Below, piece after piece: positions 1 through 64,000 of a stretch of 64,000 bases of DNA. The stretch spans positions 18,189 to 82,188 of the forward strand of contig JAKANL010000003.1 in NCBI GenBank assembly GCA_021823685.1. The letters are read 5' to 3'. The position numbers and the translations under genes were made by a program. This stretch comes from a bacterium (GTDB lineage: Bacteria; Babelota; Babeliae; Babelales; UBA12409). Each line of letters starts with the position of its first letter. Position 1 is the first letter of the stretch. Below the pieces are notes generated by a model. That model searched no databases, had not been told where the DNA came from, and worked only from the letters and a program-made list of their open reading frames with translations.

Positions 1-3000
1 CAAAACGCTGTCCACCAAACTGCGCCTTACCGCCCAACGGCTGCTGCGTAACCAACGAGTACGGACCAACGGAACGAGCGTGTAATTTATCATCAACCAT
101 GTGGTTCAGTTTCATCATGTAAATTGAACCAACCGTTACTGGCTGATCAAAATAATCGCCACTTCGACCGTCTTTAACGTAATACGCACCTGATTCAGAC
201 AAGCCCAATTTTTTCAAAATAGGTCTGACATCTTCCTCAAACTCGGGTCCATCAAACACCGGCGTAACAAAGTGCATGCCCTCTTTGGCAATCGATTGCG
301 CCAGCGCCTTCAAACCGTTTTTACCGTACGATTCCGCATACGTCTCAACGAATTTCTTACCAAACCATTCAGCCAAATAATCTTCGACGACGGTCTGTCC
401 GCTCGTTTCCATTAATTGCTGCAACTGGCGTCCGATTTCAGCACCGGCAAAGCCCAAAATGGTTTCTAAAATTTGTCCAACGTTCATACGCGAAGGAACA
501 CCAATTGGATTCAATACGATATCAATCGTACGCCCATCATCCAAGTGAGGCATGTCTTCACGCGGAACCAAAATCGAGACAACACCCTTGTTACCATGGC
601 GTCCGGCAAGCTTATCGCCCACCTGAACGTGGCGCTTAGAAGCAATATACACTTTAACCATCTTGATAACACCGGATGGTAAAGGATCACCTTTTTTCAA
701 TTCGTTAATGCGTTCTTTTTTGAGATTTTCAAGAACGGCAATCTGTGTTTGATACGATTTAGTCAAACTTTGTAATTTTGCGTTTATTTTTTCATCGTTG
801 GTGCGAACGGCTAAAAGCTTTTCAATCGCCAATTCAGCCAGCGCATCAACATCAAACGTTTTCTTATTTTTCAATAATTTCTGCGCAACTTTTGGTGCTG
901 GTTGTTCTTTTGCCATGAGCCCAATAAGTTTTTGTGCCACCATGCCCGATAAAATAACAACGTGTTTTTCGTGCTCGGCGTTAATTTTATTGGTTTGTGC
1001 AGCAACAACCTCCTTGTATCGCTTATCTTTGCGGATACCGCTACGTGAAAAGACTTTCACGTCAACTACCGTACCATCGACTCCAGGTGGTACGCGCAGC
1101 GAAGTATCACGCACTTCACGCGATTTTTCACCAAAAATGGCGCGTAACAATTTTTCTTCAGGCGAATATTGGATATCACCCTTGAGGGTAACTTTACCGA
1201 CCAAAATATCACCAGGTTTGACGCGTGCCCCAACTTTAACGACACCATCATCGTCCAACGCGCTCAATGCTTTTTCACTGACATTTGGAATATCACGCGT
1301 AATTTCTTCAGGTCCAAGCTTGGTATCACGTGCCTCAACAATGTAATCATCGATATGAACCGATGTTAACGTGCCATCAGCAACCAATCGACGATTAAGC
1401 ACAATAGCGTCTTCAAAGTTGTATCCATGCCATGGCATAAATGCAACCAGCAAATTGGTTCCCAACGCTAATTCGCCCTGAGCAATCGCAGCACCATCAG
1501 TTAACACCTGACCTTTTTCTACGCGCTGACCAGGACGCACGATAGGCCGTTGGTGAATCCACGTGCTGTGGCTCGACAATTCAAAGTTACGCAGATGATA
1601 CGTATCTACGCCCTGCGCAATCCACGAATCTGTAGTATTAAAAACCGTTTCATCGGCACGAATAATAATCGTATCGGCCGAAACGTACTCAACGGTTCCG
1701 TTACGACGAGCCAAAACAATGGCGCACGAAGCTTTACACACCTCGTTTTCCATGCCGGTTCCAACAATGGCAGCCTGACAACGTACGAGTGGTACGGCTT
1801 GGCGTTGCATGTTGGCGCCCATAAGCGCACGGCTTGCATCGTCGTGTTCCAAAAAGGGAATCAGAGCCGCAGCAACGGACACTAATTGTTTTGGCGACAA
1901 ATCGATATATTCAACGGTTTTAATATCGGTATATAAAAAGTTACCTTCGTAACGAGCCAATACTTGGTTATGGGCAATTTTTCTGCCGCTTTCGTCAACC
2001 GCATCGGCTTGCGCAATATAGCGGCCAGATTCTTGGAAGGCGTCTAAAAAGACAACTTCGTCAATAATTTTACCATCTTTAACCGGACGATACGCCGTTT
2101 CAATAAAACCTAAATCGTTAACCATGGCGTACGTAGCAAGCGAAGAAATAAGACCGATGGTTTGACCTTCTGGTGTTTCAATCGGACAAATACGGCCGTA
2201 GTGTGAAGTATGCACGTCACGAACTTCGTACGTCGCACGATCTTTCATAACACCGCCGGGTCCGAGGGCCGATAAACGACGTTTATGCGCCAACTCAGAC
2301 AACGGGTTCGTTTGATCCATAAACTGTGATAACTGTCCCGTTCCGAAAAATTCACGTAACACCGCGCTTAAAGGTTTCACGTTAAGCAGGTCTTGCGGCA
2401 TGAGCGTGCCATGTAAATCTTGTACACGGAAACGTTCGCGAACAATACGCTCTATGCGGGCAAAGCCAACATAAAATTGGTTGCCCAAAAGTTCGCCTAC
2501 CAAACGTACACGGCGATTTCCCAAGTGGTCGATATCATCAAGTTCGCCTTCACCACGTTCACGTAAATTAACCAGATAACGCATCGTTGCCAAAATATCT
2601 TCGCGCGTCAACGCCATAACGTCTTCGGCAATGTCAAGTTCGAGCTTTTTGTTCATGCGAACACGCCCAACACGCGTCAGATCATACATACGCGGCGAGA
2701 AGAAAAGATTTTCAAGGCGCTCTTGCATATCTTTTGCTGAAGCACTATCTCCCGGCCATACTTTATGATACACCTCTTTGATCGCTTGATCCTGCGTATG
2801 GCATGAATCGCTGGCCAACGTCATAGCAATCGTTGGCTGGAAGACATAACCGAATGACATAATCAATTCAAAAGAAAGCCCTTTATGAGCTTTAAATGAT
2901 TCAAAGTGTTCCTCGGTAAATGCCTCACCCTGAACGGCTAAAACTTCACCCGTTGAAGAAGCTACAACGTCTTTGGCAAACACTTTATTAAGCAATTGGG

Positions 3001-4093
3001 CTTGATTTAACTCAAAGCGATCAATTCCCGCGTTTTTTAACTCGTCAAGCATTTCCTGCGTAACGCGTCTTCCCGCAAACCGCGCCTCAGATTTCTTATC
3101 GAGCATGCCGCTTTCAATACGCTGACCGACAATGTGAGGACCCACCGGCTGAAAATAACCGGCCTTATCAACCACAACGCGGTACGGCGTGTAAAACTGC
3201 GACATAATTTGATTGCGTGCAATGCCAAGCGCTTGCAAGAAAGTCGTTGCAAGAACCTTCTTTTTTTTGTCGATACGCACATACAACAAGTCGTTGTTGT
3301 CAAACTCAAGATCAATCCATGAGCCACGCATAGGAATGATGCGCGCCAGATAATATGGACGACCGCGTAAATCGCTGGCCCTTTTACTCTTAGAAAATAC
3401 AACGCCCGGAGAACGGTGCATTTGGCTCACAACAACGCGATCAACCCCATTAATCAAAAATGTTCCTTGGTTGCCCAATTGGTAACGGCCGTCATCTTCA
3501 TACACGTCAGCCATCACCGGAACATCGGCTAAAAATATATCTTGTTCTTTGATGTCACGCACAAAACGTGATCCATCAGCGGTTTTATCCCAACCAACAA
3601 GTTGGACCTTAATGCGTAAAGGAAGTGCAAAAGTTTGTCCGCTTGAGCGGCAAGCAGCAACGGTCATTGGCAATTTTAATTGCACACGCGTCAAACAAAT
3701 GGCACATGTGCGATAACGAGACACGTCTTTTTTCTTGCACTTGGCACATGCAAAATCAGAACTCAAGCGCGAACACTCTTCGTGTCCACACGCGGTGCAT
3801 GTCCAGGTATATCGATTTGCAATACCGGTCAATTTGCCGCAGGTGCACGCCCAATCACCGAGCTGATAACTCACAAATTCCAGCGAGACTTTGTCCTCAT
3901 GATTGATTGGAAAAGTATCTCGCAATACTTTTTCCAATCCAACGGCAAGACGCTCCGATGGAAGATAATCGAGTTGCACAAAATCGTTAAACGATTTAGA
4001 CTGCACCTCAATTAAATTAGGAACAGCTACGGCGTCCTTTAATTTGCCAAACGCTCTACGAACGACCTGCTTGCTTAGCTCCGGATAAGACAT
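1..4093 (-). CDS. rpoB: DNA-directed RNA polymerase subunit beta; C-terminal end cut by window edge
   Basis: Manual minus-strand translation from ATG (4093-4091) gives MSYPELSKQVVRRAFGKLKDAVAVPNLIEVQSKSF...FLINGVDRVVVSQMHRSPGVVF. Near position 1 it reads ...MMKLNHMVDDKLHARSVGPYSLVTQQPLGGKAQFGGQRF. Both are classic RpoB blocks. No stop in the window, so it is absent from the ORF track. It follows rplL as in the conserved rplKAJL-rpoBC order. Confidence 0.95.
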   Translation of the reverse strand, partial: MSYPELSKQVVRRAFGKLKDAVAVPNLIEVQSKSFNDFVQLDYLPSERLAVGLEKVLRDTFPINHEDKVSLEFVSYQLGDWACTCGKLTGIANRYTWTCTACGHEECSRLSSDFACAKCKKKDVSRYRTCAICLTRVQLKLPMTVAACRSSGQTFALPLRIKVQLVGWDKTADGSRFVRDIKEQDIFLADVPVMADVYEDDGRYQLGNQGTFLINGVDRVVVSQMHRSPGVVFSKSKRASDLRGRPYYLARIIPMRGSWIDLEFDNNDLLYVRIDKKKKVLATTFLQALGIARNQIMSQFYTPYRVVVDKAGYFQPVGPHIVGQRIESGMLDKKSEARFAGRRVTQEMLDELKNAGIDRFELNQAQLLNKVFAKDVVASSTGEVLAVQGEAFTEEHFESFKAHKGLSFELIMSFGYVFQPTIAMTLASDSCHTQDQAIKEVYHKVWPGDSASAKDMQERLENLFFSPRMYDLTRVGRVRMNKKLELDIAEDVMALTREDILATMRYLVNLRERGEGELDDIDHLGNRRVRLVGELLGNQFYVGFARIERIVRERFRVQDLHGTLMPQDLLNVKPLSAVLREFFGTGQLSQFMDQTNPLSELAHKRRLSALGPGGVMKDRATYEVRDVHTSHYGRICPIETPEGQTIGLISSLATYAMVNDLGFIETAYRPVKDGKIIDEVVFLDAFQESGRYIAQADAVDESGRKIAHNQVLARYEGNFLYTDIKTVEYIDLSPKQLVSVAAALIPFLEHDDASRALMGANMQRQAVPLVRCQAAIVGTGMENEVCKASCAIVLARRNGTVEYVSADTIIIRADETVFNTTDSWIAQGVDTYHLRNFELSSHSTWIHQRPIVRPGQRVEKGQVLTDGAAIAQGELALGTNLLVAFMPWHGYNFEDAIVLNRRLVADGTLTSVHIDDYIVEARDTKLGPEEITRDIPNVSEKALSALDDDGVVKVGARVKPGDILVGKVTLKGDIQYSPEEKLLRAIFGEKSREVRDTSLRVPPGVDGTVVDVKVFSRSGIRKDKRYKEVVAAQTNKINAEHEKHVVILSGMVAQKLIGLMAKEQPAPKVAQKLLKNKKTFDVDALAELAIEKLLAVRTNDEKINAKLQSLTKSYQTQIAVLENLKKERINELKKGDPLPSGVIKMVKVYIASKRHVQVGDKLAGRHGNKGVVSILVPREDMPHLDDGRTIDIVLNPIGVPSRMNVGQILETILGFAGAEIGRQLQQLMETSGQTVVEDYLAEWFGKKFVETYAESYGKNGLKALAQSIAKEGMHFVTPVFDGPEFEEDVRPILKKLGLSESGAYYVKDGRSGDYFDQPVTVGSIYMMKLNHMVDDKLHARSVGPYSLVTQQPLGGKAQFGGQRF

Positions 4094-4134
4094 CAAGCGG
4101 TACCTCCTAAAACACAAATGGCCCTAAGCCTAAG

Positions 4135-4524
4135 TTAGGCTAATTCTACTTTCGCACCTGCAGCTTCCAACGTCTCCTTCATTTTTTTAGCTTCATCCTT
4201 AGGAGCAGCTTCGGCAATAACCGATGGCGCACCTTCAACCTGATTTTTGGCATCAGTCAAACTCAAACCGTTAACGACTGAGCGCAATGCCTTAATAACT
4301 TTAATTTTATCTGCGCCAGAATCTTTTAAGGTTACTTTGAATTCGGCCTTTTCTTCAACGGCGGCCGCAGGAGCACCCGCAGCTGGCGCAGCCACCGCTG
4401 CCGCGACCGGCATTGCAGCTGAAACACCAAATTCTTCTTCAAGCGCCTTAACCAAGGTAGCAAGATCTTTAACAGACATATCTGCTATTTGCTTAAGAAT
4501 TTCCTCTACACTTTTAGATGCCAT
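4135..4524 (-). CDS. rplL: 50S ribosomal protein L7/L12
   Basis: 129-aa ORF with Ala/Pro hinge and C-terminal ...[16 protein letters not shown]...[12 protein letters not shown]...[16 protein letters not shown], typical L7/L12; conserved position. Confidence 0.95.
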
Positions 4525-4557
4525 ATGAATTCTCCAAAAAATTAAATAATGACCAAC

Positions 4558-5073
4558 TCACGATTCTTTTTGTTTCTTCTCGGCGATTTGCGCCAAAACG
4601 ATTACCAAACGGCTCATCATAATATTTAACATGCCAACACAACGTGATATCGGCGCTTGCATAGTCCCTACCAGCTGGGCAAGCAACACTTCACGCGCAG
4701 GCAACGTTGCGATAAAACGTACCGTTTCCTTGTCGCAAACTTCATGCTCAAAATAACCACCGACTATTTCAAATTTTTCATTTTGTTCGGCAAATTGTTG
4801 CAATGTTTTCGCGATAGCCGTTGGTTCTTGCGCAGCAAATACTACCGCCCGTTGTTCCTTAAAATATGGGTCAAGCTCTTTGGTATCAAGAGCGCGTTTC
4901 AACAAACGCATTTTGACAACTTTAAAGCTACCACCCTTACTTCTCAGATCTTTGCGTAATTTTTGCAAAGCACTTACCGGCAACCCCTTATAGCCAACCA
5001 CATAGGCCGCGCTTGAAGCTCCGAATTGCTGTTTAAGCGTGCCTACCAAATCTTCTTTTTGCTGACGATTCAT
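4558..5073 (-). CDS. rplJ: 50S ribosomal protein L10
   Basis: 171-aa ORF MNRQQKEDLVGTLKQQF...; position between rplA and rplL; L10-like length and N-terminus. Confidence 0.92.
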   Translation of the reverse strand: MNRQQKEDLVGTLKQQFGASSAAYVVGYKGLPVSALQKLRKDLRSKGGSFKVVKMRLLKRALDTKELDPYFKEQRAVVFAAQEPTAIAKTLQQFAEQNEKFEIVGGYFEHEVCDKETVRFIATLPAREVLLAQLVGTMQAPISRCVGMLNIMMSRLVIVLAQIAEKKQKES

Positions 5074-5088
5074 ACTCGTTTCCCTGCC

Positions 5089-5790
5089 TTACACCTTAAA
5101 CGCGTCATCAAGCTCAACGAGCACGCCGGGCCCCATGGTTGAAGACACAATAACCTTTTTAACAAATCGCCCCTTTGCCGTTGCAGGACGAGAGGCAATC
5201 AATGCTTTCATAAACGCAACAAAATTGTCATGCAATTTTTGCTCGTCAAAAGAAACTTTACCAAGAGGCAAATGTACTAAGCCGCCACGATCACTCTTAA
5301 AGAAAGTTCGGCCACCCTTGAGATCTTTGATAATCGCCGTAACGTCAAAAGTCACGGTACCAGTCTTTTTATTAGGCAATAAGCCACGGGGCCCCAAAAT
5401 TTTTGCCAGACGCCCGATAACGCCCATTTGATCTGGCGTAGCAACCGCGCAATCAAAATCAAGCCAACCACCCTCAATTTTTTCGACCATATCTTCAACA
5501 CCGATATAGTCAGCGCCTGCCGCCGCGGCTTCGTCGGCATATTTACCTTTGGCGAAAACTACCACGCGCACTTTCTTGCCAATACCATGCGGATAAAGCA
5601 CTGATCCACGTACCGCCTGTTCACTCTTTTCTGGATCAATACCCAACGTCACGTCAACGCCAACCGTTTCATCAAATTTGGCGTGTGCCACTTTTTTGAC
5701 CAATCCAAGCGCTTGCTTAGAATCAACGGACGCAGGCATGGCTGCCAATTGCTCCATTGCGGCCTGATATTTCTTTCCTCGATCAGCCAT
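5089..5790 (-). CDS. rplA: 50S ribosomal protein L1
   Basis: 233-aa ORF ...KFDETVGVDVTLGIDP...VRGSVLYPHGIGK...PRGLLPNKKTGTVT..., typical L1 blocks. Confidence 0.95.
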   Translation of the reverse strand: MADRGKKYQAAMEQLAAMPASVDSKQALGLVKKVAHAKFDETVGVDVTLGIDPEKSEQAVRGSVLYPHGIGKKVRVVVFAKGKYADEAAAAGADYIGVEDMVEKIEGGWLDFDCAVATPDQMGVIGRLAKILGPRGLLPNKKTGTVTFDVTAIIKDLKGGRTFFKSDRGGLVHLPLGKVSFDEQKLHDNFVAFMKALIASRPATAKGRFVKKVIVSSTMGPGVLVELDDAFKV

Positions 5791-5809
5791 TGTGCATATC
5801 CTTACCAGT

Positions 5810-6235
5810 TTAATCTTTTACTTCGATGCCCATGCTGCGGGCACTTCCGGCGATAATTTTTTTTGCCTGTTCAATGTCGTGCGCGTTTAAGTCGGGCATT
5901 TTAATACGCGCTATTTCTTCCACATCTTTCCATGTGACGCGACCGACATACCCCGTGTGAACCGACGCTCCCTTTTCCACATTCGCCTTTTTTCGAATCA
6001 ATTCGCTGGCCGGCGGTGTTTTGCATACGAAATCAAACGTACGATCTTGATACACGGTAATGATAACCGGCACCGTCTGCCCCTTGCGATCTGCTGTGGC
6101 GGCATTAAACTTTTTGCAAAAATCCATAAGATTGACGCCATGTTGCCCTAACGCAGAGCCAACCGGTGGCGCCGGGTTAGCGCTTCCACCAGCAATCAGC
6201 AATTTTATATTTGCTTTAATCGGTTTTGTTGCCAT
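5810..6235 (-). CDS. rplK: 50S ribosomal protein L11
   Basis: 141-aa ORF ...[35 protein letters not shown]..., typical L11 N-terminal domain. Confidence 0.95.
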
Positions 6236-6250
6236 TTGTTTAACCTAACA

Positions 6251-6769
6251 CTATCGTTTTACCTGATCAAAATTTAATTCTACCGGCGTCATGCGACCAA
6301 AGATGCTCACCATAACCGTCAGACGCTCGTTTTCTTTGTCGACACTTTCTACAATCCCTACAAACCCGCCAAAGGCCCCGCCAACAATATCAACTTCATT
6401 GCCCACGGTGAAATCCGGCGCTTCACTTTTCACAACCACTTCACCTTTTACTGTTGCTCTAATGCGATCGATCTCACGCGCGGAAATTGCTTCAGGACTC
6501 TTACCGCCCAAAAACTTGAGCACACGCGGCGTTTGACTAACGAGCTGGATACTCTCGGGAACCGCGTCCATTTCAACAAGAACGTATCCCGGAAACAGAC
6601 GCTGATCCTTGGCTTCTTGTGTCGAAAATAATTCTTTAACTTGTGCAGACGGAATAAGAACCTCTCCAAACATACTCTCTAACCCGAGCTCTTTGATCCG
6701 CTTGGTTATATCGGCTTTTACGTGATCCTCGTAGCCGGCGTAAACCTGAACTACATACCAACGTTTCAT
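6251..6769 (-). CDS. nusG: transcription termination/antitermination factor NusG
   Basis: 172-aa ORF MKRWYVVQVYAGYEDHV... (NGN domain) with a KOW-like C-terminus ...GNEVDIVGGAFGGFVGIVESVD...; between secE and rplK. Confidence 0.93.
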   Translation of the reverse strand: MKRWYVVQVYAGYEDHVKADITKRIKELGLESMFGEVLIPSAQVKELFSTQEAKDQRLFPGYVLVEMDAVPESIQLVSQTPRVLKFLGGKSPEAISAREIDRIRATVKGEVVVKSEAPDFTVGNEVDIVGGAFGGFVGIVESVDKENERLTVMVSIFGRMTPVELNFDQVKR

Positions 6770-6808
6770 CGTAACAGCCCCCCGAATAAACTCACCACGT
6801 TATCGCAA

Positions 6809-7009
6809 CTATTGTGCATATAAGTATTCGCTTAATACTCGAAAGCCAAAATCAATAACACCCAAATAAACCGCAAAAGCAGCAATGATACAAAGTACTA
6901 CGACGGTTGTCCCAATAAACTCTGGAAAACTCGGCCAGGTAACCCGGCTGAGCTCTTGACGAACTTCTTTGAAAAAAATCACCAAATTTGTCATTGACTT
7001 ACACACCAC
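6809..7009 (-). CDS. secE: preprotein translocase subunit SecE
   Basis: Small ORF with ...FFKEVRQELSRVTWPS...EFIGTTVVVLCIIAAFAVYLGVIDF (single TM), immediately upstream of nusG. The GTG start at 7009 or the ATG at 6994 are both possible. Confidence 0.8.
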   Translation of the reverse strand: MVCKSMTNLVIFFKEVRQELSRVTWPSFPEFIGTTVVVLCIIAAFAVYLGVIDFGFRVLSEYLYAQ

Positions 7010-7107
7010 CGTTATTCAGACCAACAACCAGCCACATCACACATCCCCTTTACCCCATGGTACCCACCGCCGGCAAATTCCGGCCTCGCCGGGTCGCCTT
7101 GCAAGTC

Positions 7108-7183
7108 TGGCAGGCCAGGAGGGACTCGAACCCCCAACCTTCAGATTTGGAGTCTGTCGCTCTACCATTCGAGCTACTGGCCT
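7108..7183 (-). tRNA. tRNA-Trp (anticodon CCA)
   Basis: rc reads AGGCCAGTAGCTCGAATGGTAGAGCGACAGACTCCAAATCTGAAGGTTGGGGGTTCGAGTCCCTCCTGGCCTGCCA. Acceptor AGGCCAG/CTGGCCT pairs, loop is CT-CCA-AA, T-arm is GGTTCGAGTCC, and CCA is encoded. Confidence 0.9.
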
Positions 7184-7332
7184 CACTCGCGCGGCCACGC
7201 GCCGCGTTACTTAAACTGTTCTCCTCCACCGCTCCACTCGAACCCAATAAATTCGTCTCTTTTTCACCCCGCGCGGTCCTTTGCAAATCCCTGAAGATTG
7301 ACCACCCGGCATTTTCGACGAATCCACTGATC

Positions 7333-7408
7333 TGGAGCCCGCGACCGGGATTGAACCGGTGACCTCTCCCTTACCAAGGAAGTGCTCTACCAACTGAGCT
7401 ACGTGGGC
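7333..7408 (-). tRNA. tRNA-Thr (anticodon GGU)
   Basis: rc reads GCCCACGTAGCTCAGTTGGTAGAGCACTTCCTTGGTAAGGGAGAGGTCACCGGTTCAATCCCGGTCGCGGGCTCCA. Anticodon loop is TT-GGT-AA. There is one A-C mismatch in the acceptor stem. Confidence 0.85.
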
Positions 7409-7585
7409 TTCTCTTACCTAACAACCTCACACTTTTTATATATAGGTTAAAGTAAAAAAAGAAAAAAAACAACTCGCATAGTTGCGTTTTTATGCACGGT
7501 TGCCCTACTTTTACCTACCTTCGGCCTTCTAATTACAGTCAATTCCTCGATTTTATCGCCTTTTTTGACTGTCGCCGACACTTTT

Positions 7586-7661
7586 TGGAGCTGGCGATTG
7601 GATTCGAACCAACGACCTGCTGATTACAAATCAGCTGCTCTACCAGCTGAGCTACGCCAGC
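7586..7661 (-). tRNA. tRNA-Thr (anticodon UGU)
   Basis: rc reads GCTGGCGTAGCTCAGCTGGTAGAGCAGCTGATTTGTAATCAGCAGGTCGTTGGTTCGAATCCAATCGCCAGCTCCA. Acceptor pairing is perfect and the loop is TT-TGT-AA. Confidence 0.9.
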
Positions 7662-7676
7662 GCTCTTTGAATATGT

Positions 7677-7752
7677 TGGAGCGGGAAACGGGACTCGAAC
7701 CCGCAACCTGCAGCTTGGAAGGCTGCCGCTCTAGCCATTGAGCTATTCCCGC
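7677..7752 (-). tRNA. tRNA-Gly (anticodon UCC)
   Basis: rc reads GCGGGAATAGCTCAATGGCTAGAGCGGCAGCCTTCCAAGCTGCAGGTTGCGGGTTCGAGTCCCGTTTCCCGCTCCA. Loop is CT-TCC-AA. Confidence 0.9.
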
Positions 7753-7756
7753 AACC

Positions 7757-7841
7757 TGGTGGTGAGGGTAGGATTTGAACCTACGAAGGCAGAGCCAACG
7801 GATTTACAGTCCGTCCCCTTTGACCGCTCGGGAACCTCACC
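7757..7841 (-). tRNA. tRNA-Tyr (anticodon GUA), long variable arm
   Basis: rc reads GGTGAGGTTCCCGAGCGGTCAAAGGGGACGGACTGTAAATCCGTTGGCTCTGCCTTCGTAGGTTCAAATCCTACCCTCACCACCA. Loop is CT-GTA-AA. It has a class II extra arm. Confidence 0.9.
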
Positions 7842-8041
7842 ACGGATATTACTATGATAGAGATTTTTCAGTGTTTTTCAACTGTTTTGGCTCGTGTTAC
7901 CCCATCATTCGATAAGATTCAACACCCATCTCAAGCACCAGTTTTAGGCCCTATTCAATTGACTTTTTTGGCCCTTTTGTTATGCTTTATTTATGTACCG
8001 CTGAAATGGACGGCATCTTCTTTATCCGGTGGAGGTTATCT

Positions 8042-8830
8042 GTGAAAAAGTTTGTTTTTTCTCTCTTACTACTATCGCCAATAGTCGTACGTTCGTGCCC
8101 TGACGATTTGGTCAAATACACCGTCGATAACACGCACTTACCTCTCGTCAAACGTATTGTCGCCCATGGTTCGGCACGGCTCAATGCGCAAGAGCCGCCA
8201 GTCTATGTAACCGACTCCCTTGCCTCAACGGACATACTCAGAAAACCGTCGTGTATTTTTATCAGCGAAAACTTTAACAACGGTTCTTACCCTCTTAAAA
8301 AAATCGCTCTTTTAAGCACGGTCTATAATGGCCGGCAACGTAATGATGAAAAACACAATTTTCATAAAGTATTGCCAGGTTCACGTACTATTGAGCAAGA
8401 AGCGCACACTCAAGCAATTCTTTGCGCCAACTGCCCAGCGTGTGTGCACGATTTTAGCTGCAGTCACATGCACACCAGTGCACGAAATTTAACCGCACAG
8501 GAACTGGCCGATTTGACCAAACAACTTAAAGATGCGCCGCTTTGCCCATATCACCGCGCCATTGTCAACCGATTTACCTATCGCCTGGTCAACTGGATCT
8601 ATTTCTTGGGATCAAAAGTATACCCCAAAAACCGCATAACCGACGAAAACATAAACGCAATGATCAGGAGCAAAAACGAAAAGAGATATATCAAAGCCAT
8701 CTTCGATTGCGTTTGGATGACAGTGACCAGTATTCCTGAAGCCATCAACAAATCATTTTTTGAATACGCCAACCGATGGATCGGCCGTGACGTTGAAGAA
8801 AAAATCGCCAAGGGCGAATTAGAAGTTTAA
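8042..8830 (+). CDS. hypothetical secreted Cys-rich protein, paralog A (HExxH motif absent)
   Basis: ORF track gives 7982-8830. A GTG at 8042 preceded by GGAGG (8031-8035) gives a signal-like VKKFVFSLLLLSPIVVRS. Shares HGS.RL, CP.C.HD, LCPYHR and the C-terminus ANRWIGRDVEEKIAKGELEV with the next gene. Confidence 0.6.
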   Translation: MKKFVFSLLLLSPIVVRSCPDDLVKYTVDNTHLPLVKRIVAHGSARLNAQEPPVYVTDSLASTDILRKPSCIFISENFNNGSYPLKKIALLSTVYNGRQRNDEKHNFHKVLPGSRTIEQEAHTQAILCANCPACVHDFSCSHMHTSARNLTAQELADLTKQLKDAPLCPYHRAIVNRFTYRLVNWIYFLGSKVYPKNRITDENINAMIRSKNEKRYIKAIFDCVWMTVTSIPEAINKSFFEYANRWIGRDVEEKIAKGELEV

Positions 8831-8980
8831 ACCTACCCTCCATGGGGGCGCTTCCCAAGCTTACCGTGTCAAAATAGACAGCGGGTCCCTAAAAAATAAC
8901 AAAAAACTTCTTATGGCTATAATATCTGTAGGATCTTCGATAAATCAAAATATCGTTCGAAAGTTTAGGGAGGTTCAATC

Positions 8981-9811
8981 ATGCGGAAACTACTTTTTCT
9001 TTGTTTGTGTTTACCTGGCCTATGTCACGCCATGTCCACCAGCCAAGAAAGTACCTTCTCAATCGTAGACGCCTATGCAAGCGATACGCGTTTAGTTGAT
9101 CACATCGCTAATCAAGAAAATTCCCCGCTTATTAAGCGTTTAATCACCCATGGTTCACGATTGCTTGCCATCCCAGAACCAACCGTATGTGTTTCAATTT
9201 TTGATGCGCCTTTTTGCGCAGCAACTCGCCAATCAAATCCCCCCGTTATTTTTGTCTATCCTAGCTTTGAAGATCTCCCTTACCCTAAAAAAAAGCTCGT
9301 CCTTTTTCACGAACTTTATCACTGTCTACAAAAACGAACGGTTGGCCTTAACGGGCCCATAAATCCGTCAAAGTACCCCCGCGGGCGCGATCAAGAAGCC
9401 GATTTGCAATCCATTTTAATGGCAAATTGCCCATCATGCGCTCACGACATCGTCGGCTTTTCGCCGGATTCAGAGCAAGAATATGCATCATCGCTAGAAA
9501 TTGCCGCACTAGCCGAAACACTGAAAGACTCGCCACTATGCCCTTACCACCGTATCGTTTCCAACCGGCCAACCTATCGCCTTTCAAGCTTGGTTTACCA
9601 TGTAGCCAAAAAAATATGCCCTGAAAGCTTCCTGACTCACGAACGCATGAACCAAGCAACGCCAGATAGCATCCTGGGATTCCTGCGAGTGGCCGGGCTT
9701 TGGGCTATCAGCATACCTGCTCAAAACAACAAGCTATTTTTCAGCTTCGCCAACCGCTGGATCGGCCGTGACGTTGAAGAAAAAATCGCCAAAGGCGAAT
9801 TAGACGTTTAA
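8981..9811 (+). CDS. hypothetical secreted Cys-rich protein, paralog B, with HExxH (HELYH) motif; possible metallopeptidase
   Basis: 276-aa ORF with signal-like MRKLLFLCLCLPGLCHA. Contains ...KKLVLFHELYHCLQ.... Tandem paralog of 8042-8830. No family recognised. Confidence 0.65.
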   Translation: MRKLLFLCLCLPGLCHAMSTSQESTFSIVDAYASDTRLVDHIANQENSPLIKRLITHGSRLLAIPEPTVCVSIFDAPFCAATRQSNPPVIFVYPSFEDLPYPKKKLVLFHELYHCLQKRTVGLNGPINPSKYPRGRDQEADLQSILMANCPSCAHDIVGFSPDSEQEYASSLEIAALAETLKDSPLCPYHRIVSNRPTYRLSSLVYHVAKKICPESFLTHERMNQATPDSILGFLRVAGLWAISIPAQNNKLFFSFANRWIGRDVEEKIAKGELDV

Positions 9812-10233
9812 CGAACGGTTATTGCTCGTTTGTTCGGATCATTTTTATCCAAATCAAGCGTTACGCGTATCGTATGAGGCGGCAAAATGGGCTCAATAAT
9901 TTCTGGCCATTCAATGCATGCGCATCCTTTTTCTGATTGCAAGTAATCTGCAAATCCCAAATCGTAAAAACTTTCCAGCGTTTTAAGCCGATATAAATCA
10001 AAATGATAAATCGCAGAGCCATCCGCTGCGCGGTATATATTAAGATAATTAAACGTCGGACTCGTAACGGTATCCTTTGAGCCAAGCGCTGCGCATAATG
10101 TTCGTATCAACGTCGTTTTACCCGCGCCTAACCCACCATAAAAAGCAATAATCTTTCGCTCTTTGAGCATGCCAATCAACGCACGTGCTAGCTGCCCAAT
10201 TTCTGATAACGCAAAAATTTTAGATTCCATCAT
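9808..10233 (-). CDS. tsaE: tRNA threonylcarbamoyladenosine biosynthesis protein TsaE (YjeE ATPase)
   Basis: 141 aa with P-loop GGLGAGKTTLIR, then TSPTFNYLNIY and HFDLYRL, the TsaE signature string. Confidence 0.85.
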   Translation of the reverse strand: MMESKIFALSEIGQLARALIGMLKERKIIAFYGGLGAGKTTLIRTLCAALGSKDTVTSPTFNYLNIYRAADGSAIYHFDLYRLKTLESFYDLGFADYLQSEKGCACIEWPEIIEPILPPHTIRVTLDLDKNDPNKRAITVR

Positions 10234-10240
10234 GATCCCC

Positions 10241-10834
10241 TTATTTTAATTTATCGAGCAGCCGCTCACGCTTGCGCTCTTTTTTGGATAACTTTTCGGC
10301 CTGCGGCCGACGCACTACCTGCCCGTCATTGGGCTTATGAGATAGTTGCCGTGTAGATTCTTCCATGAGCGCATCTAATTCGCTGGGAGCATCAGCAGAA
10401 ATTTTAACCAACGGCGTCTGCACATGCCCCGGCTCTGGCTGCTCAGGCTGCTGCACGTAACGTTTATAAAATTCGTAGGCGTTAATCGTTTCTTTACCAA
10501 GGACATGTGCATGAACGCGTAATTCGTGATCAGACGAAACAAGTAAAATTTCGTCATTTTTATGTTCGTCCAAATATTTCTTTATAACGTCGTCGGCTGT
10601 TTGTTTATAGCCGGAAAAAATCACGGTCACGCAACCGCTCGTACTCTTATATGGATATGGCGCCTGCCCACCATCAAAAGCAATCACGCCAATCAAACCG
10701 CGCTTTTTTAAATAACCAGCAATTTTTGCAACAAACGCATCGCGCTGTTCATGCGCGACTTGTTTTTCATCATGTACTTGTTTGATAACATTATATCCAT
10801 CAATAAGAAGTATCATAAGTCCAGCGCCTTGCAT
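10241..10834 (-). CDS. NYN-domain (YacP-like) predicted RNase/RNA-binding protein
   Basis: N-terminus ...MILLIDGYNVIKQ... and ...VIFSGYKQTADDVIKKYL...LLVSSDHEL..., as in the YacP/NYN family. Basic Lys/Arg-rich tail. Confidence 0.75.
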   Translation of the reverse strand: MQGAGLMILLIDGYNVIKQVHDEKQVAHEQRDAFVAKIAGYLKKRGLIGVIAFDGGQAPYPYKSTSGCVTVIFSGYKQTADDVIKKYLDEHKNDEILLVSSDHELRVHAHVLGKETINAYEFYKRYVQQPEQPEPGHVQTPLVKISADAPSELDALMEESTRQLSHKPNDGQVVRRPQAEKLSKKERKRERLLDKLK

Positions 10835-10893
10835 TTATAGTGGTACGTGCATTACAATAAGTATACTACATCTTATCCGCGCAAGGGGAATAC

Positions 10894-11748
10894 ATGGCAC
10901 AACTGATACAGCTCACCCAGCGAATCAGAGCCGTTGATACCATAAAAAAAATAACGCATGCCACTCGGCTGGTAGCAATGTCAGCGCATACGCGCCTGGC
11001 GCATAAAGAACCGCTGCTAACGCACTACCGTACGCAAGTCCAGCGGTTATTAAATCACATGCTTGGCGGCAATCAAAGTGCACAAGAATCACTTTTTTCA
11101 ATCGCGCCTGATTCACCGCGCACCTTAATTTTTTTGGTTGGATCACAAAAGGGCCTGTGCGGAACGTTTAACGTTGGACTTTTTAAATCGTTTGAATACC
11201 ACTTTACACAACTGCAAAAAAATGGCGACGTTATCGTAATCGGTAAAAAAGCGCAGGAATACGTCAATCGCCGAACCATAACGCCCAAAGAAATTTTCAA
11301 TAACTTAACCACCGCAACGTTGCCCACCATCACCGAGCTCGTCACGCAGCTCATTGTTAAAGAAGCGCATCATTATAAAAAAATTGTTTTTTTCAGTAAT
11401 CAACCGCAGACGTTTTTTAGCCAAAAAATTGTACAAACAACCATTTTACCGCTGGAGCTTCTTGCAAAAAACACCAAAAATCAAGAACTGCTCAGCGAAG
11501 AATATATCTGGGAAGAGCCACAGGAAGCGATTTTGCCAACATTGGCTAAACTTTATCTGCAGGTAACGATCCAATCACTTCTTTTCTCGTCACTCGTGGC
11601 AGAACAAGCAGCACGTTTTCAATCAATGGATAGCGCAACACGCAACGCAGAAGATTTATTGGAAACGATGCGACGCGATTATAATAAATTACGCCAAGCA
11701 AAGATCACCAAAGAACTGCTTGAACTGGCAAGCTCAATGGGCCGCTAA
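10894..11748 (+). CDS. atpG: F-type ATP synthase gamma subunit
   Basis: 284 aa. N-terminus MAQLIQLTQRIRAVDTIKKITHATRLVAMS and C-terminus ...YNKLRQAKITKELLELASS match the conserved gamma-subunit terminal helices. Confidence 0.85.
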   Translation: MAQLIQLTQRIRAVDTIKKITHATRLVAMSAHTRLAHKEPLLTHYRTQVQRLLNHMLGGNQSAQESLFSIAPDSPRTLIFLVGSQKGLCGTFNVGLFKSFEYHFTQLQKNGDVIVIGKKAQEYVNRRTITPKEIFNNLTTATLPTITELVTQLIVKEAHHYKKIVFFSNQPQTFFSQKIVQTTILPLELLAKNTKNQELLSEEYIWEEPQEAILPTLAKLYLQVTIQSLLFSSLVAEQAARFQSMDSATRNAEDLLETMRRDYNKLRQAKITKELLELASSMGR

Positions 11749-11894
11749 GGGCTTTTCTGTATAATCACAAAAACTTAAACAAGCATTTGCGTTCTAATTC
11801 AAAAACATTATCCTGTAAGCTAATGTAAAATTACCGTCCGCCGTTTTGAAAATTGCGCATCTGAAGGGCGCAAGAAAGTTTTTGAAGGAAATGC

Positions 11895-12521
11895 GTGAAA
11901 TATTTAGTTTTACTTTGTAGCTTATTTTTTAGTTGCAGTATTCATCCCGAAGGCTTTATTGCCGGCACCCCGGTTGCCACCGAGGGTGGATATGCTTCAA
12001 TCGAAGCACTCCAAGAAGGTGATGAAGTTCTTTCCTACGACCTAAATTGTAAATCTTGCATCAACCCGGTAATCTTTTCAATCAAAAGAAATACACCCTT
12101 GCTCGTAAAAATAACTCTTAATGACAACGAAGTTATTTTTGCTGCGCCCGACCAACCATTCATGTTATGGACGCCTCCAATCATGCCATGGACACCCTCA
12201 ACCCGTTGGGCTGTTGCCGCATCTTTGAAAGAAGGCGACCAACTTAAGGGAACGGGAATTCCAATCGTCAAAAACATTGAACTTATTGAATCTGAAGCAA
12301 AAATATATGCTATTCATGTAGCAAGTACCGGAAATTTTTGTGTATCAAGACACCATATCGTTGCACACACTTCTCGCCCAAATTTTGGAGCGGCGCTAGC
12401 AGCGGAAAGAGGACGTGCCACTATGGAAAATATTGCAACAATAACGGTCCTTGGCGCCACTGCGTTTGGCGGCGCATGGCTCGTCAAGCGAATGCTTACA
12501 AAAAAACATTCCGACGATTAA
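11895..12521 (+). CDS. Hint (Hedgehog/intein-like) domain protein with C-terminal TM segment
   Basis: GTG-start ORF. Signal-like MKYLVLLCSLFFSCS, then GFIAGTPVATEGGYASIEALQEGDEVLSYD ... IYAIHVASTGNFCVSRHHIVAHTS (Hint N- and C-terminal blocks; the first-residue Cys is replaced). Hydrophobic tail ITVLGATAFGGAWLV. Confidence 0.6.
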   Translation: MKYLVLLCSLFFSCSIHPEGFIAGTPVATEGGYASIEALQEGDEVLSYDLNCKSCINPVIFSIKRNTPLLVKITLNDNEVIFAAPDQPFMLWTPPIMPWTPSTRWAVAASLKEGDQLKGTGIPIVKNIELIESEAKIYAIHVASTGNFCVSRHHIVAHTSRPNFGAALAAERGRATMENIATITVLGATAFGGAWLVKRMLTKKHSDD

Positions 12522-12559
12522 CATTTTGGTCGAGCCATAGATAATATAGGAATGATTAC

Positions 12560-13207
12560 ATGCAACTTATTCAAAAAACTATGCACCACGTTAGAGCAAA
12601 ACTAGAAAAAGAGTGCACGGGGCATGACTGGTGGCATGCACATCGTGTCTGGCAAATAGCTAACCACATAGCCGAAAAAGAAGGTGGTGATCGTACTATT
12701 ATCCAACTAGCTGCCCTTTTGCACGATATTTCTGATTGGAAATTTAACCAGGAGAAAAGTGAATCTGCCGGATCACTCATTACCCACGATTGGGTGATTC
12801 GTCTCGGCCTAAGCAGCGACGTTGCAGAAAAAGTAAGCGACATTATACAAAACATGTCTTTTAAAGGAGCGCGCGTTAAGCGTATTCCGCTCACGCTTGA
12901 AGGCCAAATCGTTCAAGATGCCGATCGCCTCGATGCAATAGGTGCCATCGGCATAGCCCGCGCATTTGCATACGGCGGTTTTAAGGGAAGCGAAGTATAT
13001 AATCCGGCAATTAAGCCTTGTCTGCATGAATCTTGCGAAGCCTACAAAAATAATTGTAGCTCTACAATCAACCATTTTTACGAAAAATTATTGTTACTCA
13101 AAGATCAAATGAACACACCAACGGCTCGTCAATTGGCTGAAGAAAAACATGCTTTTATGATCAAATATCTTGACCAATTCTTCAAAGAATGGGGAGCAAA
13201 TTATTAA
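12560..13207 (+). CDS. HD-domain metal-dependent phosphohydrolase
   Basis: 215 aa with ...HDWWHAHRVWQIA... and ...AALLHDISDWKF...DADRLDAIGAIGIARAF..., the HD-superfamily His/Asp pattern. Confidence 0.8.
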   Translation: MQLIQKTMHHVRAKLEKECTGHDWWHAHRVWQIANHIAEKEGGDRTIIQLAALLHDISDWKFNQEKSESAGSLITHDWVIRLGLSSDVAEKVSDIIQNMSFKGARVKRIPLTLEGQIVQDADRLDAIGAIGIARAFAYGGFKGSEVYNPAIKPCLHESCEAYKNNCSSTINHFYEKLLLLKDQMNTPTARQLAEEKHAFMIKYLDQFFKEWGANY

Positions 13208-13375
13208 TAAAAATAAATATACCTGAGCAAAGTCTCCGCTATACAAAATTTGAGATTTTGATATACTGTTAGTGTATTTGAAATCTCGCCGGAACTGGCT
13301 CTGGGTGCAGGCCAATAAAAATTTCATAACTGCAACAAACCGCTCTGGCGATTGGTGTAACACAAAGGTGATTAT

Positions 13376-13855
13376 ATGAAAAAGTACGTATCAATCAGCT
13401 TTTTGATGTTAGCAGCTTTTATGGTTCAATCTTGCCTGCTGGGCATGGAAGAAAATTCTGATAATATCAAACCAGATAATTTACAAACCGTCATTGACTC
13501 AAAGCCACGATCTACCCTGCTCGGCGCCGGGCTCATTACCATCGCAGCGGCCATCGGTCTTGTCAAAATAGCCCCTGCCGTCCCTCCAGTTTTAAAACGC
13601 ATCGGCGGCGCATTATACTACGGAAGCAAACATGGGCTTTTTTATTTATGGCATGGCACATCACTCGAAGAAGATACGCAGCAATTGCAAGAAAAACTAT
13701 GTGCAAACACGGCTGCTACACAGACACTCAGTATTCAAATGAGTCAGTTGTCGGTAAATATTCCCACAACCGGCGTTCCGATTGGTTATCCGCCGGCACC
13801 CGCACCGCTCTATTCTTCATCGGCACCAAGCTCTGACGGTACAAAGTCCAACTGA
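13376..13855 (+). CDS. hypothetical secreted/membrane protein
   Basis: ATG after AAAGGTGA. Signal-like MKKYVSISFLMLAAFMVQSC plus an internal hydrophobic segment. No family recognised. Confidence 0.5.
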   Translation: MKKYVSISFLMLAAFMVQSCLLGMEENSDNIKPDNLQTVIDSKPRSTLLGAGLITIAAAIGLVKIAPAVPPVLKRIGGALYYGSKHGLFYLWHGTSLEEDTQQLQEKLCANTAATQTLSIQMSQLSVNIPTTGVPIGYPPAPAPLYSSSAPSSDGTKSN

Positions 13856-13904
13856 CAGCACCAGAATCTTTGTTTGACACATTTAATCGATTGAAAGAGT
13901 TTTC

Positions 13905-14327
13905 GTGAAAAAAATAAGTATAGTATTGCTCTGCTTGTTCGCCGGACCTTCACCCTTGCGTGGCATGGAATCTGCCGTACCTCAAACGCAGCAACCGCCC
14001 GCTCTCGCATATAACCCATCAACTACCCCTAATCAAGCAACAAACCAACAGGCCATCCAAAAAACATATAAACAACAGTTTTACGATTGGATAAGAGATC
14101 ATCCGTTCGTAACTATCGGCAGCGCTGTAATAATCGTTGCACTGCTCAAAGAACGGATTCAAGGATCACTACGAGGAGCCCTTATCGGATTCGCCGCGCC
14201 AGAAACGATGGACGCGCTCCCCCTTTTCGCTGCATATCTGTTAGAGCTGAAAAAAGGAAAAACCGCACCGGCAGGTCCCTCAACCCCTATTTCAGCAGAC
14301 TCAAGTAAAACACAAAATGGAGTTTAA
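13905..14327 (+). CDS. hypothetical secreted/membrane protein
   Basis: GTG-start ORF with signal-like KKISIVLLCLFAGPSPLRG and one internal TM-like stretch. No family recognised. Confidence 0.45.
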   Translation: MKKISIVLLCLFAGPSPLRGMESAVPQTQQPPALAYNPSTTPNQATNQQAIQKTYKQQFYDWIRDHPFVTIGSAVIIVALLKERIQGSLRGALIGFAAPETMDALPLFAAYLLELKKGKTAPAGPSTPISADSSKTQNGV

Positions 14328-14329
14328 CG

Positions 14330-15307
14330 ATGATTACCATAAAACAATACTCAGTCACCATTCTGAGCGTGCTTTTTCTAAGCTTCGCACGTCCATCTCT
14401 GTGCATGATGCAGAGTATGGGAACCCCCGCCGCGCTCGGGACCCCAAGCGCTCAAACACCGCCGCCGCAAATCATTTATGTTCAAGCACCGCAGCAGGCA
14501 GCGCCCCATGCACCAGGTGCGTTGAACGTCTTGCTTTCAGACGGGCGCTTTCAGGGTCTTGCACTCTGTGTCGTTGGCTTGGGCGTTGTAAAATATAAAT
14601 TCCCCGCCCTATGGGGATGGGGTGGCGACATTCTTGCCACCGTTTTTAATCACGGGCCACTCAAGCGACTCAATGAACAAGTACACACATTAAACGATCG
14701 CGTACGCGCCTTGGGAACAATAGCCAAATGTGAACTACGCATGCTGTGCGGCATACAAACCGAACTGGTAACCCAGAAAGAAACGCTTAATGCAATGCAA
14801 GCCAGTATACATACCATCGGGCAGGCACAAGCGGGACATGCTGAACGATTAGAACGCATGAGCAGTCAAATGGAGGCGCTAACAAAAACAACCGAAGAAT
14901 TGACCCGGACAACGCAGGCAGGCAATCAGGATACGCACGCGCGTCTCGAGGAATTGGCCAACGATGTAACGCAAATCAAAAAACAGGTAGCAGAAATGTA
15001 CCTTGCATATAAAGGCGGGTCTAGTCACCCGCCGGCCGCCATCACCGATGGCGCAGCCCCAGGCTCGCCCGATCGAAGTCCGTCTCCTGCGGGAGGAGCT
15101 TTGCTAACCGATTTTCCGCAACTAACGTTTGTCTCGAGAATCACGCGCACACCAACCGAGGCGGCTCAAAACAAAACGCGGCCGCTCGTAGTAACAGGAT
15201 GGCCAGTGACGGGATCAAACTCGCTACATTTTGGCCAGATACCCTCCCCGTACGGGCGCATCGTTCACAGAGCTATGGAGCTACATTCTTCGACGAGCTC
15301 AGAATGA
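14330..15307 (+). CDS. hypothetical secreted coiled-coil protein
   Basis: 325-aa ORF starting 3 nt after the previous stop. Signal-like N-terminus and a heptad-looking middle (LNEQVHTLNDRVRAL...LERMSSQMEALTKTTEELTR...). The last codons run into the GC-rich repeat at about 15296. Confidence 0.55.
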   Translation: MITIKQYSVTILSVLFLSFARPSLCMMQSMGTPAALGTPSAQTPPPQIIYVQAPQQAAPHAPGALNVLLSDGRFQGLALCVVGLGVVKYKFPALWGWGGDILATVFNHGPLKRLNEQVHTLNDRVRALGTIAKCELRMLCGIQTELVTQKETLNAMQASIHTIGQAQAGHAERLERMSSQMEALTKTTEELTRTTQAGNQDTHARLEELANDVTQIKKQVAEMYLAYKGGSSHPPAAITDGAAPGSPDRSPSPAGGALLTDFPQLTFVSRITRTPTEAAQNKTRPLVVTGWPVTGSNSLHFGQIPSPYGRIVHRAMELHSSTSSE

Positions 15308-15500
15308 GCGGAGTAAAAAGCTACAATCTTCGATAGAGCGCCGACACACGCGGATCCGTCTCCGCCACGTACCCGCCATAGCCCACATGGGCGACGGCCG
15401 GGTTCGCCTGCCTGTTTTTCGAAGCTCAATGAGCGAAGTAAAAAGCTTCGCCGAACGCAGCAGGGTAAGCGGACGCATGGTGAATTTAAAGCGAACAGGA
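15296..15500. repeat. GC-rich palindromic intergenic repeat cluster, copy R1
   Basis: Contains (rc) CGAAGCTTTTTACTTCGCTCATTGAGCTTCGAAAAACAG at 15412-15450, and ACCCGCCATAGCCCACATGGGCGACGGCCGGGTTCG, which matches the rc of 26908-26939. Related units occur at 26790-27025, 27255-27440, 32895-33070 and 58920-59169. Confidence 0.65.
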
Positions 15501-15523
15501 GTAGGGAATTTAGGACAAAAATT

Positions 15524-16846
15524 TTAGTCAGTAATACTCGTGGTTAAACGATCGATGGGGTTCATCACGTGAGCCCCTTTTTCTATGGATACCCGTGCGC
15601 CCAGGGCGGTGAACTTATCCTCGAGCTTATCGTACCCACGACGCCAGTGATTCATTCCCGTCATCACCGTCTTACCTTTGGCAACTAAGCCGGCCAATAC
15701 CAATGCGCATGAAGCGCGAATATCGCTGGCAATAACCGGCATGCCATACAACGCGGTTACCCCTTTAATTTGTACCTTATCGCCGCAGACATATTTGATC
15801 TGTGCACCCATTTTTTGCAGCTCACGGACATGCAAAAATCTGTTTTCAAAAACCGTTTCGCTTATTTCGCAGATACCATTAGCAATACACTGCGCTGCCA
15901 TCATCGGTGCTTGCAAATCAGTTGGGAATCCGGGATATGGGCTCGTTTTAAATGATACCGCTTCTGGCAACGGCGTCGCCGTTACACGCACGCCAATACC
16001 ATTGACGCCAATATCAATGCGATGTCCCATTTCCTGCAGTTTCATTAAAAAAACATCCATATCTTCAGCGCGCGCATTAACCACTTCAACGCTACCGCCA
16101 CTGATCGCCCCGGCAAGCAAAAGCGCGCCGACTTCAAGACGATCGACCATCACATCGTGGGTAAATGGCCGCAACGAAGAAACACCGGTAATGACGATGG
16201 TCGCCGGCGCCTGAATCGCGATATTAGCACCCATAGCGCGTAACACGGTAACCAAATCAAACACTTCTGGCTCGATAGCAGCATTAACAATCGTTGTCAC
16301 GCCCTGGCATAATGTTGCCGCTAGCAAAATATTTTCAGTGGCACCGACGCTTGGATATTCCAACGCAATGCGCGTTGCCTGCAGGCCGGTTGTCTGTGCA
16401 TGCAAAAGATCATCAATTTGTGTAAATTGAACACCTATTTTTTTGAAATTTTTTATGTGAAAATCGATTGGCCGTGCGCCTATGGTGCAGCCGCCTGGCA
16501 AGACCACACGTGCACGCCCAAAACGCGCCAAAAGCGGCCCCATAACCAAAATAGAAGCGCGCATCTTTTTCATTAAATCCGGACTTACTTCAAAACGATT
16601 GACGGTTGTTGTATCAATCGTTAACGTCCGCCTGATAACATCAAAAGCAACATGCGCCCCCATGCTTTCAAGCAATGCAATCATATAGGTAACATCGGCA
16701 GATACGGGCACATTGGTCAGGGTGGAAACCCCTTCGGTCAAAAGCGTTGCCGCCATAGTTACCAGCACGGCATTTTTAGCACCTACAAGGCTGGCCTGAC
16801 CATGAAGCGGCCCAACAGACTCGATAACTATACAATCGTCATTCAC
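15524..16846 (-). CDS. murA: UDP-N-acetylglucosamine 1-carboxyvinyltransferase
   Basis: 440 aa with ...GAKNAVL...LLTEG...LTNVP...DV... and the active-site loop LPGGCTIGARPIDFHI, typical MurA. Confidence 0.93.
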   Translation of the reverse strand: MNDDCIVIESVGPLHGQASLVGAKNAVLVTMAATLLTEGVSTLTNVPVSADVTYMIALLESMGAHVAFDVIRRTLTIDTTTVNRFEVSPDLMKKMRASILVMGPLLARFGRARVVLPGGCTIGARPIDFHIKNFKKIGVQFTQIDDLLHAQTTGLQATRIALEYPSVGATENILLAATLCQGVTTIVNAAIEPEVFDLVTVLRAMGANIAIQAPATIVITGVSSLRPFTHDVMVDRLEVGALLLAGAISGGSVEVVNARAEDMDVFLMKLQEMGHRIDIGVNGIGVRVTATPLPEAVSFKTSPYPGFPTDLQAPMMAAQCIANGICEISETVFENRFLHVRELQKMGAQIKYVCGDKVQIKGVTALYGMPVIASDIRASCALVLAGLVAKGKTVMTGMNHWRRGYDKLEDKFTALGARVSIEKGAHVMNPIDRLTTSITD

Positions 16847-16977
16847 GTAAAAAATCCTTTAAAAATACCCTTACTTCTGCTTTTAAGTATGACATTGCAT
16901 ACCGAGCTGACAAGTCATTTTTTTGGAGTATGCTGAAGATTACGATCTGAAGTATAAAAAGAAATAAGGACGTTACC

Positions 16978-17601
16978 ATGATCAACAAGCGCACAGGAAG
17001 CCTGGAAATCATTTGTGGATCAATGTTTTCCGGCAAAACCGAAGAACTCATTCGCCGAATCAGACGCGCACAATATGCCCAACAATCGGTTATGTCGTTC
17101 AAACACAGTCTCGATCAGCGCCACGAAATAGAACAGGTATCCTCGCATAGCGGCATTCGATTAACAGCAATACCAACCGACAACCCTCAAACTATCGCAA
17201 ATTTTGTCACAACGGGCACGCAAGTCGTGGGTATTGATGAAATCCAATTTTTTTCTAACGACATTGTCGACGTCGTTGTTGATTTGATAGCGCAAGGTAA
17301 AAAAGTAATCGCTGGCGGTCTGGATCTCGATTTTCGTGGGATTCCATTCAGCTGTATGCCAACGCTTATGGCGCTGGCCGATTCCGTTACCAAATTAAAA
17401 GCTATTTGTATGCGCTGCGGGCAAGACGCGCATTTTTCACAACGCCTTATTAACGGCCAGCCAGCACTTTTTGACGATCCGATTATCTTGATCGGCGCAC
17501 AAGAATGTTACGAAGCACGGTGCCGCAGCTGTTTTGTTATCGATAAACAAATGCCTTTTGCGCAAAAAACTGCTCAGGAAAACCAACCAGAAATGATTTA
17601 G
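16978..17601 (+). CDS. tdk: thymidine kinase
   Basis: 207 aa. GSLEIICGSMFSGKTEELIRRIRR (P-loop), VVGIDEIQFF, and C-terminal Cys pairs CMRCG...ARCRSC, typical type II TK. Confidence 0.9.
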   Translation: MINKRTGSLEIICGSMFSGKTEELIRRIRRAQYAQQSVMSFKHSLDQRHEIEQVSSHSGIRLTAIPTDNPQTIANFVTTGTQVVGIDEIQFFSNDIVDVVVDLIAQGKKVIAGGLDLDFRGIPFSCMPTLMALADSVTKLKAICMRCGQDAHFSQRLINGQPALFDDPIILIGAQECYEARCRSCFVIDKQMPFAQKTAQENQPEMI

Positions 17602-17607
17602 TTATTC

Positions 17608-18978
17608 ATGCTACAAAAAGCCAAACAATGTTTTTCATGCACCAACTGCCAACACACCTCGGGAAAGTGGCAAGGCAACTGTCCAGAATGCGGTCAGTGG
17701 AATACGTTCGTTGAAGAATGTGTCACAGCAGCACACACAACGGGCAAAGCAGCGCGAGGTCCGATACTCGAACTCAGGCCGTTAAATCAAATTGCGCAAC
17801 ATGAGCTCAAGCGGATCACGACGCACTGCGGCGAATGGGATCGCGTTTTAGGCGGCGGTCTTATGCCCGGCTCTTTTATCATGCTCACGGGCGACCCCGG
17901 CATTGGCAAATCAACCCTTCTTTTACAAATTGCGCATCAGCTCGCGCACAAGCAAAGCGTTTTTTATTTTTCATCGGAAGAATCACTTGCGCAAGTAAGA
18001 GCGCGAGCACAGCGCATCGGCGCCATGCATGAGCAGCTCCTCTTTTCAGACAGTTCTGATTTAGATGCCATTATCGCCACAGCACTGGCTCAAAAGCCGG
18101 CCATTATTATTGTCGATTCTATTCAAAATTGTTATTTAACGGCGGCGGCTAACACGCTGAGCACCCCGGCACCGGGCAGTATTGGTCAATTACGTGAAGC
18201 CGGCTTTCGGCTCATGCGGCTAGCAAAAGAAGAAAATATTACCATTATTGCCACGGGCCATATTACCAAAGAAGGAGTCATTGCTGGACCAAAAACACTT
18301 GAACATATGGTCGACGCCGTATTTTACCTGCAAGGCGAAGATAAGTGGGATACGCGCATGTTGCGCGCCGTTAAAAACCGATTCGGCTCCATCAATGAGC
18401 TCGGTTTTTTTCATATGGACGAAAATGGCCTGAAAGAAATTCCTGATATCAATGAACATGTATTGCAGGAAGCAAGTTGTTCCCCCGGCGCCGCGCTGAT
18501 CAGCTATACCGAGGGTTCACGCCCCCTTCTTTTGGAGGTACAGGCGCTTACCATTCCGTCAAAATTAGGCATTCCCCAACGGGTTATCACCGGCGCAGAC
18601 CATAAACACGTGGTACTCATTGCCGCCATTTTGGAAAAATATGTACAGGTTAAATTGAGCATGCATGATATTTTTTTCAAAGTGAGCGGCGGCTTCAAAA
18701 TTAAAGAAAGTTCGGCCGATTTGGGTATCGCGCTCGCGTTACTTTCAAGCTACTTTCAACAAGCATTGCCCGCGCGCTGCCTAGCCCTGGGCGAAATCAG
18801 CTTGACGGGCACGATTAAACCGGTTAATCACTTCACGGTCCACATGCACGAAGCACAAAAATTTGGCTTTAAACAGCTCTTTGTGGCAAAAAATCAATCG
18901 CCAACAACGGCGAGCGGTATTGCGCGCGTCTCATTGGGGCATGTGTACGAACTCCTTTCGCTGTTCCAACCTTCGTAA
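17608..18978 (+). CDS. radA: DNA repair protein RadA/Sms
   Basis: 456 aa. N-terminal zinc finger CTNCQHTSGKWQGNCPECGQWNTF, Walker A GDPGIGKSTLLLQ, KNRFG motif, and a Lon-like C-terminal domain. Confidence 0.93.
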   Translation: MLQKAKQCFSCTNCQHTSGKWQGNCPECGQWNTFVEECVTAAHTTGKAARGPILELRPLNQIAQHELKRITTHCGEWDRVLGGGLMPGSFIMLTGDPGIGKSTLLLQIAHQLAHKQSVFYFSSEESLAQVRARAQRIGAMHEQLLFSDSSDLDAIIATALAQKPAIIIVDSIQNCYLTAAANTLSTPAPGSIGQLREAGFRLMRLAKEENITIIATGHITKEGVIAGPKTLEHMVDAVFYLQGEDKWDTRMLRAVKNRFGSINELGFFHMDENGLKEIPDINEHVLQEASCSPGAALISYTEGSRPLLLEVQALTIPSKLGIPQRVITGADHKHVVLIAAILEKYVQVKLSMHDIFFKVSGGFKIKESSADLGIALALLSSYFQQALPARCLALGEISLTGTIKPVNHFTVHMHEAQKFGFKQLFVAKNQSPTTASGIARVSLGHVYELLSLFQPS

Positions 18979-19019
18979 AATACCGCTATGCTAGCCAAAA
19001 TAGATTGAGGCATAAATCA

Positions 19020-19862
19020 ATGAAATTAGTTCTTTTATCACTCCTAATCAGCACATCTCTTGTGGCTATGGATCTTGAAGAATCATACGTCAGTGCACTT
19101 GGTAGCACCTACAAAAAAAGTACGAGCCCTGTATCAGCATCCTCGCTATCACCCTGGCCCGAATCGTTTGGCGAACAATCCTACGCCGAATCACTCTCTA
19201 GCAGCCCCTCAAATTTCGTTTTTGAGGCAGACCGAGAGATCGCAGTATCCTCCCCCGGCCAATCTGCCAACATAGGCCTACCCGTCGGCCTCGAATGGTG
19301 GCCACCGCTCCCCTGCCCAGCATCTCCGCCACCGACCTCCCAGCCAACAGCTAAAGAAGAACTGCTGTACGCTGCGCCCGAAGATTTGAGCAACGTGCAA
19401 GCTGATAAGCAGCCGATCAGGGATACGCGACGCTGGCATTCTTACCGGCTCGGGTATTTTAATCCTTCCCTTGAGACATGGTTCGAGAGCATTATGGGCA
19501 GCGCAAAACGAGCGCATAAACCGATCGAAATACCGCACGCCCCCGGACCAGTACGCAAGCAAACGCCCCCATCGGCTGACGATCTTGCCCGGCGACTTGC
19601 GTTACTTGACGCGCTCAGTTGCATACGAAGAAGCAGTCACGGTATATTAGTAACTTCAACCAAAGACGAAAGAGAAACCCATGACAAAATTTTTTCTCAC
19701 GACGGTACTGCTGATATTAGCCAACACAACAGAAGCAACGCACAAAATCCCGCTCGAGATCCTCTTCGGCAACCCCAAACAGAGGAACCTCAAAATATCT
19801 CCCGGTGGGCATTATATTTCGTATCTTGCCCCATTCAAGGGCGTCCTCAACCTGTGGGTTAA
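19020..19862 (+). CDS. hypothetical secreted Pro/Ser-rich protein
   Basis: ORF track gives 19005-19862. The ATG at 19020 gives signal-like MKLVLLSLLISTSLVA. The last ~180 nt overlap the next gene, so the 3' end is uncertain. Confidence 0.4.
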   Translation: MKLVLLSLLISTSLVAMDLEESYVSALGSTYKKSTSPVSASSLSPWPESFGEQSYAESLSSSPSNFVFEADREIAVSSPGQSANIGLPVGLEWWPPLPCPASPPPTSQPTAKEELLYAAPEDLSNVQADKQPIRDTRRWHSYRLGYFNPSLETWFESIMGSAKRAHKPIEIPHAPGPVRKQTPPSADDLARRLALLDALSCIRRSSHGILVTSTKDERETHDKIFSHDGTADISQHNRSNAQNPARDPLRQPQTEEPQNISRWALYFVSCPIQGRPQPVG

Positions 19863-21558
19863 ATCGGTTCATGACGATGATGCACGCGTGATAACCAACG
19901 ATACCGGCCGCGGCATTCATCAATACGTCTGGACGTTTGACGAAGAAGCGCTGCTCTATCTTTACGATGCAAACGGCCGCGAAAACCATCACCTGCACAA
20001 AGTAAGCTTGAAAACGGGTGCTGATACTGATCTGACCCCATTTGATAATACTGCTGTTCATATCGTTCAATATAGCCGCCGCGTACCCGATCGCATGCTC
20101 ATCGCCATGAATAAAGAACGCAAACATTTATTTGACGTGTACGAGCTTAATCTGAATACGGGCAGTATTATCCCCATCGAACAAAATCCGGGCGATATCA
20201 TGTACTTTATCGCCGACGATCAGCTTGCAATCTGCGGCGCCATGAGGGCGCTCCCCGATGGCGGCCAAACATTACTGATGCGCGATAATAATCAAAGCGC
20301 CTGGCACCCGTATATCACCTGGACGCTTGATGACGAGCATTCCGGCCCGCTCTGTCTACATAACGAGTTTCTCTACATGCTCGATTCATCGCAGGCCAAC
20401 ACCACCCAATTCGTTAAAATTAATATGAAAACCAACGAACGCACCATCCTGGCAAGCGACCCGGAATACGACATTGCCGACGTTGTTTTTCACCCTGAAA
20501 CGCACGAACCCGTTGCCATCGTCACCGTCAAAGAAAAAGAAGAGATACGTTTTGTTGATGCCAGTTTTGCGCAAGACGCACAAATCATCGATGCGGCACT
20601 TAAAGGCCCCTGGATTATTAACAGCGCAACGCTGAAACTGGATATCTGGCTTATTGCGGCGTATAGCGACGTATCAACAGCCAGCTATTATCTTTATGAT
20701 CGCGCAAGCAAAAAGCTCACATTTTTGTGCGCCTCGCGCCCAGAATTGGCGCAATATCAATTGCAACCGATGAAGCCCATAACATTCACCGCACGCGACG
20801 GCCTTACCATTCACGGTTATCTTACGCTACCCAGAAGCGAGCACAATAAACCAGTTCCGCTCATCTTGCTCGTGCATGGCGGCCCATGGTTACGTGACGG
20901 CTGGGATTTCGATCCTGAAGTACAGTTTTTGGCTAATCGCGGCTATGCCGTTTTGCAAGTTAATTTCCGCGGCTCAGATGGCTATGGCAAAGCGTTTCTC
21001 AACGCCGGCAATCACGAGTGGGGACGTAATATGCATAACGATCTTATCGATGCGGTAGCCTGGTCCATAAAAACCGGTGTCGCCGATCCAAAACACATCG
21101 CAATTATGGGCGGCTCGTATGGCGGCTATAGTGCATTGGCCGGTGTTACCTTTACCCCAGATACCTTTTGCTGCGCCGTCGATCTTTTTGGCATATGCAA
21201 TCTGATCACGCTCATCAAAAATTCTCCACCATATTGGCACCTTGCGTTGATCAAATTTGCCAAGCGTGTCGGAGATATTCATACACAAGAAGCACTGCTC
21301 AAAGAACGTTCGCCACTCTTTTACGCGACCAATATTAAAGTACCGGTACTCTACGCACAAGGGCTTAATGATATCCGCTGCACGCCGCTGGAAACTAAAC
21401 AAATGATTGCCGAGCATCAAAAACACCAGATTCCCTACGAATATTACGAATTTGAAAACGAGGGACATGGCTTGGCCAAACCAGAAAATAAGTTCAGGTT
21501 ATACGCAGCCATCGAAACGTTTTTGGCTAAGTATTTAGCCCCACAACCAGCCGCTTAA
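19681..21558 (+). CDS. S9-family serine peptidase (prolyl oligopeptidase / dipeptidyl aminopeptidase-like)
   Basis: 625 aa. Signal-like N-terminus, a beta-propeller-length N-half, and a C-terminal hydrolase with GGSYGGY (GxSxGG nucleophile elbow) and later D/H-containing blocks. Confidence 0.88.
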   Translation: MTKFFLTTVLLILANTTEATHKIPLEILFGNPKQRNLKISPGGHYISYLAPFKGVLNLWVKSVHDDDARVITNDTGRGIHQYVWTFDEEALLYLYDANGRENHHLHKVSLKTGADTDLTPFDNTAVHIVQYSRRVPDRMLIAMNKERKHLFDVYELNLNTGSIIPIEQNPGDIMYFIADDQLAICGAMRALPDGGQTLLMRDNNQSAWHPYITWTLDDEHSGPLCLHNEFLYMLDSSQANTTQFVKINMKTNERTILASDPEYDIADVVFHPETHEPVAIVTVKEKEEIRFVDASFAQDAQIIDAALKGPWIINSATLKLDIWLIAAYSDVSTASYYLYDRASKKLTFLCASRPELAQYQLQPMKPITFTARDGLTIHGYLTLPRSEHNKPVPLILLVHGGPWLRDGWDFDPEVQFLANRGYAVLQVNFRGSDGYGKAFLNAGNHEWGRNMHNDLIDAVAWSIKTGVADPKHIAIMGGSYGGYSALAGVTFTPDTFCCAVDLFGICNLITLIKNSPPYWHLALIKFAKRVGDIHTQEALLKERSPLFYATNIKVPVLYAQGLNDIRCTPLETKQMIAEHQKHQIPYEYYEFENEGHGLAKPENKFRLYAAIETFLAKYLAPQPAA

Positions 21559-21810
21559 AAAATAATTTCCGTTATTTTCCCATGCTAGAAAAATAATCGC
21601 CTTTTCCCACAAATAAGAAAATGCCGGGCCCACCCGACAAAGAAAATAATTTTGCGCAATTTTATCAAAAGTATTGCTTTCTGCAATTTTATTTTGGTAC
21701 CCTGAAGGTAGAAATGAGAGCAGTAGGTGCCTCCAAAAGTTGCGTGCTAAGCCCGGCTTAGTCTTATAAAAATCCCCCTAGGGCGGGTTTAGTACGCGCT
21801 GAATAACGTA

Positions 21811-21846
21811 GGGCCGCGGTTTAACGGCTGCGGCCCTGCCTTTTTC
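21811..21846 (+). terminator. candidate intrinsic terminator
   Basis: GGGCCGCGG-tttaacgg-CTGCGGCCC hairpin (one mismatch) followed by TGCCTTTTTC. Confidence 0.45.
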
Positions 21847-21921
21847 AAAATTCTTGCACATTGGTCTTTCGGCTTGATAGCCTGAAAGGCAAGTTTAAAC
21901 AGGCTTAAAAAGGAGCTTTTT

Positions 21922-22089
21922 ATGAAGAAATATGTGCCATGGATTGTTGTTGTCGGCCTTTTGATTGCCGGCCTTACGGCTTGGTACGTCTACAGTGCGG
22001 GTCATCCAACAATACAAACACCTACGTGCCCTACAGGGTCATCATGTCCTGAGGTTATAAAAGAGGCTAGGGATATGTCCGGAGTATAG
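21922..22089 (+). CDS. mini membrane protein, tandem paralog 1 (55 aa)
   Basis: ATG after AAAGGAG gives MKKYVPWIVVVGLLIAGLTAWYVYSAGHPTIQTPTCPTGSSCPEVIKEARDMSGV. Below the ORF-track size cut-off; translated manually. Confidence 0.5.
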   Translation: MKKYVPWIVVVGLLIAGLTAWYVYSAGHPTIQTPTCPTGSSCPEVIKEARDMSGV

Positions 22090-22131
22090 CCATCTGAAGA
22101 GTCATAGAAAAAATGTTATTAGGAAAATCGT

Positions 22132-22320
22132 ATGAAGAGATATTTACCATGGCTTGTCGCCATCGGCCTCATAATCGCCGGCGCTACGGTTTGGTACGTG
22201 TACAGCGATGCCACGAGCAGTGAAAGCACGCCAACAAAAACAAAACAATGCTCGGGATGCCCCAAAACTGAAACCGAAGATGAAGTTATAAAAGTGACTG
22301 AGGCTATATCCCCAATGTAG
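22132..22320 (+). CDS. mini membrane protein, tandem paralog 2 (62 aa)
   Basis: MKRYLPWLVAIGLIIAGATVWYVYSD...CSGCP...EVIKVTEA. The same leader AGAAAAAATGTTATTAGGAA.ATCGT precedes paralogs 2 and 3. Confidence 0.55.
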   Translation: MKRYLPWLVAIGLIIAGATVWYVYSDATSSESTPTKTKQCSGCPKTETEDEVIKVTEAISPM

Positions 22321-22357
22321 CCGAAGGGTCACAGAAAAAATGTTATTAGGAAGATCG

Positions 22358-22474
22358 TTGAAGAGATATTTACCATGGTTCATCGCGATTGGGCTTATCA
22401 TCGCCGGCGCCACGGTTTGGTTTACGGTCAACAACATAAAAAAATCCGATCATCCAACCGTGCAGACCGGATAA
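22358..22474 (+). CDS. mini membrane protein, tandem paralog 3 (38 aa, TTG start; possibly decaying)
   Basis: LKRYLPWFIAIGLIIAGATVWFTVNNIKKSDHPTVQTG. The start context CGTTGAAG versus CGTATGAAG in paralog 2 suggests a 1-nt loss that destroyed the ATG. Confidence 0.35.
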   Translation: MKRYLPWFIAIGLIIAGATVWFTVNNIKKSDHPTVQTG

Positions 22475-22511
22475 AAAGGTAGCATAAGCTAAAATGTAAA
22501 AACCCCTTTTC

Positions 22512-22598
22512 GGCTGGCTCAAGTTGGTCGAATCTGGCGCGCAAGAAATCACGATCGAAAGCCAGGATGACGAGCACTACACGATAACGGGAAAATGA
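22512..22598 (+). pseudogene. 3' remnant of an EndoU-immunity-family gene
   Basis: GGCTGGCTCAAGTTGGTCGAATCTGGCGCGCAAGAAATCACGATCGAAAGCCAGGATGACGAGCACTACACGATAACGGGAAAATGA is near-identical to the last ~85 nt of 26420-26785 (…WLKLVESGAQEITIESQDDEHYTITGK*). There is no upstream ORF. Confidence 0.75.
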
Positions 22599-22615
22599 AG
22601 CATGGTGCTTGGCTT

Positions 22616-23761
22616 TTAATTCGGCCTGGTCCCCTCGCCCAGGATAGTAAGATATCGCGCATACACAAATCGCCGCCCACGTTTTTTACCGGTAATTTCT
22701 TTCAAGATCCCGATTTTTTCAAATTGATTGATCAGATTTGAAGCCGCTTGATGAGAAAGCTTAAATTCACGCTGTACATCGCTAACACGTATTAACGGCG
22801 TATAAAAAAGCTTATCTAATAACATGATTGCAAGCGGTGATGATATCCTTCTTTTTCCAAGCAGCGCCTGATGTGTTTCGCGTAACTGTAGTATGCGTTT
22901 AATGTTTTCAGTAGCATCTTGGCATGTTTGGATAACGCCAACCAAAAAAAACTCTACCCACTGCTCATAATCGCCTTTTTCGCGTACAAGCGTAAGCCGA
23001 TCATAGTATTCTTGACGATTTTTTTTCAAATAATAACTCAAATACAAAAGAGGCTTTTTAAGAATGCCACGCCAATAAAGATAAAACGTGATAAGTAAGC
23101 GTCCCAACCGTCCGTTGCCGTCCAAAAAGGGGTGGATGGTTTCAAACTGATAGTGAATCAACGCGCAGTTGATCAGTTCCGGCATCACCGATTTTTTATG
23201 CATGTATACTTCAAGATCGCCCATGGCTTTTAACGCCTCAGCTGGCGTTGGCGGAACGTAACGAGCCGTTTTCATGGTACAGCCAGGAGCTCCGATCCAA
23301 TTTTGTATTTTTTTAAATTCGCCGGGTGTCTTTTCTGCGCCGCGTACACCCTTAAGCAAAATCGCATGCAACTCTTTGATAAGCTTCAGGCTCATAGGTA
23401 ATGAATCGAGTCGATCGATACCATAGTGAAGCGCTTTAATATAATTTACAACTTCGACAACATCATTGACGTTTTCAAGCTTGGCACCACTTTCGAATTC
23501 AAAGACGTCTTCAAGCGAGGCTTGCGTACCTTCGATCTGGGCGCTCAATAATGCTTCTTTTTTTACGTACATGGTAATAAAAAGATCGGTGTTGGGCAGG
23601 GCATAAGCCATACCGTCCAAACGTGCAAGATGGAGAGTCGCATCCCACAGAAGTTTTTGCATGTTCTCGTTAATATTAATCGCTGGATGCGGCGGCAAGG
23701 ATGTTGGTACAAAAGCCTTGAACCCAGCCGGTTGATTTACATAAATACCACTTCGATTCAT
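22616..23761 (-). CDS. Fic-family protein (AMPylase-type) with N-terminal inhibitory-helix motif and C-terminal wHTH
   Basis: 381 aa. Fic motif HPFLDGNGRLGRLL (HxFx[D/E]GNGRxxR). N-terminal SAQIEG fits (S/T)xxxE(G/N). The C-terminus looks like a winged helix. Confidence 0.9.
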   Translation of the reverse strand: MNRSGIYVNQPAGFKAFVPTSLPPHPAININENMQKLLWDATLHLARLDGMAYALPNTDLFITMYVKKEALLSAQIEGTQASLEDVFEFESGAKLENVNDVVEVVNYIKALHYGIDRLDSLPMSLKLIKELHAILLKGVRGAEKTPGEFKKIQNWIGAPGCTMKTARYVPPTPAEALKAMGDLEVYMHKKSVMPELINCALIHYQFETIHPFLDGNGRLGRLLITFYLYWRGILKKPLLYLSYYLKKNRQEYYDRLTLVREKGDYEQWVEFFLVGVIQTCQDATENIKRILQLRETHQALLGKRRISSPLAIMLLDKLFYTPLIRVSDVQREFKLSHQAASNLINQFEKIGILKEITGKKRGRRFVYARYLTILGEGTRPN

Positions 23762-23788
23762 CTAACCCTCGTTTTTTACGTATGTTAC

Positions 23789-23893
23789 TTATTCAGAATT
23801 CCCTGAATAATAAGCCCCCCAATATTCTCGTTATTCAAAAATACTTACATAACGCCCCTTATTTTGCAACGTTATTCAAAAATACTTACATAA
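23789..23893. promoter_or_regulatory. inverted and direct repeat array (TGAATAA/TTATTCA half-sites) between Fic and toxin 1
   Basis: TTATTCAG-aattcc-CTGAATAA (23789-23810). A 24-bp direct repeat CGTTATTCAAAAATACTTACATAA occurs at 23829-23852 and 23870-23893. The CCCTGAATAA...CGTTATTCAA arrangement recurs at 57083-57120 upstream of toxin copy 3. Confidence 0.4.
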
Positions 23894-23990
23894 GAACACA
23901 AAGCTACTGCCCGCTCATCGAGTCTGTCGCACTGAGCAACGACACCTCAAAAAAGCAAAGAATATCTTTAGACAATGAGAGGTACGTTCC

Positions 23991-24020
23991 TTGAATAACT
24001 TTGAGACAATGCGCTAAGCT
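23991..24020 (+). promoter_or_regulatory. candidate sigma70-like promoter TTGAAT-18-TAAGCT of toxin 1
   Basis: TTGAAT (23991-23996), 18-nt spacer, TAAGCT (24015-24020), ~36 nt before the GTG start. The same hexamers and spacing occur at 33209-33238. Confidence 0.4.
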
Positions 24021-24056
24021 GCCGAAAATGTTTGGGAGGTCTTTAGGGGAGTTGTA

Positions 24057-26423
24057 GTGAAGCGATTGGGAATATTTTTTGCACTTACCGTGCAAGGGTT
24101 GGGGGCAATAAATAGCGAAGTACAATGGCACGATCTTCAAGATTTTTGTATGGGTTTACGGGAAAGTCCTTCGCCCATAAAAGTCCAGTCGAGAAACGAA
24201 TTTGTTGATGGTGGTTCGGCGCTTATTGATTGGGTTGTTCGGCAACATGATTACGGACCTGTAGATTACGAAAATTTTCAAAGCTCACCGAGCGAACAAA
24301 CTTCTTCGCAGAAAGATACTGCGTCACCAACAGATTCCGTTCAGCCCCTAGGCGGGAGGCCCCGCTTCGCTCAAGCTTCCGCCTTCGCTAAAGCTACTGC
24401 GGACAAGATGGCGGACAGGTCTCCGGGCAGCCAGCGATTGACCCCGAAATCCCCCGCTCACTGTTTGAAAAAACTCTCCACTCACAAAAAACTCTCCGCT
24501 CACACTGAGCTTGTCGAAGTGTGCCCATCTTCTCGCCCAGGGCAACACCCGCAGGGCAAGACCCAAAATTTAAAAAATGTTAAAAAAGCTGCAGTTTTCA
24601 AAAGCATGCTCCAACAAAGTAGTAGTATTTCGCAAGTCAAATTGCTTTATACAAACTACTGTTCGCAACTCGATAACCATTTGCTCAATCCAGCCAACTA
24701 CCAGTTGATCGATAAGCGCGTTCGTGCGCTCAAAGCAACGCTCGATCATCCGGGCCAGATTCAGGAGCGAAACATAAAATTTTCAGCGCAAGAACGAGCC
24801 GAGCTTTTAAAATCTGGCGTATCGGCGGCAGCTCTCGCCTCTCTGCGTGGCAGTGCCGCGCAGCTTGAACTGCACGAAGAATACACGTCCGTCTTTGAGC
24901 AATGGGCACAAAAGAGCCACGAAATCCGACGCTCGCTCGTGCAAGAAAGTATTGCGCAGATAACATTACAGTTTGCTGATCTTGCCGATGAATGTAATCG
25001 TAGCAATAATCTTGCTGGCAGTTACGCCATGGCCGACGTTATGCACGCGGCGTGGCAGAGTGTGCAAGAATTTTTTACGCTGGCCAAAGCGACAGCACAG
25101 GTCGATTACGAAGTTCTGGGCATACTGGGCGCAAGCGCGCTTGACGGAGCTCTCTGTGCCGGCTGTTCAACGGCGCAGGCGATCAGCCATCCGGTTCAAA
25201 CGCTCAAGGCTCTTGGCTCAACAATTGCGCGCGTAGCATATACGGCAGATATTTTGCTCGGTAATGATAAGCAGCGCAGTGCCCAAACGCGCGCTGAACT
25301 TTATGCCATGCTCAAGGCAGCAGCCAACGAATTGTCTGCCAAAGCACAATCCCAACACCCCCTCATGACGTTCAGTGACTGCGTATCCGGCGGCACGCAG
25401 TTTGTTGCCGAAGGCGTATTGGCTTCCAAATGCATGACGCTATCAGCAAACGTTCTGAGCAAAAGCGCACAAGCACTTAACAAACTTCCTGAACTGGCAA
25501 AAACAGCCGGCACCAAAATCCGCTTGCCCCTCACCGGCCCACAACGCGAACTGGCTCTTGCGCACGCCCAGGCAAGTATAGGTGAGGGATTTATTGAGGA
25601 AATGGCCCGCGCACAGACAGGTATTAGCGGAGCCCGGCGTAGCCCGATCGTAGCCACGCCCAGCCGTCGCCAAGGGCTATGGCGGGCACGGGTCGAAGAG
25701 GGGCGAAGACGGGTGCTCAAGCAAGAGCAAGAGGCGGTTCAAAAGATACCGGCTCAACAGGCTACTCCAAACGCTTCTGCCGGTTTACAATCGCAAAAAC
25801 CGTCTGCCCAACCGACGACGCCAGTTTCTCCTTCCGGTTTGCAGCCAGCCGTGCCGGGAAAACCGTCGGTTACCACCGCTTTTCCCGGGCCGTTACCAGC
25901 GCCGGGTACCCAGCAACTGCTCAAAGTGTTTGCCCTGCCAGAGCAGCAACGTGCGGCAATTATTGCGCGATACGGCAAACCCATTCCAGAAATTGGTGGC
26001 GGACAATTTAAAAATCCGCTTCACTTAATTGCGATTGATGTGAGAAAAATTGATCAAAAAACGGGTATTGTCAAAGAGTGGATGGGTTTTCACCATGATT
26101 ACCAGCATGTGTTTGAACGTAACAATGTGATTACCTTAACCGAAAAACAAAATTTGGGCGGAGGATTTTACAAAGCAAAACCAATATATGGCACGCAAAT
26201 TCCGAAGTGGAAATCGTTTTTCCCTGCCGAGTGGCCACCGGAAAAGGTTTTTGAAAAGGTTATCGAAGCACACAATAATATAAAAGATATACTGCCTGCG
26301 AGGGGTGGCAGGAAAGAATTAATTGGTTGGCTTGAGCATGAACAAAAAGCAATATCGATTATCGTTGATGACAACAAAGATATTATTACCGCATATCCGA
26401 ATTTTTCTTACCGAGGAAGATGA
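24057..26423 (+). CDS. Sec-signal polymorphic-toxin-like protein with EndoU-like RNase C-terminal domain (copy 1)
   Basis: GTG start after GGGGAG. Signal-like MKRLGIFFALTVQGLGA. The C-terminal ~170 aa read ...PLHLIAIDVRKIDQKTGIVKEWMGFHHDY...KSFFPAEWPPEKVFEKVIEAHNNI...ISIIVDDNKDIITAYP. This fits my memory of the bacterial EndoU nuclease toxin pattern (HIL.G...G.H...K..FP..W....I......I.VV.....I.TAYP). No Rhs/YD, LXG, PAAR or haemagglutinin repeats recognised. Confidence 0.75.
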   Translation: MKRLGIFFALTVQGLGAINSEVQWHDLQDFCMGLRESPSPIKVQSRNEFVDGGSALIDWVVRQHDYGPVDYENFQSSPSEQTSSQKDTASPTDSVQPLGGRPRFAQASAFAKATADKMADRSPGSQRLTPKSPAHCLKKLSTHKKLSAHTELVEVCPSSRPGQHPQGKTQNLKNVKKAAVFKSMLQQSSSISQVKLLYTNYCSQLDNHLLNPANYQLIDKRVRALKATLDHPGQIQERNIKFSAQERAELLKSGVSAAALASLRGSAAQLELHEEYTSVFEQWAQKSHEIRRSLVQESIAQITLQFADLADECNRSNNLAGSYAMADVMHAAWQSVQEFFTLAKATAQVDYEVLGILGASALDGALCAGCSTAQAISHPVQTLKALGSTIARVAYTADILLGNDKQRSAQTRAELYAMLKAAANELSAKAQSQHPLMTFSDCVSGGTQFVAEGVLASKCMTLSANVLSKSAQALNKLPELAKTAGTKIRLPLTGPQRELALAHAQASIGEGFIEEMARAQTGISGARRSPIVATPSRRQGLWRARVEEGRRRVLKQEQEAVQKIPAQQATPNASAGLQSQKPSAQPTTPVSPSGLQPAVPGKPSVTTAFPGPLPAPGTQQLLKVFALPEQQRAAIIARYGKPIPEIGGGQFKNPLHLIAIDVRKIDQKTGIVKEWMGFHHDYQHVFERNNVITLTEKQNLGGGFYKAKPIYGTQIPKWKSFFPAEWPPEKVFEKVIEAHNNIKDILPARGGRKELIGWLEHEQKAISIIVDDNKDIITAYPNFSYRGR

Positions 26424-26785
26424 TGAAAAAACTGGTATTGGTCGATAGCGAGCATGGCTACTGGAAGACGAAAGAAGATTTTGATGATGATATGGATCTT
26501 TTAAGAGCATTTCTGAATAGCAATCCAGTGCCTGACCTAAAAGAGTTTCTTGACGATCTCAATAAAGATTGGGAATTCGGGGGGGGGGATCTTGTAAATT
26601 TTGAACGTCATGATGGCCAAATAACGTTGGGCTATGATTTTGAGGACGACGGACACAAATTTACGATCAAAGAAAGTGAACTCGAAAAACTTATCATCGA
26701 CTGGCTCAAGTTGGTCGAATCTGGCGCCAAAGAAATCACGATCGAAAGTCAGGATGACGAGCATTATACGATAACGGGAAAATAG
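26420..26785 (+). CDS. candidate cognate immunity protein (copy 1)
   Basis: 121-aa ORF whose ATG overlaps the toxin stop (ATGA). Acidic. Paralogs sit in the same position after toxin copies 2 and 3. No family recognised. Confidence 0.7.
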   Translation: MMKKLVLVDSEHGYWKTKEDFDDDMDLLRAFLNSNPVPDLKEFLDDLNKDWEFGGGDLVNFERHDGQITLGYDFEDDGHKFTIKESELEKLIIDWLKLVESGAKEITIESQDDEHYTITGK

Positions 26786-26789
26786 AGGG

Positions 26790-27025
26790 CGCGTGGGGGC
26801 ACCCTTCGATGAAGCGCATATCGCGCGGAATCTCGTCGCAACCTAGGACCGCACCAACGATCTACCTGCGTAGCCCGAGCGTAGCTTTAGCGTAGACGGG
26901 CGTAGGTGAACCCAGCCGTCGCCCATGTGAGCTATGGCGCCAGCCAGGCGTAGCTTAGCATTTCTTCGAAGAAATACCTGCGTAAGCGAAGACTGGCGCG
27001 CAGGCAGGATGAGCGGAGGAACGTG
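26790..27025. repeat. GC-rich palindromic intergenic repeat cluster, copy R2
   Basis: Starts right after the immunity stop. GCACCCTTCGATGAAGCGCATATCGCGCGGAATCTCGTCG parallels 58967-59015. GAACCCAGCCGTCGCCCATGTGAGCTATGGCG is the rc match of 15371-15406. Ends with GGATGAGCGGAGGA. Confidence 0.65.
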
Positions 27026-27136
27026 CAAAACAAAGCCCCATGTTGTCATGAGGCTCGATTAATTTATTTATTAAATTATTGCAAATTGGATTATATGCAT
27101 GTTAGGCTGAAAGTAAGTTTAAAAGAGGAGAACAAG

Positions 27137-27265
27137 ATGAATAGGTATGTATTACTTAGCCTGTTTGCTGCAATCTTTGTTACGGCTTTAGCAGACAGAA
27201 AATACGTCTGTAAGGTGGTTAGGGACCGCGTTGTATGCGTATACGATCCCAGCGCTTCCAGCTAA
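27137..27265 (+). CDS. small secreted peptide candidate (42 aa)
   Basis: ATG 7 nt after AAGAGGAG gives MNRYVLLSLFAAIFVTALADRKYVCKVVRDRVVCVYDPSASS (signal-like, then a Cys-containing tail). Part of track ORF 27023-27265. Confidence 0.4.
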   Translation: MNRYVLLSLFAAIFVTALADRKYVCKVVRDRVVCVYDPSASS

Positions 27266-27440
27266 GTTTCTCACCCCGCTCGTTGAGCTTCGAAAAACAG
27301 ACAAGTGCGAAGTAGGGGCCTGTTTGCCGCAATCTTTGTTACGGCTTCAGTTAAAGCATTTCTTGTCGACCTGTTCTGCGAAGCTTTTTACTCCGCTCGC
27401 TGAGCTTCGAAAAATAGGCAAAAGCGAAGCAGAAAGATAT
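27255..27440. repeat. GC-rich palindromic intergenic repeat cluster, copy R3
   Basis: Two units of ...CCGCTCG(T/C)TGAGCTTCGAAAAA(C/T)AG... (27275-27300 and 27379-27417). Also a duplicated fragment of the small-peptide gene (GCCTGTTTGCCGCAATCTTTGTTACGGCTTCAG, about 27318-27350). Confidence 0.65.
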
Positions 27441-27539
27441 TGAGGCTAAAGACCAACAACAAGGCACCCCTACGTCGGCTATGGGCGCATCACCTAAGGT
27501 AAAGAGCTGTATTGGCCTTCCGTGGGAATGCTAAAGTCG

Positions 27540-28730
27540 TCAGGGTACAACCACAGCCAGCAGTCGATCCCTCACTGGATTGGGGATGTTAAGAGCTTGA
27601 CGCGTTTGATCTGATGGATGCTGAAATGTCTGTTGAACCCCATTGATGGCCGTATGCGCTGAGTACATGTTAAAAAACAAGGACAGAAGCGTATTTTTAA
27701 ACTTCTTGGCAGCGCAATGTCCTGGAACTATGTTACGAATAGTCAATTCGTCTGTAGCGCCCCATAAGCCAAAAGAAACCGCCAAACGACCTGCGGCATT
27801 GCCGTACTTCCGGGTAACTTCTTCCGCCCGTTCACCGCTCGCAAATGATACGAGCGATGCTATCGCTTCGTTATCCAACATGCAATACCCAACATATGAC
27901 GTCCCGCCTGATACTGCTGCGAGTGCGAGCAATTCTGCCGTATCGGTTAGGCCTGTTCTGTGCTTACGGAACCAATTTTTGATTTTACCGAGGCACGTTT
28001 CGGGAACGATAACGCCGCTTGGCTCTTTGCCCTTGTCTAGCGCAGCTACTGGCTGCTTTAACTTGGCCAATTCTTGGACCGTCAACCCACTTTCTATATC
28101 CAGCTCCATCAGCGGCCCAACAGCTTGGGACTCTCGCTCTTTTTCAGCCGCCTTGGACGCCACTTCTTGCGTCAAAATACCTGTGGCTTGTGTGTCAAGC
28201 GTTTGCTTAGATTTTTCAGTACCCAACCTGCCAGGATACAATTTTTCACAAGGCCCATCTGCCGCAGTCAATAAATCTTTAAGTTGCTCTTTAAGGCTTT
28301 TTGGCGTTGGCGAATCCGAATCTGATGACGAGTTAAGCGGCGATTCATACGGCGGCGAATCTGAATCTGGCGGTGAATCTGAGCCTGATGAAGAGTAAAG
28401 CGACGGTTCGTACGGCGGCGAATCTGAACCTGATGAAGAGTTTAGTGGCGATTCGTATGGCGGCGAATCGGTTGCCAACGAACCAGCGTCTGATGAAGAA
28501 CTTGAATATCTTTGATCTGGCGATTGACTTCGTGGCGTTGATAACCCAGCCTTTTCCAGAGCGTCTCTCAGAGGAAGATTTTTAGTCTCCATTGCATATA
28601 AACAACTATTGATTACTGCTACCCCCACCAAGACTTTCAGCATATCTTTGCATCTGATCATGATACACCTGTACTTTCCGCAATCCCCAGGTTTAATACT
28701 CTTAATTTCCATTGTACTCTTTTTTTTCAT
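27540..28730 (-). CDS. hypothetical secreted protein with Ser/Pro tandem repeats and hydrophobic C-terminal domain (family member 1)
   Basis: 396-aa ORF. Probable start at M30 (28643), giving MLKVLVGVAVINSCLYA. Repeats SDSPPYE(S/P)(P/S)L(N/Y)SSSGSD. The C-terminal hydrophobic region resembles that of the three genes downstream. Confidence 0.6.
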   Translation of the reverse strand: MKKKSTMEIKSIKPGDCGKYRCIMIRCKDMLKVLVGVAVINSCLYAMETKNLPLRDALEKAGLSTPRSQSPDQRYSSSSSDAGSLATDSPPYESPLNSSSGSDSPPYEPSLYSSSGSDSPPDSDSPPYESPLNSSSDSDSPTPKSLKEQLKDLLTAADGPCEKLYPGRLGTEKSKQTLDTQATGILTQEVASKAAEKERESQAVGPLMELDIESGLTVQELAKLKQPVAALDKGKEPSGVIVPETCLGKIKNWFRKHRTGLTDTAELLALAAVSGGTSYVGYCMLDNEAIASLVSFASGERAEEVTRKYGNAAGRLAVSFGLWGATDELTIRNIVPGHCAAKKFKNTLLSLFFNMYSAHTAINGVQQTFQHPSDQTRQALNIPNPVRDRLLAVVVP

Positions 28731-28855
28731 TTTGTCAAGTTTTTTAGAGCATAAAAGCGCTTTTTATCGCTCTTTTTAGGCTCTCTATTTCAAAAATTTG
28801 TTTATATTCCCCGCTCAATTTAAGCCTTCAGAGCTCTATTTACACCACATTGTTT

Positions 28856-29761
28856 TTAAGCCGCATGCTCTTTTGCCTGCGCAATTCTTCGCTCAAGCGC
28901 GGGCAGCAGCTCTTTTACATGAACTGCCGATGAAAGCCTCAGCATACGCTGGGTAATCGACAATCGATTATGCTGATCTTGCGCGCTCAGACGCTCAAAA
29001 TCAGGAAAATAGGTCTGCCAAAGCATGGTCAATGGCGGCATCGTATTCGAATGATCTTTGGCAAGATTAAAGTATTCTGAACACAGCCTAAGAAATGCTT
29101 GCTGCTCAGGCACGGGCCAGCAACTAATCGTATCATAGAGCACGCGCAACTGTGCCCGACGGTAATATTCATTGGCAACGCTCGCGCTCCCCAAACAAAC
29201 CATGTAAAGCCACAAATAGCCCGTATCTGGCAATTGAAAGCCAAGAGCGCGGTAATAGTTAAGCGCTACGTCGACGGGAATCTCAATGGCACAAGCAAGC
29301 ACAACCTTCCACAATGGCCAACGATCACCAGGCCCGAAGGCGGTCGCCGTTCCGGTGGCAATGGAGGCAAGCTGTGGAAACTCGGTGTTACCGCCCCACC
29401 ACACCTCAGTATTGATACCAAAAGTAGCCGTAGCCAGTAACGCCGTCTCCAACGCATTACGCGCTGGCTCACTCAGCCGCCACCATGCGCGGCTAACGCC
29501 TCTTCCGCACGATTGGCAGCCATGCCACAACCCAAGACACCAGCGAACTGGAGCCGCGTGCTGCTGCAGCACAACGGGGCGCTCTTCTTCCATTTGTTCG
29601 ATCGATTGCGCATCAGCAAGTAAATGGCTCGTTAATGCCACTTGACGATCACTCGACATACCAGCGAGCTGATTTATGAGGCCAACACACAAAAACGCGT
29701 ATAATAATTTTTTGCTCAACATGATAAACCTTTCTTCAACGACCGTTTTAACGTCTCGCAT
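28856..29761 (-). CDS. hypothetical secreted membrane protein (family member 2)
   Basis: 301-aa ORF; probable start at 29722 (MLSKKLLYAFLCVGLINQLAG). Central block ...SRAWWRLSEPARNALETALLATATFG...IEIPVDVALNYY... aligns with 31719-32753 (...DSWRGLSQGTRNTLVVSILLATTLA...IEVPVDVTTNWF...). Confidence 0.6.
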   Translation of the reverse strand: MRDVKTVVEERFIMLSKKLLYAFLCVGLINQLAGMSSDRQVALTSHLLADAQSIEQMEEERPVVLQQHAAPVRWCLGLWHGCQSCGRGVSRAWWRLSEPARNALETALLATATFGINTEVWWGGNTEFPQLASIATGTATAFGPGDRWPLWKVVLACAIEIPVDVALNYYRALGFQLPDTGYLWLYMVCLGSASVANEYYRRAQLRVLYDTISCWPVPEQQAFLRLCSEYFNLAKDHSNTMPPLTMLWQTYFPDFERLSAQDQHNRLSITQRMLRLSSAVHVKELLPALERRIAQAKEHAA

Positions 29762-31331
29762 GAACCGATAAATACCCAGGTTCTGGAGAATTTTTCGCTG
29801 TTCCCGATGAGCTCCCTGCCGAGCTCGTAGCGCCTTCAGCAGAAGGCGTAATCACGATTTGTGGCGCATCGGCACTGGTTAATCCACATGACTCTTTTTT
29901 AAGTACAATGTCGGACAAGTCTTGGTTCGCTGCTGCTAAATCAAGGCGTTGATCCACCATGAGCTTAATGCCAGCCTGCACAAGTTCGGCATATCGCACT
30001 CGCTCAACGTCACTCCAATTTTTAAAGTCACCAACAAAAACCAGGCAAATCGCCGACGTCATCGTAAAATCGATTTGACTAAGCGCTGGCACACGCGTCC
30101 CCTTAACAATCTCCAACAGATCTTGCGTGATAGGAGCTTGCTGAGCAAGCGCCTCAAATCCCAACGCACCACGAAACTTTGCGTAATGTGCAAAATCGTC
30201 AGTTGGATCGGAAAACTGTTGAATACGATTCAATAATTCGACGACAATTTTTAAATGATACCTTTGTCCCGTTGCATCTTGGCTTCCAAACGGATCCCAT
30301 ATACGCAAACAAGTATCATACAAAGCGCTGAGCGATTCTTTCCCATCGGTAGCAATAAACTTTTTCATCGATTCAGGAGTAGGGTCGCTTGGTAGCGCAT
30401 CAATAACGGTTTTGAGTTGTTCAAATGTTGTACCACTGTTGTATAGCTGGTCCAAACACCACACAAAAAGCTCGACAAAGTTTACCTGCATTTCCTGCGG
30501 GAAGCGCTGTATTTGAGGATCATTGGAGCAAAAGGCAACAACATCCTGCCAAAGCTCTTCCTGGGTCAATTGGCTATTTTGATGAACGCGTAAATAGGCG
30601 GCAAGCATATCAGCAAAGAGGTCCTTTTCAAAACCAGCATTGTAATAGGCATTGAAGGGAATGCGATAGCCGCGGCGAACACGCAATTCATTGAACATGA
30701 TCGCGACAGCCGTCGAAAGTGCATATAACGAGACTAGACCGGTTTTTCTGTATTCATTTTTAAGAGCATCAATCTGAGAACACATATATACGTCTCCGGC
30801 AATTACCCCGCTGCAAATAAGGAGCTTGAGCCAGAAATTATATCGATCAGTAATATTAGCCGCTGCTTTTCCCATCAAAATCGCGGCACTCATTGAGATA
30901 CCGCTGCGATTGACGGCATGCGCTAAAACGTTAGCACCCACTTGAGCGGTTGTTATCCCCAGCGTTAAAAGAACATCTTTTGCCCATCGCGGCAATTTTT
31001 GCACATATACCGAACAGCACCCGGGCTCTTCTTCGCGTACCCCGCCAGCCTGCCCAGCAACTGGGCTCATTGACGAACTGGCAGCGGCCGGCGCAGATGG
31101 CCCAGCGGGCGAACCAGAATCAGAAGACATCTCGCCCATTTCAACAGCGCAAGGCGCGGCTAAAAGCGATTGTTTGAGTTCTTTCTGACGTGCAATAACT
31201 AATTTTTCTTTGCCATCATCGCGCTCCATACCGATCAAAGGCATAAAGGCCAGACACAACATGGCGTATAAGACATGACGAGAATTCATAGTACCTCCAT
31301 TAAGTACTTCTTTAGCTACCATAATCCCCAT
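29748..31331 (-). CDS. hypothetical secreted membrane protein (family member 3, long C-terminal extension)
   Basis: 527-aa ORF. The N-terminus MGIMVAKEVLNGGTMNSRHVLYAMLCLAFMPLIGMER is near-identical to that of 31719-32753. Hydrophobic middle. No family recognised. Confidence 0.65.
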   Translation of the reverse strand: MGIMVAKEVLNGGTMNSRHVLYAMLCLAFMPLIGMERDDGKEKLVIARQKELKQSLLAAPCAVEMGEMSSDSGSPAGPSAPAAASSSMSPVAGQAGGVREEEPGCCSVYVQKLPRWAKDVLLTLGITTAQVGANVLAHAVNRSGISMSAAILMGKAAANITDRYNFWLKLLICSGVIAGDVYMCSQIDALKNEYRKTGLVSLYALSTAVAIMFNELRVRRGYRIPFNAYYNAGFEKDLFADMLAAYLRVHQNSQLTQEELWQDVVAFCSNDPQIQRFPQEMQVNFVELFVWCLDQLYNSGTTFEQLKTVIDALPSDPTPESMKKFIATDGKESLSALYDTCLRIWDPFGSQDATGQRYHLKIVVELLNRIQQFSDPTDDFAHYAKFRGALGFEALAQQAPITQDLLEIVKGTRVPALSQIDFTMTSAICLVFVGDFKNWSDVERVRYAELVQAGIKLMVDQRLDLAAANQDLSDIVLKKESCGLTSADAPQIVITPSAEGATSSAGSSSGTAKNSPEPGYLSVHARR

Positions 31332-31520
31332 AGTTATATCCTAACAAATATATTCAATTTGTCAACCAATACAACAAAATAATTCAAAATAAGCAAAATA
31401 AGTAATGTATATTTTTATCGCCAAGATTAAGTATGAAAGAGGCTAAAAGATTGTCAACAAGGGGAAAAACGACTGTCATAGCAACGTGATAATGTCATAT
31501 TCACTGCAACAGAAAATATC

Positions 31521-31691
31521 ATGAGAAAATTGATGCTTGAGCATGGATTGCCTGTTGGCTTTTATACCAATCGAGGGTCTGTCTTCAAGGTTTACCCTTT
31601 GGCTCCAAAGTGGCGCTTACAGTCTCAAAATGAGCTAAGGACGCCTAAAAATGATTTTCTCATAAAAAAGCCGCGGTTTGCCGGAGCTTAA
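31521..31691 (+). pseudogene. possible DDE integrase/transposase core fragment
   Basis: A 56-aa ORF MRKLMLEHGLPVGFYTNRGSVFKV... The G.P..FYT(D/N)RGS.F string resembles the rve integrase-core block. It is an isolated fragment. Confidence 0.3.
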
Positions 31692-31718
31692 CAGCTTGTA
31701 AAGACTTTAAAAAACGCA

Positions 31719-32753
31719 TTAAACCGCTTGCGCAGATTGCGCTTTAACTAATTTTGCTTTCAATACTTCTTGAAGCTTTGGTATCGCACCTAGATCCCTC
31801 CACGCAATGACCTTTTCTACTTGAAGACTCGCGCGATCAAGATCACGGACTTCCCAGCCAAAAGCGCGCGCATCTTCTTGATAGAGTGAACGAATAGCGG
31901 CCACTCGTTGCGTAAGGGTTGCGGGTGTACGATCATCACGCTCAATCTTTTGGAGCGCATCAATTACTTTAGGCGCCACGCTTAAGGCCAAGGCCAATTC
32001 GCGCAATGTCCATCTGCGTGCTTCGCTCACCGCTTCGCGTTTATTTTTTTCAACCATTATGCTTGAAAGGCCAGTAAGTCCCATCGCCACAGCAAGAAAA
32101 CCAGTGTGCGGACAATGCATCTGCCCAGCGCGCGCTAAAAACCAATTAGTTGTCACGTCAACAGGCACTTCAATGCCAACCGCTAAGGCTTTGCCCCAAA
32201 AGGCATATTTTGCCAGTGGGCCATAACCCATAGCAACGCCCGTTGCGGCATGAATAAGCGCGGGCACCAACTCATTGCCCCCAAATGCATCCTCTGCCGA
32301 CGCTGCTAATGTGGTAGCTAAAAGTATTGAGACAACGAGGGTGTTTCGCGTTCCCTGCGATAAGCCGCGCCAGGAATCGGTGATATGGTTCCCGCACGAA
32401 TGCATACTTTCTCTGACACGCTGCCAGCAGCTTGGGCTTGGCCGAGCGGCATCACGATGCACCACGACAATCGGCGTTTTGGTCGGAGAAGATTCAACAA
32501 CGCTCGTATTAGGCATAGCTAAAGCGGCAGATGGTGCAGCAGCACCAGAACCCATGTCGCTCATTTCAACAGCAGGCGCTGCTAAAAGAGGCCTTCTAAA
32601 TTCGCTCGCCCAACCGGACTTTTTGCCCTTGCTATCGAAACGCTCCATGCCGATTAATGGCACAAAAGCCAGACAGAGCATGGCGTATAAGACGTGACGA
32701 GAATTCATCGAGCCTCCATTTATGAATACTTCTTTAGTTCCAATAATTCCCAT
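31719..32753 (-). CDS. hypothetical secreted membrane protein (family member 4)
   Basis: 344-aa ORF with N-terminus MGIIGTKEVFINGGSMNSRHVLYAMLCLAFVPLIGMER. Paralog of 28856-29761 and 29748-31331. The upstream ~130 nt are also duplicated. Confidence 0.65.
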   Translation of the reverse strand: MGIIGTKEVFINGGSMNSRHVLYAMLCLAFVPLIGMERFDSKGKKSGWASEFRRPLLAAPAVEMSDMGSGAAAPSAALAMPNTSVVESSPTKTPIVVVHRDAARPSPSCWQRVRESMHSCGNHITDSWRGLSQGTRNTLVVSILLATTLAASAEDAFGGNELVPALIHAATGVAMGYGPLAKYAFWGKALAVGIEVPVDVTTNWFLARAGQMHCPHTGFLAVAMGLTGLSSIMVEKNKREAVSEARRWTLRELALALSVAPKVIDALQKIERDDRTPATLTQRVAAIRSLYQEDARAFGWEVRDLDRASLQVEKVIAWRDLGAIPKLQEVLKAKLVKAQSAQAV

Positions 32754-32894
32754 AGATACATCCTAATAAAATATTCAATTTGTCGGTTTAGAATCGGATT
32801 TAATTTAAAATAAGCAAAATAAATAATGCGTTTTTTGCTCCAACGTTAAGTATGAAAGAGGCTAAAATATTGTCAATAACTGGCCAAACGACCA

Positions 32895-33070
32895 GAATTT
32901 GCGAAAGCCACCCAAGCCGGACATTCTTCGCCATACTACGGCGGGCAGGCTTGGCCAAAGCGCATGTATAATGGGCGGCTGCGAAGTGCCAACAGGCCTG
33001 CCCGGTGAAGCTTTTACTCCGCTCGTCGAGCTTCGAAAAACAAGCAAGCGAAGTCGGGCGCGAATGCCAA
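32895..33070. repeat. GC-rich palindromic intergenic repeat cluster, copy R4
   Basis: Contains TGAAGCTTTTACTCCGCTCGTCGAGCTTCGAAAAACAAG (33007-33044), the same unit as 27379-27417 and rc 15412-15450. Confidence 0.65.
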
Positions 33071-33208
33071 ATTTCATAAAAAATTAACCCTTCAGCATGC
33101 TCCACAAATCCTGATTCTTACGTGCGCCCATTTTTACACAAGAGTGGCGATTGGCTCCATGGCAATATTGGGTTTTTTGTTGTTAAACCAAATTGCCGTT
33201 ACTGTGCT

Positions 33209-33238
33209 TGAATAATTTTTTGGCTATGTGTTAAGCTG
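33209..33238 (+). promoter_or_regulatory. candidate promoter TTGAAT-18-TAAGCT of the Hint/E3 toxin gene
   Basis: TTGAAT 33209-33214, 18-nt spacer, TAAGCT 33233-33238. The surrounding ATAATTTTTTGGCTATGTGTTAAGCTGCC closely matches 57156-57182 (ATATTTTTTGGCAATGAGCTAAGCTGTC). Confidence 0.4.
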
Positions 33239-33277
33239 CCGTGGGTTTTTATCACAGCATCTTTTTTTTGGAGAATT

Positions 33278-34435
33278 GTGGTGAAGTGGGCAGTAGTATT
33301 TGCGGCCTTAAGTACCGCCAAGTGTTTGTTGGGAGATGGATTTTGCGCAGGGACGCATGTTAAAACGCCTGGTGGTTATGCCGCGATTGAACAGATTAAA
33401 CAAAAAGATCTCATTATTGGTTTTGATGCACGGCTCGGCGTATGCGCACCTTGCATCGTAAATGCGATTAACAAAAAACGTGTGAATCAAGTTATTAGGC
33501 TGACCACTGGGGGGCAAGAGCTCTATGTTGGATGCCAGCAGCGATTTTTGTGCCTGAACCAAAGAAGAAATGATCTGAAGCGCTGGTTGATTTGGACAAA
33601 GGTGCGTGATCTTAAACGGGGTATGCGGCTATTGAGCGCGAATAAAATCAGCGTTTGTGTTGATACCGTTCAGCGTATGGCCAGGCCGATAGATGTATAT
33701 GAGTTAAGTGTAGCTGGGGCGCATACGTATATTGTAACTGAACATGATCTTGTTGCGCACAATGTCGCTCCCATTGTAATTCCCTTTGTTTATACCGTCG
33801 GAGAGGGCGTAACAATTGCCTGGGGAGCTGCGGCGGCGTTGCTTGGATATGCGACGATCCATCACGCTGTAGGAAACCGCTGTGATACGTCAGGATTATG
33901 CGGACCACACACGGTTGATGAAATACAAAATCATCAGGACAATTGGAGTCGCTTAGTCCGCGAGCGAACGATCAGCGCTGATCGTTCTAAACTGCACTTG
34001 TGCTATGGTGGCAGTAATGGAGGGCCAGATCGCAATAATAAGTCGCCATGTAATCCCAATAAGGGAAAAAATAAAAATCCTCAGCAGCCATCGGATCCGA
34101 ATAATGCGCGTAATAAAAATCAAAGGCAAGGGCCGAAAAATGTAAACTCAAGACAAGTTGCTGCCAAAGAACGTAAATTTAATACGATGGAAAGGGCGGA
34201 GGTTTTTCGGAAAGGTAAATTTAAGCAAGACTATAAAACGTGCAAAAACGGCCGTTATGTAAAAAAAACCGGTGTCGAAGGATTTGGGAAAAGAGCGCAA
34301 TATTTAGAGTGGGATAATTTTCATAAAGATATGGAAATGTATGATAAATTTGGCCGGCATCAAGGATGTATAGAGCCGATTACTGAAAAAATATATAAAC
34401 CAGCCGTACCTGGCCGAACGATTAATGTAAGGTAA
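33278..34435 (+). CDS. Hint-domain polymorphic toxin with colicin-E3-like 16S rRNase C-terminal domain
   Basis: 385 aa. Signal-like N-terminus, then Hint blocks GFCAGTHVKTPGGYAAIEQIKQKDLIIGFD ... YELSVAGAHTYIVTEHDLVAHN, then a hydrophobic segment and an Asn/Lys/Pro-rich linker. The C-terminus ...KRAQYLEWDNFHKDMEMYDKFGRHQGCIEPITEKIYKPAVPGRTINV aligns with the colicin E3 end ...KIYEWDSQHGELEGYRASDGQHLGSFDPKTGNQLKGPDPKRNIKKYL recalled from memory. The D, H and E of the catalytic WD..H...E string are retained. Confidence 0.8.
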   Translation: MVKWAVVFAALSTAKCLLGDGFCAGTHVKTPGGYAAIEQIKQKDLIIGFDARLGVCAPCIVNAINKKRVNQVIRLTTGGQELYVGCQQRFLCLNQRRNDLKRWLIWTKVRDLKRGMRLLSANKISVCVDTVQRMARPIDVYELSVAGAHTYIVTEHDLVAHNVAPIVIPFVYTVGEGVTIAWGAAAALLGYATIHHAVGNRCDTSGLCGPHTVDEIQNHQDNWSRLVRERTISADRSKLHLCYGGSNGGPDRNNKSPCNPNKGKNKNPQQPSDPNNARNKNQRQGPKNVNSRQVAAKERKFNTMERAEVFRKGKFKQDYKTCKNGRYVKKTGVEGFGKRAQYLEWDNFHKDMEMYDKFGRHQGCIEPITEKIYKPAVPGRTINVR

Positions 34436-34438
34436 TGT

Positions 34439-35647
34439 ATGAAGAAAATCGACATTCTGGATAAATTGTACAAAAAAATGATCACGCAGAGAGAGGCTGA
34501 GGCCATTTATGTAGACGTTTTTGATAAATTCAATCGAGGGATATTAAAAACTGATCCGGTAAAACTTTTATGTTTATCCCATAAAGAGAAAATTGCGATT
34601 CGGCTGCATGATATATCGCTTAAAGTCTTGGCAAAATGGCGGTATGAGGGTTGGCCAAAAACCTGCGCCATTTGCGATAAACCTGTGGCGATAGGAAAAG
34701 TTGATTGGTGCGTCTTTGAGCGAAAGAAAATTGGCGGTAAAATGCGCAGCGAGGTGGTTATGCATGGGGATTGTTACTCAGCAATGCCCACCCCGAAAAA
34801 GGCATCGCAAGATCTCTACGAGATTTTTGATCGAGCGTGTGCGAAGGCCTCTGATGAACGATTGATGCGCCTTTTAGCGCGATTTAAAAAAATGGATTAC
34901 CTTGCAGCTCCCATCATTTTTGATCTCATTTGTGCAAAAAGAATCAGAGTTCTTAAATTATTGCATGAGCAACACGTACCATTTTCTTATTTGGCTTCTT
35001 CTGGTGGTAACGCACTTCACGCCGCCTGTGGCATTTCAGGCAGCCTTGAGGCGGTAAAATTTTTAATCAAAAATAATATTCTTACGGATATTAATGCCGA
35101 ATGCGATGATGGAGAAACGCCATTTCTTTTGGCTGTGATGTACAATCACATGGATATTGTTGAGTATTTTTTTGAACATTTTACTCCGAATGTAACCATT
35201 TCCACACTTCATGGTGATACACCGCTTTCACTTGCCAAAAAAAATGGCAACACACTATTATACGCTCTTATCACAGCGCATTTGCCAGAAACAAGTACGC
35301 CGATTTTAAAATTAAGTAGAAATGAGCTCAAACACGCTTTCGAAGGTGTATTGGCCATATTAATCGACGACGACATAAAGGAAATTGAATTTCCGGACAG
35401 AGCAATCTATTTTTGTCGGATCTTGAACAAAAAAGATGAAAATGACGGCTCGCCCGAATCAAACATTGTTGGATCATTAAGCGAAGATATGGCATCGCTT
35501 AAAGAAAGTATACATGGTAAAAAAGGATGGTTTGAATTAGACATCGAACGCTTTGGAGCGATACTTCTTGCACTTGGTGCACGAGTAAAAAGTACATATC
35601 CCAAACGCAGAGCACGGGTGTCTGGGCGTAAGATTGACGTGAGATAA
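34439..35647 (+). CDS. ankyrin-repeat protein; candidate immunity partner of the E3-like toxin
   Basis: 402-aa ORF starting 3 nt after the toxin stop. Middle ANK repeats (GGNALHAACGISGSLEAVKFLIKNN...DGETPFLLAVMYNHMDIVEYFF...HGDTPLSLAKKNGNTLL). The N-terminal ~130 aa are unassigned and carry C..C/H..C pairs. Confidence 0.75.
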   Translation: MKKIDILDKLYKKMITQREAEAIYVDVFDKFNRGILKTDPVKLLCLSHKEKIAIRLHDISLKVLAKWRYEGWPKTCAICDKPVAIGKVDWCVFERKKIGGKMRSEVVMHGDCYSAMPTPKKASQDLYEIFDRACAKASDERLMRLLARFKKMDYLAAPIIFDLICAKRIRVLKLLHEQHVPFSYLASSGGNALHAACGISGSLEAVKFLIKNNILTDINAECDDGETPFLLAVMYNHMDIVEYFFEHFTPNVTISTLHGDTPLSLAKKNGNTLLYALITAHLPETSTPILKLSRNELKHAFEGVLAILIDDDIKEIEFPDRAIYFCRILNKKDENDGSPESNIVGSLSEDMASLKESIHGKKGWFELDIERFGAILLALGARVKSTYPKRRARVSGRKIDVR

Positions 35648-35799
35648 CGCGTGTTTTTTTGCGATAGGTTTGCCTTTTAACAAGTGTCGCCGCTTTAAAA
35701 TAATTTTTTGGCAAAACGTGATTTGATTAGAAATGATGGAATAAGTGATATTCCAAGAAAATTTGGTTCTGAAATGGGTTTATGTAAGGCGGGATAAGA

Positions 35800-36006
35800 A
35801 TGAAACATTTGACAGAAGTTCAAGCTTTCAATGCAATGATAAAATTTTTAGAACTTTATTATGAGAGAACATTGTCTGATGATATAGGCTCCTTGTTGGG
35901 TGATCTGCAATTTTTGAAAGATGGCAAAACAGCTGATCCAGCGGCTTGGCAAGATTGGAGCAATTGTATTTGCGAAGTTTTAGAAAAAAGCAAAAAACAG
36001 GCGTGA
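35800..36006 (+). CDS. small conserved-looking hypothetical protein (68 aa)
   Basis: MKHLTEVQAFNAMIKFLELYYERTLSDDIGSLLGDLQFLKDGKTADPAAWQDWSNCI... The LG.L....DG...DPA.W.DW pattern recalls a widespread small helical family of unknown function. Confidence 0.5.
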   Translation: MKHLTEVQAFNAMIKFLELYYERTLSDDIGSLLGDLQFLKDGKTADPAAWQDWSNCICEVLEKSKKQA

Positions 36007-36138
36007 TTTGTCTGATTGCTGCCATTAACAAATTTTACAAAAGAGTAATTACGTCCCATGGTGTCATGAGGTTCTTTTGCTATACTTAAATAGGGGTTTA
36101 AAGAACTGTGAAAACATGTTTTTAGGCATGGAGTTCCC

Positions 36139-37236
36139 ATGAATTTTCGTATTTTCTTTTTAGCGGCCGGCTTGTTTTTTGCTCCGGCGATGGGCATGTT
36201 TAAGTGTTGCATGTCCAGAAAACGTGCGGCCGATTATCACTCATTTGATTCGGCGACGCCATTAAGGGCCGAGCGTGCTGAACAGCCTCAGGCGAATATT
36301 ATTGTATCTACTCATGTCAAGCCTGATTTTACAAAAATGTTAGCCATTGTGAGAGCATTGTTCCCAAGAGCAGATACCCCTACAGCACTTAATTATGTAA
36401 AAATTCTAGCCTCGGGGCGGACTCAGCCTGTGCCAGTGTTTACTAAAGCGTTGATACCCTGCGAGCTCATATTTGGCAAATCGATTGCTGTTCGTTCTTC
36501 CGTTACTCACAACTATGGCAGCCCGGCGGTAAGCGCTGCGGCGTTGACCGCTGAGCAATGGAGAAAAATTGATATTGCTCTTGTGGAAGAGGGGAGAGAT
36601 GCCGCGTTGGCAATCATTATGAGTACCGGTGTCGATGTTGATGAAGCTGATCGCATACTTGTACAAATTGGCAAACAGCCACTCCGCGCACGATCAACCC
36701 CCCCACAAGCACATGCTGAAAGAAATTCTGACATAGAAAAATTAAATCAGCTTTATTCGGAAGGTTCGGCCGCTAAACCAGAAACGCGGGCATCCACTGC
36801 AAGGCGTGCGCCGTTGACTGCGGAGCAGTTGGCAAAAATTGAGGCTGCCCTCGCGAAAAATAACGCGGATGATGCGCTAGCCATTATTATGAGTGCTGGT
36901 ATCGGATTTGAGGAAGCTGACCGCATGCTTGCGCAAATAGGCAAAGAGCCAACTCGCACACCATCAATGCCGCTACGAGCACACGCTGGGGGAAGTTCAG
37001 GCATAGAAAGTGATCAGCTTTCTCGAGAAAGTTCGGCTGGCGGGTCCGAAACGCGGGCATCCACTGCAAGGCGTGCGCCACTGACTGCCGAGCAGCTAAC
37101 AAAAATTGAAGCGGCTCTCACTGAAAGTAGCGTAGACGCTGCATTGGCCGGCATTATGAACGCTGGCATCGAATTTGAAGAAGCTAACCGTATGCTTGTG
37201 CAAATGGGCAAAAAGTCGGTTCAGCCATTGTCATAG
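36139..37236 (+). CDS. hypothetical secreted protein with three ~75-aa tandem repeats
   Basis: 365 aa with signal-like MNFRIFFLAAGLFFAPAMG. Repeats LTAEQ(W/L).KI(D/E)-AL...DAALAIIMS.G...EEADR(I/M)L.QIGK occur three times (about 36535-36700, 36805-36950, 37085-37215). Confidence 0.6.
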   Translation: MNFRIFFLAAGLFFAPAMGMFKCCMSRKRAADYHSFDSATPLRAERAEQPQANIIVSTHVKPDFTKMLAIVRALFPRADTPTALNYVKILASGRTQPVPVFTKALIPCELIFGKSIAVRSSVTHNYGSPAVSAAALTAEQWRKIDIALVEEGRDAALAIIMSTGVDVDEADRILVQIGKQPLRARSTPPQAHAERNSDIEKLNQLYSEGSAAKPETRASTARRAPLTAEQLAKIEAALAKNNADDALAIIMSAGIGFEEADRMLAQIGKEPTRTPSMPLRAHAGGSSGIESDQLSRESSAGGSETRASTARRAPLTAEQLTKIEAALTESSVDAALAGIMNAGIEFEEANRMLVQMGKKSVQPLS

Positions 37237-37356
37237 CAAACGAGTTAAAGCGTTTGATAAAAATGATTTCGCATACGCTGGGAAGCTTCAGCAAATTTTC
37301 CGGCGGTACGGGCTTGTGGCGTGTTTAAACCAACCGATTATTTTTTGTCCATCGGT

Positions 37357-37776
37357 TCAAGAAGCACTATTGGCGCTAAGAATACGCGTTATTTCTGCGT
37401 CATTATGTATCGCATAAACGCGGTAATCATCACCATCTTGCGTAATAAGTATTTTTGGCGGTTGTTGCGCGTAAACGGTTTTCCATTGCTCAAGAAGAGA
37501 AATGAATGACTGAACTGGAATTGAATATTCTTCATTCTCAGTTTCAGACCATTCATATGAGAGTTTAACTACCTTTCCATCCATTTCGTAGCACATGTCA
37601 TAAACCTGAACAAAACTTTCTTGTGGATTGCGTGCCCACGCAATAAAATCGTCGGCATCATATCTGACAATACCCCTCAAAAAATGCGCAGCAGCACAAA
37701 GCGATAACGAGGTTGCCTCGTTATCTTCAATGGTATAGCTTATGATTTCTGATTTTTTCAAAATAATGTAACTCAT
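37357..37776 (-). CDS. candidate immunity protein of the orphan EndoU module
   Basis: 139-aa ORF whose ATG abuts the stop of the orphan toxin module. The C-terminus ...SFISLLEQWKTVYAQQPPKILITQDGDDYRVYA distantly parallels ...LEKLIIDWLKLVESGAKEITIESQDDEHYTI of immunity copies 1-3. Confidence 0.55.
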   Translation of the reverse strand: MSYIILKKSEIISYTIEDNEATSLSLCAAAHFLRGIVRYDADDFIAWARNPQESFVQVYDMCYEMDGKVVKLSYEWSETENEEYSIPVQSFISLLEQWKTVYAQQPPKILITQDGDDYRVYAIHNDAEITRILSANSAS

Positions 37777-38229
37777 TTATACGACTGCCTTAAAATTTTC
37801 TTCCCAGGGATAAACCGTAATAACTTTACCGTTTCTAATGCATGTTACAATAACCATCCCATCATTTGTCTTCCCCATAAAAATTCCCGTCTTGCTCTCA
37901 TAGGAAATCTCATTATTCCATGATTCAACAATTTTTTTGGCGAGTCCATCCATGGTCCACTGCGACGGAAAAAGCGTAGCCTTTGGTTTTATAACATCGC
38001 CTATTTTTAATTTACATAAAACAGCTCCACTTGAGTGTACTTTTGGTTCGATCAGTTGAACTTTACCAGCTTTTTGCAATGCGCCATTCTGATCCCAGTG
38101 AAATCCAAAAATTTTAGTTTTGCGTTTGGCCGGATTATAGCGTACATCGGCAGCGAGGATGTGCCACAGATCAATGGATGCTATCTTAACGGGTAACTGA
38201 GGCTGCTGTGCAACAGTTATAACATGTGC
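37777..38229 (-). pseudogene. orphan EndoU-like toxin C-terminal module without a canonical start
   Basis: The frame is open from the TGA at 38232-38230 down to 37777 and reads AHVITVAQQPQLPVKIASIDLWHILAADVRYNPAKRKTKIFGFHWDQNGALQKAGKV...KATLFPSQWTMDGLAKKIVESW...GMVIVTCIRNGKVITVYPW. That is a complete divergent EndoU-type pattern. The only start-like codon is a TTG at 38079, inside the domain. Confidence 0.6.
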
Positions 38230-38241
38230 TCAAGTTAACCG

Positions 38242-38610
38242 CTATTTTCCCGTTATCGCGTAGTGCTCGTCATCCTGACTCTCGATGGTAATCTCTTTTG
38301 CGCCCGATGCGACGAGCTTGAGCCAGCCGATCAAAATCTTTTCAAGCTCACTTTCTTTGATGGTGAATGAGGGCCCATCTTCTTCGAATTCGTAACTTAG
38401 CTTTATATAACCATCATGGCGTTCAAGAGTAATAAGATTTCCTCCAGCAGAATCCCAATCTTTATTTTTTTGTAAGAACTCGAGGCTGTATTCGAGAAAA
38501 TCGGGGCAATCACCAACTAAAAATAGCATTAAAAATCCAAAGCCCGCTTCAGGCTCTTCTTTGGGTTTCCAATAGCCCGACTTACTTTCAAATAGAACCA
38601 TTTTTTTCAT
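38242..38610 (-). CDS. candidate cognate immunity protein (copy 2)
   Basis: 122-aa ORF with ATGA overlap with toxin copy 2. Its C-terminal half is near-identical to copies 1 and 3; its N-terminal half is diverged. Confidence 0.7.
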   Translation of the reverse strand: MKKMVLFESKSGYWKPKEEPEAGFGFLMLFLVGDCPDFLEYSLEFLQKNKDWDSAGGNLITLERHDGYIKLSYEFEEDGPSFTIKESELEKILIGWLKLVASGAKEITIESQDDEHYAITGK

Positions 38611-41042
38611 TTTTTTACTTTCTTCAATAAATCCGGATACGCCGTAATGATATTCTTACTCTTATCGATAATAATTTTTATTGCTTTTTGTTCAGTTTCG
38701 AGCCACCCAACCAGTACCTGTCTACCCGCTTCTGCTGGATAAATTTCCTTTATATTTCCATATGCCTCAAGAACTTTCTCAAAGACTTTTTCTGGCGGCC
38801 AGTCTGCTGGGAAAAATGATTTGGGAGTCGGTTTTTGCATTCCATATTTTGCCTCTTTAACAAAATAAAAACCACCACCATAATCAAGCTTGTTAGGCAA
38901 ACTAATCACATTATTTCGCTCAAGCACACATCGGTAATCATGGTGAAATCCCATCCATTTTTCAACAAGGCCACTTTTTTGATCAATTTTTCTGACGTCA
39001 AGCGCAATCAAATGGAGCGGTTGTGTAAAACATGCACCACCAATTTCCGGAATCGGTTTGCCATATCGCGCAATAATCGCTGCACGTTGTTGCTCCGGCA
39101 GGGCAAACACTTTGAGCAATTGCTGGGTACCCGGCGCGGGTAACGGCCCGGGAAAAGCGGTGGTAACGGTTGGTTTCTCAGGTACGGCTGGTTGCAAACC
39201 GGAAGAAACTGGCTTCGTCGGCTGAGCAAGCGGATTCTGCGGCTGTGACCCTGAAGAAGCTCCTGCTGGCTGGGTGGGTATTTTTTGAGCCGCCTGTTGC
39301 TCTTGCTTGAGCAGATTGCTGGCAAGCGATTTTTTCGGCGCATGGGCAAGCTCTTCGGCAAAGCCCTCGCCGATACTGGCTTGTGCATGAGCAAGGGCGA
39401 ATTCGCGCTGTGAGCCGGCAAGCGGCAAGCGGATTTTGGTGCCCGAGGCCCTGTCCGCCATCTTGTCCGCCATAGTCTTGACGACGGCGGAAGTCTTGAC
39501 GGCGGCGGAGGCTTTTGCCAGCGCGGGAAGTTTGTTAAGTGCTTGTGCGCTTTTGTTCAGAACGTTTGCCGATAGCGTTAAACATTTGGAAGCCAATACG
39601 CCTTCGGCAACAAACTGCGTACCGCCGGATACGCAATCACTGAACGTCATGAGAGGGTGTTGGGACTTAGCTTTGGCACACAATTCGTTGGCTGCTGCCT
39701 TGAGCATGGCATAAAGTTCAGCGCGCGTTTGGGCACTGCGTTGCTCATCATCGCCGAGCAAAATATCTGCCGTATATGCCACGCGTGCAATTGTTGCACC
39801 GAGAGTTTTCAGCGAGGCGAAAAGATTTTCGGCTGTTTGAAGGGGATGAACAACCATCTGCGCTGTTGAGCAGCCGGCACAGAGAGCTCCGTCAAGCGCG
39901 CTTGTGCCCAGTATGCCCAGAACTTCGTAATCGACCTGTGCTGTCGCTTTGGCCAGCGTAAAAAATTCTTGCACACTCTGCCACGCCGCATGCATAACGT
40001 CGGCCATAGCGTAACCGCCAGCAAGATTATTGCCGCGGTTAAACGCATCGGCACATTCGGCAAATTGCAGCGCAATATGCGCAATATGTTCTTGAACGAG
40101 CGAGCGTCGGATTTCGTGACTCTTTTGCGCCCATTGTTCAAAGACGGACCTGTATTCTTCGTGCAGTTCTACCTGCGCAGCGTTACCACGCAGGGGAAGA
40201 AGTGCAGCCGCTGGCATACCAGCTTTTGTAAGCTCAGTCCGTTCCTGCGCTGAAAGTTTTATGTTGCGCTCGTGCAATTGCCCCGGGTGATCAAGGGTTG
40301 CTTTGAGCGCACGAACGCGTTTATCGATTATTTGGTAACTGGTTGGATTAAGCGAACGGTTATCGAGCTGTGAACAGTAGTTTGTGTAGAGTTGTTTGGC
40401 CTGCCCTGCGGAGCCTTGGCAAAGCGGGGTTTGAGCAATACTGCTGTTTTGTTGGAGCATGTTTTTTGCCGCGATAGTTGTCTTAAAATGATTTTGAGCC
40501 TTTGCGCTCACTGTTGTGGTCTGAGCCGAATGCTCGAACTTCTCGTTCGGGGTCGACAGGCGAGCGGCCACCTTGGGAGCGCAGGGTTTCCAAAGGGGTT
40601 TACCCCCTTTGGCGTGGGGATTGGAAAGGGCCGAACGAGGGGTCCTTTCCGGCCTCCCGCGTAGGGGCAAAACTGAATTTGATATGGTAACGTTCTGCGT
40701 AGAATGGTACTCACAATGTCTCTGCGCGTTCTCGTACTCTTGGCAAGCCTGTATCCATCGTTGTTCGCGCATCTGCTCAATAATTTCAAAGTTTTCTGGC
40801 ATACTCTGATGGTCGGTTCGATATGATACGTCTATCTGTACAGGATTGTGGTACGTTAATGCGTCACTTGATCGAGGCAAACACATTCGTATAGTAGCCG
40901 ATTCTGGCCATTGAACGTGCAAAGCTTGCTCTTTGTGTTGTCTTAACAAAGCCGTCTGGGCAGCCAGCTTAATATCACGTGCTGGCAAATTACTTTGACA
41001 AGCAATACTTGTCAGAAAAATAACTACTCTCAATCGTTTCAC
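38607..41042 (-). CDS. Sec-signal polymorphic-toxin-like protein with EndoU-like RNase C-terminal domain (copy 2)
   Basis: 811 aa. GTG start after AGGGG. Signal-like MKRLRVVIFLTSIACQS. Central region near-identical to copy 1. C-terminus ...HLIALDVRKIDQKSGLVEKWMGFHHDY...KSFFPADWPPEKVFEKVLEAY...IKIIIDKSKNIITAYP. Confidence 0.75.
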   Translation of the reverse strand: MKRLRVVIFLTSIACQSNLPARDIKLAAQTALLRQHKEQALHVQWPESATIRMCLPRSSDALTYHNPVQIDVSYRTDHQSMPENFEIIEQMREQRWIQACQEYENAQRHCEYHSTQNVTISNSVLPLRGRPERTPRSALSNPHAKGGKPLWKPCAPKVAARLSTPNEKFEHSAQTTTVSAKAQNHFKTTIAAKNMLQQNSSIAQTPLCQGSAGQAKQLYTNYCSQLDNRSLNPTSYQIIDKRVRALKATLDHPGQLHERNIKLSAQERTELTKAGMPAAALLPLRGNAAQVELHEEYRSVFEQWAQKSHEIRRSLVQEHIAHIALQFAECADAFNRGNNLAGGYAMADVMHAAWQSVQEFFTLAKATAQVDYEVLGILGTSALDGALCAGCSTAQMVVHPLQTAENLFASLKTLGATIARVAYTADILLGDDEQRSAQTRAELYAMLKAAANELCAKAKSQHPLMTFSDCVSGGTQFVAEGVLASKCLTLSANVLNKSAQALNKLPALAKASAAVKTSAVVKTMADKMADRASGTKIRLPLAGSQREFALAHAQASIGEGFAEELAHAPKKSLASNLLKQEQQAAQKIPTQPAGASSGSQPQNPLAQPTKPVSSGLQPAVPEKPTVTTAFPGPLPAPGTQQLLKVFALPEQQRAAIIARYGKPIPEIGGACFTQPLHLIALDVRKIDQKSGLVEKWMGFHHDYRCVLERNNVISLPNKLDYGGGFYFVKEAKYGMQKPTPKSFFPADWPPEKVFEKVLEAYGNIKEIYPAEAGRQVLVGWLETEQKAIKIIIDKSKNIITAYPDLLKKVKK

Positions 41043-41132
41043 TACAACCCCTTTTTCTTTCGAGAATCATGCAACGCAGAATGCAGAGTCAACAAAAACG
41101 ATTGGGAAACGGCCCAAAAAAATTTGAAAAAA

Positions 41133-41420
41133 CTAACGCGCTTCAGGTACCAGTTTTTGAAATTGCTGCGCAAGGCGATAAGAACGCGCTTTATTTGATG
41201 GATTTGCAATAATCAAAAAACCGTCAGTTACCCACTGGCTACAAAGATGCGCACTCGTGCGTGGCTTGAAACCAAAAAGCTCACCAACTTGGCGCGCCGT
41301 AACCGTTTCGGCATGCTCAAAGAGTTCCAACGCACGCTGCTGTTTATGATCGAGGTGGCGTATCAAAAAGGAATATGCGTAAAATGCATACTTCTTCTTG
41401 CTTATGTACACTTTGCCCAC
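41133..41420 (-). CDS. small winged-helix (wHTH) DNA-binding-like protein
   Basis: 95 aa. ...QQRALELFEHAETVTARQVGELFGFKPRTSAHLCSQWVTDGFLIIANPSNKARSYRL resembles the wHTH tail found at the C-terminus of Fic-family proteins. Lies 91 nt upstream of toxin copy 2 on the same strand. Confidence 0.5.
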   Translation of the reverse strand: MGKVYISKKKYAFYAYSFLIRHLDHKQQRALELFEHAETVTARQVGELFGFKPRTSAHLCSQWVTDGFLIIANPSNKARSYRLAQQFQKLVPEAR

Positions 41421-41461
41421 GTTTGGTATCCTTTGTGTAGTACAAAACTTGGGGAATTTTT

Positions 41462-41737
41462 ATGAGACATATTGTTTTATTAATACTGAGCGCATCGGCA
41501 TTATCAAACACCTTTTCTGCACCGGTAATACCCATCTCACCAAAATCACCAACGTCAGCAACTGGATTTATCCTGCCTGTCAGAAACTATTCAACATCAG
41601 TGTTAAACCGCGAAAGCGCCAAAGGCAATATGCCAACGGTAAGGTCGGCGGCAGCAATACGCGTAGATCGCCAAAACAGCGCACGCGACCTCTTCCCCCA
41701 TGGCGAATTTCCGTTGCGCAATCAAACACCTCATTAA
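41462..41737 (+). CDS. hypothetical small secreted protein
   Basis: 91-aa ORF with signal-like MRHIVLLILSASALSNTFSAP. Overlaps an alternative-frame ORF (41398-41781). Weak call. Confidence 0.35.
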   Translation: MRHIVLLILSASALSNTFSAPVIPISPKSPTSATGFILPVRNYSTSVLNRESAKGNMPTVRSAAAIRVDRQNSARDLFPHGEFPLRNQTPH

Positions 41738-41786
41738 ATCGATATATTGAAGGCCGTATCGCTAAGCAAATGAGGCAATAATCTCT

Positions 41787-43154
41787 ATGGAAAAAGGAAC
41801 ATTTGTGGCATTGAAAGCATTCTTAAAAATAACACTTATCACAGGCGTGTTTTGTTGTTTTTTTTCAAAACACATACACGCCCGAGCAAAAGCGTATTTA
41901 CACTCGTCAAAGAGGCCCTATCTTAAACCAACCACTCCTGACCCAAAACTCAAAGTTGGCGGCTATTTACGGCTTGATACCTTCTTTGATACGCGACAAA
42001 CAGGAGGTTCGCACGATGGATCGGGTGTTTTTTTACCCCTACCACCGCGGTACGATTCCAACCACTGCGATATCTACACCCGCGGCCGCTTTGGCATGAC
42101 GCCATCGGTTTCTAGTCTTAATCTCACCCTGCTCCCCATGGATGCCGGTAACGCCAAAATTGATGGTTATGGTGAAATCGATTTTGTGGGCAATTACGAT
42201 TTAACCATCGGCATGCCCAAACTTCGCTTGGCTATGATCCAGGCGCAATGGCCGAAGGTAAGCGTTTTGGCCGGATTATATTATCATCCATTAACCCCTG
42301 AAGGCTGCCAGCCAAGCACGGTTGGTTATCATGGTGGCGTTCCGCCAGCGTCCTACGGCCGCGTCCCACAAATTACTACAACATGGCTCAGTGACCATAT
42401 CAGCATCGCCGGAACCATACACTCACAATATTTGCCCTTAACCAGCGATGGCCCACTCGGCCCCGACGAATCATATACGCACAACAGCATGACGCCAGCA
42501 GTAAGCGTAAGTCTTGAATGGCGAAACAAGCAGTCCATGTCATGTAATGTTTTGTTCGGCATGGGCGTTGATATGACACGATTGCTCCCCGCCCTTGCCG
42601 TCACCACCACGGCAACTGTTTCACCAAAAATGTCTGCAACCAATGCGGAAATTATGAGTTTTATCGGCACGCTCTATTCAACGCTTAATATAGGCGATTA
42701 CACCATCATGAGTCAGGTAATGTTTGGGCAAAACGGCAACTACCCACTCTTAAACCTGGGTGGATATGCGGTGCGCTGCCTTAATCCAGAAACGGGACTC
42801 CGAACATACACCAATACCAACTGCCTTTCAGCGTGGGTTGATTTTGAGTGGCACAAAGATAAAAAGATGATGCCCGGATTTTACATGGGCATTGGTAAAA
42901 CAACCGGCTCGCAACACCCTCTCTACCTTAATCCTACAACTGGCAACCCTATCTTTTATGGGGTCAGCCGCGAAGCAGATAAAGCATTTCGATTGTGCCC
43001 ACGCATCATCAGCGTGTTTGGACATATGGCCCTTGGCTTTGAAATGGACTATCTCAAAGTGTGGTACGGCACCATGGACCGCTGCGGCAGACATCCCGGC
43101 GCGTGCCCGGTAAGCAATCTGCGATTTCTGGTCGTTACGCAATATAATTTCTAG
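41787..43154 (+). CDS. putative outer-membrane beta-barrel (porin-like) protein
   Basis: 455 aa. Signal/TM-like N-terminus, alternating-hydrophobicity Gly/Tyr-rich sequence, and a C-terminal ...VVTQYNF ending in Phe as in OMP barrel signals. Confidence 0.6.
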   Translation: MEKGTFVALKAFLKITLITGVFCCFFSKHIHARAKAYLHSSKRPYLKPTTPDPKLKVGGYLRLDTFFDTRQTGGSHDGSGVFLPLPPRYDSNHCDIYTRGRFGMTPSVSSLNLTLLPMDAGNAKIDGYGEIDFVGNYDLTIGMPKLRLAMIQAQWPKVSVLAGLYYHPLTPEGCQPSTVGYHGGVPPASYGRVPQITTTWLSDHISIAGTIHSQYLPLTSDGPLGPDESYTHNSMTPAVSVSLEWRNKQSMSCNVLFGMGVDMTRLLPALAVTTTATVSPKMSATNAEIMSFIGTLYSTLNIGDYTIMSQVMFGQNGNYPLLNLGGYAVRCLNPETGLRTYTNTNCLSAWVDFEWHKDKKMMPGFYMGIGKTTGSQHPLYLNPTTGNPIFYGVSREADKAFRLCPRIISVFGHMALGFEMDYLKVWYGTMDRCGRHPGACPVSNLRFLVVTQYNF

Positions 43155-43253
43155 CGGTATTACAAACTTTGCATCAACGGCAGACCCTGTTGCGCTTGTG
43201 TAAAGATCGGGTACACTTGCGTGGGGATTATAATTGCATAAGCAAAGGAATGT

Positions 43254-43883
43254 ATGTTTGCCGATCGCGCAGATGCCGCTGGCCAATTGACAGCGCTTAT
43301 AATCGAACAGGTCAAAACTAAAAATGCCGTTGTGCTCGCCGTCCCCCGAGGCGGATTGCCCATCGGTGCTGCAGTAGCAACCGCTCTCAAAGCTCCCCTT
43401 GACGTCATACTCACTAAAAAAATTGGTGCACCAGGCAACCCCGAGTTTGCCATCGGCGCCGTAACTGAGCACGGATATTTTGTTGATCCGGCATACGATA
43501 CGCAGGAACTCGGCAGCTATTTACGCACCGAAATTGAACGTATCCAAAAACTGCTGGCAAAACGCGCACACCTCTATCGTCAGGACCGCCAGACTCCAAC
43601 TTTACGCGATAAAGTGGTCATTATCGTTGATGATGGCGTCGCAACCGGACGTACACTCATCGCAGCCCTTAATGATATTGCGCAGCAGCAGCCGGATCAT
43701 GTTATTATCGCAACACCAGTTATTACTCCCGATGCCCGCGAATTATTACACGATCATGGTGCGCGCGTTATCAGTGTCCTAACACCAGAACACTTACAAG
43801 CTATCGGACAATTTTACTACGATTTCTCCCAGGTAAGCGACGAAGAAGCCATGCGTATTCTTCACGCATACCAACAAAGGTAA
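43254..43883 (+). CDS. type I phosphoribosyltransferase-domain protein
   Basis: 209 aa. ...VLAVPRGGLPIGAAVA... and the PRPP-binding loop VVIIVDDGVATGRT. Confidence 0.8.
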   Translation: MFADRADAAGQLTALIIEQVKTKNAVVLAVPRGGLPIGAAVATALKAPLDVILTKKIGAPGNPEFAIGAVTEHGYFVDPAYDTQELGSYLRTEIERIQKLLAKRAHLYRQDRQTPTLRDKVVIIVDDGVATGRTLIAALNDIAQQQPDHVIIATPVITPDARELLHDHGARVISVLTPEHLQAIGQFYYDFSQVSDEEAMRILHAYQQR

Positions 43884-43893
43884 GGAGCAATCG

Positions 43894-44742
43894 ATGAACA
43901 TCACTTTTTGTACATGCGCAACGCAACACTTGTTGCCTTTTATTAAAACGCCGCAGGGCGCCTATCGCCTGGTTACGTTTAATGACGGCGAATTGTATCT
44001 CAGACTTGATTCTGACGTAAACCAACAGCCGGTTACCGTTGTGGCTGCAACGCCAGCGCCAGCAACACATCTGCTCGAACTCTGGTTTTTGCTTGATACC
44101 CTTAACCAATCGAACGCACGCATTCACCTATTCTTTACTTACTTTGGATATGCACGCCAAGATCACCCCAAACCACTCGTTGCACGTTCAGCGCGCATTA
44201 TAAGCACCATATTGAAACAGTTCGCCATCGAACGCATGACGATCCTGCATCCGCACAACGAACACCTGCATGAACACCTTACATTCACCCCGTTTATCCC
44301 CTATGAACTCTACACCCCAATCGCTCAAGAGCTGGGTATAGAGGTCGTGCTCGCACCGGATCGCGGCGCGCTTGCTATCTGCCAAACCCTTGCCAAACGT
44401 ATCAAGTGCAACTGGGGACACGTTAATAAGGTACGCCCGACGCTCGATGCAGCCAAGGCCCTAACGTTAAAAGCAGACGTTAAACATAAAAAAGTGCTTA
44501 TTTTTGATGATATTATCAGCACGGGCAATACGATCATCCAAGCGGCCCAACTCGCCCAAGAACACGGCGCCCGAGAAATATATGCGCTCGTTACCCACAA
44601 CGTGGCAAACGAGGCAACGCTCAATCTGCTTGCGCAAAGCCCCATTAAACACCTGTGGGTAACTAATAGCCTTGCGCCGCGAGCACGTACCGATCAGATG
44701 AGCGTTATCAATATTGCACCAACACTGACCACGCCCAAATAA
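43894..44742 (+). CDS. prs: ribose-phosphate pyrophosphokinase (divergent, short)
   Basis: 282 aa. FNDGELYLRL, YFGYARQD and VLIFDDIISTGNT blocks are characteristic of PRPP synthetase. Confidence 0.78.
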   Translation: MNITFCTCATQHLLPFIKTPQGAYRLVTFNDGELYLRLDSDVNQQPVTVVAATPAPATHLLELWFLLDTLNQSNARIHLFFTYFGYARQDHPKPLVARSARIISTILKQFAIERMTILHPHNEHLHEHLTFTPFIPYELYTPIAQELGIEVVLAPDRGALAICQTLAKRIKCNWGHVNKVRPTLDAAKALTLKADVKHKKVLIFDDIISTGNTIIQAAQLAQEHGAREIYALVTHNVANEATLNLLAQSPIKHLWVTNSLAPRARTDQMSVINIAPTLTTPK

Positions 44743-44898
44743 AAAGGTTTCAAATAGAATTTGGCCAATGCCCGGCGGCTGGCTCTTTAGTGGACAAAAA
44801 TCGTGATTTTGGTATACTTTTAAGTGTCATACGATATTGAAACCGGCCTTTAACAAGACCGGATTGTACGTCAACTTATAGTGGAAATGGAGGTTTTC

Positions 44899-45387
44899 AT
44901 GAAAAAGTCACTTTATATACTTATCTTGTTATTCACTGCGACGGCAAACCAAACCGTATCAGCGTGGCCGTTTGGCAAAAGCGAGCCCATTGTGGACACG
45001 GTGGAACAGCACATAAAAGATGTCGCCATACAACACATCCCTGCCCTCAAAGGGGTTAATCTTGTTCCGGCCGCCATCGCTGTTGGCGCCCTATTCAGCT
45101 TTGCCCACGCCGGCGGCAACGATTGGCGAACATGGTCAAGAAATTGGTATAAGCTCCATACGCTTGGGCTTCTTTCCAGCGGCGCGTTTGCATGGCACAC
45201 CAAAAGCTGGCCGGTTTTACTCAGTTATCTCGCAGGTGCAGCTGCCGTAACGGTTTTTCGCCTCGGGCATGGCCTTTGCCAGCAAGCGGTTGAATACGTG
45301 CACGGTTGCTTTAGCGTCCAAGCCGCGCCAAACGCCCGTGAAGCGGCACCGCAGGCCCCTCACGTAAACGTTAACATCCAACAATAA
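44899..45387 (+). CDS. hypothetical membrane protein
   Basis: Track ORF is 44881-45387. The ATG at 44899 gives MKKSLYILILLFTATANQTVSA. Several Gly/Ala-rich hydrophobic stretches. Confidence 0.45.
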   Translation: MKKSLYILILLFTATANQTVSAWPFGKSEPIVDTVEQHIKDVAIQHIPALKGVNLVPAAIAVGALFSFAHAGGNDWRTWSRNWYKLHTLGLLSSGAFAWHTKSWPVLLSYLAGAAAVTVFRLGHGLCQQAVEYVHGCFSVQAAPNAREAAPQAPHVNVNIQQ

Positions 45388-45449
45388 ATTTGACCCCCAA
45401 CAGGGCGAATTTTATACTGGTACTCGGTTAAAAATAAACAGGATCTTTT

Positions 45450-46040
45450 ATGCGTCGGATTATCGGTTTTTTTATGCTCGCATTCTGTTGTCCGGCCAAG
45501 AGCATGGTCTGCCTTGAAAAATTTCTGCGCAACACACAGATAACCACCGAAGATGGGTATAATCCAGTCGCCATGGCCACGATAGGCACCAGTTTTCTGA
45601 CCAGCGGCATACTTAATGCAACCAGCGATGAATGGGGCATGCCAACCCTGATTGGCGGAGCCCTGGGAACAGGGACGGGCTACATCGGTGGCGCGCCCAG
45701 TGTACGTGAAGTAGCCAAACAAAAAGCAGAAACATTTGTACTTGAAACCGTTGGCACACTTTTCAATGCACAATTTACCCGCAAACTCAGTACTGAATCG
45801 CAAAAACTCGCCCCCGGATTTACGTGGTCGGCTAATATCGAACAAGCAAGTATAGGCGCCCTCGCCGGCATGGTTATTGGCAAAAGTGCCCGTTACAGCT
45901 GGAAGGGATTCGTTTTTTGCTTAAATAGGCTCATAAAATGGGCAAAAGAATCTTATACCGGAAAAATATCTCATGACCCTAAACAGCCAACAACTATTTT
46001 ACCCGGCCAAGCACTCTCCACAGCTGGCATACCGCAATGA
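45450..46040 (+). CDS. hypothetical membrane protein
   Basis: 196-aa ORF with signal-like N-terminus and Gly-rich hydrophobic segments (TLIGGALGTGTGYIGGAP). Its stop overlaps the acpS start. Confidence 0.45.
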   Translation: MRRIIGFFMLAFCCPAKSMVCLEKFLRNTQITTEDGYNPVAMATIGTSFLTSGILNATSDEWGMPTLIGGALGTGTGYIGGAPSVREVAKQKAETFVLETVGTLFNAQFTRKLSTESQKLAPGFTWSANIEQASIGALAGMVIGKSARYSWKGFVFCLNRLIKWAKESYTGKISHDPKQPTTILPGQALSTAGIPQ

Positions 46041-46396
46041 CAACGTGTATACGAGTCGGGTGCGATCTTGTCTTTCTCCCGCGCTTTGAACAAACGATAA
46101 AGAGCGGGGGCCAAGAATTACTCCAACGACTATTCACCGAACATGAACTTGCATATGCCGACCGGCTTGAACGCCTGGCCGGCATTTTTGCAATCAAAGA
46201 AAGTATGATCAAAGCACTTGGAAAAGCACCGCAAACATGGCATGACATGGAAATCTACCATGAACATGGAAAACCGTTTGTGCGATGCACCATGCAGGCC
46301 AGCATTATGCATAGCGATGTATCGGTAACCCACGACGGCGACTATGCATTTGCATGTGTAGTGCTTGTGTTACCAAAAGATAATTGCATAGAATAA
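46037..46396 (+). CDS. acpS: holo-[acyl-carrier-protein] synthase
   Basis: 119 aa. GCDLVFLPRF..., FTEHELAY, FAIKESMIKALG and HDGDYA blocks are typical of AcpS-type PPTases. Confidence 0.85.
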   Translation: MTTCIRVGCDLVFLPRFEQTIKSGGQELLQRLFTEHELAYADRLERLAGIFAIKESMIKALGKAPQTWHDMEIYHEHGKPFVRCTMQASIMHSDVSVTHDGDYAFACVVLVLPKDNCIE

Positions 46397-46432
46397 GACC
46401 GACTGTACGGCTTAACCTTTGAAAGTATCAGT

Positions 46433-48904
46433 ATGACCTTAGTCGATATATTACATAACAGCGCACAACAACAGCCAAACGGTGCCGCCGTCACTATGAA
46501 GCGCGGCTACCGCACCGTTACCCTAACCTATTCTGAATTATACACGCTGGCGAAACGTGTTGCCGTTCTTCTCACTGATAACGGCATTCAACCAGGCGAA
46601 AATATCGTCATGCTTGCGCCCAATTCACCCTATTGGGTTGCCGTATTTTTTGGCATTATCATGCGCGGCTGCCATACCGTCCCGCTTAATACCCAAAGCA
46701 CGCAAGAATTTGTTAATCGTACGCTTGAACACACACAATCGAAAATCTTCTTCAAGCACGTTTTTTTCAAAGAAACCACCCCACAACACGTAACCGTTTT
46801 TGATATTGATTTTATTGATGAACTCGTAGCCGATTGCCCCGCTGAACGGTATGAGCCGGTTACCACACACGATAATGATTTAGTCCAAATTTTATACACC
46901 TCAGGAACCACCGGAGACCCCAAGGGCTCTATGCTTACGCACCACAATTTGGTCTCAAACGTCGTTGCCGTTGGCGAACTCATTCACCCTGTTTCGGGCA
47001 AAGATCGCATTCTTTCCGTTTTGCCGCTCAGCCACATTTTGGAACAAACCGTTGGCATGCTCTTGCCCATCTATAAGGGGGTAGAAATTATTTACGCACA
47101 CTCACCAGCCGCTATCGCGCCACTGATGAAAAAGTATCACATCACCAAAATGGTTGGGGTGCCAGAATTTTTGCAAATCATTCGATCACGCGTTATGGCG
47201 CAAATACAGCAGTATAAACTTGAACGCGTCATGCAATGGGCGATAAAAATAGCGCAAAAAATCAATCATCCACGCTTTTCGCGGATACTGTTTTACCCCA
47301 TTTTAAGACCTTTTGGCGGTACATTGGATACGCTAGCCAGCGGCGGTGCCCCACTGAGCCCTGATCTGGAAGCCTGGTGGAATAACCTCGGGGTGCGCAT
47401 CTTACAGGGATACGGGTTAACGGAAACGTCACCGATCGTAACCACCAACACCTACGAGCAACACCGTTTTGCCTCGGTTGGCAAAGTGTTGCCCGGCGTG
47501 CACGTGCAGATCGCCGCTGATGGCGAAATCTGGGTCAAGGGTCCCAACGTCTTTCACGGCTATTATCGTAGCCCGGAACTTACTGAAAAAACATTTACCG
47601 ATGACGGTTGGTTTAAAACGGGCGATATGGGCGCTTTTGATACCGATGGATTTCTGTTTTTACGCGGCCGTAAAAAATACATGATTCTCGGACCGGGCGG
47701 ACAAAACGTATTCCCCGAAGATATTGAAGAAGTATTAAACCGTATTGCCGGCGTTAAAGACAGCACCGTTATCGGCATCGAACGCGATCACGAAGGCGTT
47801 GAGATTCACGCATCGCTGCTTTTAGTTGATCCATCAATAAACGCAGAGATTATTATCAATCAGGCCAACGAAAAACTTGCTTCGTACCAACAAATCACAG
47901 GATGGAGCGTTTGGCCAGAAGAAGATTTTCCACGGTCAGCAACCCGTAAAGTGAAAAAAGAAGTCGTACGAACGTATATTTTGGGCAAACGTGAACCAAT
48001 ACAAAAAACAACCGCGACTCTCAGCCCGCTCGTGCGTATTTTAAGCCAAATTTCGGGCATAGAAGCCTCAAAAATTAATCCAACGATGCGGCTGACCAGT
48101 GACTTACAATTCGATTCGTTACGCCGTGTGGAACTCGTTGCTCGTATCGAGCAAGATCTTCATGTAACTATCGATGAAACCGCACTCACGCCAACGTTTA
48201 CGGTAGAACAATTACAAGAAACGATCCGCACCAAAGCGCCAACCAAGCCGTTACCAGAACTTTCACGTTGGCCACGCTGGCTCGTAATACGCGTTATACG
48301 CTTTGTTCTTCAAGAACTCTTTTTCTTACTTTCACGTATTTTTATGCGCATTCAGGTGCACGGCAAAGAAAACGTAGATACCGCACACGGTCCATTAGTT
48401 ATTATGCCTAATCACGCCAGCTATTGGGACGCCATTGCCGTTGCACGCGCACTTCCCTTGCGCATGCGCTGGCATATGTCATTTGCCGCAGCGCAAGACG
48501 TTGTTTATGGCGAATATAAATATTTCGCCTGGCTTACTGAACTTACGTTTAATTGTTTTCCGCTACCACGCCAAGAGGGAGAAAATATCAAGATTGGCTT
48601 AGAAAATAGCGGCCGCATGCTCGATGCGGGGTATCACGTCGTTATTTTCCCGGAGGGAAAAATGAGCGTAGACGGATCGCTCTTACCATTTAAAGATGGC
48701 GCCGGGCTCTTTGCAACACAGATGAACACACCGGTTGTTATGATCAAAATCTCCGGCATTCAAAAAATATTCCCGTACGACGTGTTCTTGCCACGTTCAC
48801 GCGCAACCATTCAGGTAATTATTGGCAAACCAACGAAATTTTCGCGAAGGGCGCCGTACTTGCAGGCAACACAACAATTGCACGACGCTCTAAAAAAGCT
48901 CTAG
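46433..48904 (+). CDS. tri-domain fusion: AMP-forming acyl ligase + carrier-protein domain + PlsC-type acyltransferase (Aas-like)
   Basis: 823 aa. Adenylation motifs YTSGTTGDPKG, GYGLTETS and TGDMG...GRKKYMI. Carrier motif LQFDSLRRVELV (DSL serine). Acyltransferase motifs PNHASYWD (HX4D) and FPEGKMS. Confidence 0.85.
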   Translation: MTLVDILHNSAQQQPNGAAVTMKRGYRTVTLTYSELYTLAKRVAVLLTDNGIQPGENIVMLAPNSPYWVAVFFGIIMRGCHTVPLNTQSTQEFVNRTLEHTQSKIFFKHVFFKETTPQHVTVFDIDFIDELVADCPAERYEPVTTHDNDLVQILYTSGTTGDPKGSMLTHHNLVSNVVAVGELIHPVSGKDRILSVLPLSHILEQTVGMLLPIYKGVEIIYAHSPAAIAPLMKKYHITKMVGVPEFLQIIRSRVMAQIQQYKLERVMQWAIKIAQKINHPRFSRILFYPILRPFGGTLDTLASGGAPLSPDLEAWWNNLGVRILQGYGLTETSPIVTTNTYEQHRFASVGKVLPGVHVQIAADGEIWVKGPNVFHGYYRSPELTEKTFTDDGWFKTGDMGAFDTDGFLFLRGRKKYMILGPGGQNVFPEDIEEVLNRIAGVKDSTVIGIERDHEGVEIHASLLLVDPSINAEIIINQANEKLASYQQITGWSVWPEEDFPRSATRKVKKEVVRTYILGKREPIQKTTATLSPLVRILSQISGIEASKINPTMRLTSDLQFDSLRRVELVARIEQDLHVTIDETALTPTFTVEQLQETIRTKAPTKPLPELSRWPRWLVIRVIRFVLQELFFLLSRIFMRIQVHGKENVDTAHGPLVIMPNHASYWDAIAVARALPLRMRWHMSFAAAQDVVYGEYKYFAWLTELTFNCFPLPRQEGENIKIGLENSGRMLDAGYHVVIFPEGKMSVDGSLLPFKDGAGLFATQMNTPVVMIKISGIQKIFPYDVFLPRSRATIQVIIGKPTKFSRRAPYLQATQQLHDALKKL

Positions 48905-49366
48905 TTATTTAGATTTCCACGGAGCCGGCGTTCCAGGACGCACACAACATTTTTTGGAAGCTCTCCTGCCATCAGAGCCATCCCCGTCACGCAAACGTTT
49001 AACACCAACGCCGCACGCCGACGTGACCCCACCATTTATGTGTTCATCAGCAAGAGGTGCAGAAGGTGCCGCGTCTTCTTGCTGCATGCGCTCAAGCGCC
49101 ATGGAGGTGCGCGATAAATCCGGCGTTAGGCAGGTAAGAGAAGAATTGACTGAAGAAATGGCATGTTGCTGCGAAGTTTCACGGGAACCTTCGCTTGGAG
49201 ATTCCGTTAAATTTCTAACCGCCAAACTTAAGTGTATCAACTCACCTTCCACGTCACTCAAAAAATCCTCTGGGGCCCCATCCCCATCTGTAATCGGAGA
49301 TGCCAAAACAGCACCCATAATACAAAAAGGGGCAATCCAGCCTAATTGATATTTCACAATAAGCAC
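48905..49366 (-). CDS. hypothetical secreted protein
   Basis: 153-aa ORF with a hydrophobic N-terminus. The opposite-strand ORF 48954-49349 competes. Weak call. Confidence 0.35.
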   Translation of the reverse strand: MLIVKYQLGWIAPFCIMGAVLASPITDGDGAPEDFLSDVEGELIHLSLAVRNLTESPSEGSRETSQQHAISSVNSSLTCLTPDLSRTSMALERMQQEDAAPSAPLADEHINGGVTSACGVGVKRLRDGDGSDGRRASKKCCVRPGTPAPWKSK

Positions 49367-49427
49367 TTTCGGTAAAAATGGTTAATAAACACGGTCAGTG
49401 TAGCATTTTTACCGAAAAAGAAAAAAT

Positions 49428-49898
49428 TTACTTTCTGCTTTTTTTACTTTCCGGACCATCCATAAAGCATATCGATGAAAAGCTTGTCGCATCTATCGCC
49501 GGCGATGGCAGTTGCAACGGCGACAAAAAAACCAAAAATCGACGATCTTTGCCCGTAATCGATTTACGATGCACAACTACCGGATGCCCGGCCACGTGCG
49601 CAGGACTTGTAATGGGCGACGAACACGCCACGTCGGCAGTTTTATCCGGCATAATGAGCGGCCTGAGCCCGAGCGCGTCTGGCGTTTTTGTTGCACCTGA
49701 TATGTACGCTGCAGGGCTGGAACCGCAACAGGCAAATTCCTGCGCCCCCAATTCCAACCGCTCAAGATCCTCGGATATACTTTGCGATCGCTTAAGCAAT
49801 CGCGCTTCATCCGGAGAATTTGGTTGCGCTTCACGATCCATACAAAAAAGGTTCATCGTACAAACAAGCATCATCACCACCCAGCGCGTTTCTTTCAT
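49428..49898 (-). CDS. hypothetical secreted protein
   Basis: 156-aa ORF with signal-like MKETRWVVMMLVCTMNLFC. The plus-strand ORF 49378-49971 competes. Strand chosen on the signal peptide only. Confidence 0.35.
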   Translation of the reverse strand: MKETRWVVMMLVCTMNLFCMDREAQPNSPDEARLLKRSQSISEDLERLELGAQEFACCGSSPAAYISGATKTPDALGLRPLIMPDKTADVACSSPITSPAHVAGHPVVVHRKSITGKDRRFLVFLSPLQLPSPAIDATSFSSICFMDGPESKKSRK

Positions 49899-49967
49899 GC
49901 ATTTCTCTCCAAAAAATCCCTTACATGCCTTATACTATAGCCGATCATGGCAGAAAGGGAACTTTTT

Positions 49968-50426
49968 ATGAAACATGTGTGGCTCATCGTAGCCATTATC
50001 CCCCTCTTTTTTGGGTGCCAACATAAGCCAACAAAAAAAGCGGTTATTGTCCCCAAACCCGCACAAAAAGTCACACCGCCAACCGTTGTAAAATCAGCCA
50101 TTATCCGGCGTGGGGACAAGTCAGCGCAAAAACCGCGCGCAGGCAACACCGTTGCTATCCACTATACGTGTTGGTTGGCCGATGAACATAATAAACGAAC
50201 GCGTCGAATCAGGAGCAGCTTAGACAGCGGCAAACCGCTTACTTTTATCGTTGGTGTCAACCAGGTTATCAGGGGAATTGACAGCGGCATTCGCATGATG
50301 CACATCGGCGAGCAACGGAGCTTCATTATTCCACCCGATCTGGCCTATGGCGCCATTGGACACGGCACTATTATTCCTCCGCAAGCAACACTTATTTTCG
50401 ATATTCAACTCCTTGCCGTTATATAA
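49968..50426 (+). CDS. FKBP-type peptidyl-prolyl cis-trans isomerase, lipoprotein-like (Mip-like)
   Basis: Track ORF is 49947-50426. The ATG at 49968 after AAAGGGA gives MKHVWLIVAIIPLFFGC (lipobox-like). C-terminal FKBP blocks VAIHYTCWL...FIVGVNQVIRGIDSGIRMMHIGEQRSFIIPPDLAYG...IPPQATLIFDIQLL. Confidence 0.85.
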   Translation: MKHVWLIVAIIPLFFGCQHKPTKKAVIVPKPAQKVTPPTVVKSAIIRRGDKSAQKPRAGNTVAIHYTCWLADEHNKRTRRIRSSLDSGKPLTFIVGVNQVIRGIDSGIRMMHIGEQRSFIIPPDLAYGAIGHGTIIPPQATLIFDIQLLAVI

Positions 50427-50515
50427 AAAATACACTGAATAAACGCAAAAGAACATCATCGTTGATTGCACACACAAGATCGTTATATGATAACTACGCT
50501 GCGCTTGAAAGGAGA

Positions 50516-51985
50516 ATGGTGAAGAAGATTCTTTATGGAATCATTGTTGTATGTTTAATCCTGACCGCACTGGTGTTCTGGCACCGTTCTCGTTTTTATG
50601 CCATTGGATTTTTCATGCCTATTGATCAGGAAAACCAGAAAACAAATACGCTCATTTACCGCGGGTTATACGAAACCCTGCAGTTGGGACTGGCTGATGC
50701 CAAGTCACTGAAAAATGTTGCGGTATCTCAAATCATCATTCCCCCCGATTTTAACGAATCAATCCCGACACTCAAAAAAAGTATCTTTCAGTTCCTTACC
50801 GATCACCGGCGCTGGTGGTGGGACGACAAAAAACTGCTCATCATCGCTGGTGTAAGCAGCGGGCAACTACAGGCAGCCAAGGAAACGGTCCGGGCAATGC
50901 ACAGATCAGTCATGTGCGTAAGCCCAGGATCGACCACACCTCGAGCCGCCGAGTGGCCAAATGTCTTACAAATGGTTCACAATGACGAATTTGCCGCACA
51001 GGCAATCGGCATGTTCATACGCCGCAAACAATTCGATAAGGCCGCCATCATATACATTCACAATGATTCCTACAGCCATGAATACACCACCGTTTTAGTG
51101 AAGGTACTTGCCCAGCAAGAAGTACCATACAAAACTTTTACGCTTGATAGGCGTTCAATGTTAACCGTTGCCGCAAAAGAGATAAATACGTTTTTGCGCG
51201 CATCAGAAAAACCTGTGCTCATCTACACCGGATTTTCACCTGAAATTATCGCCATCGAAAAAGTGCTCGACCCCCACATAGCCCTCATTTGCACCGACAC
51301 CTGTAATGATCTAGGTGACGCCTTCGGGCCCAACCGCCAGGCAACAGTTGTAATCCCTGCAATTATGGATTACACGATGACCACACGGTCGGTATATGAA
51401 CGGATTTTCAATATATTTGAGAAAAGCAACCACACGTTCAACTATAACCTCTCCTTTGCCGTTCCTTTTCTCTATGATTTTGCGTACCAAACCGGCAATT
51501 TAATCGCTCAGCATTTTGACTTAACCTGGAAATCATACGCCATCAAAGCACAGGCTGCCGTGCCAAGCGCGGCACTTGAATCGACATGGTATACCCCAAA
51601 AAGAAATGGCCCGGCGCACGGCGGCTATTGGTTTATCTACACGCATGATCCAAAAACGTCCGACCTAATCGCATACCGCAAGCAACTATTTGGCAATACC
51701 GACACGCTGCCGCAAAGCGCCGCCGTTGCGTATCAAATAGGCCATTACGCATGGGCAGGATTATCTGGCTGGAATATGTATCAAAATACGTGGGAAAATT
51801 ATTATTTACACGGAAAATCGCTGGGCACAAAATTGTCGTACAGCAACTATCAGGCCACCGATGGCATAATCAATTGGGCACCTTTTCATGTAAAAAAATA
51901 CCGCGACGCTCGTGGCAAATGGTGGTTTGCAAGCAATATACTCGACAGCTACCCGCTTGAAGAAAAACGATACGATCTTGAATGA
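50516..51985 (+). CDS. hypothetical membrane-anchored protein
   Basis: Track ORF is 50462-51985. The ATG at 50516 after AAAGGAG gives MVKKILYGIIVVCLILTALVFW. Large extracytoplasmic part; no family recognised. Confidence 0.5.
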   Translation: MVKKILYGIIVVCLILTALVFWHRSRFYAIGFFMPIDQENQKTNTLIYRGLYETLQLGLADAKSLKNVAVSQIIIPPDFNESIPTLKKSIFQFLTDHRRWWWDDKKLLIIAGVSSGQLQAAKETVRAMHRSVMCVSPGSTTPRAAEWPNVLQMVHNDEFAAQAIGMFIRRKQFDKAAIIYIHNDSYSHEYTTVLVKVLAQQEVPYKTFTLDRRSMLTVAAKEINTFLRASEKPVLIYTGFSPEIIAIEKVLDPHIALICTDTCNDLGDAFGPNRQATVVIPAIMDYTMTTRSVYERIFNIFEKSNHTFNYNLSFAVPFLYDFAYQTGNLIAQHFDLTWKSYAIKAQAAVPSAALESTWYTPKRNGPAHGGYWFIYTHDPKTSDLIAYRKQLFGNTDTLPQSAAVAYQIGHYAWAGLSGWNMYQNTWENYYLHGKSLGTKLSYSNYQATDGIINWAPFHVKKYRDARGKWWFASNILDSYPLEEKRYDLE

Positions 51986-51988
51986 AAG

Positions 51989-52384
51989 CTACTTTACCGC
52001 CTCAGCCGTCACGTATGATGCAGCGCCGAGAGGACTTAGCGTGTATTCGCCGTTGGCGCTTCTGACCTGTGATTTATCTAAAACGGTACGGATACTCAGT
52101 GAGACATACCCATTTTCGTCAATAAAGCCCAGCTCGCGCGCCTCGTCCAAAACGCGCCCCTCTAATTTATATGAAGAATCGTAGCAAGCATAAAAAAATT
52201 TAGATCGATCCGTTTCGCTCAACACGGCATGCAGCTGCGCCAAACGATGCGCAACAAGAGCTACAAATGGTTTTGACAATGCCAAGCCGTCACAGCCTTT
52301 ACCATACTGACAATCCGGTTGCATCGCATTGCCAGTATTGGCCACTAAAACAGTTGCAAGCATCGCACACAATTTTGCTTTCAT
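51989..52384 (-). CDS. hypothetical secreted protein
   Basis: Track ORF is 51989-52441. The internal ATG at 52384 after AAGGAG gives MKAKLCAMLATVLVANTGNA. Confidence 0.4.
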   Translation of the reverse strand: MKAKLCAMLATVLVANTGNAMQPDCQYGKGCDGLALSKPFVALVAHRLAQLHAVLSETDRSKFFYACYDSSYKLEGRVLDEARELGFIDENGYVSLSIRTVLDKSQVRSANGEYTLSPLGAASYVTAEAVK

Positions 52385-52466
52385 CGCGGACTCCTTAAAA
52401 AAATAAAATCTACTCGTAGTATACCGTGGCCGCAGACGCATTCAAGTAAAAAAATTTGAAGAATTT

Positions 52467-52826
52467 TTAGAGGCACGATGCGAGATATTTACCAACAAAT
52501 ACCGCAAGCAAGCATAATGCAACATTTGCCAAAATATTGCCGGCAGCAGCACCATATCGCTCGGTCTGCCACAGCGCAACCGTTTCCAGCGCAAAGGCAG
52601 ACATCGTGGTATAAGCACCGCAAAAGCCAACGATCAGCCAGTTGCGCGTCTGAGGCGTAATATAGCCAGAAGAAACACCACCAATAACCATACCGGCAAT
52701 AAAGCAACCCGTCACATTAACGACCAGAGTTGCTAGGGGAAATGCTGTAGCTACAAACCACCGTAAAACGGCATATCTGGCGCATATACCACACAACCCA
52801 GCGATGATAACATTCAAAACGTTCAT
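52467..52826 (-). CDS. crcB: fluoride ion channel CrcB/FluC
   Basis: 119 aa, four hydrophobic segments. ...PLATLVVNVTGCFIAG... and ...GFCGAYTTMSAFALE... are typical CrcB motifs. Confidence 0.85.
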   Translation of the reverse strand: MNVLNVIIAGLCGICARYAVLRWFVATAFPLATLVVNVTGCFIAGMVIGGVSSGYITPQTRNWLIVGFCGAYTTMSAFALETVALWQTERYGAAAGNILANVALCLLAVFVGKYLASCL

Positions 52827-53431
52827 ACCATCTCCTGTTTAAGTGCACGTAATGCCTGGGGTAAGAAATCGCTCAGCTCATGAGTATTAACAATCAAAAA
52901 ACGATCGGGCGCGCGACGGCACGTTTCGCAGGTAGAATCGGCATTTTCGCACAAAGGGTTATATGCCTTTGCCCCCATAGCAAGCGCATACATTGCCAAG
53001 CGACCGTTACCATCTTGTATGGCGCGCTTCAAAACAACATCGCGCGTACCGGGCAAGCCAGTAATTTCTGCGAGATATTCGGGATCAGCCTGTTTAGACA
53101 ATCGAGCAAGATCCTGACAGCGACAACCGCCTTTGTGAACCATCAGCTTCATAAAAACATATGCGTTAACATAGGGGCGTAACCATTCTGGGCACTGAGC
53201 GCAAAAGTGAAGCAAACGCGCGCATTGCCGAGGCAAATAACGCGCATGAGATCGAAATAATACAATACAATGCTCTGCCGCCTCTTGAGCAACAGTGTGA
53301 ACTTCATGTTCACGAGGGTCCCGGCGCAGTGAACGCATCTGCGCAAATAGCGTTTTTTCAGCCGAACCTTTGTCCATGCCATAACTTAAAGTAAAGAACC
53401 CCAGCACTAAAGGCCCAATCATTTTATTCAT
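52823..53431 (-). CDS. hypothetical secreted protein
   Basis: 202-aa ORF with signal-like MNKMIGPLVLGFFTLSYG. Its stop overlaps the crcB start (ATGA). Cys-rich. No family recognised. Confidence 0.45.
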   Translation of the reverse strand: MNKMIGPLVLGFFTLSYGMDKGSAEKTLFAQMRSLRRDPREHEVHTVAQEAAEHCIVLFRSHARYLPRQCARLLHFCAQCPEWLRPYVNAYVFMKLMVHKGGCRCQDLARLSKQADPEYLAEITGLPGTRDVVLKRAIQDGNGRLAMYALAMGAKAYNPLCENADSTCETCRRAPDRFLIVNTHELSDFLPQALRALKQEMV

Positions 53432-53472
53432 AAAAAATCCCTCTATTCAAATCCCTTATCAATACGTGTCTA

Positions 53473-53853
53473 TCAAAAATCATCAGCAAATATCACCGGT
53501 ACAGCATTTTGCTTTTCTTCATCAGATTTGATTGGTTTTTTACCACAATAATGTGCATATAACATACTAACCGCATGCCCGACCAAGATCCCCAACCCAG
53601 TTCCGCGCATAAGCGCCGGTATCCCGGTAAAATGTAACACAACGTTGTCAGAAGCATACCCAACGCAATAAAGCGTTAACCCAATCCATGGCGATGGATC
53701 TTGAATGGCGCTTGCGCACACACCACATGCAATCCCAACACCGCACGGCTCGCTTATTGAATAACCATAAACATCAACACTCAATAGAACAAAAGAAATC
53801 AACCACAATTTTATCACTTCGCTTCCCATGCTCATGTCAAACGCACTCACCAT
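53473..53853 (-). CDS. hypothetical integral membrane protein
   Basis: 126-aa ORF with 3-4 hydrophobic segments. Confidence 0.45.
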   Translation of the reverse strand: MVSAFDMSMGSEVIKLWLISFVLLSVDVYGYSISEPCGVGIACGVCASAIQDPSPWIGLTLYCVGYASDNVVLHFTGIPALMRGTGLGILVGHAVSMLYAHYCGKKPIKSDEEKQNAVPVIFADDF

Positions 53854-54033
53854 GCCACATTAAAAAGGTACACAATCCCGTAATCGCTTCAACTTTTTAG
53901 TTTTGCACGCGCGCACGGGAAATTTCTACGTTTTTATTATTTTATCGGTAAATATTGCGTCCCGAATCTTCTATTGCTTATCCATCATGCGATGGTGTAA
54001 AATCACCCATGAAATGGTGTCGACACCGGACTA

Positions 54034-54273
54034 ATGACATTTTTACGCGGTATGTCGATCAAAAGCCACGCTCCTTACGCGCAGGTAGGCGCGCTCCTTG
54101 AAAATTTTGTTGTAGCCGAATTGACCAAACAAATCACGTGGAGCCAGCCGCGCGTCAAATTATTCCACGCGCGTACAACGGCAGGAATTGAAGTTGATTG
54201 TCTTTTGGAAGATGCGGCAGGACGTATTGTGGGCATCGAGATTAAAAACGCCCAATATGCTTCTCTTCGGTAA
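54034..54273 (+). pseudogene. C-terminal fragment of an AAA-ATPase-associated DUF4143-like domain
   Basis: 79 aa. ...GALLENFVVAELTKQITWSQPRVKLFHARTTAGIEVDCLLEDAAGRIVGIEIKNA resembles the restriction-endonuclease-like tail of ATPase (DUF4143) proteins. The ATPase part is missing. Confidence 0.5.
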
Positions 54274-54391
54274 GTTGAGCTAATTTTTTTCCTATAACAA
54301 GTATCGCCGCGGCCGGCAGCTTTTGAAGATCTTTTTGAGTGCTTTTTGTCAAAACAACCGAATAACCCTTGAGAACGTTGATGAAAGTCAT
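54242..54391 (-). pseudogene. truncated RelE/ParE-like toxin fragment
   Basis: Manual translation gives MTFINVLKGYSVVLTKSTQKDLQKLPAAAILVIGKKLAQLTEEKHIGRF*. The (Y).I.....A.KDL.KLP pattern is that of RelE/ParE N-termini. It is cut short where it collides with the ATPase fragment. Confidence 0.35.
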
Positions 54392-54501
54392 TTTTTCATT
54401 AGCGCCAACGTTTCTTGAACGGCTTTTTCGAAGGGAATAAATTTTTCTTTTTTACCGCTTCTTGCACGAATTAATTGATAATCTTGGTAATCCTCAAGCA
54501 T
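54388..54501 (-). CDS. possible short antitoxin-like ORF (37 aa)
   Basis: MLEDYQDYQLIRARSGKKEKFIPFEKAVQETLALMKK. Its stop overlaps the RelE-like ATG (ATGA). Too short for a confident call. Confidence 0.3.
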   Translation of the reverse strand: MLEDYQDYQLIRARSGKKEKFIPFEKAVQETLALMKK

Positions 54502-54514
54502 AGTAATGCATTTT

Positions 54515-55252
54515 TCAAAATCCTTGATGATTAAGGAGCATTTTTGCCACGGTTTTATCCCCATTTTTTATGGCATAGCAAAGCGCTGTTAGATAGTGGC
54601 CTCCGTAGGTAAAAGGCTCATCTATCCTGATGTTTGGTTGATCTAAAAGTATTCGCATAATCGTCACGTTTCCGTTTACTACAGCCCAAGTAAGCGCGGT
54701 TGCGCGGTTTCGATTATGTGCGTTTACATTAACACCATGAGCTAAACATGCCAATAATTTTTTTGGATCGTTGTTCCGTGCAGCCTTTACAAGCTGTTCG
54801 GCATTAAAAATGGAAGTGCAGAGGGCAGGTGCTGGCGCATGGCCGGCCGGGGCGACCGGATCTTCTGCAAGGGCAGCTTGCACCAGAGAAGGCAGTTTGC
54901 GTAAGCCTTTTCGGCAAAACGGGCATGTTATTGGTAAACCTTCTTTCTTACAACGTTCTATCCAACGAGCCATGCAGGCGTCGTGGTAGCGATAGTTGGG
55001 ATGGTGGCAAACAAACGGCAATCCTTCACTGTCGGCCACTTCACCGCCAGAAGATAGTGAATCAGAACAAATAGGGCAATCTGCATCAGTTGAACTGACT
55101 GCAGCGCTGTGATCTACGGTTTGTGCCACAGCGCATAGGGCTTTTTTCTTTTCATCTCCTGAGCCGCCTGCAGTGTCGTGATTCATGGCATGCATGTTTC
55201 GGCTGCTCAAGAGTACAGCGCTGCACAATACCATTTTATGTATATTTTTCAT
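54515..55252 (-). CDS. secreted RING-H2-like zinc finger + ankyrin-repeat protein (eukaryote-like E3 ligase effector candidate)
   Basis: 245 aa. Signal-like MKNIHKMVLCSAVLLSS. CPICSDSL-x-VCHHPNYRYHDACMARWIERCKKEGLPITCPFCRK follows C-x2-C...C-x-H...H-x2-C...W...C-x2-C. C-terminal ANK repeats (NRNRATALTWAVVNGNVTIMRILL..., LTALCYAIKNGDKTVAKMLL). Confidence 0.7.
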   Translation of the reverse strand: MKNIHKMVLCSAVLLSSRNMHAMNHDTAGGSGDEKKKALCAVAQTVDHSAAVSSTDADCPICSDSLSSGGEVADSEGLPFVCHHPNYRYHDACMARWIERCKKEGLPITCPFCRKGLRKLPSLVQAALAEDPVAPAGHAPAPALCTSIFNAEQLVKAARNNDPKKLLACLAHGVNVNAHNRNRATALTWAVVNGNVTIMRILLDQPNIRIDEPFTYGGHYLTALCYAIKNGDKTVAKMLLNHQGF

Positions 55253-55289
55253 GGGGACATTACTCCTAAACGATTTTGATTTTACTTAT

Positions 55290-56170
55290 CGATATGATAG
55301 CACCGTAAAAAAGCCACGATAAATAACATTTTTTAAGCGGTGCTATCATGAGAAAAGAGTATATCAATGAATTTGCTTGGAACAAAATTTTTAAATTTTT
55401 GCGATCTCAAAAAGGTTTGTACGTAAAAACAGAAGCCTCAGCCAAAAATTTTGCTGAAGGAGTCTTCTGGATGGCGCGAACCGGAGCTCAATGGCGAGAG
55501 TTGCCGGAGAATTATGGAAAGTGGAACAGTGTGTTCAAAAGATTTAACGAATGGTCACAAAAAGAAGTTTGGAGCAAACTTCTTGAATTTTGCGTCGAAG
55601 ATCCCGATCTTGAATATATAAGTATTGATGCAACTATAGTACGTACGCATGTGCTGCTGGATATGGGAATCAGGCCGCTGAGGGGCTTGGTCGAAGTCGG
55701 GGTGGTTTTACCAGTAAAATTCATGCAAAAGCTGATGCACTTGGAAATTCATTGAAAATGTTGATTACCCCTGGTCAAACAAGTGACTTTGTAAGCGCCC
55801 CAGAGTTACTTACAAACATTGAAGGAACAATCTATGTGTTAGGAGACAGGGGATATGATTCAGCACAGATCAGAGAACGAATAAGAGGCCAAAAAAGTGC
55901 GCCAGTTATACCGTCCAAATCAAACAGCAAATCGCCTGCTGATTATGACAAATATATTTATAAAGAACGCCATGTTGTTGAATGCTTCTTTTTAAAATTA
56001 AAGTATTTCAGGCGGATTTTTTCTCGTTTTGATAAATCAATGCGAAATTTGCTTCGTTTCTATCGTTTGTTGGAGCTTGCATATGGTTGCGATGAAAACT
56101 CAACAGAACCTAATCATCATTGCATAAATTATCACAGTAACTCTTCAAAACGATAGACTTGATCAAGTCG
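55290..56170 (+). mobile_element. IS5-family (IS427/IS1031-like group) insertion sequence, ends not defined, transposase disrupted
   Basis: Transposase blocks ...WMARTGAQWRELPENYGKWNSVFKRFNEWS..., ...GRSRGGFTSKIHAKADALGNSLKMLITPGQ... (seen in a shifted frame), ...VLGDRGYDS..., ...YKERHVVECFFLKLKYFRRIFSRFDK.... I could not identify terminal inverted repeats. Confidence 0.7.
55348..56095 (+). pseudogene. IS5-family DDE transposase with two frame disruptions
   Basis: Track ORFs 55348-55755 and 55752-56156. Homology continues in the -1 frame from about 55650 (ACAAGYGNQAAEGLGRSRGGF...) with no slippery heptamer. The canonical end FASFLSFVGACIWLR* (stop 56093-56095) is in a different frame from FDKSMRN. 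Confidence 0.7.
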
Positions 56171-56231
56171 TGACTTCTTAATTTTAACTTTATGAGCCTA
56201 TTTCCCTAAAAAAATGATTTATAGGAAAAAA

Positions 56232-57050
56232 CTAAAAACCACCCATTTTATTGTAGATCCAATCGGGAGTTATGTTTAGAAGAAGCCCGATGAGCAGCCA
56301 GCGTTTAGGAACATAGGCAACCTTTTTTTTAGCCTCAATGGCAGCAACAATATCTTTTGCCGCGACCGTTGATGGCACAACCCAATACCCATAATTTTGA
56401 TTTTCTTTATCGATTATCACTTCTTCGGTCGTTTGAATCCAACCGGGACGTATTTCGGTTACATCAATCGGTATATTGAGCTGAATAAAACGGTTCCGCA
56501 TACCCTCCAAAAGCGTCGCCATAAACGATTTAGAGGCGCAATATGACGGATTTAAAGAATTGCCGCGCAACGCGTCAGTCGAAGATATCCCGACAATGTG
56601 CCCGTGATTTTGTTTCAAGAAATAATTTAAAGCGAAGTTAAAAACTGCCGTACAGCCCATCACGTTTACGGTAATGGTATCGCGCTGCCAACTAAAGGGA
56701 ATTTGCTTATCTTTGGGCATCATCCCTTGCTGACTTTCTGGCCAAATCCCTGAATTAACAACAACCAAATCAAGCCCGCCTAATTCCGTTACTAACTCCT
56801 GGAGCACGCCCTGAATCTTATCCGTCTCCATAAGATCTAACGATCGTACACAGGTTTTGGTTGGCAGCTCTTGCTTAAGCGTATTAAGTAACTCAATCTT
56901 TCTGCTACAGATACCCAGTTCATAGCCCTTGCCGACAAGCACTTTGGCAATTTCGCGCCCAATCCCCGTCGATGCGCCAACCACGATAGCCTTTTTAGCT
57001 ACCGGATATGTAAAAAAAACAGTACCGAAAAAATAACCCGAAAAAAACAC
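56232..57050 (-). CDS. short-chain dehydrogenase/reductase (SDR)
   Basis: 272 aa. KKAIVVGASTGIGREIA (TGxxxGxG), NSG, and YCASKSF (YxxxK). Confidence 0.85.
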   Translation of the reverse strand: MFFSGYFFGTVFFTYPVAKKAIVVGASTGIGREIAKVLVGKGYELGICSRKIELLNTLKQELPTKTCVRSLDLMETDKIQGVLQELVTELGGLDLVVVNSGIWPESQQGMMPKDKQIPFSWQRDTITVNVMGCTAVFNFALNYFLKQNHGHIVGISSTDALRGNSLNPSYCASKSFMATLLEGMRNRFIQLNIPIDVTEIRPGWIQTTEEVIIDKENQNYGYWVVPSTVAAKDIVAAIEAKKKVAYVPKRWLLIGLLLNITPDWIYNKMGGF

Positions 57051-57149
57051 TACTCTTCATGCGCTCCCTCTAAAAAACCCTACCCTGAATAACACGTAGC
57101 ATAATAAACGTTATTCAAGCAATGCTTTTGCCCGCTATAAGCCCCACTC

Positions 57150-57179
57150 TAGAAATATTTTTTGGCAATGAGCTAAGCT
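57150..57179 (+). promoter_or_regulatory. candidate promoter (TAGAAA-18-TAAGCT) of toxin copy 3
   Basis: TAAGCT at 57174-57179 lies within a ~27-nt block shared with 33215-33241. The -35 is weaker than in the other two copies. Confidence 0.3.
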
Positions 57180-57208
57180 GTCACTTTGTCTTTTTTAGGA
57201 GGGTTGGC

Positions 57209-58554
57209 GTGAGACAGTTGTGGATCGTTTTTTTACTTGCCGCGCAAAGCATAATAGCAGTCGATTGGATGGTGCCGCCGCGCATTTTACGCCAGCAAGA
57301 AACAGCAATCGCAGTGGCGTTTTTGCCACAAAAAACGCCACTGCAAGTTCAGTCACAAAACGAGTTTGTCGATGGCGGTTCTGCGCTTATGGATTGGGTC
57401 ATCCGGCAGCGTGATTACATGCCTGCATATCACGAAAGCATTCCAACCCCAGAAAATACTGTGTCGCCAACAAACCAAAATAATAATCAGCCTAAAAAAG
57501 TCGTGCTCGCGCATGCTTCCGCCGTCGCTAAAGCTAAGGCGGACAGGTCTTCGGGCAACTGGCGATCGACCAAAAAAACAACTGGTCAAGCCAACGCGGC
57601 TGCTGCGGCCGTCTTGCGGAAGCAACAGATAAAACAACTCTACACAAACTTCTGTTCACAACTCGATAATAAAACAATTGATACCAAGAATTACCAAATA
57701 ATCGATAAACGCGTTCGCGCACTCAAAGCAACTCTCGACCATCCTGGTCAGATTCAGGAACGAAGCATAAAATTTTCAGCGCAAGAACAAGCCGAGCTTT
57801 TAAAATCTGGCGTGCCAGCAGCGGCGCTTACTTCGCTACGCGGCAACGCTGCGCAAGCCGAACTACACGAAGAATACGGGTCAGTTTTTGAACAGTGGGC
57901 ACAAAAGAACAGCAGACTGCCCAACAAATATCCACCCAGCAAGCAACACCGATTTCTTCTCCCGGCCTACAACCAGCTGTTTCTGAAAAACCAATCGTTA
58001 CCGCCGCTTTTTCTGGGCCATTACCAGCGCCTGGCACCCAACAGTTGCTCAAAGTGTTTGCGCTGCCCGAACAGCAACGGAAGGCAATTATTGCCCGATA
58101 CGGCAAACCAATTTCTGAAACAGATGGCCTTTGTTTTAAGAATCCACTCCATTTGATAACAATTGATGTGAGAAAAATTGATCAAAAAACTGGTATCGTC
58201 AAAGAGTGGATGGGATTCCATCATGATCATTTAAATACACTTGAGCGGAACAATGTTGTCAAAATAACCAGCAGGAATGATTTTGGTGATAGTTTTTATG
58301 AAGCAATCGTAGCGTATGGAACGCAAGTGCCAAAGAAAAAATCTTTTTTCCCAGCCGAATGGCCGCCGGAAAAAGTCTTTGAAAAAGTTCTTGAGGCCTA
58401 TGAAAACATTATCGAAACAACTTCAACAAACTCAGGTGGACAAAAAATAATTGGTTGGCTTGAAAAGGAGCAAAAAACAATCGAGATTATAATGGACAAA
58501 AACAGGAATATTATTACAGCATACCCAAAACTGCTATACGAGGGGTCCAAATGA
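57209..58554 (+). pseudogene. EndoU-like toxin copy 3, internally deleted (~0.8 kb) and frameshifted
   Basis: GTG 57209 after AGGAGG gives VRQLWIVFLLAAQSIIA. Homology to copy 1 runs to ...FEQWAQK (about 57900), then jumps to ...EQQTAQQISTQQATP... in another frame (track ORFs 57122-58156 and 57895-58554). The C-terminal EndoU-like domain is intact (GFHHDH...KKSFFPAEWPPEKVFEKVLEAY...IITAYP). Confidence 0.7.
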
Positions 58555-58919
58555 AAAAATTATTTCTATATAAAAGTGCATGCGGCTATTGGAAACCAAA
58601 AGAGAGCCTCGATTCAAACATGGAGCTTCTCTGGTCTTTTTTCGCTGACGATTCAATCAAATTTCTCGAATATAGTCTGGAATTTTTACAAAAAAACAAA
58701 GATTGGGAATCCGCGGGGGGCGATGCTATCGATCTTAGACGCCATGATGGCCAAATAACTTTAAGTTACGAATTCGAAGAAGATGGACCATCGTTTACGA
58801 TCAAAGAAAGTGAGCTGGAAAAGATTCTTGTCGGATGGCTTAAATTGGTCAAATCGGGCGCAAAGGAAATCATGATCGAAAGCCAAGATGATGAGCATTA
58901 TACGATAACGGGAAAATAG
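58551..58919 (+). CDS. candidate cognate immunity protein (copy 3)
   Basis: 122-aa intact ORF with ATGA overlap with the toxin remnant. Closest to copy 2 (…FLEYSLEFLQKNKDW.SAGG…). Confidence 0.7.
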   Translation: MKKLFLYKSACGYWKPKESLDSNMELLWSFFADDSIKFLEYSLEFLQKNKDWESAGGDAIDLRRHDGQITLSYEFEEDGPSFTIKESELEKILVGWLKLVKSGAKEIMIESQDDEHYTITGK

Positions 58920-59169
58920 CGGACACGTGGTAACATCCTTCGATAAACTCAGGATGAGCGGGGTGTGATGTGTGAAGTTACCCTTCGATGGAGCGCGTCG
59001 ATGCGCACAGAATCTCGCCGTGCCCGTTCATAGCTGTAAGCGTAGACAGGCATAGCCCGCGCGTAGCCACAAGCGAAGACGGGCGACGACGGATAAGCGA
59101 GCACGTGGAAACATCCTTCGACATACTCAGGATGATTGGGTGTGAGTTCGGAATGAGCGGGGTGTGAAA
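58920..59169. repeat. GC-rich palindromic intergenic repeat cluster, copy R5
   Basis: Direct repeats CACGTGG(T/A)AACATCCTTCGA(T/C)A(A/T)ACTCAGGATGA at 58924 and 59102. The middle section parallels R2 (ACCCTTCGATGGAGCGCG...GAATCTCGCCG; GTAAGCGTAGACAGGC...). Confidence 0.65.
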
Positions 59170-60057
59170 TCAGGATTGGCGCGGCTTGAAATACTGATAA
59201 GCAGGGGCGGTGGTCGGAATGAGCGAATGTACGAGCCCTCGGACCGGGGCTGGTTGCATTTGGCGATCCAAGAGCGCAATTGATTCATCATCCAATTCAA
59301 AATTTTTCACTTTTTCATCCAAATACCCATATCGCAACCCAATAAATTTACAACCACGTTGTTTGGCGATTTTTGCGGCGGAGCGCAAATGCGACTCTTT
59401 GTCGTCGATAAATACGATCATGCGCGGATTAAAACCAAGGCGATCTAACAATTGGGAAACCGCTACGCCTTTATCATTGCCCCAACAAAAAAGAATACCG
59501 TGTTCAAACCGCATACGAGAAGATCCATCGTTAAGCGCAATCGTTTGTCCGGCAAGCACGCTAGAATCAAACATGATGCCAACACCATGTAATTGGCGCA
59601 TCGTCAACGCCGCTAACGATAATTGACGCGCAGTAACGGCAATAACCGGAACCCGTGCGCTTATCAGCTCACGCACCAATTGAGCACCCTGCGCTTCAAC
59701 GGGTTGCATGATCACCCGATACAACAACCGTATCCATAATGGCCTCACATGCTCAATGGCTTCCTGAAACGCGAGCCCTTTGGCTTGGCAATACCGCACA
59801 CAGGCATCAAACCACTGGTCGCTGGCAATATCTGTTGTCGGTTCAATTAACGTGTTATCGATATCGAATAAAATAAGAACGTCGGTGACCGATCCGCGGT
59901 TGAGCGCGTCAGAAAATATAATATCGCGCACCTGCGCCATTGAAGAAACGTTGATAATGCGGCTGCTTGGCCGACGCCACGCAACAACACACCCAACCGC
60001 CATGATCCCCAACAAACCGAGAACTAGTATTACTTTTTTTATCGTCACCTTGAACAT
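59170..60057 (-). CDS. HAD-superfamily hydrolase-like protein with N-terminal membrane anchor
   Basis: Track ORF is 59170-60183. The ATG at 60057 gives MFKVTIKKVILVLGLLGIMAVGCVVAW and removes the overlap with the NUDIX gene. LILFDIDNTLIE carries the HAD DxDxT motif. Confidence 0.65.
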   Translation of the reverse strand: MFKVTIKKVILVLGLLGIMAVGCVVAWRRPSSRIINVSSMAQVRDIIFSDALNRGSVTDVLILFDIDNTLIEPTTDIASDQWFDACVRYCQAKGLAFQEAIEHVRPLWIRLLYRVIMQPVEAQGAQLVRELISARVPVIAVTARQLSLAALTMRQLHGVGIMFDSSVLAGQTIALNDGSSRMRFEHGILFCWGNDKGVAVSQLLDRLGFNPRMIVFIDDKESHLRSAAKIAKQRGCKFIGLRYGYLDEKVKNFELDDESIALLDRQMQPAPVRGLVHSLIPTTAPAYQYFKPRQS

Positions 60058-60130
60058 GTTTCCCCTATAAAACAAATCACCTGGCACGAAAACTATCGTT
60101 TTGGCAAAACGTTCAAAAAATCTCTCACCC

Positions 60131-60679
60131 CTATGAAGATAACGAAATCCACTTATCAAACATAGCAATAACCGATGGCTCATTGGTAGGTAATTGTGTG
60201 CGATCTTGAGTTATCCAGCGTAATTCTTTCGATTCGGAATTGCCGACGGTGGTTTCAGATCCGATTACCTGCAGTAAAAAACGCACATCGTAATGCAAAT
60301 GATCCGGATGAGATTTACTCGCCGGAAGAAAGTGAATGTCGATATCAAAGATATCTTTATGCACGCACGATATCTCCTGAATACCTGATTCTTCTTGCGC
60401 CTCTTTAACCGCAACGGCAAGCACGTCGGGATTGCCATCACAATGTCCGCCCAGCTGCAGCCATTTATCAAGTTTGGTATGGTGCATTAAGAGTGCTCTT
60501 GAGTGATCGTTATTCAAGAGCCACGCCGAAGCCGTAACATGTCCTATAGAAAGCGAACGCTCAAAACAATCAGAATGCGCTTGCACAAACGCCAGAATTT
60601 TTTGTTTACACAGTTGCTCTCTCTGAGCAATGGGTTCGTAGGCTCGGAGCAAATCGATCAACGGCTTACGTATAGGCAT
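60131..60679 (-). CDS. NUDIX hydrolase
   Basis: 182 aa. Nudix box GGHCDGNPDVLAVAVKEAQEESGI (Gx5Ex7REUxEExGU-like). Confidence 0.85.
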   Translation of the reverse strand: MPIRKPLIDLLRAYEPIAQREQLCKQKILAFVQAHSDCFERSLSIGHVTASAWLLNNDHSRALLMHHTKLDKWLQLGGHCDGNPDVLAVAVKEAQEESGIQEISCVHKDIFDIDIHFLPASKSHPDHLHYDVRFLLQVIGSETTVGNSESKELRWITQDRTQLPTNEPSVIAMFDKWISLSS

Positions 60680-60739
60680 AGTTAATCCACGATTACCAAC
60701 ACTAAACCAACATTACGCACAAAAAAACTTTGCGGATAT

Positions 60740-60773
60740 AAAAAAAGGGCGCTTGTCATACAACAAACGCCCC
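60740..60773 (-). terminator. intrinsic terminator after 5S rRNA
   Basis: rc reads GGGCGTTTG-ttgtatga-CAAGCGCCC (one mismatch) followed by TTTTTTT, located ~10 nt downstream of the 5S 3' end. Confidence 0.6.
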
Positions 60774-60782
60774 AAATTAAAA

Positions 60783-60896
60783 CCTGGCAGTACCTACTTT
60801 CCCAGGCCGTCGCCAGCCAAGTATAATCGGCGCTGTGGACTTCACTGCCGTATTCGGAATGGGAACGGGTGTTACCCCACAGCTATTGCCACCAGG
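60783..60896 (-). rRNA. rrf: 5S ribosomal RNA
   Basis: rc reads CCTGGTGGCAATAGCTGTGGGGTAACACCCGTTCCCATTCCGAATACGGCAGTGAAGTCCACAGCGCCGATTATACTTGGC...GGGAAAGTAGGTACTGCCAGG. Canonical 5S helices and the CCGAAC/CCGAAT loop region are present. Confidence 0.92.
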
Positions 60897-60989
60897 AAAC
60901 TTTTAAAAATTTCAATTCTTGTGAACATGTTTGTAATTCGAGCCTACCGTTAACAACGATTGCTCAATGAGTAGTTTCTAGAATTTATA

Positions 60990-64000
<3,011 letters not shown>

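Follow-up and report, generated by a model that had tools for sequence, protein, structure and literature searches.

An orphan EndoU toxin tip and immunity gene behind a toxin/immunity pair on a Candidatus Dependentiae chromosome

Here, we identified an orphan toxin/immunity module (as defined in PMC4436062) that is located 3′-terminally in the toxin-2/immunity-2 operon on a Candidatus Dependentiae chromosome. The DNA that was analysed, called the window below, is a stretch of 64,000 nucleotides with the chromosomal genes nusG-rplKAJL, radA and murA, and it contains three EndoU toxin/immunity cassettes, the second of which precedes the orphan. Its MurA has 58-63 % identity to MurA of Candidatus Dependentiae/Babeliales genomes and 41-44 % to others, which places the organism as a deep-branching member of the Dependentiae. 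The module is probably a displaced fossil whose immunity gene has been kept for protection; we favor this reading over that of a silent reservoir because the orphan has no homology tract to the full-length toxin genes. The features of the locus are as follows.

37324..37351, minus strand: 28-nt stretch that begins 6 nt past the orphan immunity stop, 25 of 28 positions identical to 58437-58464
37357..37776, minus strand: orphan immunity gene, 139 aa, its ATG adjoining the TAA of the toxin tip (CT) with zero gap
37777..38229, minus strand: orphan EndoU-type toxin domain, 5′-truncated, 150 sense codons plus TAA
38077..38079, minus strand: TTG (Leu51), the sole canonical start-type codon in the orphan frame
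38230..38244, minus strand: junction, with the TAG of immunity 2 at 38244-38242, a 9-nt spacer and an in-frame TGA at 38232-38230
38242..38610, minus strand: immunity gene 2, 122 aa, partner of toxin 2, overlapping the toxin stop (ATGA)
38607..41042, minus strand: full-length toxin 2, 811 aa, whose N-terminus is signal-peptide-like and is followed by a conserved central region, a linker rich in Pro, Gln and Ala, and an EndoU CT

A preliminary description of this DNA had placed a minus-strand frame, open from 38229 to 37777, directly behind immunity gene 2, and these coordinates were confirmed. The frame begins 12 nt past the immunity 2 stop on the same strand, stays open to 37780 and ends with the TAA at 37779-37777; upstream it is closed by the in-frame TGA, 22 codons ahead of His23, which bears out the claim that the tip has neither a signal peptide nor a pre-toxin region. 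A codon scan likewise agreed that the tip lacks an ATG or GTG start and has a TTG only inside the domain: ATG, GTG, and TTG are all absent ahead of codon 51, and the TTG at 38079 falls after both His23 and His44, such that a product initiated there would be 100 aa long and would lack both residues. No upstream coding continuity was found for the tip, as two in-frame stops lie between immunity 2 and the orphan. The idea that read-through fuses immunity 2 to the orphan was rejected; the two have a common frame, but the two stops separate them, and sharing a frame is a 1-in-3 chance.

The openness of the 150-codon frame is by itself weak evidence. An open run of this length has a probability of ~3e-5 at a given position under the local composition, and about two stop-free runs of at least 150 codons are expected per shuffled 64-kb window over six frames; moreover, all of the data are metagenome assemblies. 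A chance open frame or an assembly artefact is nevertheless effectively refuted, as the HMM and fold evidence is not weak: the frame matches a Pfam toxin profile at E 2.8e-7, its model has a confident EndoU fold, and a homologous pair is present on another contig (L004, described below). The junction is also identical in a second assembly (L005), which has 2 mismatches in 5301 nt and in which the gene callers left the orphan CT stretch uncalled.

The profile in question is EndoU_bacteria (PF14436), which scores 31.4 bits on the orphan CT against a gathering cut-off of 25.3 bits, and the match spans orphan residues 38-141, corresponding to positions 17-127 of the 129 in the profile. For the full-length copies, the tips score 25.3, 28.1, and 35.1 bits, so that the orphan equals or exceeds two of the three copies in the window. 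In an alignment of 22-23 sequences, all family-invariant and near-invariant positions are kept in the orphan, including H23, G42, H44, D46, F87, P88, W91, E102, T138, and P141; H23 and H44, mapped by alignment only, fall in the (near-)invariant His columns. At the position of the K-T dyad, also mapped by alignment only, the orphan reads K83-A84-T85, with the Lys replaced by Ala and a Lys shifted by one. The same type of change occurs in L004 and some database members, so it is presumably a trait of the subfamily and does not indicate decay. AlphaFold2, run with the family alignment, gave a model of the orphan CT with pLDDT 91.3 and pTM 0.85, whose best Foldseek matches in the PDB were XendoU (2c1w), calcium-activated EndoU (9ftw), and coronavirus Nsp15 (6vww), with a probability of 1.00 and TMq of 0.52-0.55; a PDB profile search by sequence with the orphan CT matched no chain. 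The EndoU-like character that had been claimed for the 150-aa module is thus upheld by the HMM score, the conserved residues and the predicted fold, and the model indicates that the frame is a complete EndoU-fold RNase toxin domain with predicted nuclease activity.

The orphan CT is 19-26 % identical to the CTs of copies 1-3, depending on the alignment, and 25-32 % identical to unrelated database toxins, that is, slightly closer to the latter. Since it is nearer to unrelated toxins than to its neighbors, the orphan tip is an EndoU subtype of its own rather than a neighboring gene's decayed copy. An exhaustive phmmer search of 1.84 billion representative proteins returned 108 matches at E<1e-3, with about 30-35 % identity. 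Among those longer than ~300 aa, the EndoU match lies at the extreme C-terminus in most, and PF14436 was the sole Pfam hit above the gathering cut-off in all ten long matches that were scanned. A word-indexed protein search with the orphan CT gave no match, and no full-length toxin with a close copy of the orphan tip was found, the best complete proteins being ~35 % identical. Two scans of metagenome collections with the CT and immunity alignments and one scan of a genome collection with the immunity alignment recovered no relative, L004 included.

The one close relative with the same toxin-immunity pair in the same order is on L004, a 1074-bp metagenome contig from JGI sample 3300036766. Its CT is 41 % identical to the orphan CT, its immunity protein (P0002) is 53 % identical to the 139-aa protein, and its immunity gene overlaps the CT stop by 4 nt. 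Compared with the closed upstream end of the orphan frame, the CT frame of L004 stays open for at least 32 more codons, up to the contig edge, which fits a longer protein, with an internal Met (residue 24) as an alternative start. Because synonymous sites are saturated between the orphan and L004 pairs, dN/dS was dropped and only pN/pS contrasts were used; for residues 86-133 of the orphan immunity protein, its C-terminal third, pN was 0.10 and pS 0.80, so this part has been strongly constrained over most of the divergence from L004. A relative-rate count against L004 showed no excess of lineage-specific change on the orphan CT, with outgroups that were picked by similarity to the orphan and are biased in this respect. 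The assemblies L001-L003 and L005 represent one population and are identical in the orphan region, and therefore offer no polymorphism for gauging present-day selection; the 46 mismatches of L003 all lie inside an internal repeat of the convergent gene.

The 139-aa ORF that had been reported to follow the orphan CT with zero gap was confirmed at 37776-37357. It is 17-23 % identical to immunity proteins 1-3 in pairwise comparisons, and a two-sequence immunity profile matched immunity 1-3 with an hhalign E of 7.7e-4 only. The gene that follows P0008, the closest full-length toxin (contig L017), matched the combined immunity profile on its own (probability 89 %, E 2.3e-6), and with this partner gene in the profile the orphan immunity protein matched immunity 1-3 with an hhalign probability of 89 % and an E of 2.2e-6 over 101 columns. 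The resemblance to immunity 1-3 that had been noted earlier is therefore real homology, but it covers about 100 columns and is not confined to the C-terminus. A family HMM, with the L017 and L018 immunity sequences in its training set, also matched the immunity genes of L019, which follow a full-length EndoU toxin in a locus outside that set. A Pfam scan of the orphan immunity protein and its family found no entry. The structure model of the orphan immunity protein is of moderate confidence (pLDDT 73) and matched nothing significantly in the PDB, the immunity chain of the CdiI STEC_O31 complex (5hkq_I) being ranked 34 with E 0.99. By its profile matches, the 139-aa ORF belongs to an uncurated immunity family together with immunity 1-3, P0002, and the genes of L017, L018, and L019. 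Its neutralisation of the cognate toxin is putative and is suggested by the adjacency of the two genes and their co-conservation in one 1-kb contig.

Neither a terminator- nor a promoter-like site was found between immunity 2 and the orphan, and there is no notable RNA structure in this interval. Co-transcription of the orphan pair with cassette 2 is plausible as the simplest assumption, because no such site separates them, and toxin 2 is probably the promoter-proximal gene of an operon that also carries the orphan pair. The GC content is 52-57 % in the body of toxin 2 and 36-43 % in its tip, immunity 2, and the orphan pair, with the drop located at the CT boundary.

Abutments of the TAAATG type normally serve translational coupling to the upstream ORF. 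Such coupling is suggested by the TAA-ATG of the orphan pair and would suit a stand-alone toxin-antitoxin-like pair, whose toxin would be translated by initiation at ATA4, ATA16, ATT19, or CTG21, all non-canonical starts, or by ribosomes that re-initiate past immunity 2, and would act in the producer or be released in some other way. Only near-cognate codons (ATA4, AAG15, ATA16, ATT19, and CTG21) lie ahead of His23, and short EndoU proteins of 120-190 aa with a Met start exist in the databases. However, no SD-like motif was found 5′ of the near-cognate codons, the two in-frame stops intervene between immunity 2 and the orphan, and the ORF of the L004 homolog extends further upstream. In relatives longer than ~300 aa, the domain nearly always forms the C-terminal tip, and several of the short database entries begin inside the domain and look like truncated tips too. 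We consider a stand-alone pair very improbable.

The layout of a full-length toxin, its immunity gene, a start-less CT fragment and a further immunity gene recurs in two other, unrelated loci with the same toxin domain and immunity family. In L018 (ENA ERZ25067524), which has 37 % GC and ankyrin genes nearby, a 707-aa toxin is followed by an immunity gene with two domains, then by immunity fragments and a start-less CT, and finally by another two-domain immunity gene. The start-less CT has 131 codons and opens 4 residues ahead of the first His; it shares 77 % DNA identity with the 3′ end of the full-length gene and keeps ~116 nt of pre-CT homology to it. L019 (GCA_004196295.1) encodes a toxin of 1001 aa with an immunity gene behind it, then only the C-terminal half of a CT, and last a second immunity gene, which is intact. 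The half CT begins 5-9 nt after the immunity stop, as the orphan in the window also starts a few bases after the preceding stop, and is 64 % identical in amino acids to the full-length tip, while the second immunity gene is 88 % identical to the first. The orphan tips of L018 and L019 are thus close copies of the neighboring full-length tip, whereas the orphan in the window is a distinct subtype (22-26 % identity) and, unlike that of L018, has no shared pre-CT tract. The truncation points of the three loci differ, being 22 residues before the first His, 4 residues before it, and mid-domain in L019, which suggests illegitimate breakpoints. The arrangement of an orphan toxin tip with immunity, as the preliminary description had recognized it, is well founded in this locus, and the combination of truncated tip and immunity gene is a recurrent one in this EndoU toxin family.

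Recombination of the reservoir type has reportedly been shown for a Salmonella orphan Rhs tip. In the silent-repository model, an orphan can fuse to the expressed gene via retained homologous sequence (PMC4927057); the model is established for CDI and Rhs, where recombining orphans share a retained stretch of homology with the full-length gene ahead of them (PMC4436062, PMC4927057). The earlier proposal for the present module was of this kind, with an intact tip and its immunity gene held in reserve, able to be fused to a full-length toxin gene and thereby to switch the deployed toxin. The CT is indeed complete and undecayed, with its catalytic histidines and invariant residues present, its subtype differs from CTs 1-3, so that deployment would be useful, and the three paralogous cassettes in the window could serve as targets; the L018 orphan, moreover, keeps the pre-CT homology that the model calls for. 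In the window, however, blastn with a word size of 7 matched the orphan to no toxin gene, and alignments of its N-terminal 22 aa with the pre-CT regions of toxins 1-3 did not outscore shuffles. Homology next to the orphan is limited to the conserved 3′ terminus of the immunity genes, where recombination would relocate the module and not fuse or express the tip. With no homology between the orphan and the full-length pre-toxin regions, the usual homologous recombination route is without a substrate, and the claim of a silent reservoir that can be recombined onto the expressed gene was not supported. In addition, the L019 tip is too short for a toxin, and it is also retained with an intact immunity gene. 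On this evidence, a silent reservoir is unlikely. A putative common pre-toxin motif, "IA..YG.P", in L004, the orphan and toxins 1-3 was dropped, as the local alignments were no better than shuffles.

The reading that we favor follows the fossil model, in which an orphan is what is left of a 3′ end after its displacement and is retained for immunity (PMC4927057). Either a cassette of the 1-3 type would have been joined in front of the module, or the 3′ end of an older or foreign toxin would have been displaced downstream, with an illegitimate breakpoint ~20 codons ahead of the first catalytic His. In cassette 2, the DNA homology among cassettes 1-3 extends 3 nt past the immunity stop and breaks off right at the start of the orphan, and cassettes 1 and 3 have an additional common downstream motif, CCCTTCGATGRAGCGC. 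The toxin piece would be transcribed by read-through from cassette 2 and not translated into an active nuclease, while the 139-aa protein would be translated from its own ATG. This protein would bind and neutralise the EndoU subtype of the orphan when it is delivered by relatives, and such neutralisation would be the reason why the immunity gene is kept. Re-deployment of the tip would be possible in principle, but only via illegitimate recombination. Two observations speak against the fossil reading. First, the TAAATG abutment suggests coupling to an ORF that is expected to be untranslated, and the only SD-like element of the 139-aa ORF is a weak and distant AAGG at -15. Second, an unselected fossil should decay, and the CT is intact; this fits a recent event and equally well a maintained reservoir.

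The tip and the 139-aa ORF might also be a wholly dead relic, that is, non-functional leftovers of a recent rearrangement that have yet to decay. The window contains further debris of this family: a 43-codon 3′ fragment of an immunity gene lies at 22467-22598, toxin 3 is split and internally deleted, and the 28-nt stretch at 37324-37351 is possibly a scrap of an older CT. The counterpart of this last stretch, 58437-58464, is an internal piece of the cassette-3 toxin domain (peptide GQKIIGW), and the match has a blastn E of 3.6e-4 and a local alignment score that was reached by none of 300 shuffles. The weak SD and the lack of an evident promoter-like site would also agree with a dead relic. 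On the other hand, the immunity ORF is intact with its ATG, its family is conserved with the constrained C-terminal third described above, and the immunity genes of L018 and L019 are intact behind variously damaged tips. A dead relic is therefore improbable, and a fossil with a retained immunity gene remains the reading that we prefer.

That CDI, Rhs, and Maf loci have orphan toxin/immunity modules is textbook knowledge. Like the orphan cdiA-CT/cdiI, rhs-CT/rhsI, and mafB-CT/mafI modules (PMC4436062; PMC4927057), the module in the window lies directly 3′ of a full-length pair in the same orientation, has the toxic tip only, without a trafficking region or initiation signal, differs in its tip sequence type from the expressed tip, and is followed by its own immunity gene. 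In contrast to those modules, it has no VENN, (Q/E)LYN, or PxxxxDPxGL motif and no stretch homologous to the upstream gene. Transposases and integrases, which are frequent but not defining at CDI, Rhs, and Maf loci, are absent nearby: a Pfam scan of ten neighboring ORFs found none, and returned PT-HINT/Cytotoxic, ankyrin, PRTase, and Fic matches, with 6 of the 10 ORFs having no Pfam match. The delivery protein is also different, being neither CdiA (TPS/FHA repeats, VENN), nor Rhs (YD repeats, PxxxxDPxGL), nor MafB, but an uncharacterised protein of ~800 aa with a signal-peptide-like N-terminus and EndoU as its only Pfam domain. Toxins 1 and 2 lack the VENN, (Q/E)LYN, and Rhs PxxxxDPxGL motifs, and at E up to 1 their Pfam matches other than EndoU were the sub-threshold HypF_C and NA-iREase2 (E 0.04-0.1). 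As the delivery features of CdiA and Rhs were looked for and are absent, the locus, judged by its sequence, is not a CDI or Rhs system.

The CdiA-CT/CdiI pair of E. coli STEC_O31 (PDB 5HKQ) is a characterised antibacterial EndoU toxin/immunity pair (PMC9086364). The orphan pair resembles it in having an EndoU-fold tip with two catalytic histidines and a small immunity protein immediately downstream, which in the present case are predicted, and by this likeness the expected activity of the orphan would be RNA cleavage in the tRNA anticodon loop. The two also differ, as the best fold matches of the orphan CT are eukaryotic and viral EndoU proteins and not 5HKQ, the Lys of the K-T dyad is changed to Ala in the orphan, and the orphan immunity protein has no significant match to 5hkq_I.

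Cultured Dependentiae are intracellular parasites of protists, and the one paper that names endoU in Dependentiae treats it as a digestive nuclease (PMC6561590). A literature search that combined Dependentiae with polymorphic toxins or immunity proteins found none. The arrangement itself is unsurprising, as it is a known kind of orphan module, here in a lineage and a toxin family in which it was undescribed; what is mildly new is the Dependentiae setting, a toxin family without a known delivery domain and an immunity family without a Pfam entry. The three independent loci, with tips that are cut differently and immunity genes that are intact, provide comparative support for the idea that orphans persist mainly for immunity and not as ammunition. 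The orphan pair also offers a ready test case for whether two diverged EndoU/immunity pairs from one family cross-protect.

Elsewhere in the window, there is a PT-HINT/colicin-E3-like (PT-HINT/Cytotoxic) toxin followed by an ankyrin protein. A 95-aa ORF upstream of toxin 2 was considered as a relative of the Fic protein next to cassette 1 and was rejected, as the two are not related.

It is conceivable, though we regard it as a long shot, that the EndoU proteins constitute an undescribed delivery family of polymorphic toxins that Dependentiae use against co-infecting rivals or the host, with tips and immunity genes swapped as cassettes at a boundary just past the immunity stop by a non-homologous or site-specific route. 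If this were true, the orphan, being intact, could be drawn on as a reserve despite its lack of a homology tract. Between toxins 1 and 2, the central region is 80-92 % identical and the tips are 65-70 % identical, while the N-terminus is poorly conserved. A word-indexed search with toxin 2 returned only itself and the cassette-1 paralog, and the central region of toxins 1-2 shows weak similarity to that of several EndoU toxins in the databases. The members of this candidate delivery family, in which no known trafficking domain was seen, would have a Sec-type N-terminus and a conserved central domain in common with database proteins such as P0013, P0078, and P0059.

The start-less orphan EndoU tip lies in the reading frame of immunity gene 2, from which it is separated by a TAG, three codons and a TGA (38230-38244, minus strand); this common frame is probably a coincidence, with a 1-in-3 chance. 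Within 38600-41000 the GC content drops sharply, the body of toxin 2 having 52-57 % and the EndoU tip, immunity gene 2 and the orphan pair 36-43 %, which may mean that the tip/immunity modules have a different origin or may come simply from a difference in amino-acid composition. The features below concern possible remains and flanks of cassettes.

37324-37351, minus strand: 28-nt stretch, 6 nt past the stop of the orphan immunity gene, matching 58437-58464 (plus strand)
26802-26817 and 58981-58996, plus strand: motif CCCTTCGATGRAGCGC
22467-22598, plus strand: 43-codon 3' fragment of a 1-3-type immunity gene, with TGA as its stop
57122-58554, plus strand: toxin gene of cassette 3, in two overlapping frames (57122-58156 and 57895-58554)

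We found that the 28-nt stretch is identical at 25 of 28 positions to an inner piece of the cassette 3 tip (peptide GQKIIGW), a match score reached by none of 300 shuffles, and it may be left over from a tip that is older still. The motif CCCTTCGATGRAGCGC has only two copies in the window, one a little 3' of immunity gene 1 and the other a little 3' of immunity gene 3, and is not present behind cassette 2, where the orphan comes next; it may be a cassette-flank element.

What looks like the relic of a fourth cassette lies 1.5 kb upstream of cassette 1. This immunity fragment is 65-84 % identical in protein to the 1-3 type and 89 % identical in DNA over its last 54 nt, is preceded by in-frame stops, and adjoins a Fic gene (22616-23761, minus strand). 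Compared with toxin 1, the cassette 3 toxin lacks roughly residues 290-524, and this loss and the split frames indicate a frameshift plus an internal deletion; its EndoU tip is therefore probably also unexpressed, while immunity gene 3 (58551-58919) is intact.

Two other loci of the same toxin family carry a truncated tip with an immunity gene.

L018, 9186-12239
L019, 2877-6999

The immunity genes of L018 (274 and 273 aa) are tandem, two-domain fusions, and immunity fragments lie between its full-length pair and its orphan. P0013, the full-length toxin of L019, resembles EndoU in two places, residues 699-811 and residues 854-1001.

Further genes of note in the window are the following.

33278-35647, plus strand: 385-aa polymorphic toxin and 402-aa ankyrin-repeat protein
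36139-37236, plus strand: convergent 365-aa gene
21922-22474, plus strand: three small tandem ORFs (55, 62 and 44 aa)
29748-31331 and 31719-32753, minus strand: neighbouring genes for 527-aa and 344-aa proteins

The 385-aa toxin, unrelated to the EndoU toxins, combines a Pretoxin-HINT domain with a Cytotoxic (colicin E3-type) C-terminus, and the ankyrin-repeat protein follows after 3 nt, where an immunity gene would be expected. The 365-aa gene contains internal direct repeats, with copies ~270 nt apart and ~73 % identical, to which L003, a Logan contig from the same population, aligns in another register; the repeats may vary in copy number or sequence. The tandem ORFs encode similar single-pass membrane peptides (MK.Y.PW...GL.IAG.T.W.V...). 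The 527-aa and 344-aa proteins, which have no match in Pfam, may represent a lineage-specific secreted or membrane family, and their N-termini are nearly identical (MGI..KEV..GG.MNSRHVLYAMLCLAF.PLIGMER).

Follow-up and report, generated by a model that had tools for sequence, protein, structure and literature searches.

A 3'-truncated RING-ankyrin gene beside an IS5-type transposase gene in a Dependentiae contig: a candidate exported ubiquitin ligase

The 64,000-nucleotide stretch of DNA analysed here, hereafter the window, carries on its minus strand an open reading frame (ORF) whose product starts with a signal-like leader, continues with a RING-H2 finger and ends in three ankyrin repeats. 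This layout is confirmed by the analyses described below, and it agrees with the original prediction, which had read a signal-like N-terminus, a RING-H2-like cross-brace motif and at least two ankyrin repeats from the letters of the sequence. A public protein collection holds an identical protein (P0001). The parts of the gene, some of them compared with the locus of its relative P0002, are as follows.

54515-55252, minus strand: RING-ankyrin ORF, 245 amino acids plus stop, ATG start (ORF list and sequence)
55263-55267, minus strand: ribosome-binding site AGGAG, 10 nt 5' of the ATG, kept at the P0002 locus
55187-55252, minus strand: signal-peptide-like leader, residues 1-22 (MKNIHKMVLCSAVLLSSRNMHA), assigned by inspection
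55082-55186, minus strand: low-complexity spacer, residues 23-57, disordered in the structural model
54908-55081, minus strand: RING-H2 finger, residues 58-115, with Pfam zf-RING_2 on residues 58-114
54803-54907, minus strand: Pro/Ala-rich linker, residues 116-150, with a short conserved helix L..LVQAAL seen in alignments
54518-54802, minus strand: three ankyrin repeats, residues 151-245, with Pfam Ank_2 on residues 154-242

By inspection, the leader has a basic start (K2 and K6) and a hydrophobic core (MVLCSAVLLSS; 7-15 residues are expected of a Sec-type signal peptide), and leads to a putative cleavage region in which A at -1 is small, as expected, but Met at -3 is not. Because a small residue stands before a conserved M-[D/N], the likely cleavage site is ...HA|MNHD, just before M23-N-H-D. 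The same layout is conserved in P0002, P0005, P0006, P0009, P0012 and P0021, and the homologues fit the cleavage rule better than the window protein does (for example, LQA|MD, SFA|MD and AFG|MD). A lipoprotein signal was ruled out, as Leu precedes C10 and C10 itself is not conserved (Phe in P0002). Four further ORFs in the window have the same type of leader, making five in all that share the pattern.

In the AlphaFold model, residues 15-55 have pLDDT values below 50 and the linker residues 121-146 are likewise of low pLDDT, whereas the ankyrin part reaches pLDDT values above 90 and shows helix pairs at residues 151-171, 186-203 and 223-240, in agreement with the tandem helix-turn-helix repeats of about 33 residues that define ankyrin domains. 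The ankyrin profiles all exceed their cut-offs (Ank_2 47.6 bits, Ank_3 35.7, Ank 29.1 and Ank_4 28.9), and the PDB matches of this part are designed and natural ankyrin proteins.

The RING finger follows the pattern C59-x2-C62-x19-C82-x-H84-x5-H90-x2-C93-x16-C110-x2-C113, in which all eight metal ligands are present in the order C-C-C-H-H-C-C-C. It is recognised by Pfam zf-RING_2 at 28.6 bits (E=1.8e-6) against a curated gathering cut-off of 27.3, a margin of only 1.3 bits. The gap between ligands 4 and 5, which had been noted as longer than canonical, is 5 residues compared with the canonical 2-3, and it is mostly 5-6 residues across the family, corresponding to a family-wide insertion of 3-4 residues when set against the closest RING-H2 sequences that keep the canonical spacing. 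In an alignment, the RING of MEKK1 has a loop between ligands 3 and 5 of comparable extended length. Since the insertion is common to the family and MEKK1 has a loop of like length, we regard the gap as a spacing variant of the family.

Fold comparisons point to the same domain type. In the model of the RING alone (pLDDT 74.7), a helix comes after two short strands, and confidence is moderate across the finger (pLDDT 65-89). The best Foldseek matches of this model are all RINGs, with RNF25/AO7 in complex with UbcH5B at TM 0.58 and an rmsd of 2.2 A, and RNF165 in complex with UbcH5B~Ub at an rmsd of 2.5 A. The Foldseek E-values, at 0.02 or higher, are weak, which is common for domains as short as 60 residues. 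A profile built from the family only matches nothing but RING E3 ligases in the PDB, the best being the MEKK1 SWIM-RING (E=1.2e-9), followed by RNF4 (6.5e-9) and RNF126 (1e-6), and the E-values improve to 1e-12 to 1e-17 when RING relatives with canonical spacing are added to the profile. The computational checks that had been suggested for the original prediction came out in its favour, the profile search with zf-RING_2 and Ank above the curated thresholds and the structure prediction with a RING-type fold. Three other identities for the finger were considered and rejected. A PHD or other treble-clef finger was ruled out because PHD_NSD reaches just 13.7 bits where its cut-off is 23.9, and because every strong match is a RING E3; a U-box effector of the LubX or NleG type is contradicted by eight conserved Cys/His ligands and by the absence of a match to any U-box Pfam family; and membership in the XB3/XBAT class is contradicted by the reversed domain order and a RING_XB3-XBAT31 score of 13.1 bits against a cut-off of 50. 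No second RING was found in the window.

An exhaustive HMM search of 1.84 billion representative proteins shows that the family is rare, with about ten members. Only this search exposed the family, as a word-indexed protein search reached only 2-3 members, a search of genome contigs with the protein itself gave no confirmed relative, and a search of metagenome contigs with a two-sequence alignment gave no matches. Among the family members, only the window copy is tied to a Dependentiae genome. The relatives are located in tightly packed, prokaryote-style gene arrays. The best RING outside the family, P0023, lies on a contig where five genes are tightly packed, a second RING gene among them, and for this reason the nearest non-family RINGs are not taken to be eukaryotic.

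In the ten-sequence family alignment, C59, C62, F80, C93, W97, C110, C113, R114 and L117 are invariant, and at least 90% of the sequences retain I61, C82, H84, T109 and P111; I61 is also invariant in the nine-protein alignment of full-length members. Five ligands are therefore invariant, while C82, H84 and H90 are each substituted in one or two members (H90 by Cys in two), so that the conservation of the Cys/His residues in homologues, on which the RING assignment had been made to depend, holds apart from isolated substitutions. Beyond the ligands, all of the putative E2 contacts are present, namely the hydrophobic I61 before ligand 2, W97 after ligand 6, P111 after ligand 7 and, after ligand 8, the linchpin R114. 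The functional role of these positions is taken from established RING-E2 structures and from the description of a bacterial RING ligase, according to which E2 is usually contacted by a hydrophobic residue before the second Cys (PMC12591485). In the RING, identity to P0002 is 84%, compared with 49-52% for the leader, spacer and ankyrin parts (49% for the spacer), and 16 of the 47 identical RING residues are encoded by different codons. This combination of high identity and differing codons indicates purifying selection on the RING and not a recent exchange of DNA.

The window copy is a 3'-truncated RING-ankyrin gene situated between an IS5-type transposase gene and foreign DNA, an arrangement that is new here. 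The following features mark its surroundings.

55348-56156, plus strand: IS4/IS5-type transposase in two ORFs (DUF4096, then DDE_Tnp_1), from Pfam and the gene calls in L001 and L002
54518-54526, no strand assigned: 3' breakpoint, where similarity to the P0002 gene (L003) stops (blastn end 54526; DNA alignment)
54034-54564, no strand assigned: foreign or decayed DNA downstream of the RING gene (Pfam, NCBIfam and translations)
54388-54564 and 54242-54391, minus strand: two short ORFs that match no Pfam or NCBIfam family
54034-54273, plus strand: fragment with only the C-terminal end of a DUF4143 protein (Pfam and NCBIfam)

The window protein ends abruptly at ...LLNHQGF* and is without the fourth ankyrin repeat and the conserved C-terminal LLIAHGA cap, both of which are present in all five full-length ankyrin-bearing relatives (P0002, P0006, P0009, P0012 and P0021). 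The last codons and the stop derive from DNA unrelated to the P0002 gene, and no relic of the lost C-terminus was found in any frame or elsewhere in the window. On the other side, similarity to the P0002 locus is lost about 33-45 nt before the start codon (blastn end 55284), and the transposase gene, which is divergent from the RING gene, begins 95 bp upstream of it, leaving at most about 95 bp of upstream DNA between the two genes. A TAAAAT box is conserved between the window gene and the P0002 locus; a search of the RING gene strand found no consensus promoter. Given the missing last repeat and cap and the short upstream DNA, the window copy may be impaired or silent. A toxin-antitoxin pair was considered for the downstream short ORFs and dropped, as neither Pfam nor NCBIfam supports it even at E=10.

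Other neighbours include a CrcB-family gene (PF02537; gene calls in L001), ORFs with signal-like leaders and ORFs without a family match. No E1, E2, ubiquitin-like or deubiquitinase gene that would indicate a conjugation operon and no match to a defence model was found among the neighbouring ORFs that were scanned, the sole PADLOC match being a weak one, to a candidate-system model, made through the ankyrin repeats. A 6.4-kb stretch that includes the gene recurs in two further assemblies (L001 and L002), and because the three gene-bearing assemblies are 100% identical they do not constitute independent evidence. Elsewhere in the window there are several ORFs with EndoU domains, and a PT-HINT/Cytotoxic ORF is directly followed by an ankyrin ORF.

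Dependentiae, of which few have been cultured, are widespread parasites of protists. Judged by the RadA encoded in the window, which is 59-63% identical to RadA of metagenome-assembled genomes of Dependentiae/Babeliales, the source of this DNA is a Dependentiae (TM6) bacterium. Cultured Dependentiae are obligate intracellular parasites of protists (PMC4378268, PMC6561590), and this, together with the placement by RadA, indicates that the host-associated lifestyle previously proposed from the RING-ankyrin fusion was right. Ankyrin proteins with signal peptides, and a RING-finger protein, have been on record from Dependentiae since 2015. In Babela massiliensis, 79 of the 126 ankyrin proteins bear a signal peptide, no secretion system other than type II was found, and one RING-finger protein was pointed out as a potential E3 (PMC4378268). 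Likewise, 78% of the ankyrin proteins of Chromulinavorax carry a signal (PMC6561590).

Taken together, we consider it probable that the product of the gene is a secreted effector of a Dependentiae bacterium that acts as a eukaryote-like E3 ubiquitin ligase of the RING type. The domain identity, the conserved ligands and contact residues, the tighter conservation of the RING relative to the remainder of the protein, the phylum and the 3' truncation are observed, whereas zinc binding, the choice of E2, ligase activity, the secretion route, delivery to the host, the substrate and any function of the truncated copy are inferred. According to this scenario, the N-terminal leader would direct the protein into the Sec pathway, with type II secretion as the presumed route, and the protein would reach host proteins because Dependentiae replicate inside the host cell. 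The RING-H2 finger would bind two zinc ions in a cross-brace, C59/C62 pairing with H90/C93 and C82/H84 with C110/C113, and would dock a host E2~ubiquitin through I61, W97 and P111, with R114 as the linchpin. The C-terminal ankyrin repeats may bind a host substrate or another effector, and the bound protein, or the ligase itself, would be ubiquitinated directly from the E2.

The truncation raises the question of whether the window copy is instead a decaying remnant of such an effector, no longer functional or expressed, whose 3' end was removed by a rearrangement or insertion and upstream of which an IS element has landed. The absence of the fourth repeat and cap found in the five full-length ankyrin-bearing relatives, the ends of homology to the P0002 gene at 54526 and 55284, the transposase gene so close to the start codon, the DUF4143 fragment and familyless short ORFs downstream, and the lack of a promoter-like site on the RING gene strand are all consistent with decay. 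However, the reading frame runs uninterrupted through 245 codons, the leader and RING are intact and three repeats are complete, the ankyrin part is confidently modelled, and the ribosome-binding site and TAAAAT box are conserved with the P0002 locus. Three ankyrin repeats can also form a stable domain. We regard decay as unlikely. A reading to which we give less weight still, and which we hold to be improbable, keeps the RING fold and removes its catalytic role, so that the finger would be a zinc-stabilised protein-binding module, or a decoy tying up host E2s, with the ankyrin repeats giving localisation. Many RING-like treble-clef fingers do lack E3 activity, and both the non-canonical spacing of ligands 4 and 5 and the marginal HMM score would fit this reading, but I61, W97, P111 and R114, which contact E2 and ubiquitin, are invariant or nearly so in addition to the metal ligands, and every match by sequence or fold is a catalytic RING E3, in several cases with a structure determined together with UbcH5B.

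It is very improbable that the ORF is not bacterial at all, being eukaryotic or giant-virus DNA brought in by misassembly, or that its Cys/His pattern arose by chance. The family is very rare and giant viruses do have RING-ankyrin proteins, the best viral fold match being a 'putative ubiquitin ligase/ankyrin repeat protein' of Feldmannia species virus. Against this, the ORF has a bacterial ribosome-binding site and no introns, the GC content of the region (0.43) falls within the range of the window (0.39-0.53), which also holds radA and a tRNA cluster, the 6.4-kb stretch recurs in the two further assemblies, and the relatives sit in arrays of prokaryotic style; the Cys/His pattern, for its part, clears curated HMM cut-offs and is conserved. 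The EndoU-domain ORFs and the PT-HINT/Cytotoxic ORF with its ankyrin neighbour could suggest that the protein belongs to a toxin or conflict system and has no part in host manipulation, for example as an ankyrin-type immunity or adaptor protein linked to the EndoU and colicin-like toxins of the window. We find this equally hard to credit, as the RING gene has no adjacent toxin gene, the PADLOC match is weak and runs through the ankyrin repeats, and a RING with E2 contacts would be without a partner in the absence of a ubiquitin system, no E1 or E2 gene being present among the scanned neighbouring ORFs.

To our knowledge, hundreds of Dependentiae ankyrin proteins with signal peptides have no assigned biochemical activity. 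The exported-ligase interpretation gives one of them a testable function, namely to ubiquitinate, in dependence on an E2, a host target that the ankyrin repeats select, and, if true, would make it a Sec/type II-delivered addition to the short list of bacterial zinc-RING ligases. More tentatively, the protein may represent a rare and undescribed family of Sec/type II-exported zinc-RING E3s, possibly specific to Dependentiae, whose RING is marked by the insertion C-x-H-P-x3-Y-H-D-x-C and may have originated from a MEKK1/SWIM-type RING of a protist; the family could have diversified into RING-ankyrin, triple-RING and perhaps membrane-anchored forms. If active, the members of such a family would be zinc-RING ubiquitin ligases that rely on neither a type III nor a type IV injection system for delivery, and would offer a tractable entry to Dependentiae effector biology. 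The insertion between ligands 4 and 5 also lets one ask, on a natural example, how far the spacing of a working RING can be stretched. Intracellular bacteria, including Legionella, chlamydiae and Babela, are already known to borrow eukaryotic ubiquitin-ligase modules, a picture that is extended and not changed by these results.

One of the closest known parallels is SneRING (SNE_A12920) from Simkania negevensis, a bacterial zinc-RING protein whose E3 ligase activity has been demonstrated by experiment, with UbcH5b and UBE2T as E2 enzymes (PMC12591485). Together with the RING protein of Babela (PMC4378268), this active ligase makes the earlier statement that RING fingers are essentially eukaryotic too strong. 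Like the window protein, SneRING belongs to an obligate intracellular, amoeba-associated bacterium and has an N-terminal RING, a linker and a second domain, and the mechanism proposed here is of the same type. [quoted passage not shown] The Legionella effectors AnkB (F-box plus ankyrin), LubX, RavN, Lpg2370 and MavM (U-box or RING-like) follow the shared logic of a borrowed eukaryotic E3 module and a protein-binding module that redirect host ubiquitination (PMC7542358, PMC5819833). In contrast to the window protein, the F-box of AnkB joins the host SCF complex and does not bind E2 directly, LubX and RavN have zinc-free folds of the U-box type, and the Legionella E3 effectors are delivered by Dot/Icm type IV secretion and not by a Sec leader. 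Babela massiliensis and Chromulinavorax destructans are themselves Dependentiae, and most of their ankyrin proteins bear signal peptides and have been suggested to enter the host cytoplasm by secretion, but the papers on these organisms describe no RING-ankyrin fusion, no insertion between ligands 4 and 5 and no member of the window protein's family (PMC4378268, PMC6561590).

Outside the bacteria, the best sequence and fold matches are eukaryotic RING-H2 E3s, namely the SWIM-RING of MEKK1 (MAP3K1), RNF4, RNF126 and Arkadia/RNF165. These share with the window protein the ligand order, a W four residues past ligand 6, the C-P-x-C-R ending and the motif W-x3-C...TCPxCR, but are only about 25-35% identical to it, and the family of the window protein has an insertion of its own and a putative bacterial export signal. 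Ankyrin repeats and a RING in one polypeptide are likewise found in plant XB3/XBAT proteins and in the Feldmannia species virus protein. The plant proteins differ in placing the ankyrin repeats first and a C3HC4 RING last, and the viral protein, which is the top BFVD fold match, is only 16% identical and superposes poorly overall (rmsd 17 A).

The RING gene (54515..55252, minus strand) begins with an ATG that lies 10 nt downstream of an AGGAG ribosome-binding site and encodes a protein of 245 aa. The ORF, its coordinates and the Cys/His motif quoted in the original prediction were borne out by the ORF list, the sequence and Pfam, and the motif reads C59-x2-C62-x19-C82-x-H84-x5-H90-x2-C93-x16-C110-x2-C113. 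Five Pfam models exceed their curated thresholds on this protein, and we hold the RING and ankyrin assignments with high confidence:

aa 58-114: zf-RING_2, 28.6 bits, E=1.8e-6 (cut-off 27.3)
aa 154-242: Ank_2, 47.6 bits (cut-off 27.3)
aa 184-210: Ank_3, 35.7 bits (cut-off 22.3)
aa 221-242: Ank, 29.1 bits (cut-off 21.1)
aa 155-203: Ank_4, 28.9 bits (cut-off 22.7)

The N-terminus, MKNIHKMVLCSAVLLSSRNMHA followed by MNHD, had been called signal-like, and the parts of a leader are present: it begins with basic residues, continues with a hydrophobic core of 11 residues and has a small residue ahead of a conserved Met. Five ORFs in the window have this pattern in common (basic start, hydrophobic core, small residue, then M-[D/N/Q]), which may represent a signal-peptide cleavage motif typical of the lineage; three of them lie in a cluster with the RING gene and match no family:

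19020-19862, plus strand: leader-bearing ORF
49428-49898, minus strand: leader-bearing ORF
51989-52384, minus strand: leader-bearing ORF
52823-53431, minus strand: leader-bearing ORF
54515-55252, minus strand: the RING gene

Apart from the query itself, a word-indexed search returned P0002 (58% identity) as the sole relative. When the N-terminal 145 residues were searched exhaustively by HMM against 1.84 billion cluster representatives, there were 59 matches. With a RING-only profile, the family separates clearly (63-104 bits versus at most 55 bits for the remaining matches), and its other members show three architectures:

P0002, P0006, P0009, P0012, P0021, P0054: leader, RING and ankyrin repeats
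P0005: leader and three RINGs
P0008, P0011: leader, RING and hydrophobic tail

On one contig of sample ERZ1426829, the gene for the RING-ankyrin protein P0009 is followed 28 nt on by that for its paralogue P0005, which shares its leader and has three RING fingers in tandem. Two further paralogues, P0006 and P0021, were recovered from this metagenome, so expansion of the family has taken place in at least one additional organism. As the contigs of all relatives are short, the window copy alone can be linked to a Dependentiae genome. In the ten-sequence alignment C59, C62, F80, C93, W97, C110, C113, R114 and L117 are invariant, I61, C82, H84, T109 and P111 are kept in at least 90%, and ligand 5 (H90) is replaced by Cys in two members. 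The spacing between ligands 4 and 5 is indeed longer than canonical, as originally noted, and the family shares it as an insertion of 3-4 residues (consensus C-x-H-P-x3-Y-H-D-x-C); the nearest RINGs outside the family have C-x-H-x2-H-x2-C. The RING of the window protein shares 84% identity with that of P0002, versus 49-52% for the leader, spacer and ankyrin parts, and at 16 of the 47 identical positions in the RING the codons differ, a pattern that indicates purifying selection on the finger and not recent DNA exchange.

When the whole protein was compared with PDB sequences, only ankyrin proteins came back, since most of the score derives from the ankyrin part. Within the PDB, a family-only profile built from the ten sequences matched RING E3 ligases only, led by the MEKK1 SWIM-RING (E=1.2e-9), RNF4 (6.5e-9) and RNF126 (1e-6) and followed by Rad5, RLIM, ZNRF3 and others; adding canonical-spacing relatives brought the matches to E=1e-12 to 1e-17. 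In the profile-PDB alignment, the loop from ligand 3 to 5 of MEKK1 is similar in length to that of the family, so that the unusual spacing is matched in a RING domain of solved structure. In the full-length AlphaFold model, confidence is very high for the ankyrin domain (pLDDT >90) and moderate for the RING (65-84). A RING-only model from 45 sequences (pLDDT 74.7) shows two short strands and then a helix starting at ligands 5 and 6, and all of its top matches in Foldseek are RING domains, including RNF25/AO7, solved with UbcH5B (TM 0.58, rmsd 2.2 A, 65 columns), RNF165, solved with UbcH5B~Ub (rmsd 2.5 A), Rad5, Arkadia and RNF13.

The window contains radA and a tRNA cluster, and its GC content is ~46%:

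in the window: radA (TIGR00416, 462 bits)
7108-7841, minus strand: five tRNA genes (Trp, Thr, Thr, Gly, Tyr)

Its RadA shares 59-63% identity with the RadA proteins of Candidatus Dependentiae and Babeliales metagenome-assembled genomes versus only 33% with a Firmicutes protein; judged by this marker, the source is a member of the Dependentiae (TM6). Cultured Dependentiae are obligate intracellular parasites of protists (PMC4378268, PMC6561590). Type II is the sole secretion system found in Babela massiliensis, in which a RING finger has also been noted (PMC4378268), and its components are among the genes that TM6 genomes have in common (PMC4776705). Chromulinavorax destructans carries a signal on 44% of all coding sequences and on 78% of its 98 ankyrin proteins (PMC6561590).

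The RING-ankyrin protein is of the same kind as known bacterial mimics of eukaryotic E3 ligases, with variant features. These mimics include the zinc RING SneRING from Simkania, which has been shown to act with UbcH5b and UBE2T (PMC12591485), the Babela RING finger (PMC4378268) and, in Legionella, AnkB (F-box and ankyrin), the U-box-like LubX and RavN and the RING-like Lpg2370 and MavM (PMC7542358, PMC5819833). The window protein has a putative Sec-type leader in place of a type III or type IV signal; it also differs from these mimics in its order of RING-H2 then ankyrin with a family-specific insertion, and from SneRING in having the standard ligand set and E2 contacts. A U-box identity was rejected, as was an XB3/XBAT-type ankyrin-RING protein (reversed domain order; 13.1 bits versus a cut-off of 50). 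No E1, E2 or defence-system context was found around the RING gene. The best viral fold match is a RING-ankyrin protein of the giant virus Feldmannia species virus (16% identity). Acidic low-complexity tracts and SWIM-RING architectures give many of the canonical-spacing relatives a eukaryotic appearance. P0023, the nearest RING that is not a family member, lies on a tightly packed, one-strand, five-gene contig (L014 1-2894) with a second RING-finger gene, and this contig looks prokaryotic or viral, not eukaryotic.

We consider it reasonably probable that the protein is an exported E3 ligase, and computation, as far as it reaches, supports the interpretation as an E3 mimic. The leader would direct Sec export, and a type II system would release the protein from a bacterium replicating inside its host cell. 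The RING, binding two zinc ions, would recruit host E2~ubiquitin, and the ankyrin repeats would hold a host protein or another effector, to which ubiquitin would pass directly from the E2. The finding is of moderate interest and amenable to biochemical test.

Four conserved non-ligand residues occupy E2~ubiquitin contact positions of catalytic RINGs: I61, W97 (four residues past ligand 6), P111 (after ligand 7) and R114 (after ligand 8). From known RING-E2~Ub structures, we take W97 and P111 to be E2~ubiquitin contacts and R114 to be the 'linchpin'. A hydrophobic residue before the second Cys, the position of I61, is typically an E2 contact (PMC12591485). Conservation of these putative contacts argues for a working ligase over a merely structural finger, and we regard a RING fold devoid of ligase activity, or serving as an E2 decoy, as improbable. 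A non-functional remnant is somewhat less improbable, though still unlikely. The full-length, ankyrin-bearing P0002, P0006, P0009, P0012 and P0021 continue for at least one more repeat after '...LLNHPxIDVN' and end in a conserved '...LLIAHGA' cap; aligned with them, the window protein ends at 'LLNHQGF*'. At the nucleotide level, the match to the P0002 gene (73%) extends from 55284 to 54526 and then ceases, upstream similarity ends 33-45 nt before the start codon, and no remnant of the lost C-terminus was found, whether in the downstream frames or in the rest of the window. The surroundings are disturbed:

55348-56156, plus strand: IS4/IS5-type transposase in two ORFs, DUF4096 then DDE_Tnp_1 (Pfam)
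54034-54564, downstream of the RING gene: C-terminal-end fragment of DUF4143 and two short ORFs without family match (Pfam, NCBIfam)

The transposase gene, single-copy within the window, starts 95 bp upstream on the opposite strand, and its split suggests a programmed frameshift or decay. The short ORFs resemble a toxin-antitoxin remnant, but no Pfam or NCBIfam model matched. A consensus scan found no promoter on the RING gene's strand; a TAAAAT box and the ribosome-binding site are still in place. Two further assemblies with this gene match the window at 100% identity and so give no independent support. Since the leader, the RING and three complete repeats are kept, the truncated protein may still function. 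Misassembly or a chance pattern is very improbable, and equally remote is a part in the window's toxin systems.

Three large ORFs carry a bacterial EndoU nuclease domain at their C-terminal end, a layout like that of polymorphic toxins, and the third, split into overlapping ORFs (57122-58156 and 57895-58554, plus strand), may be a frameshifted gene. A further ORF, with pretoxin-HINT and colicin-type 'Cytotoxic' RNase domains, lies 3 nt before an ankyrin ORF, and the two could form a toxin/immunity pair:

24057-26423, plus strand: EndoU ORF
38607-41042, minus strand: EndoU ORF
57122-58554, plus strand: EndoU ORF
33278-34435, plus strand: HINT/'Cytotoxic' ORF
34439-35647, plus strand: ankyrin ORF of 402 aa
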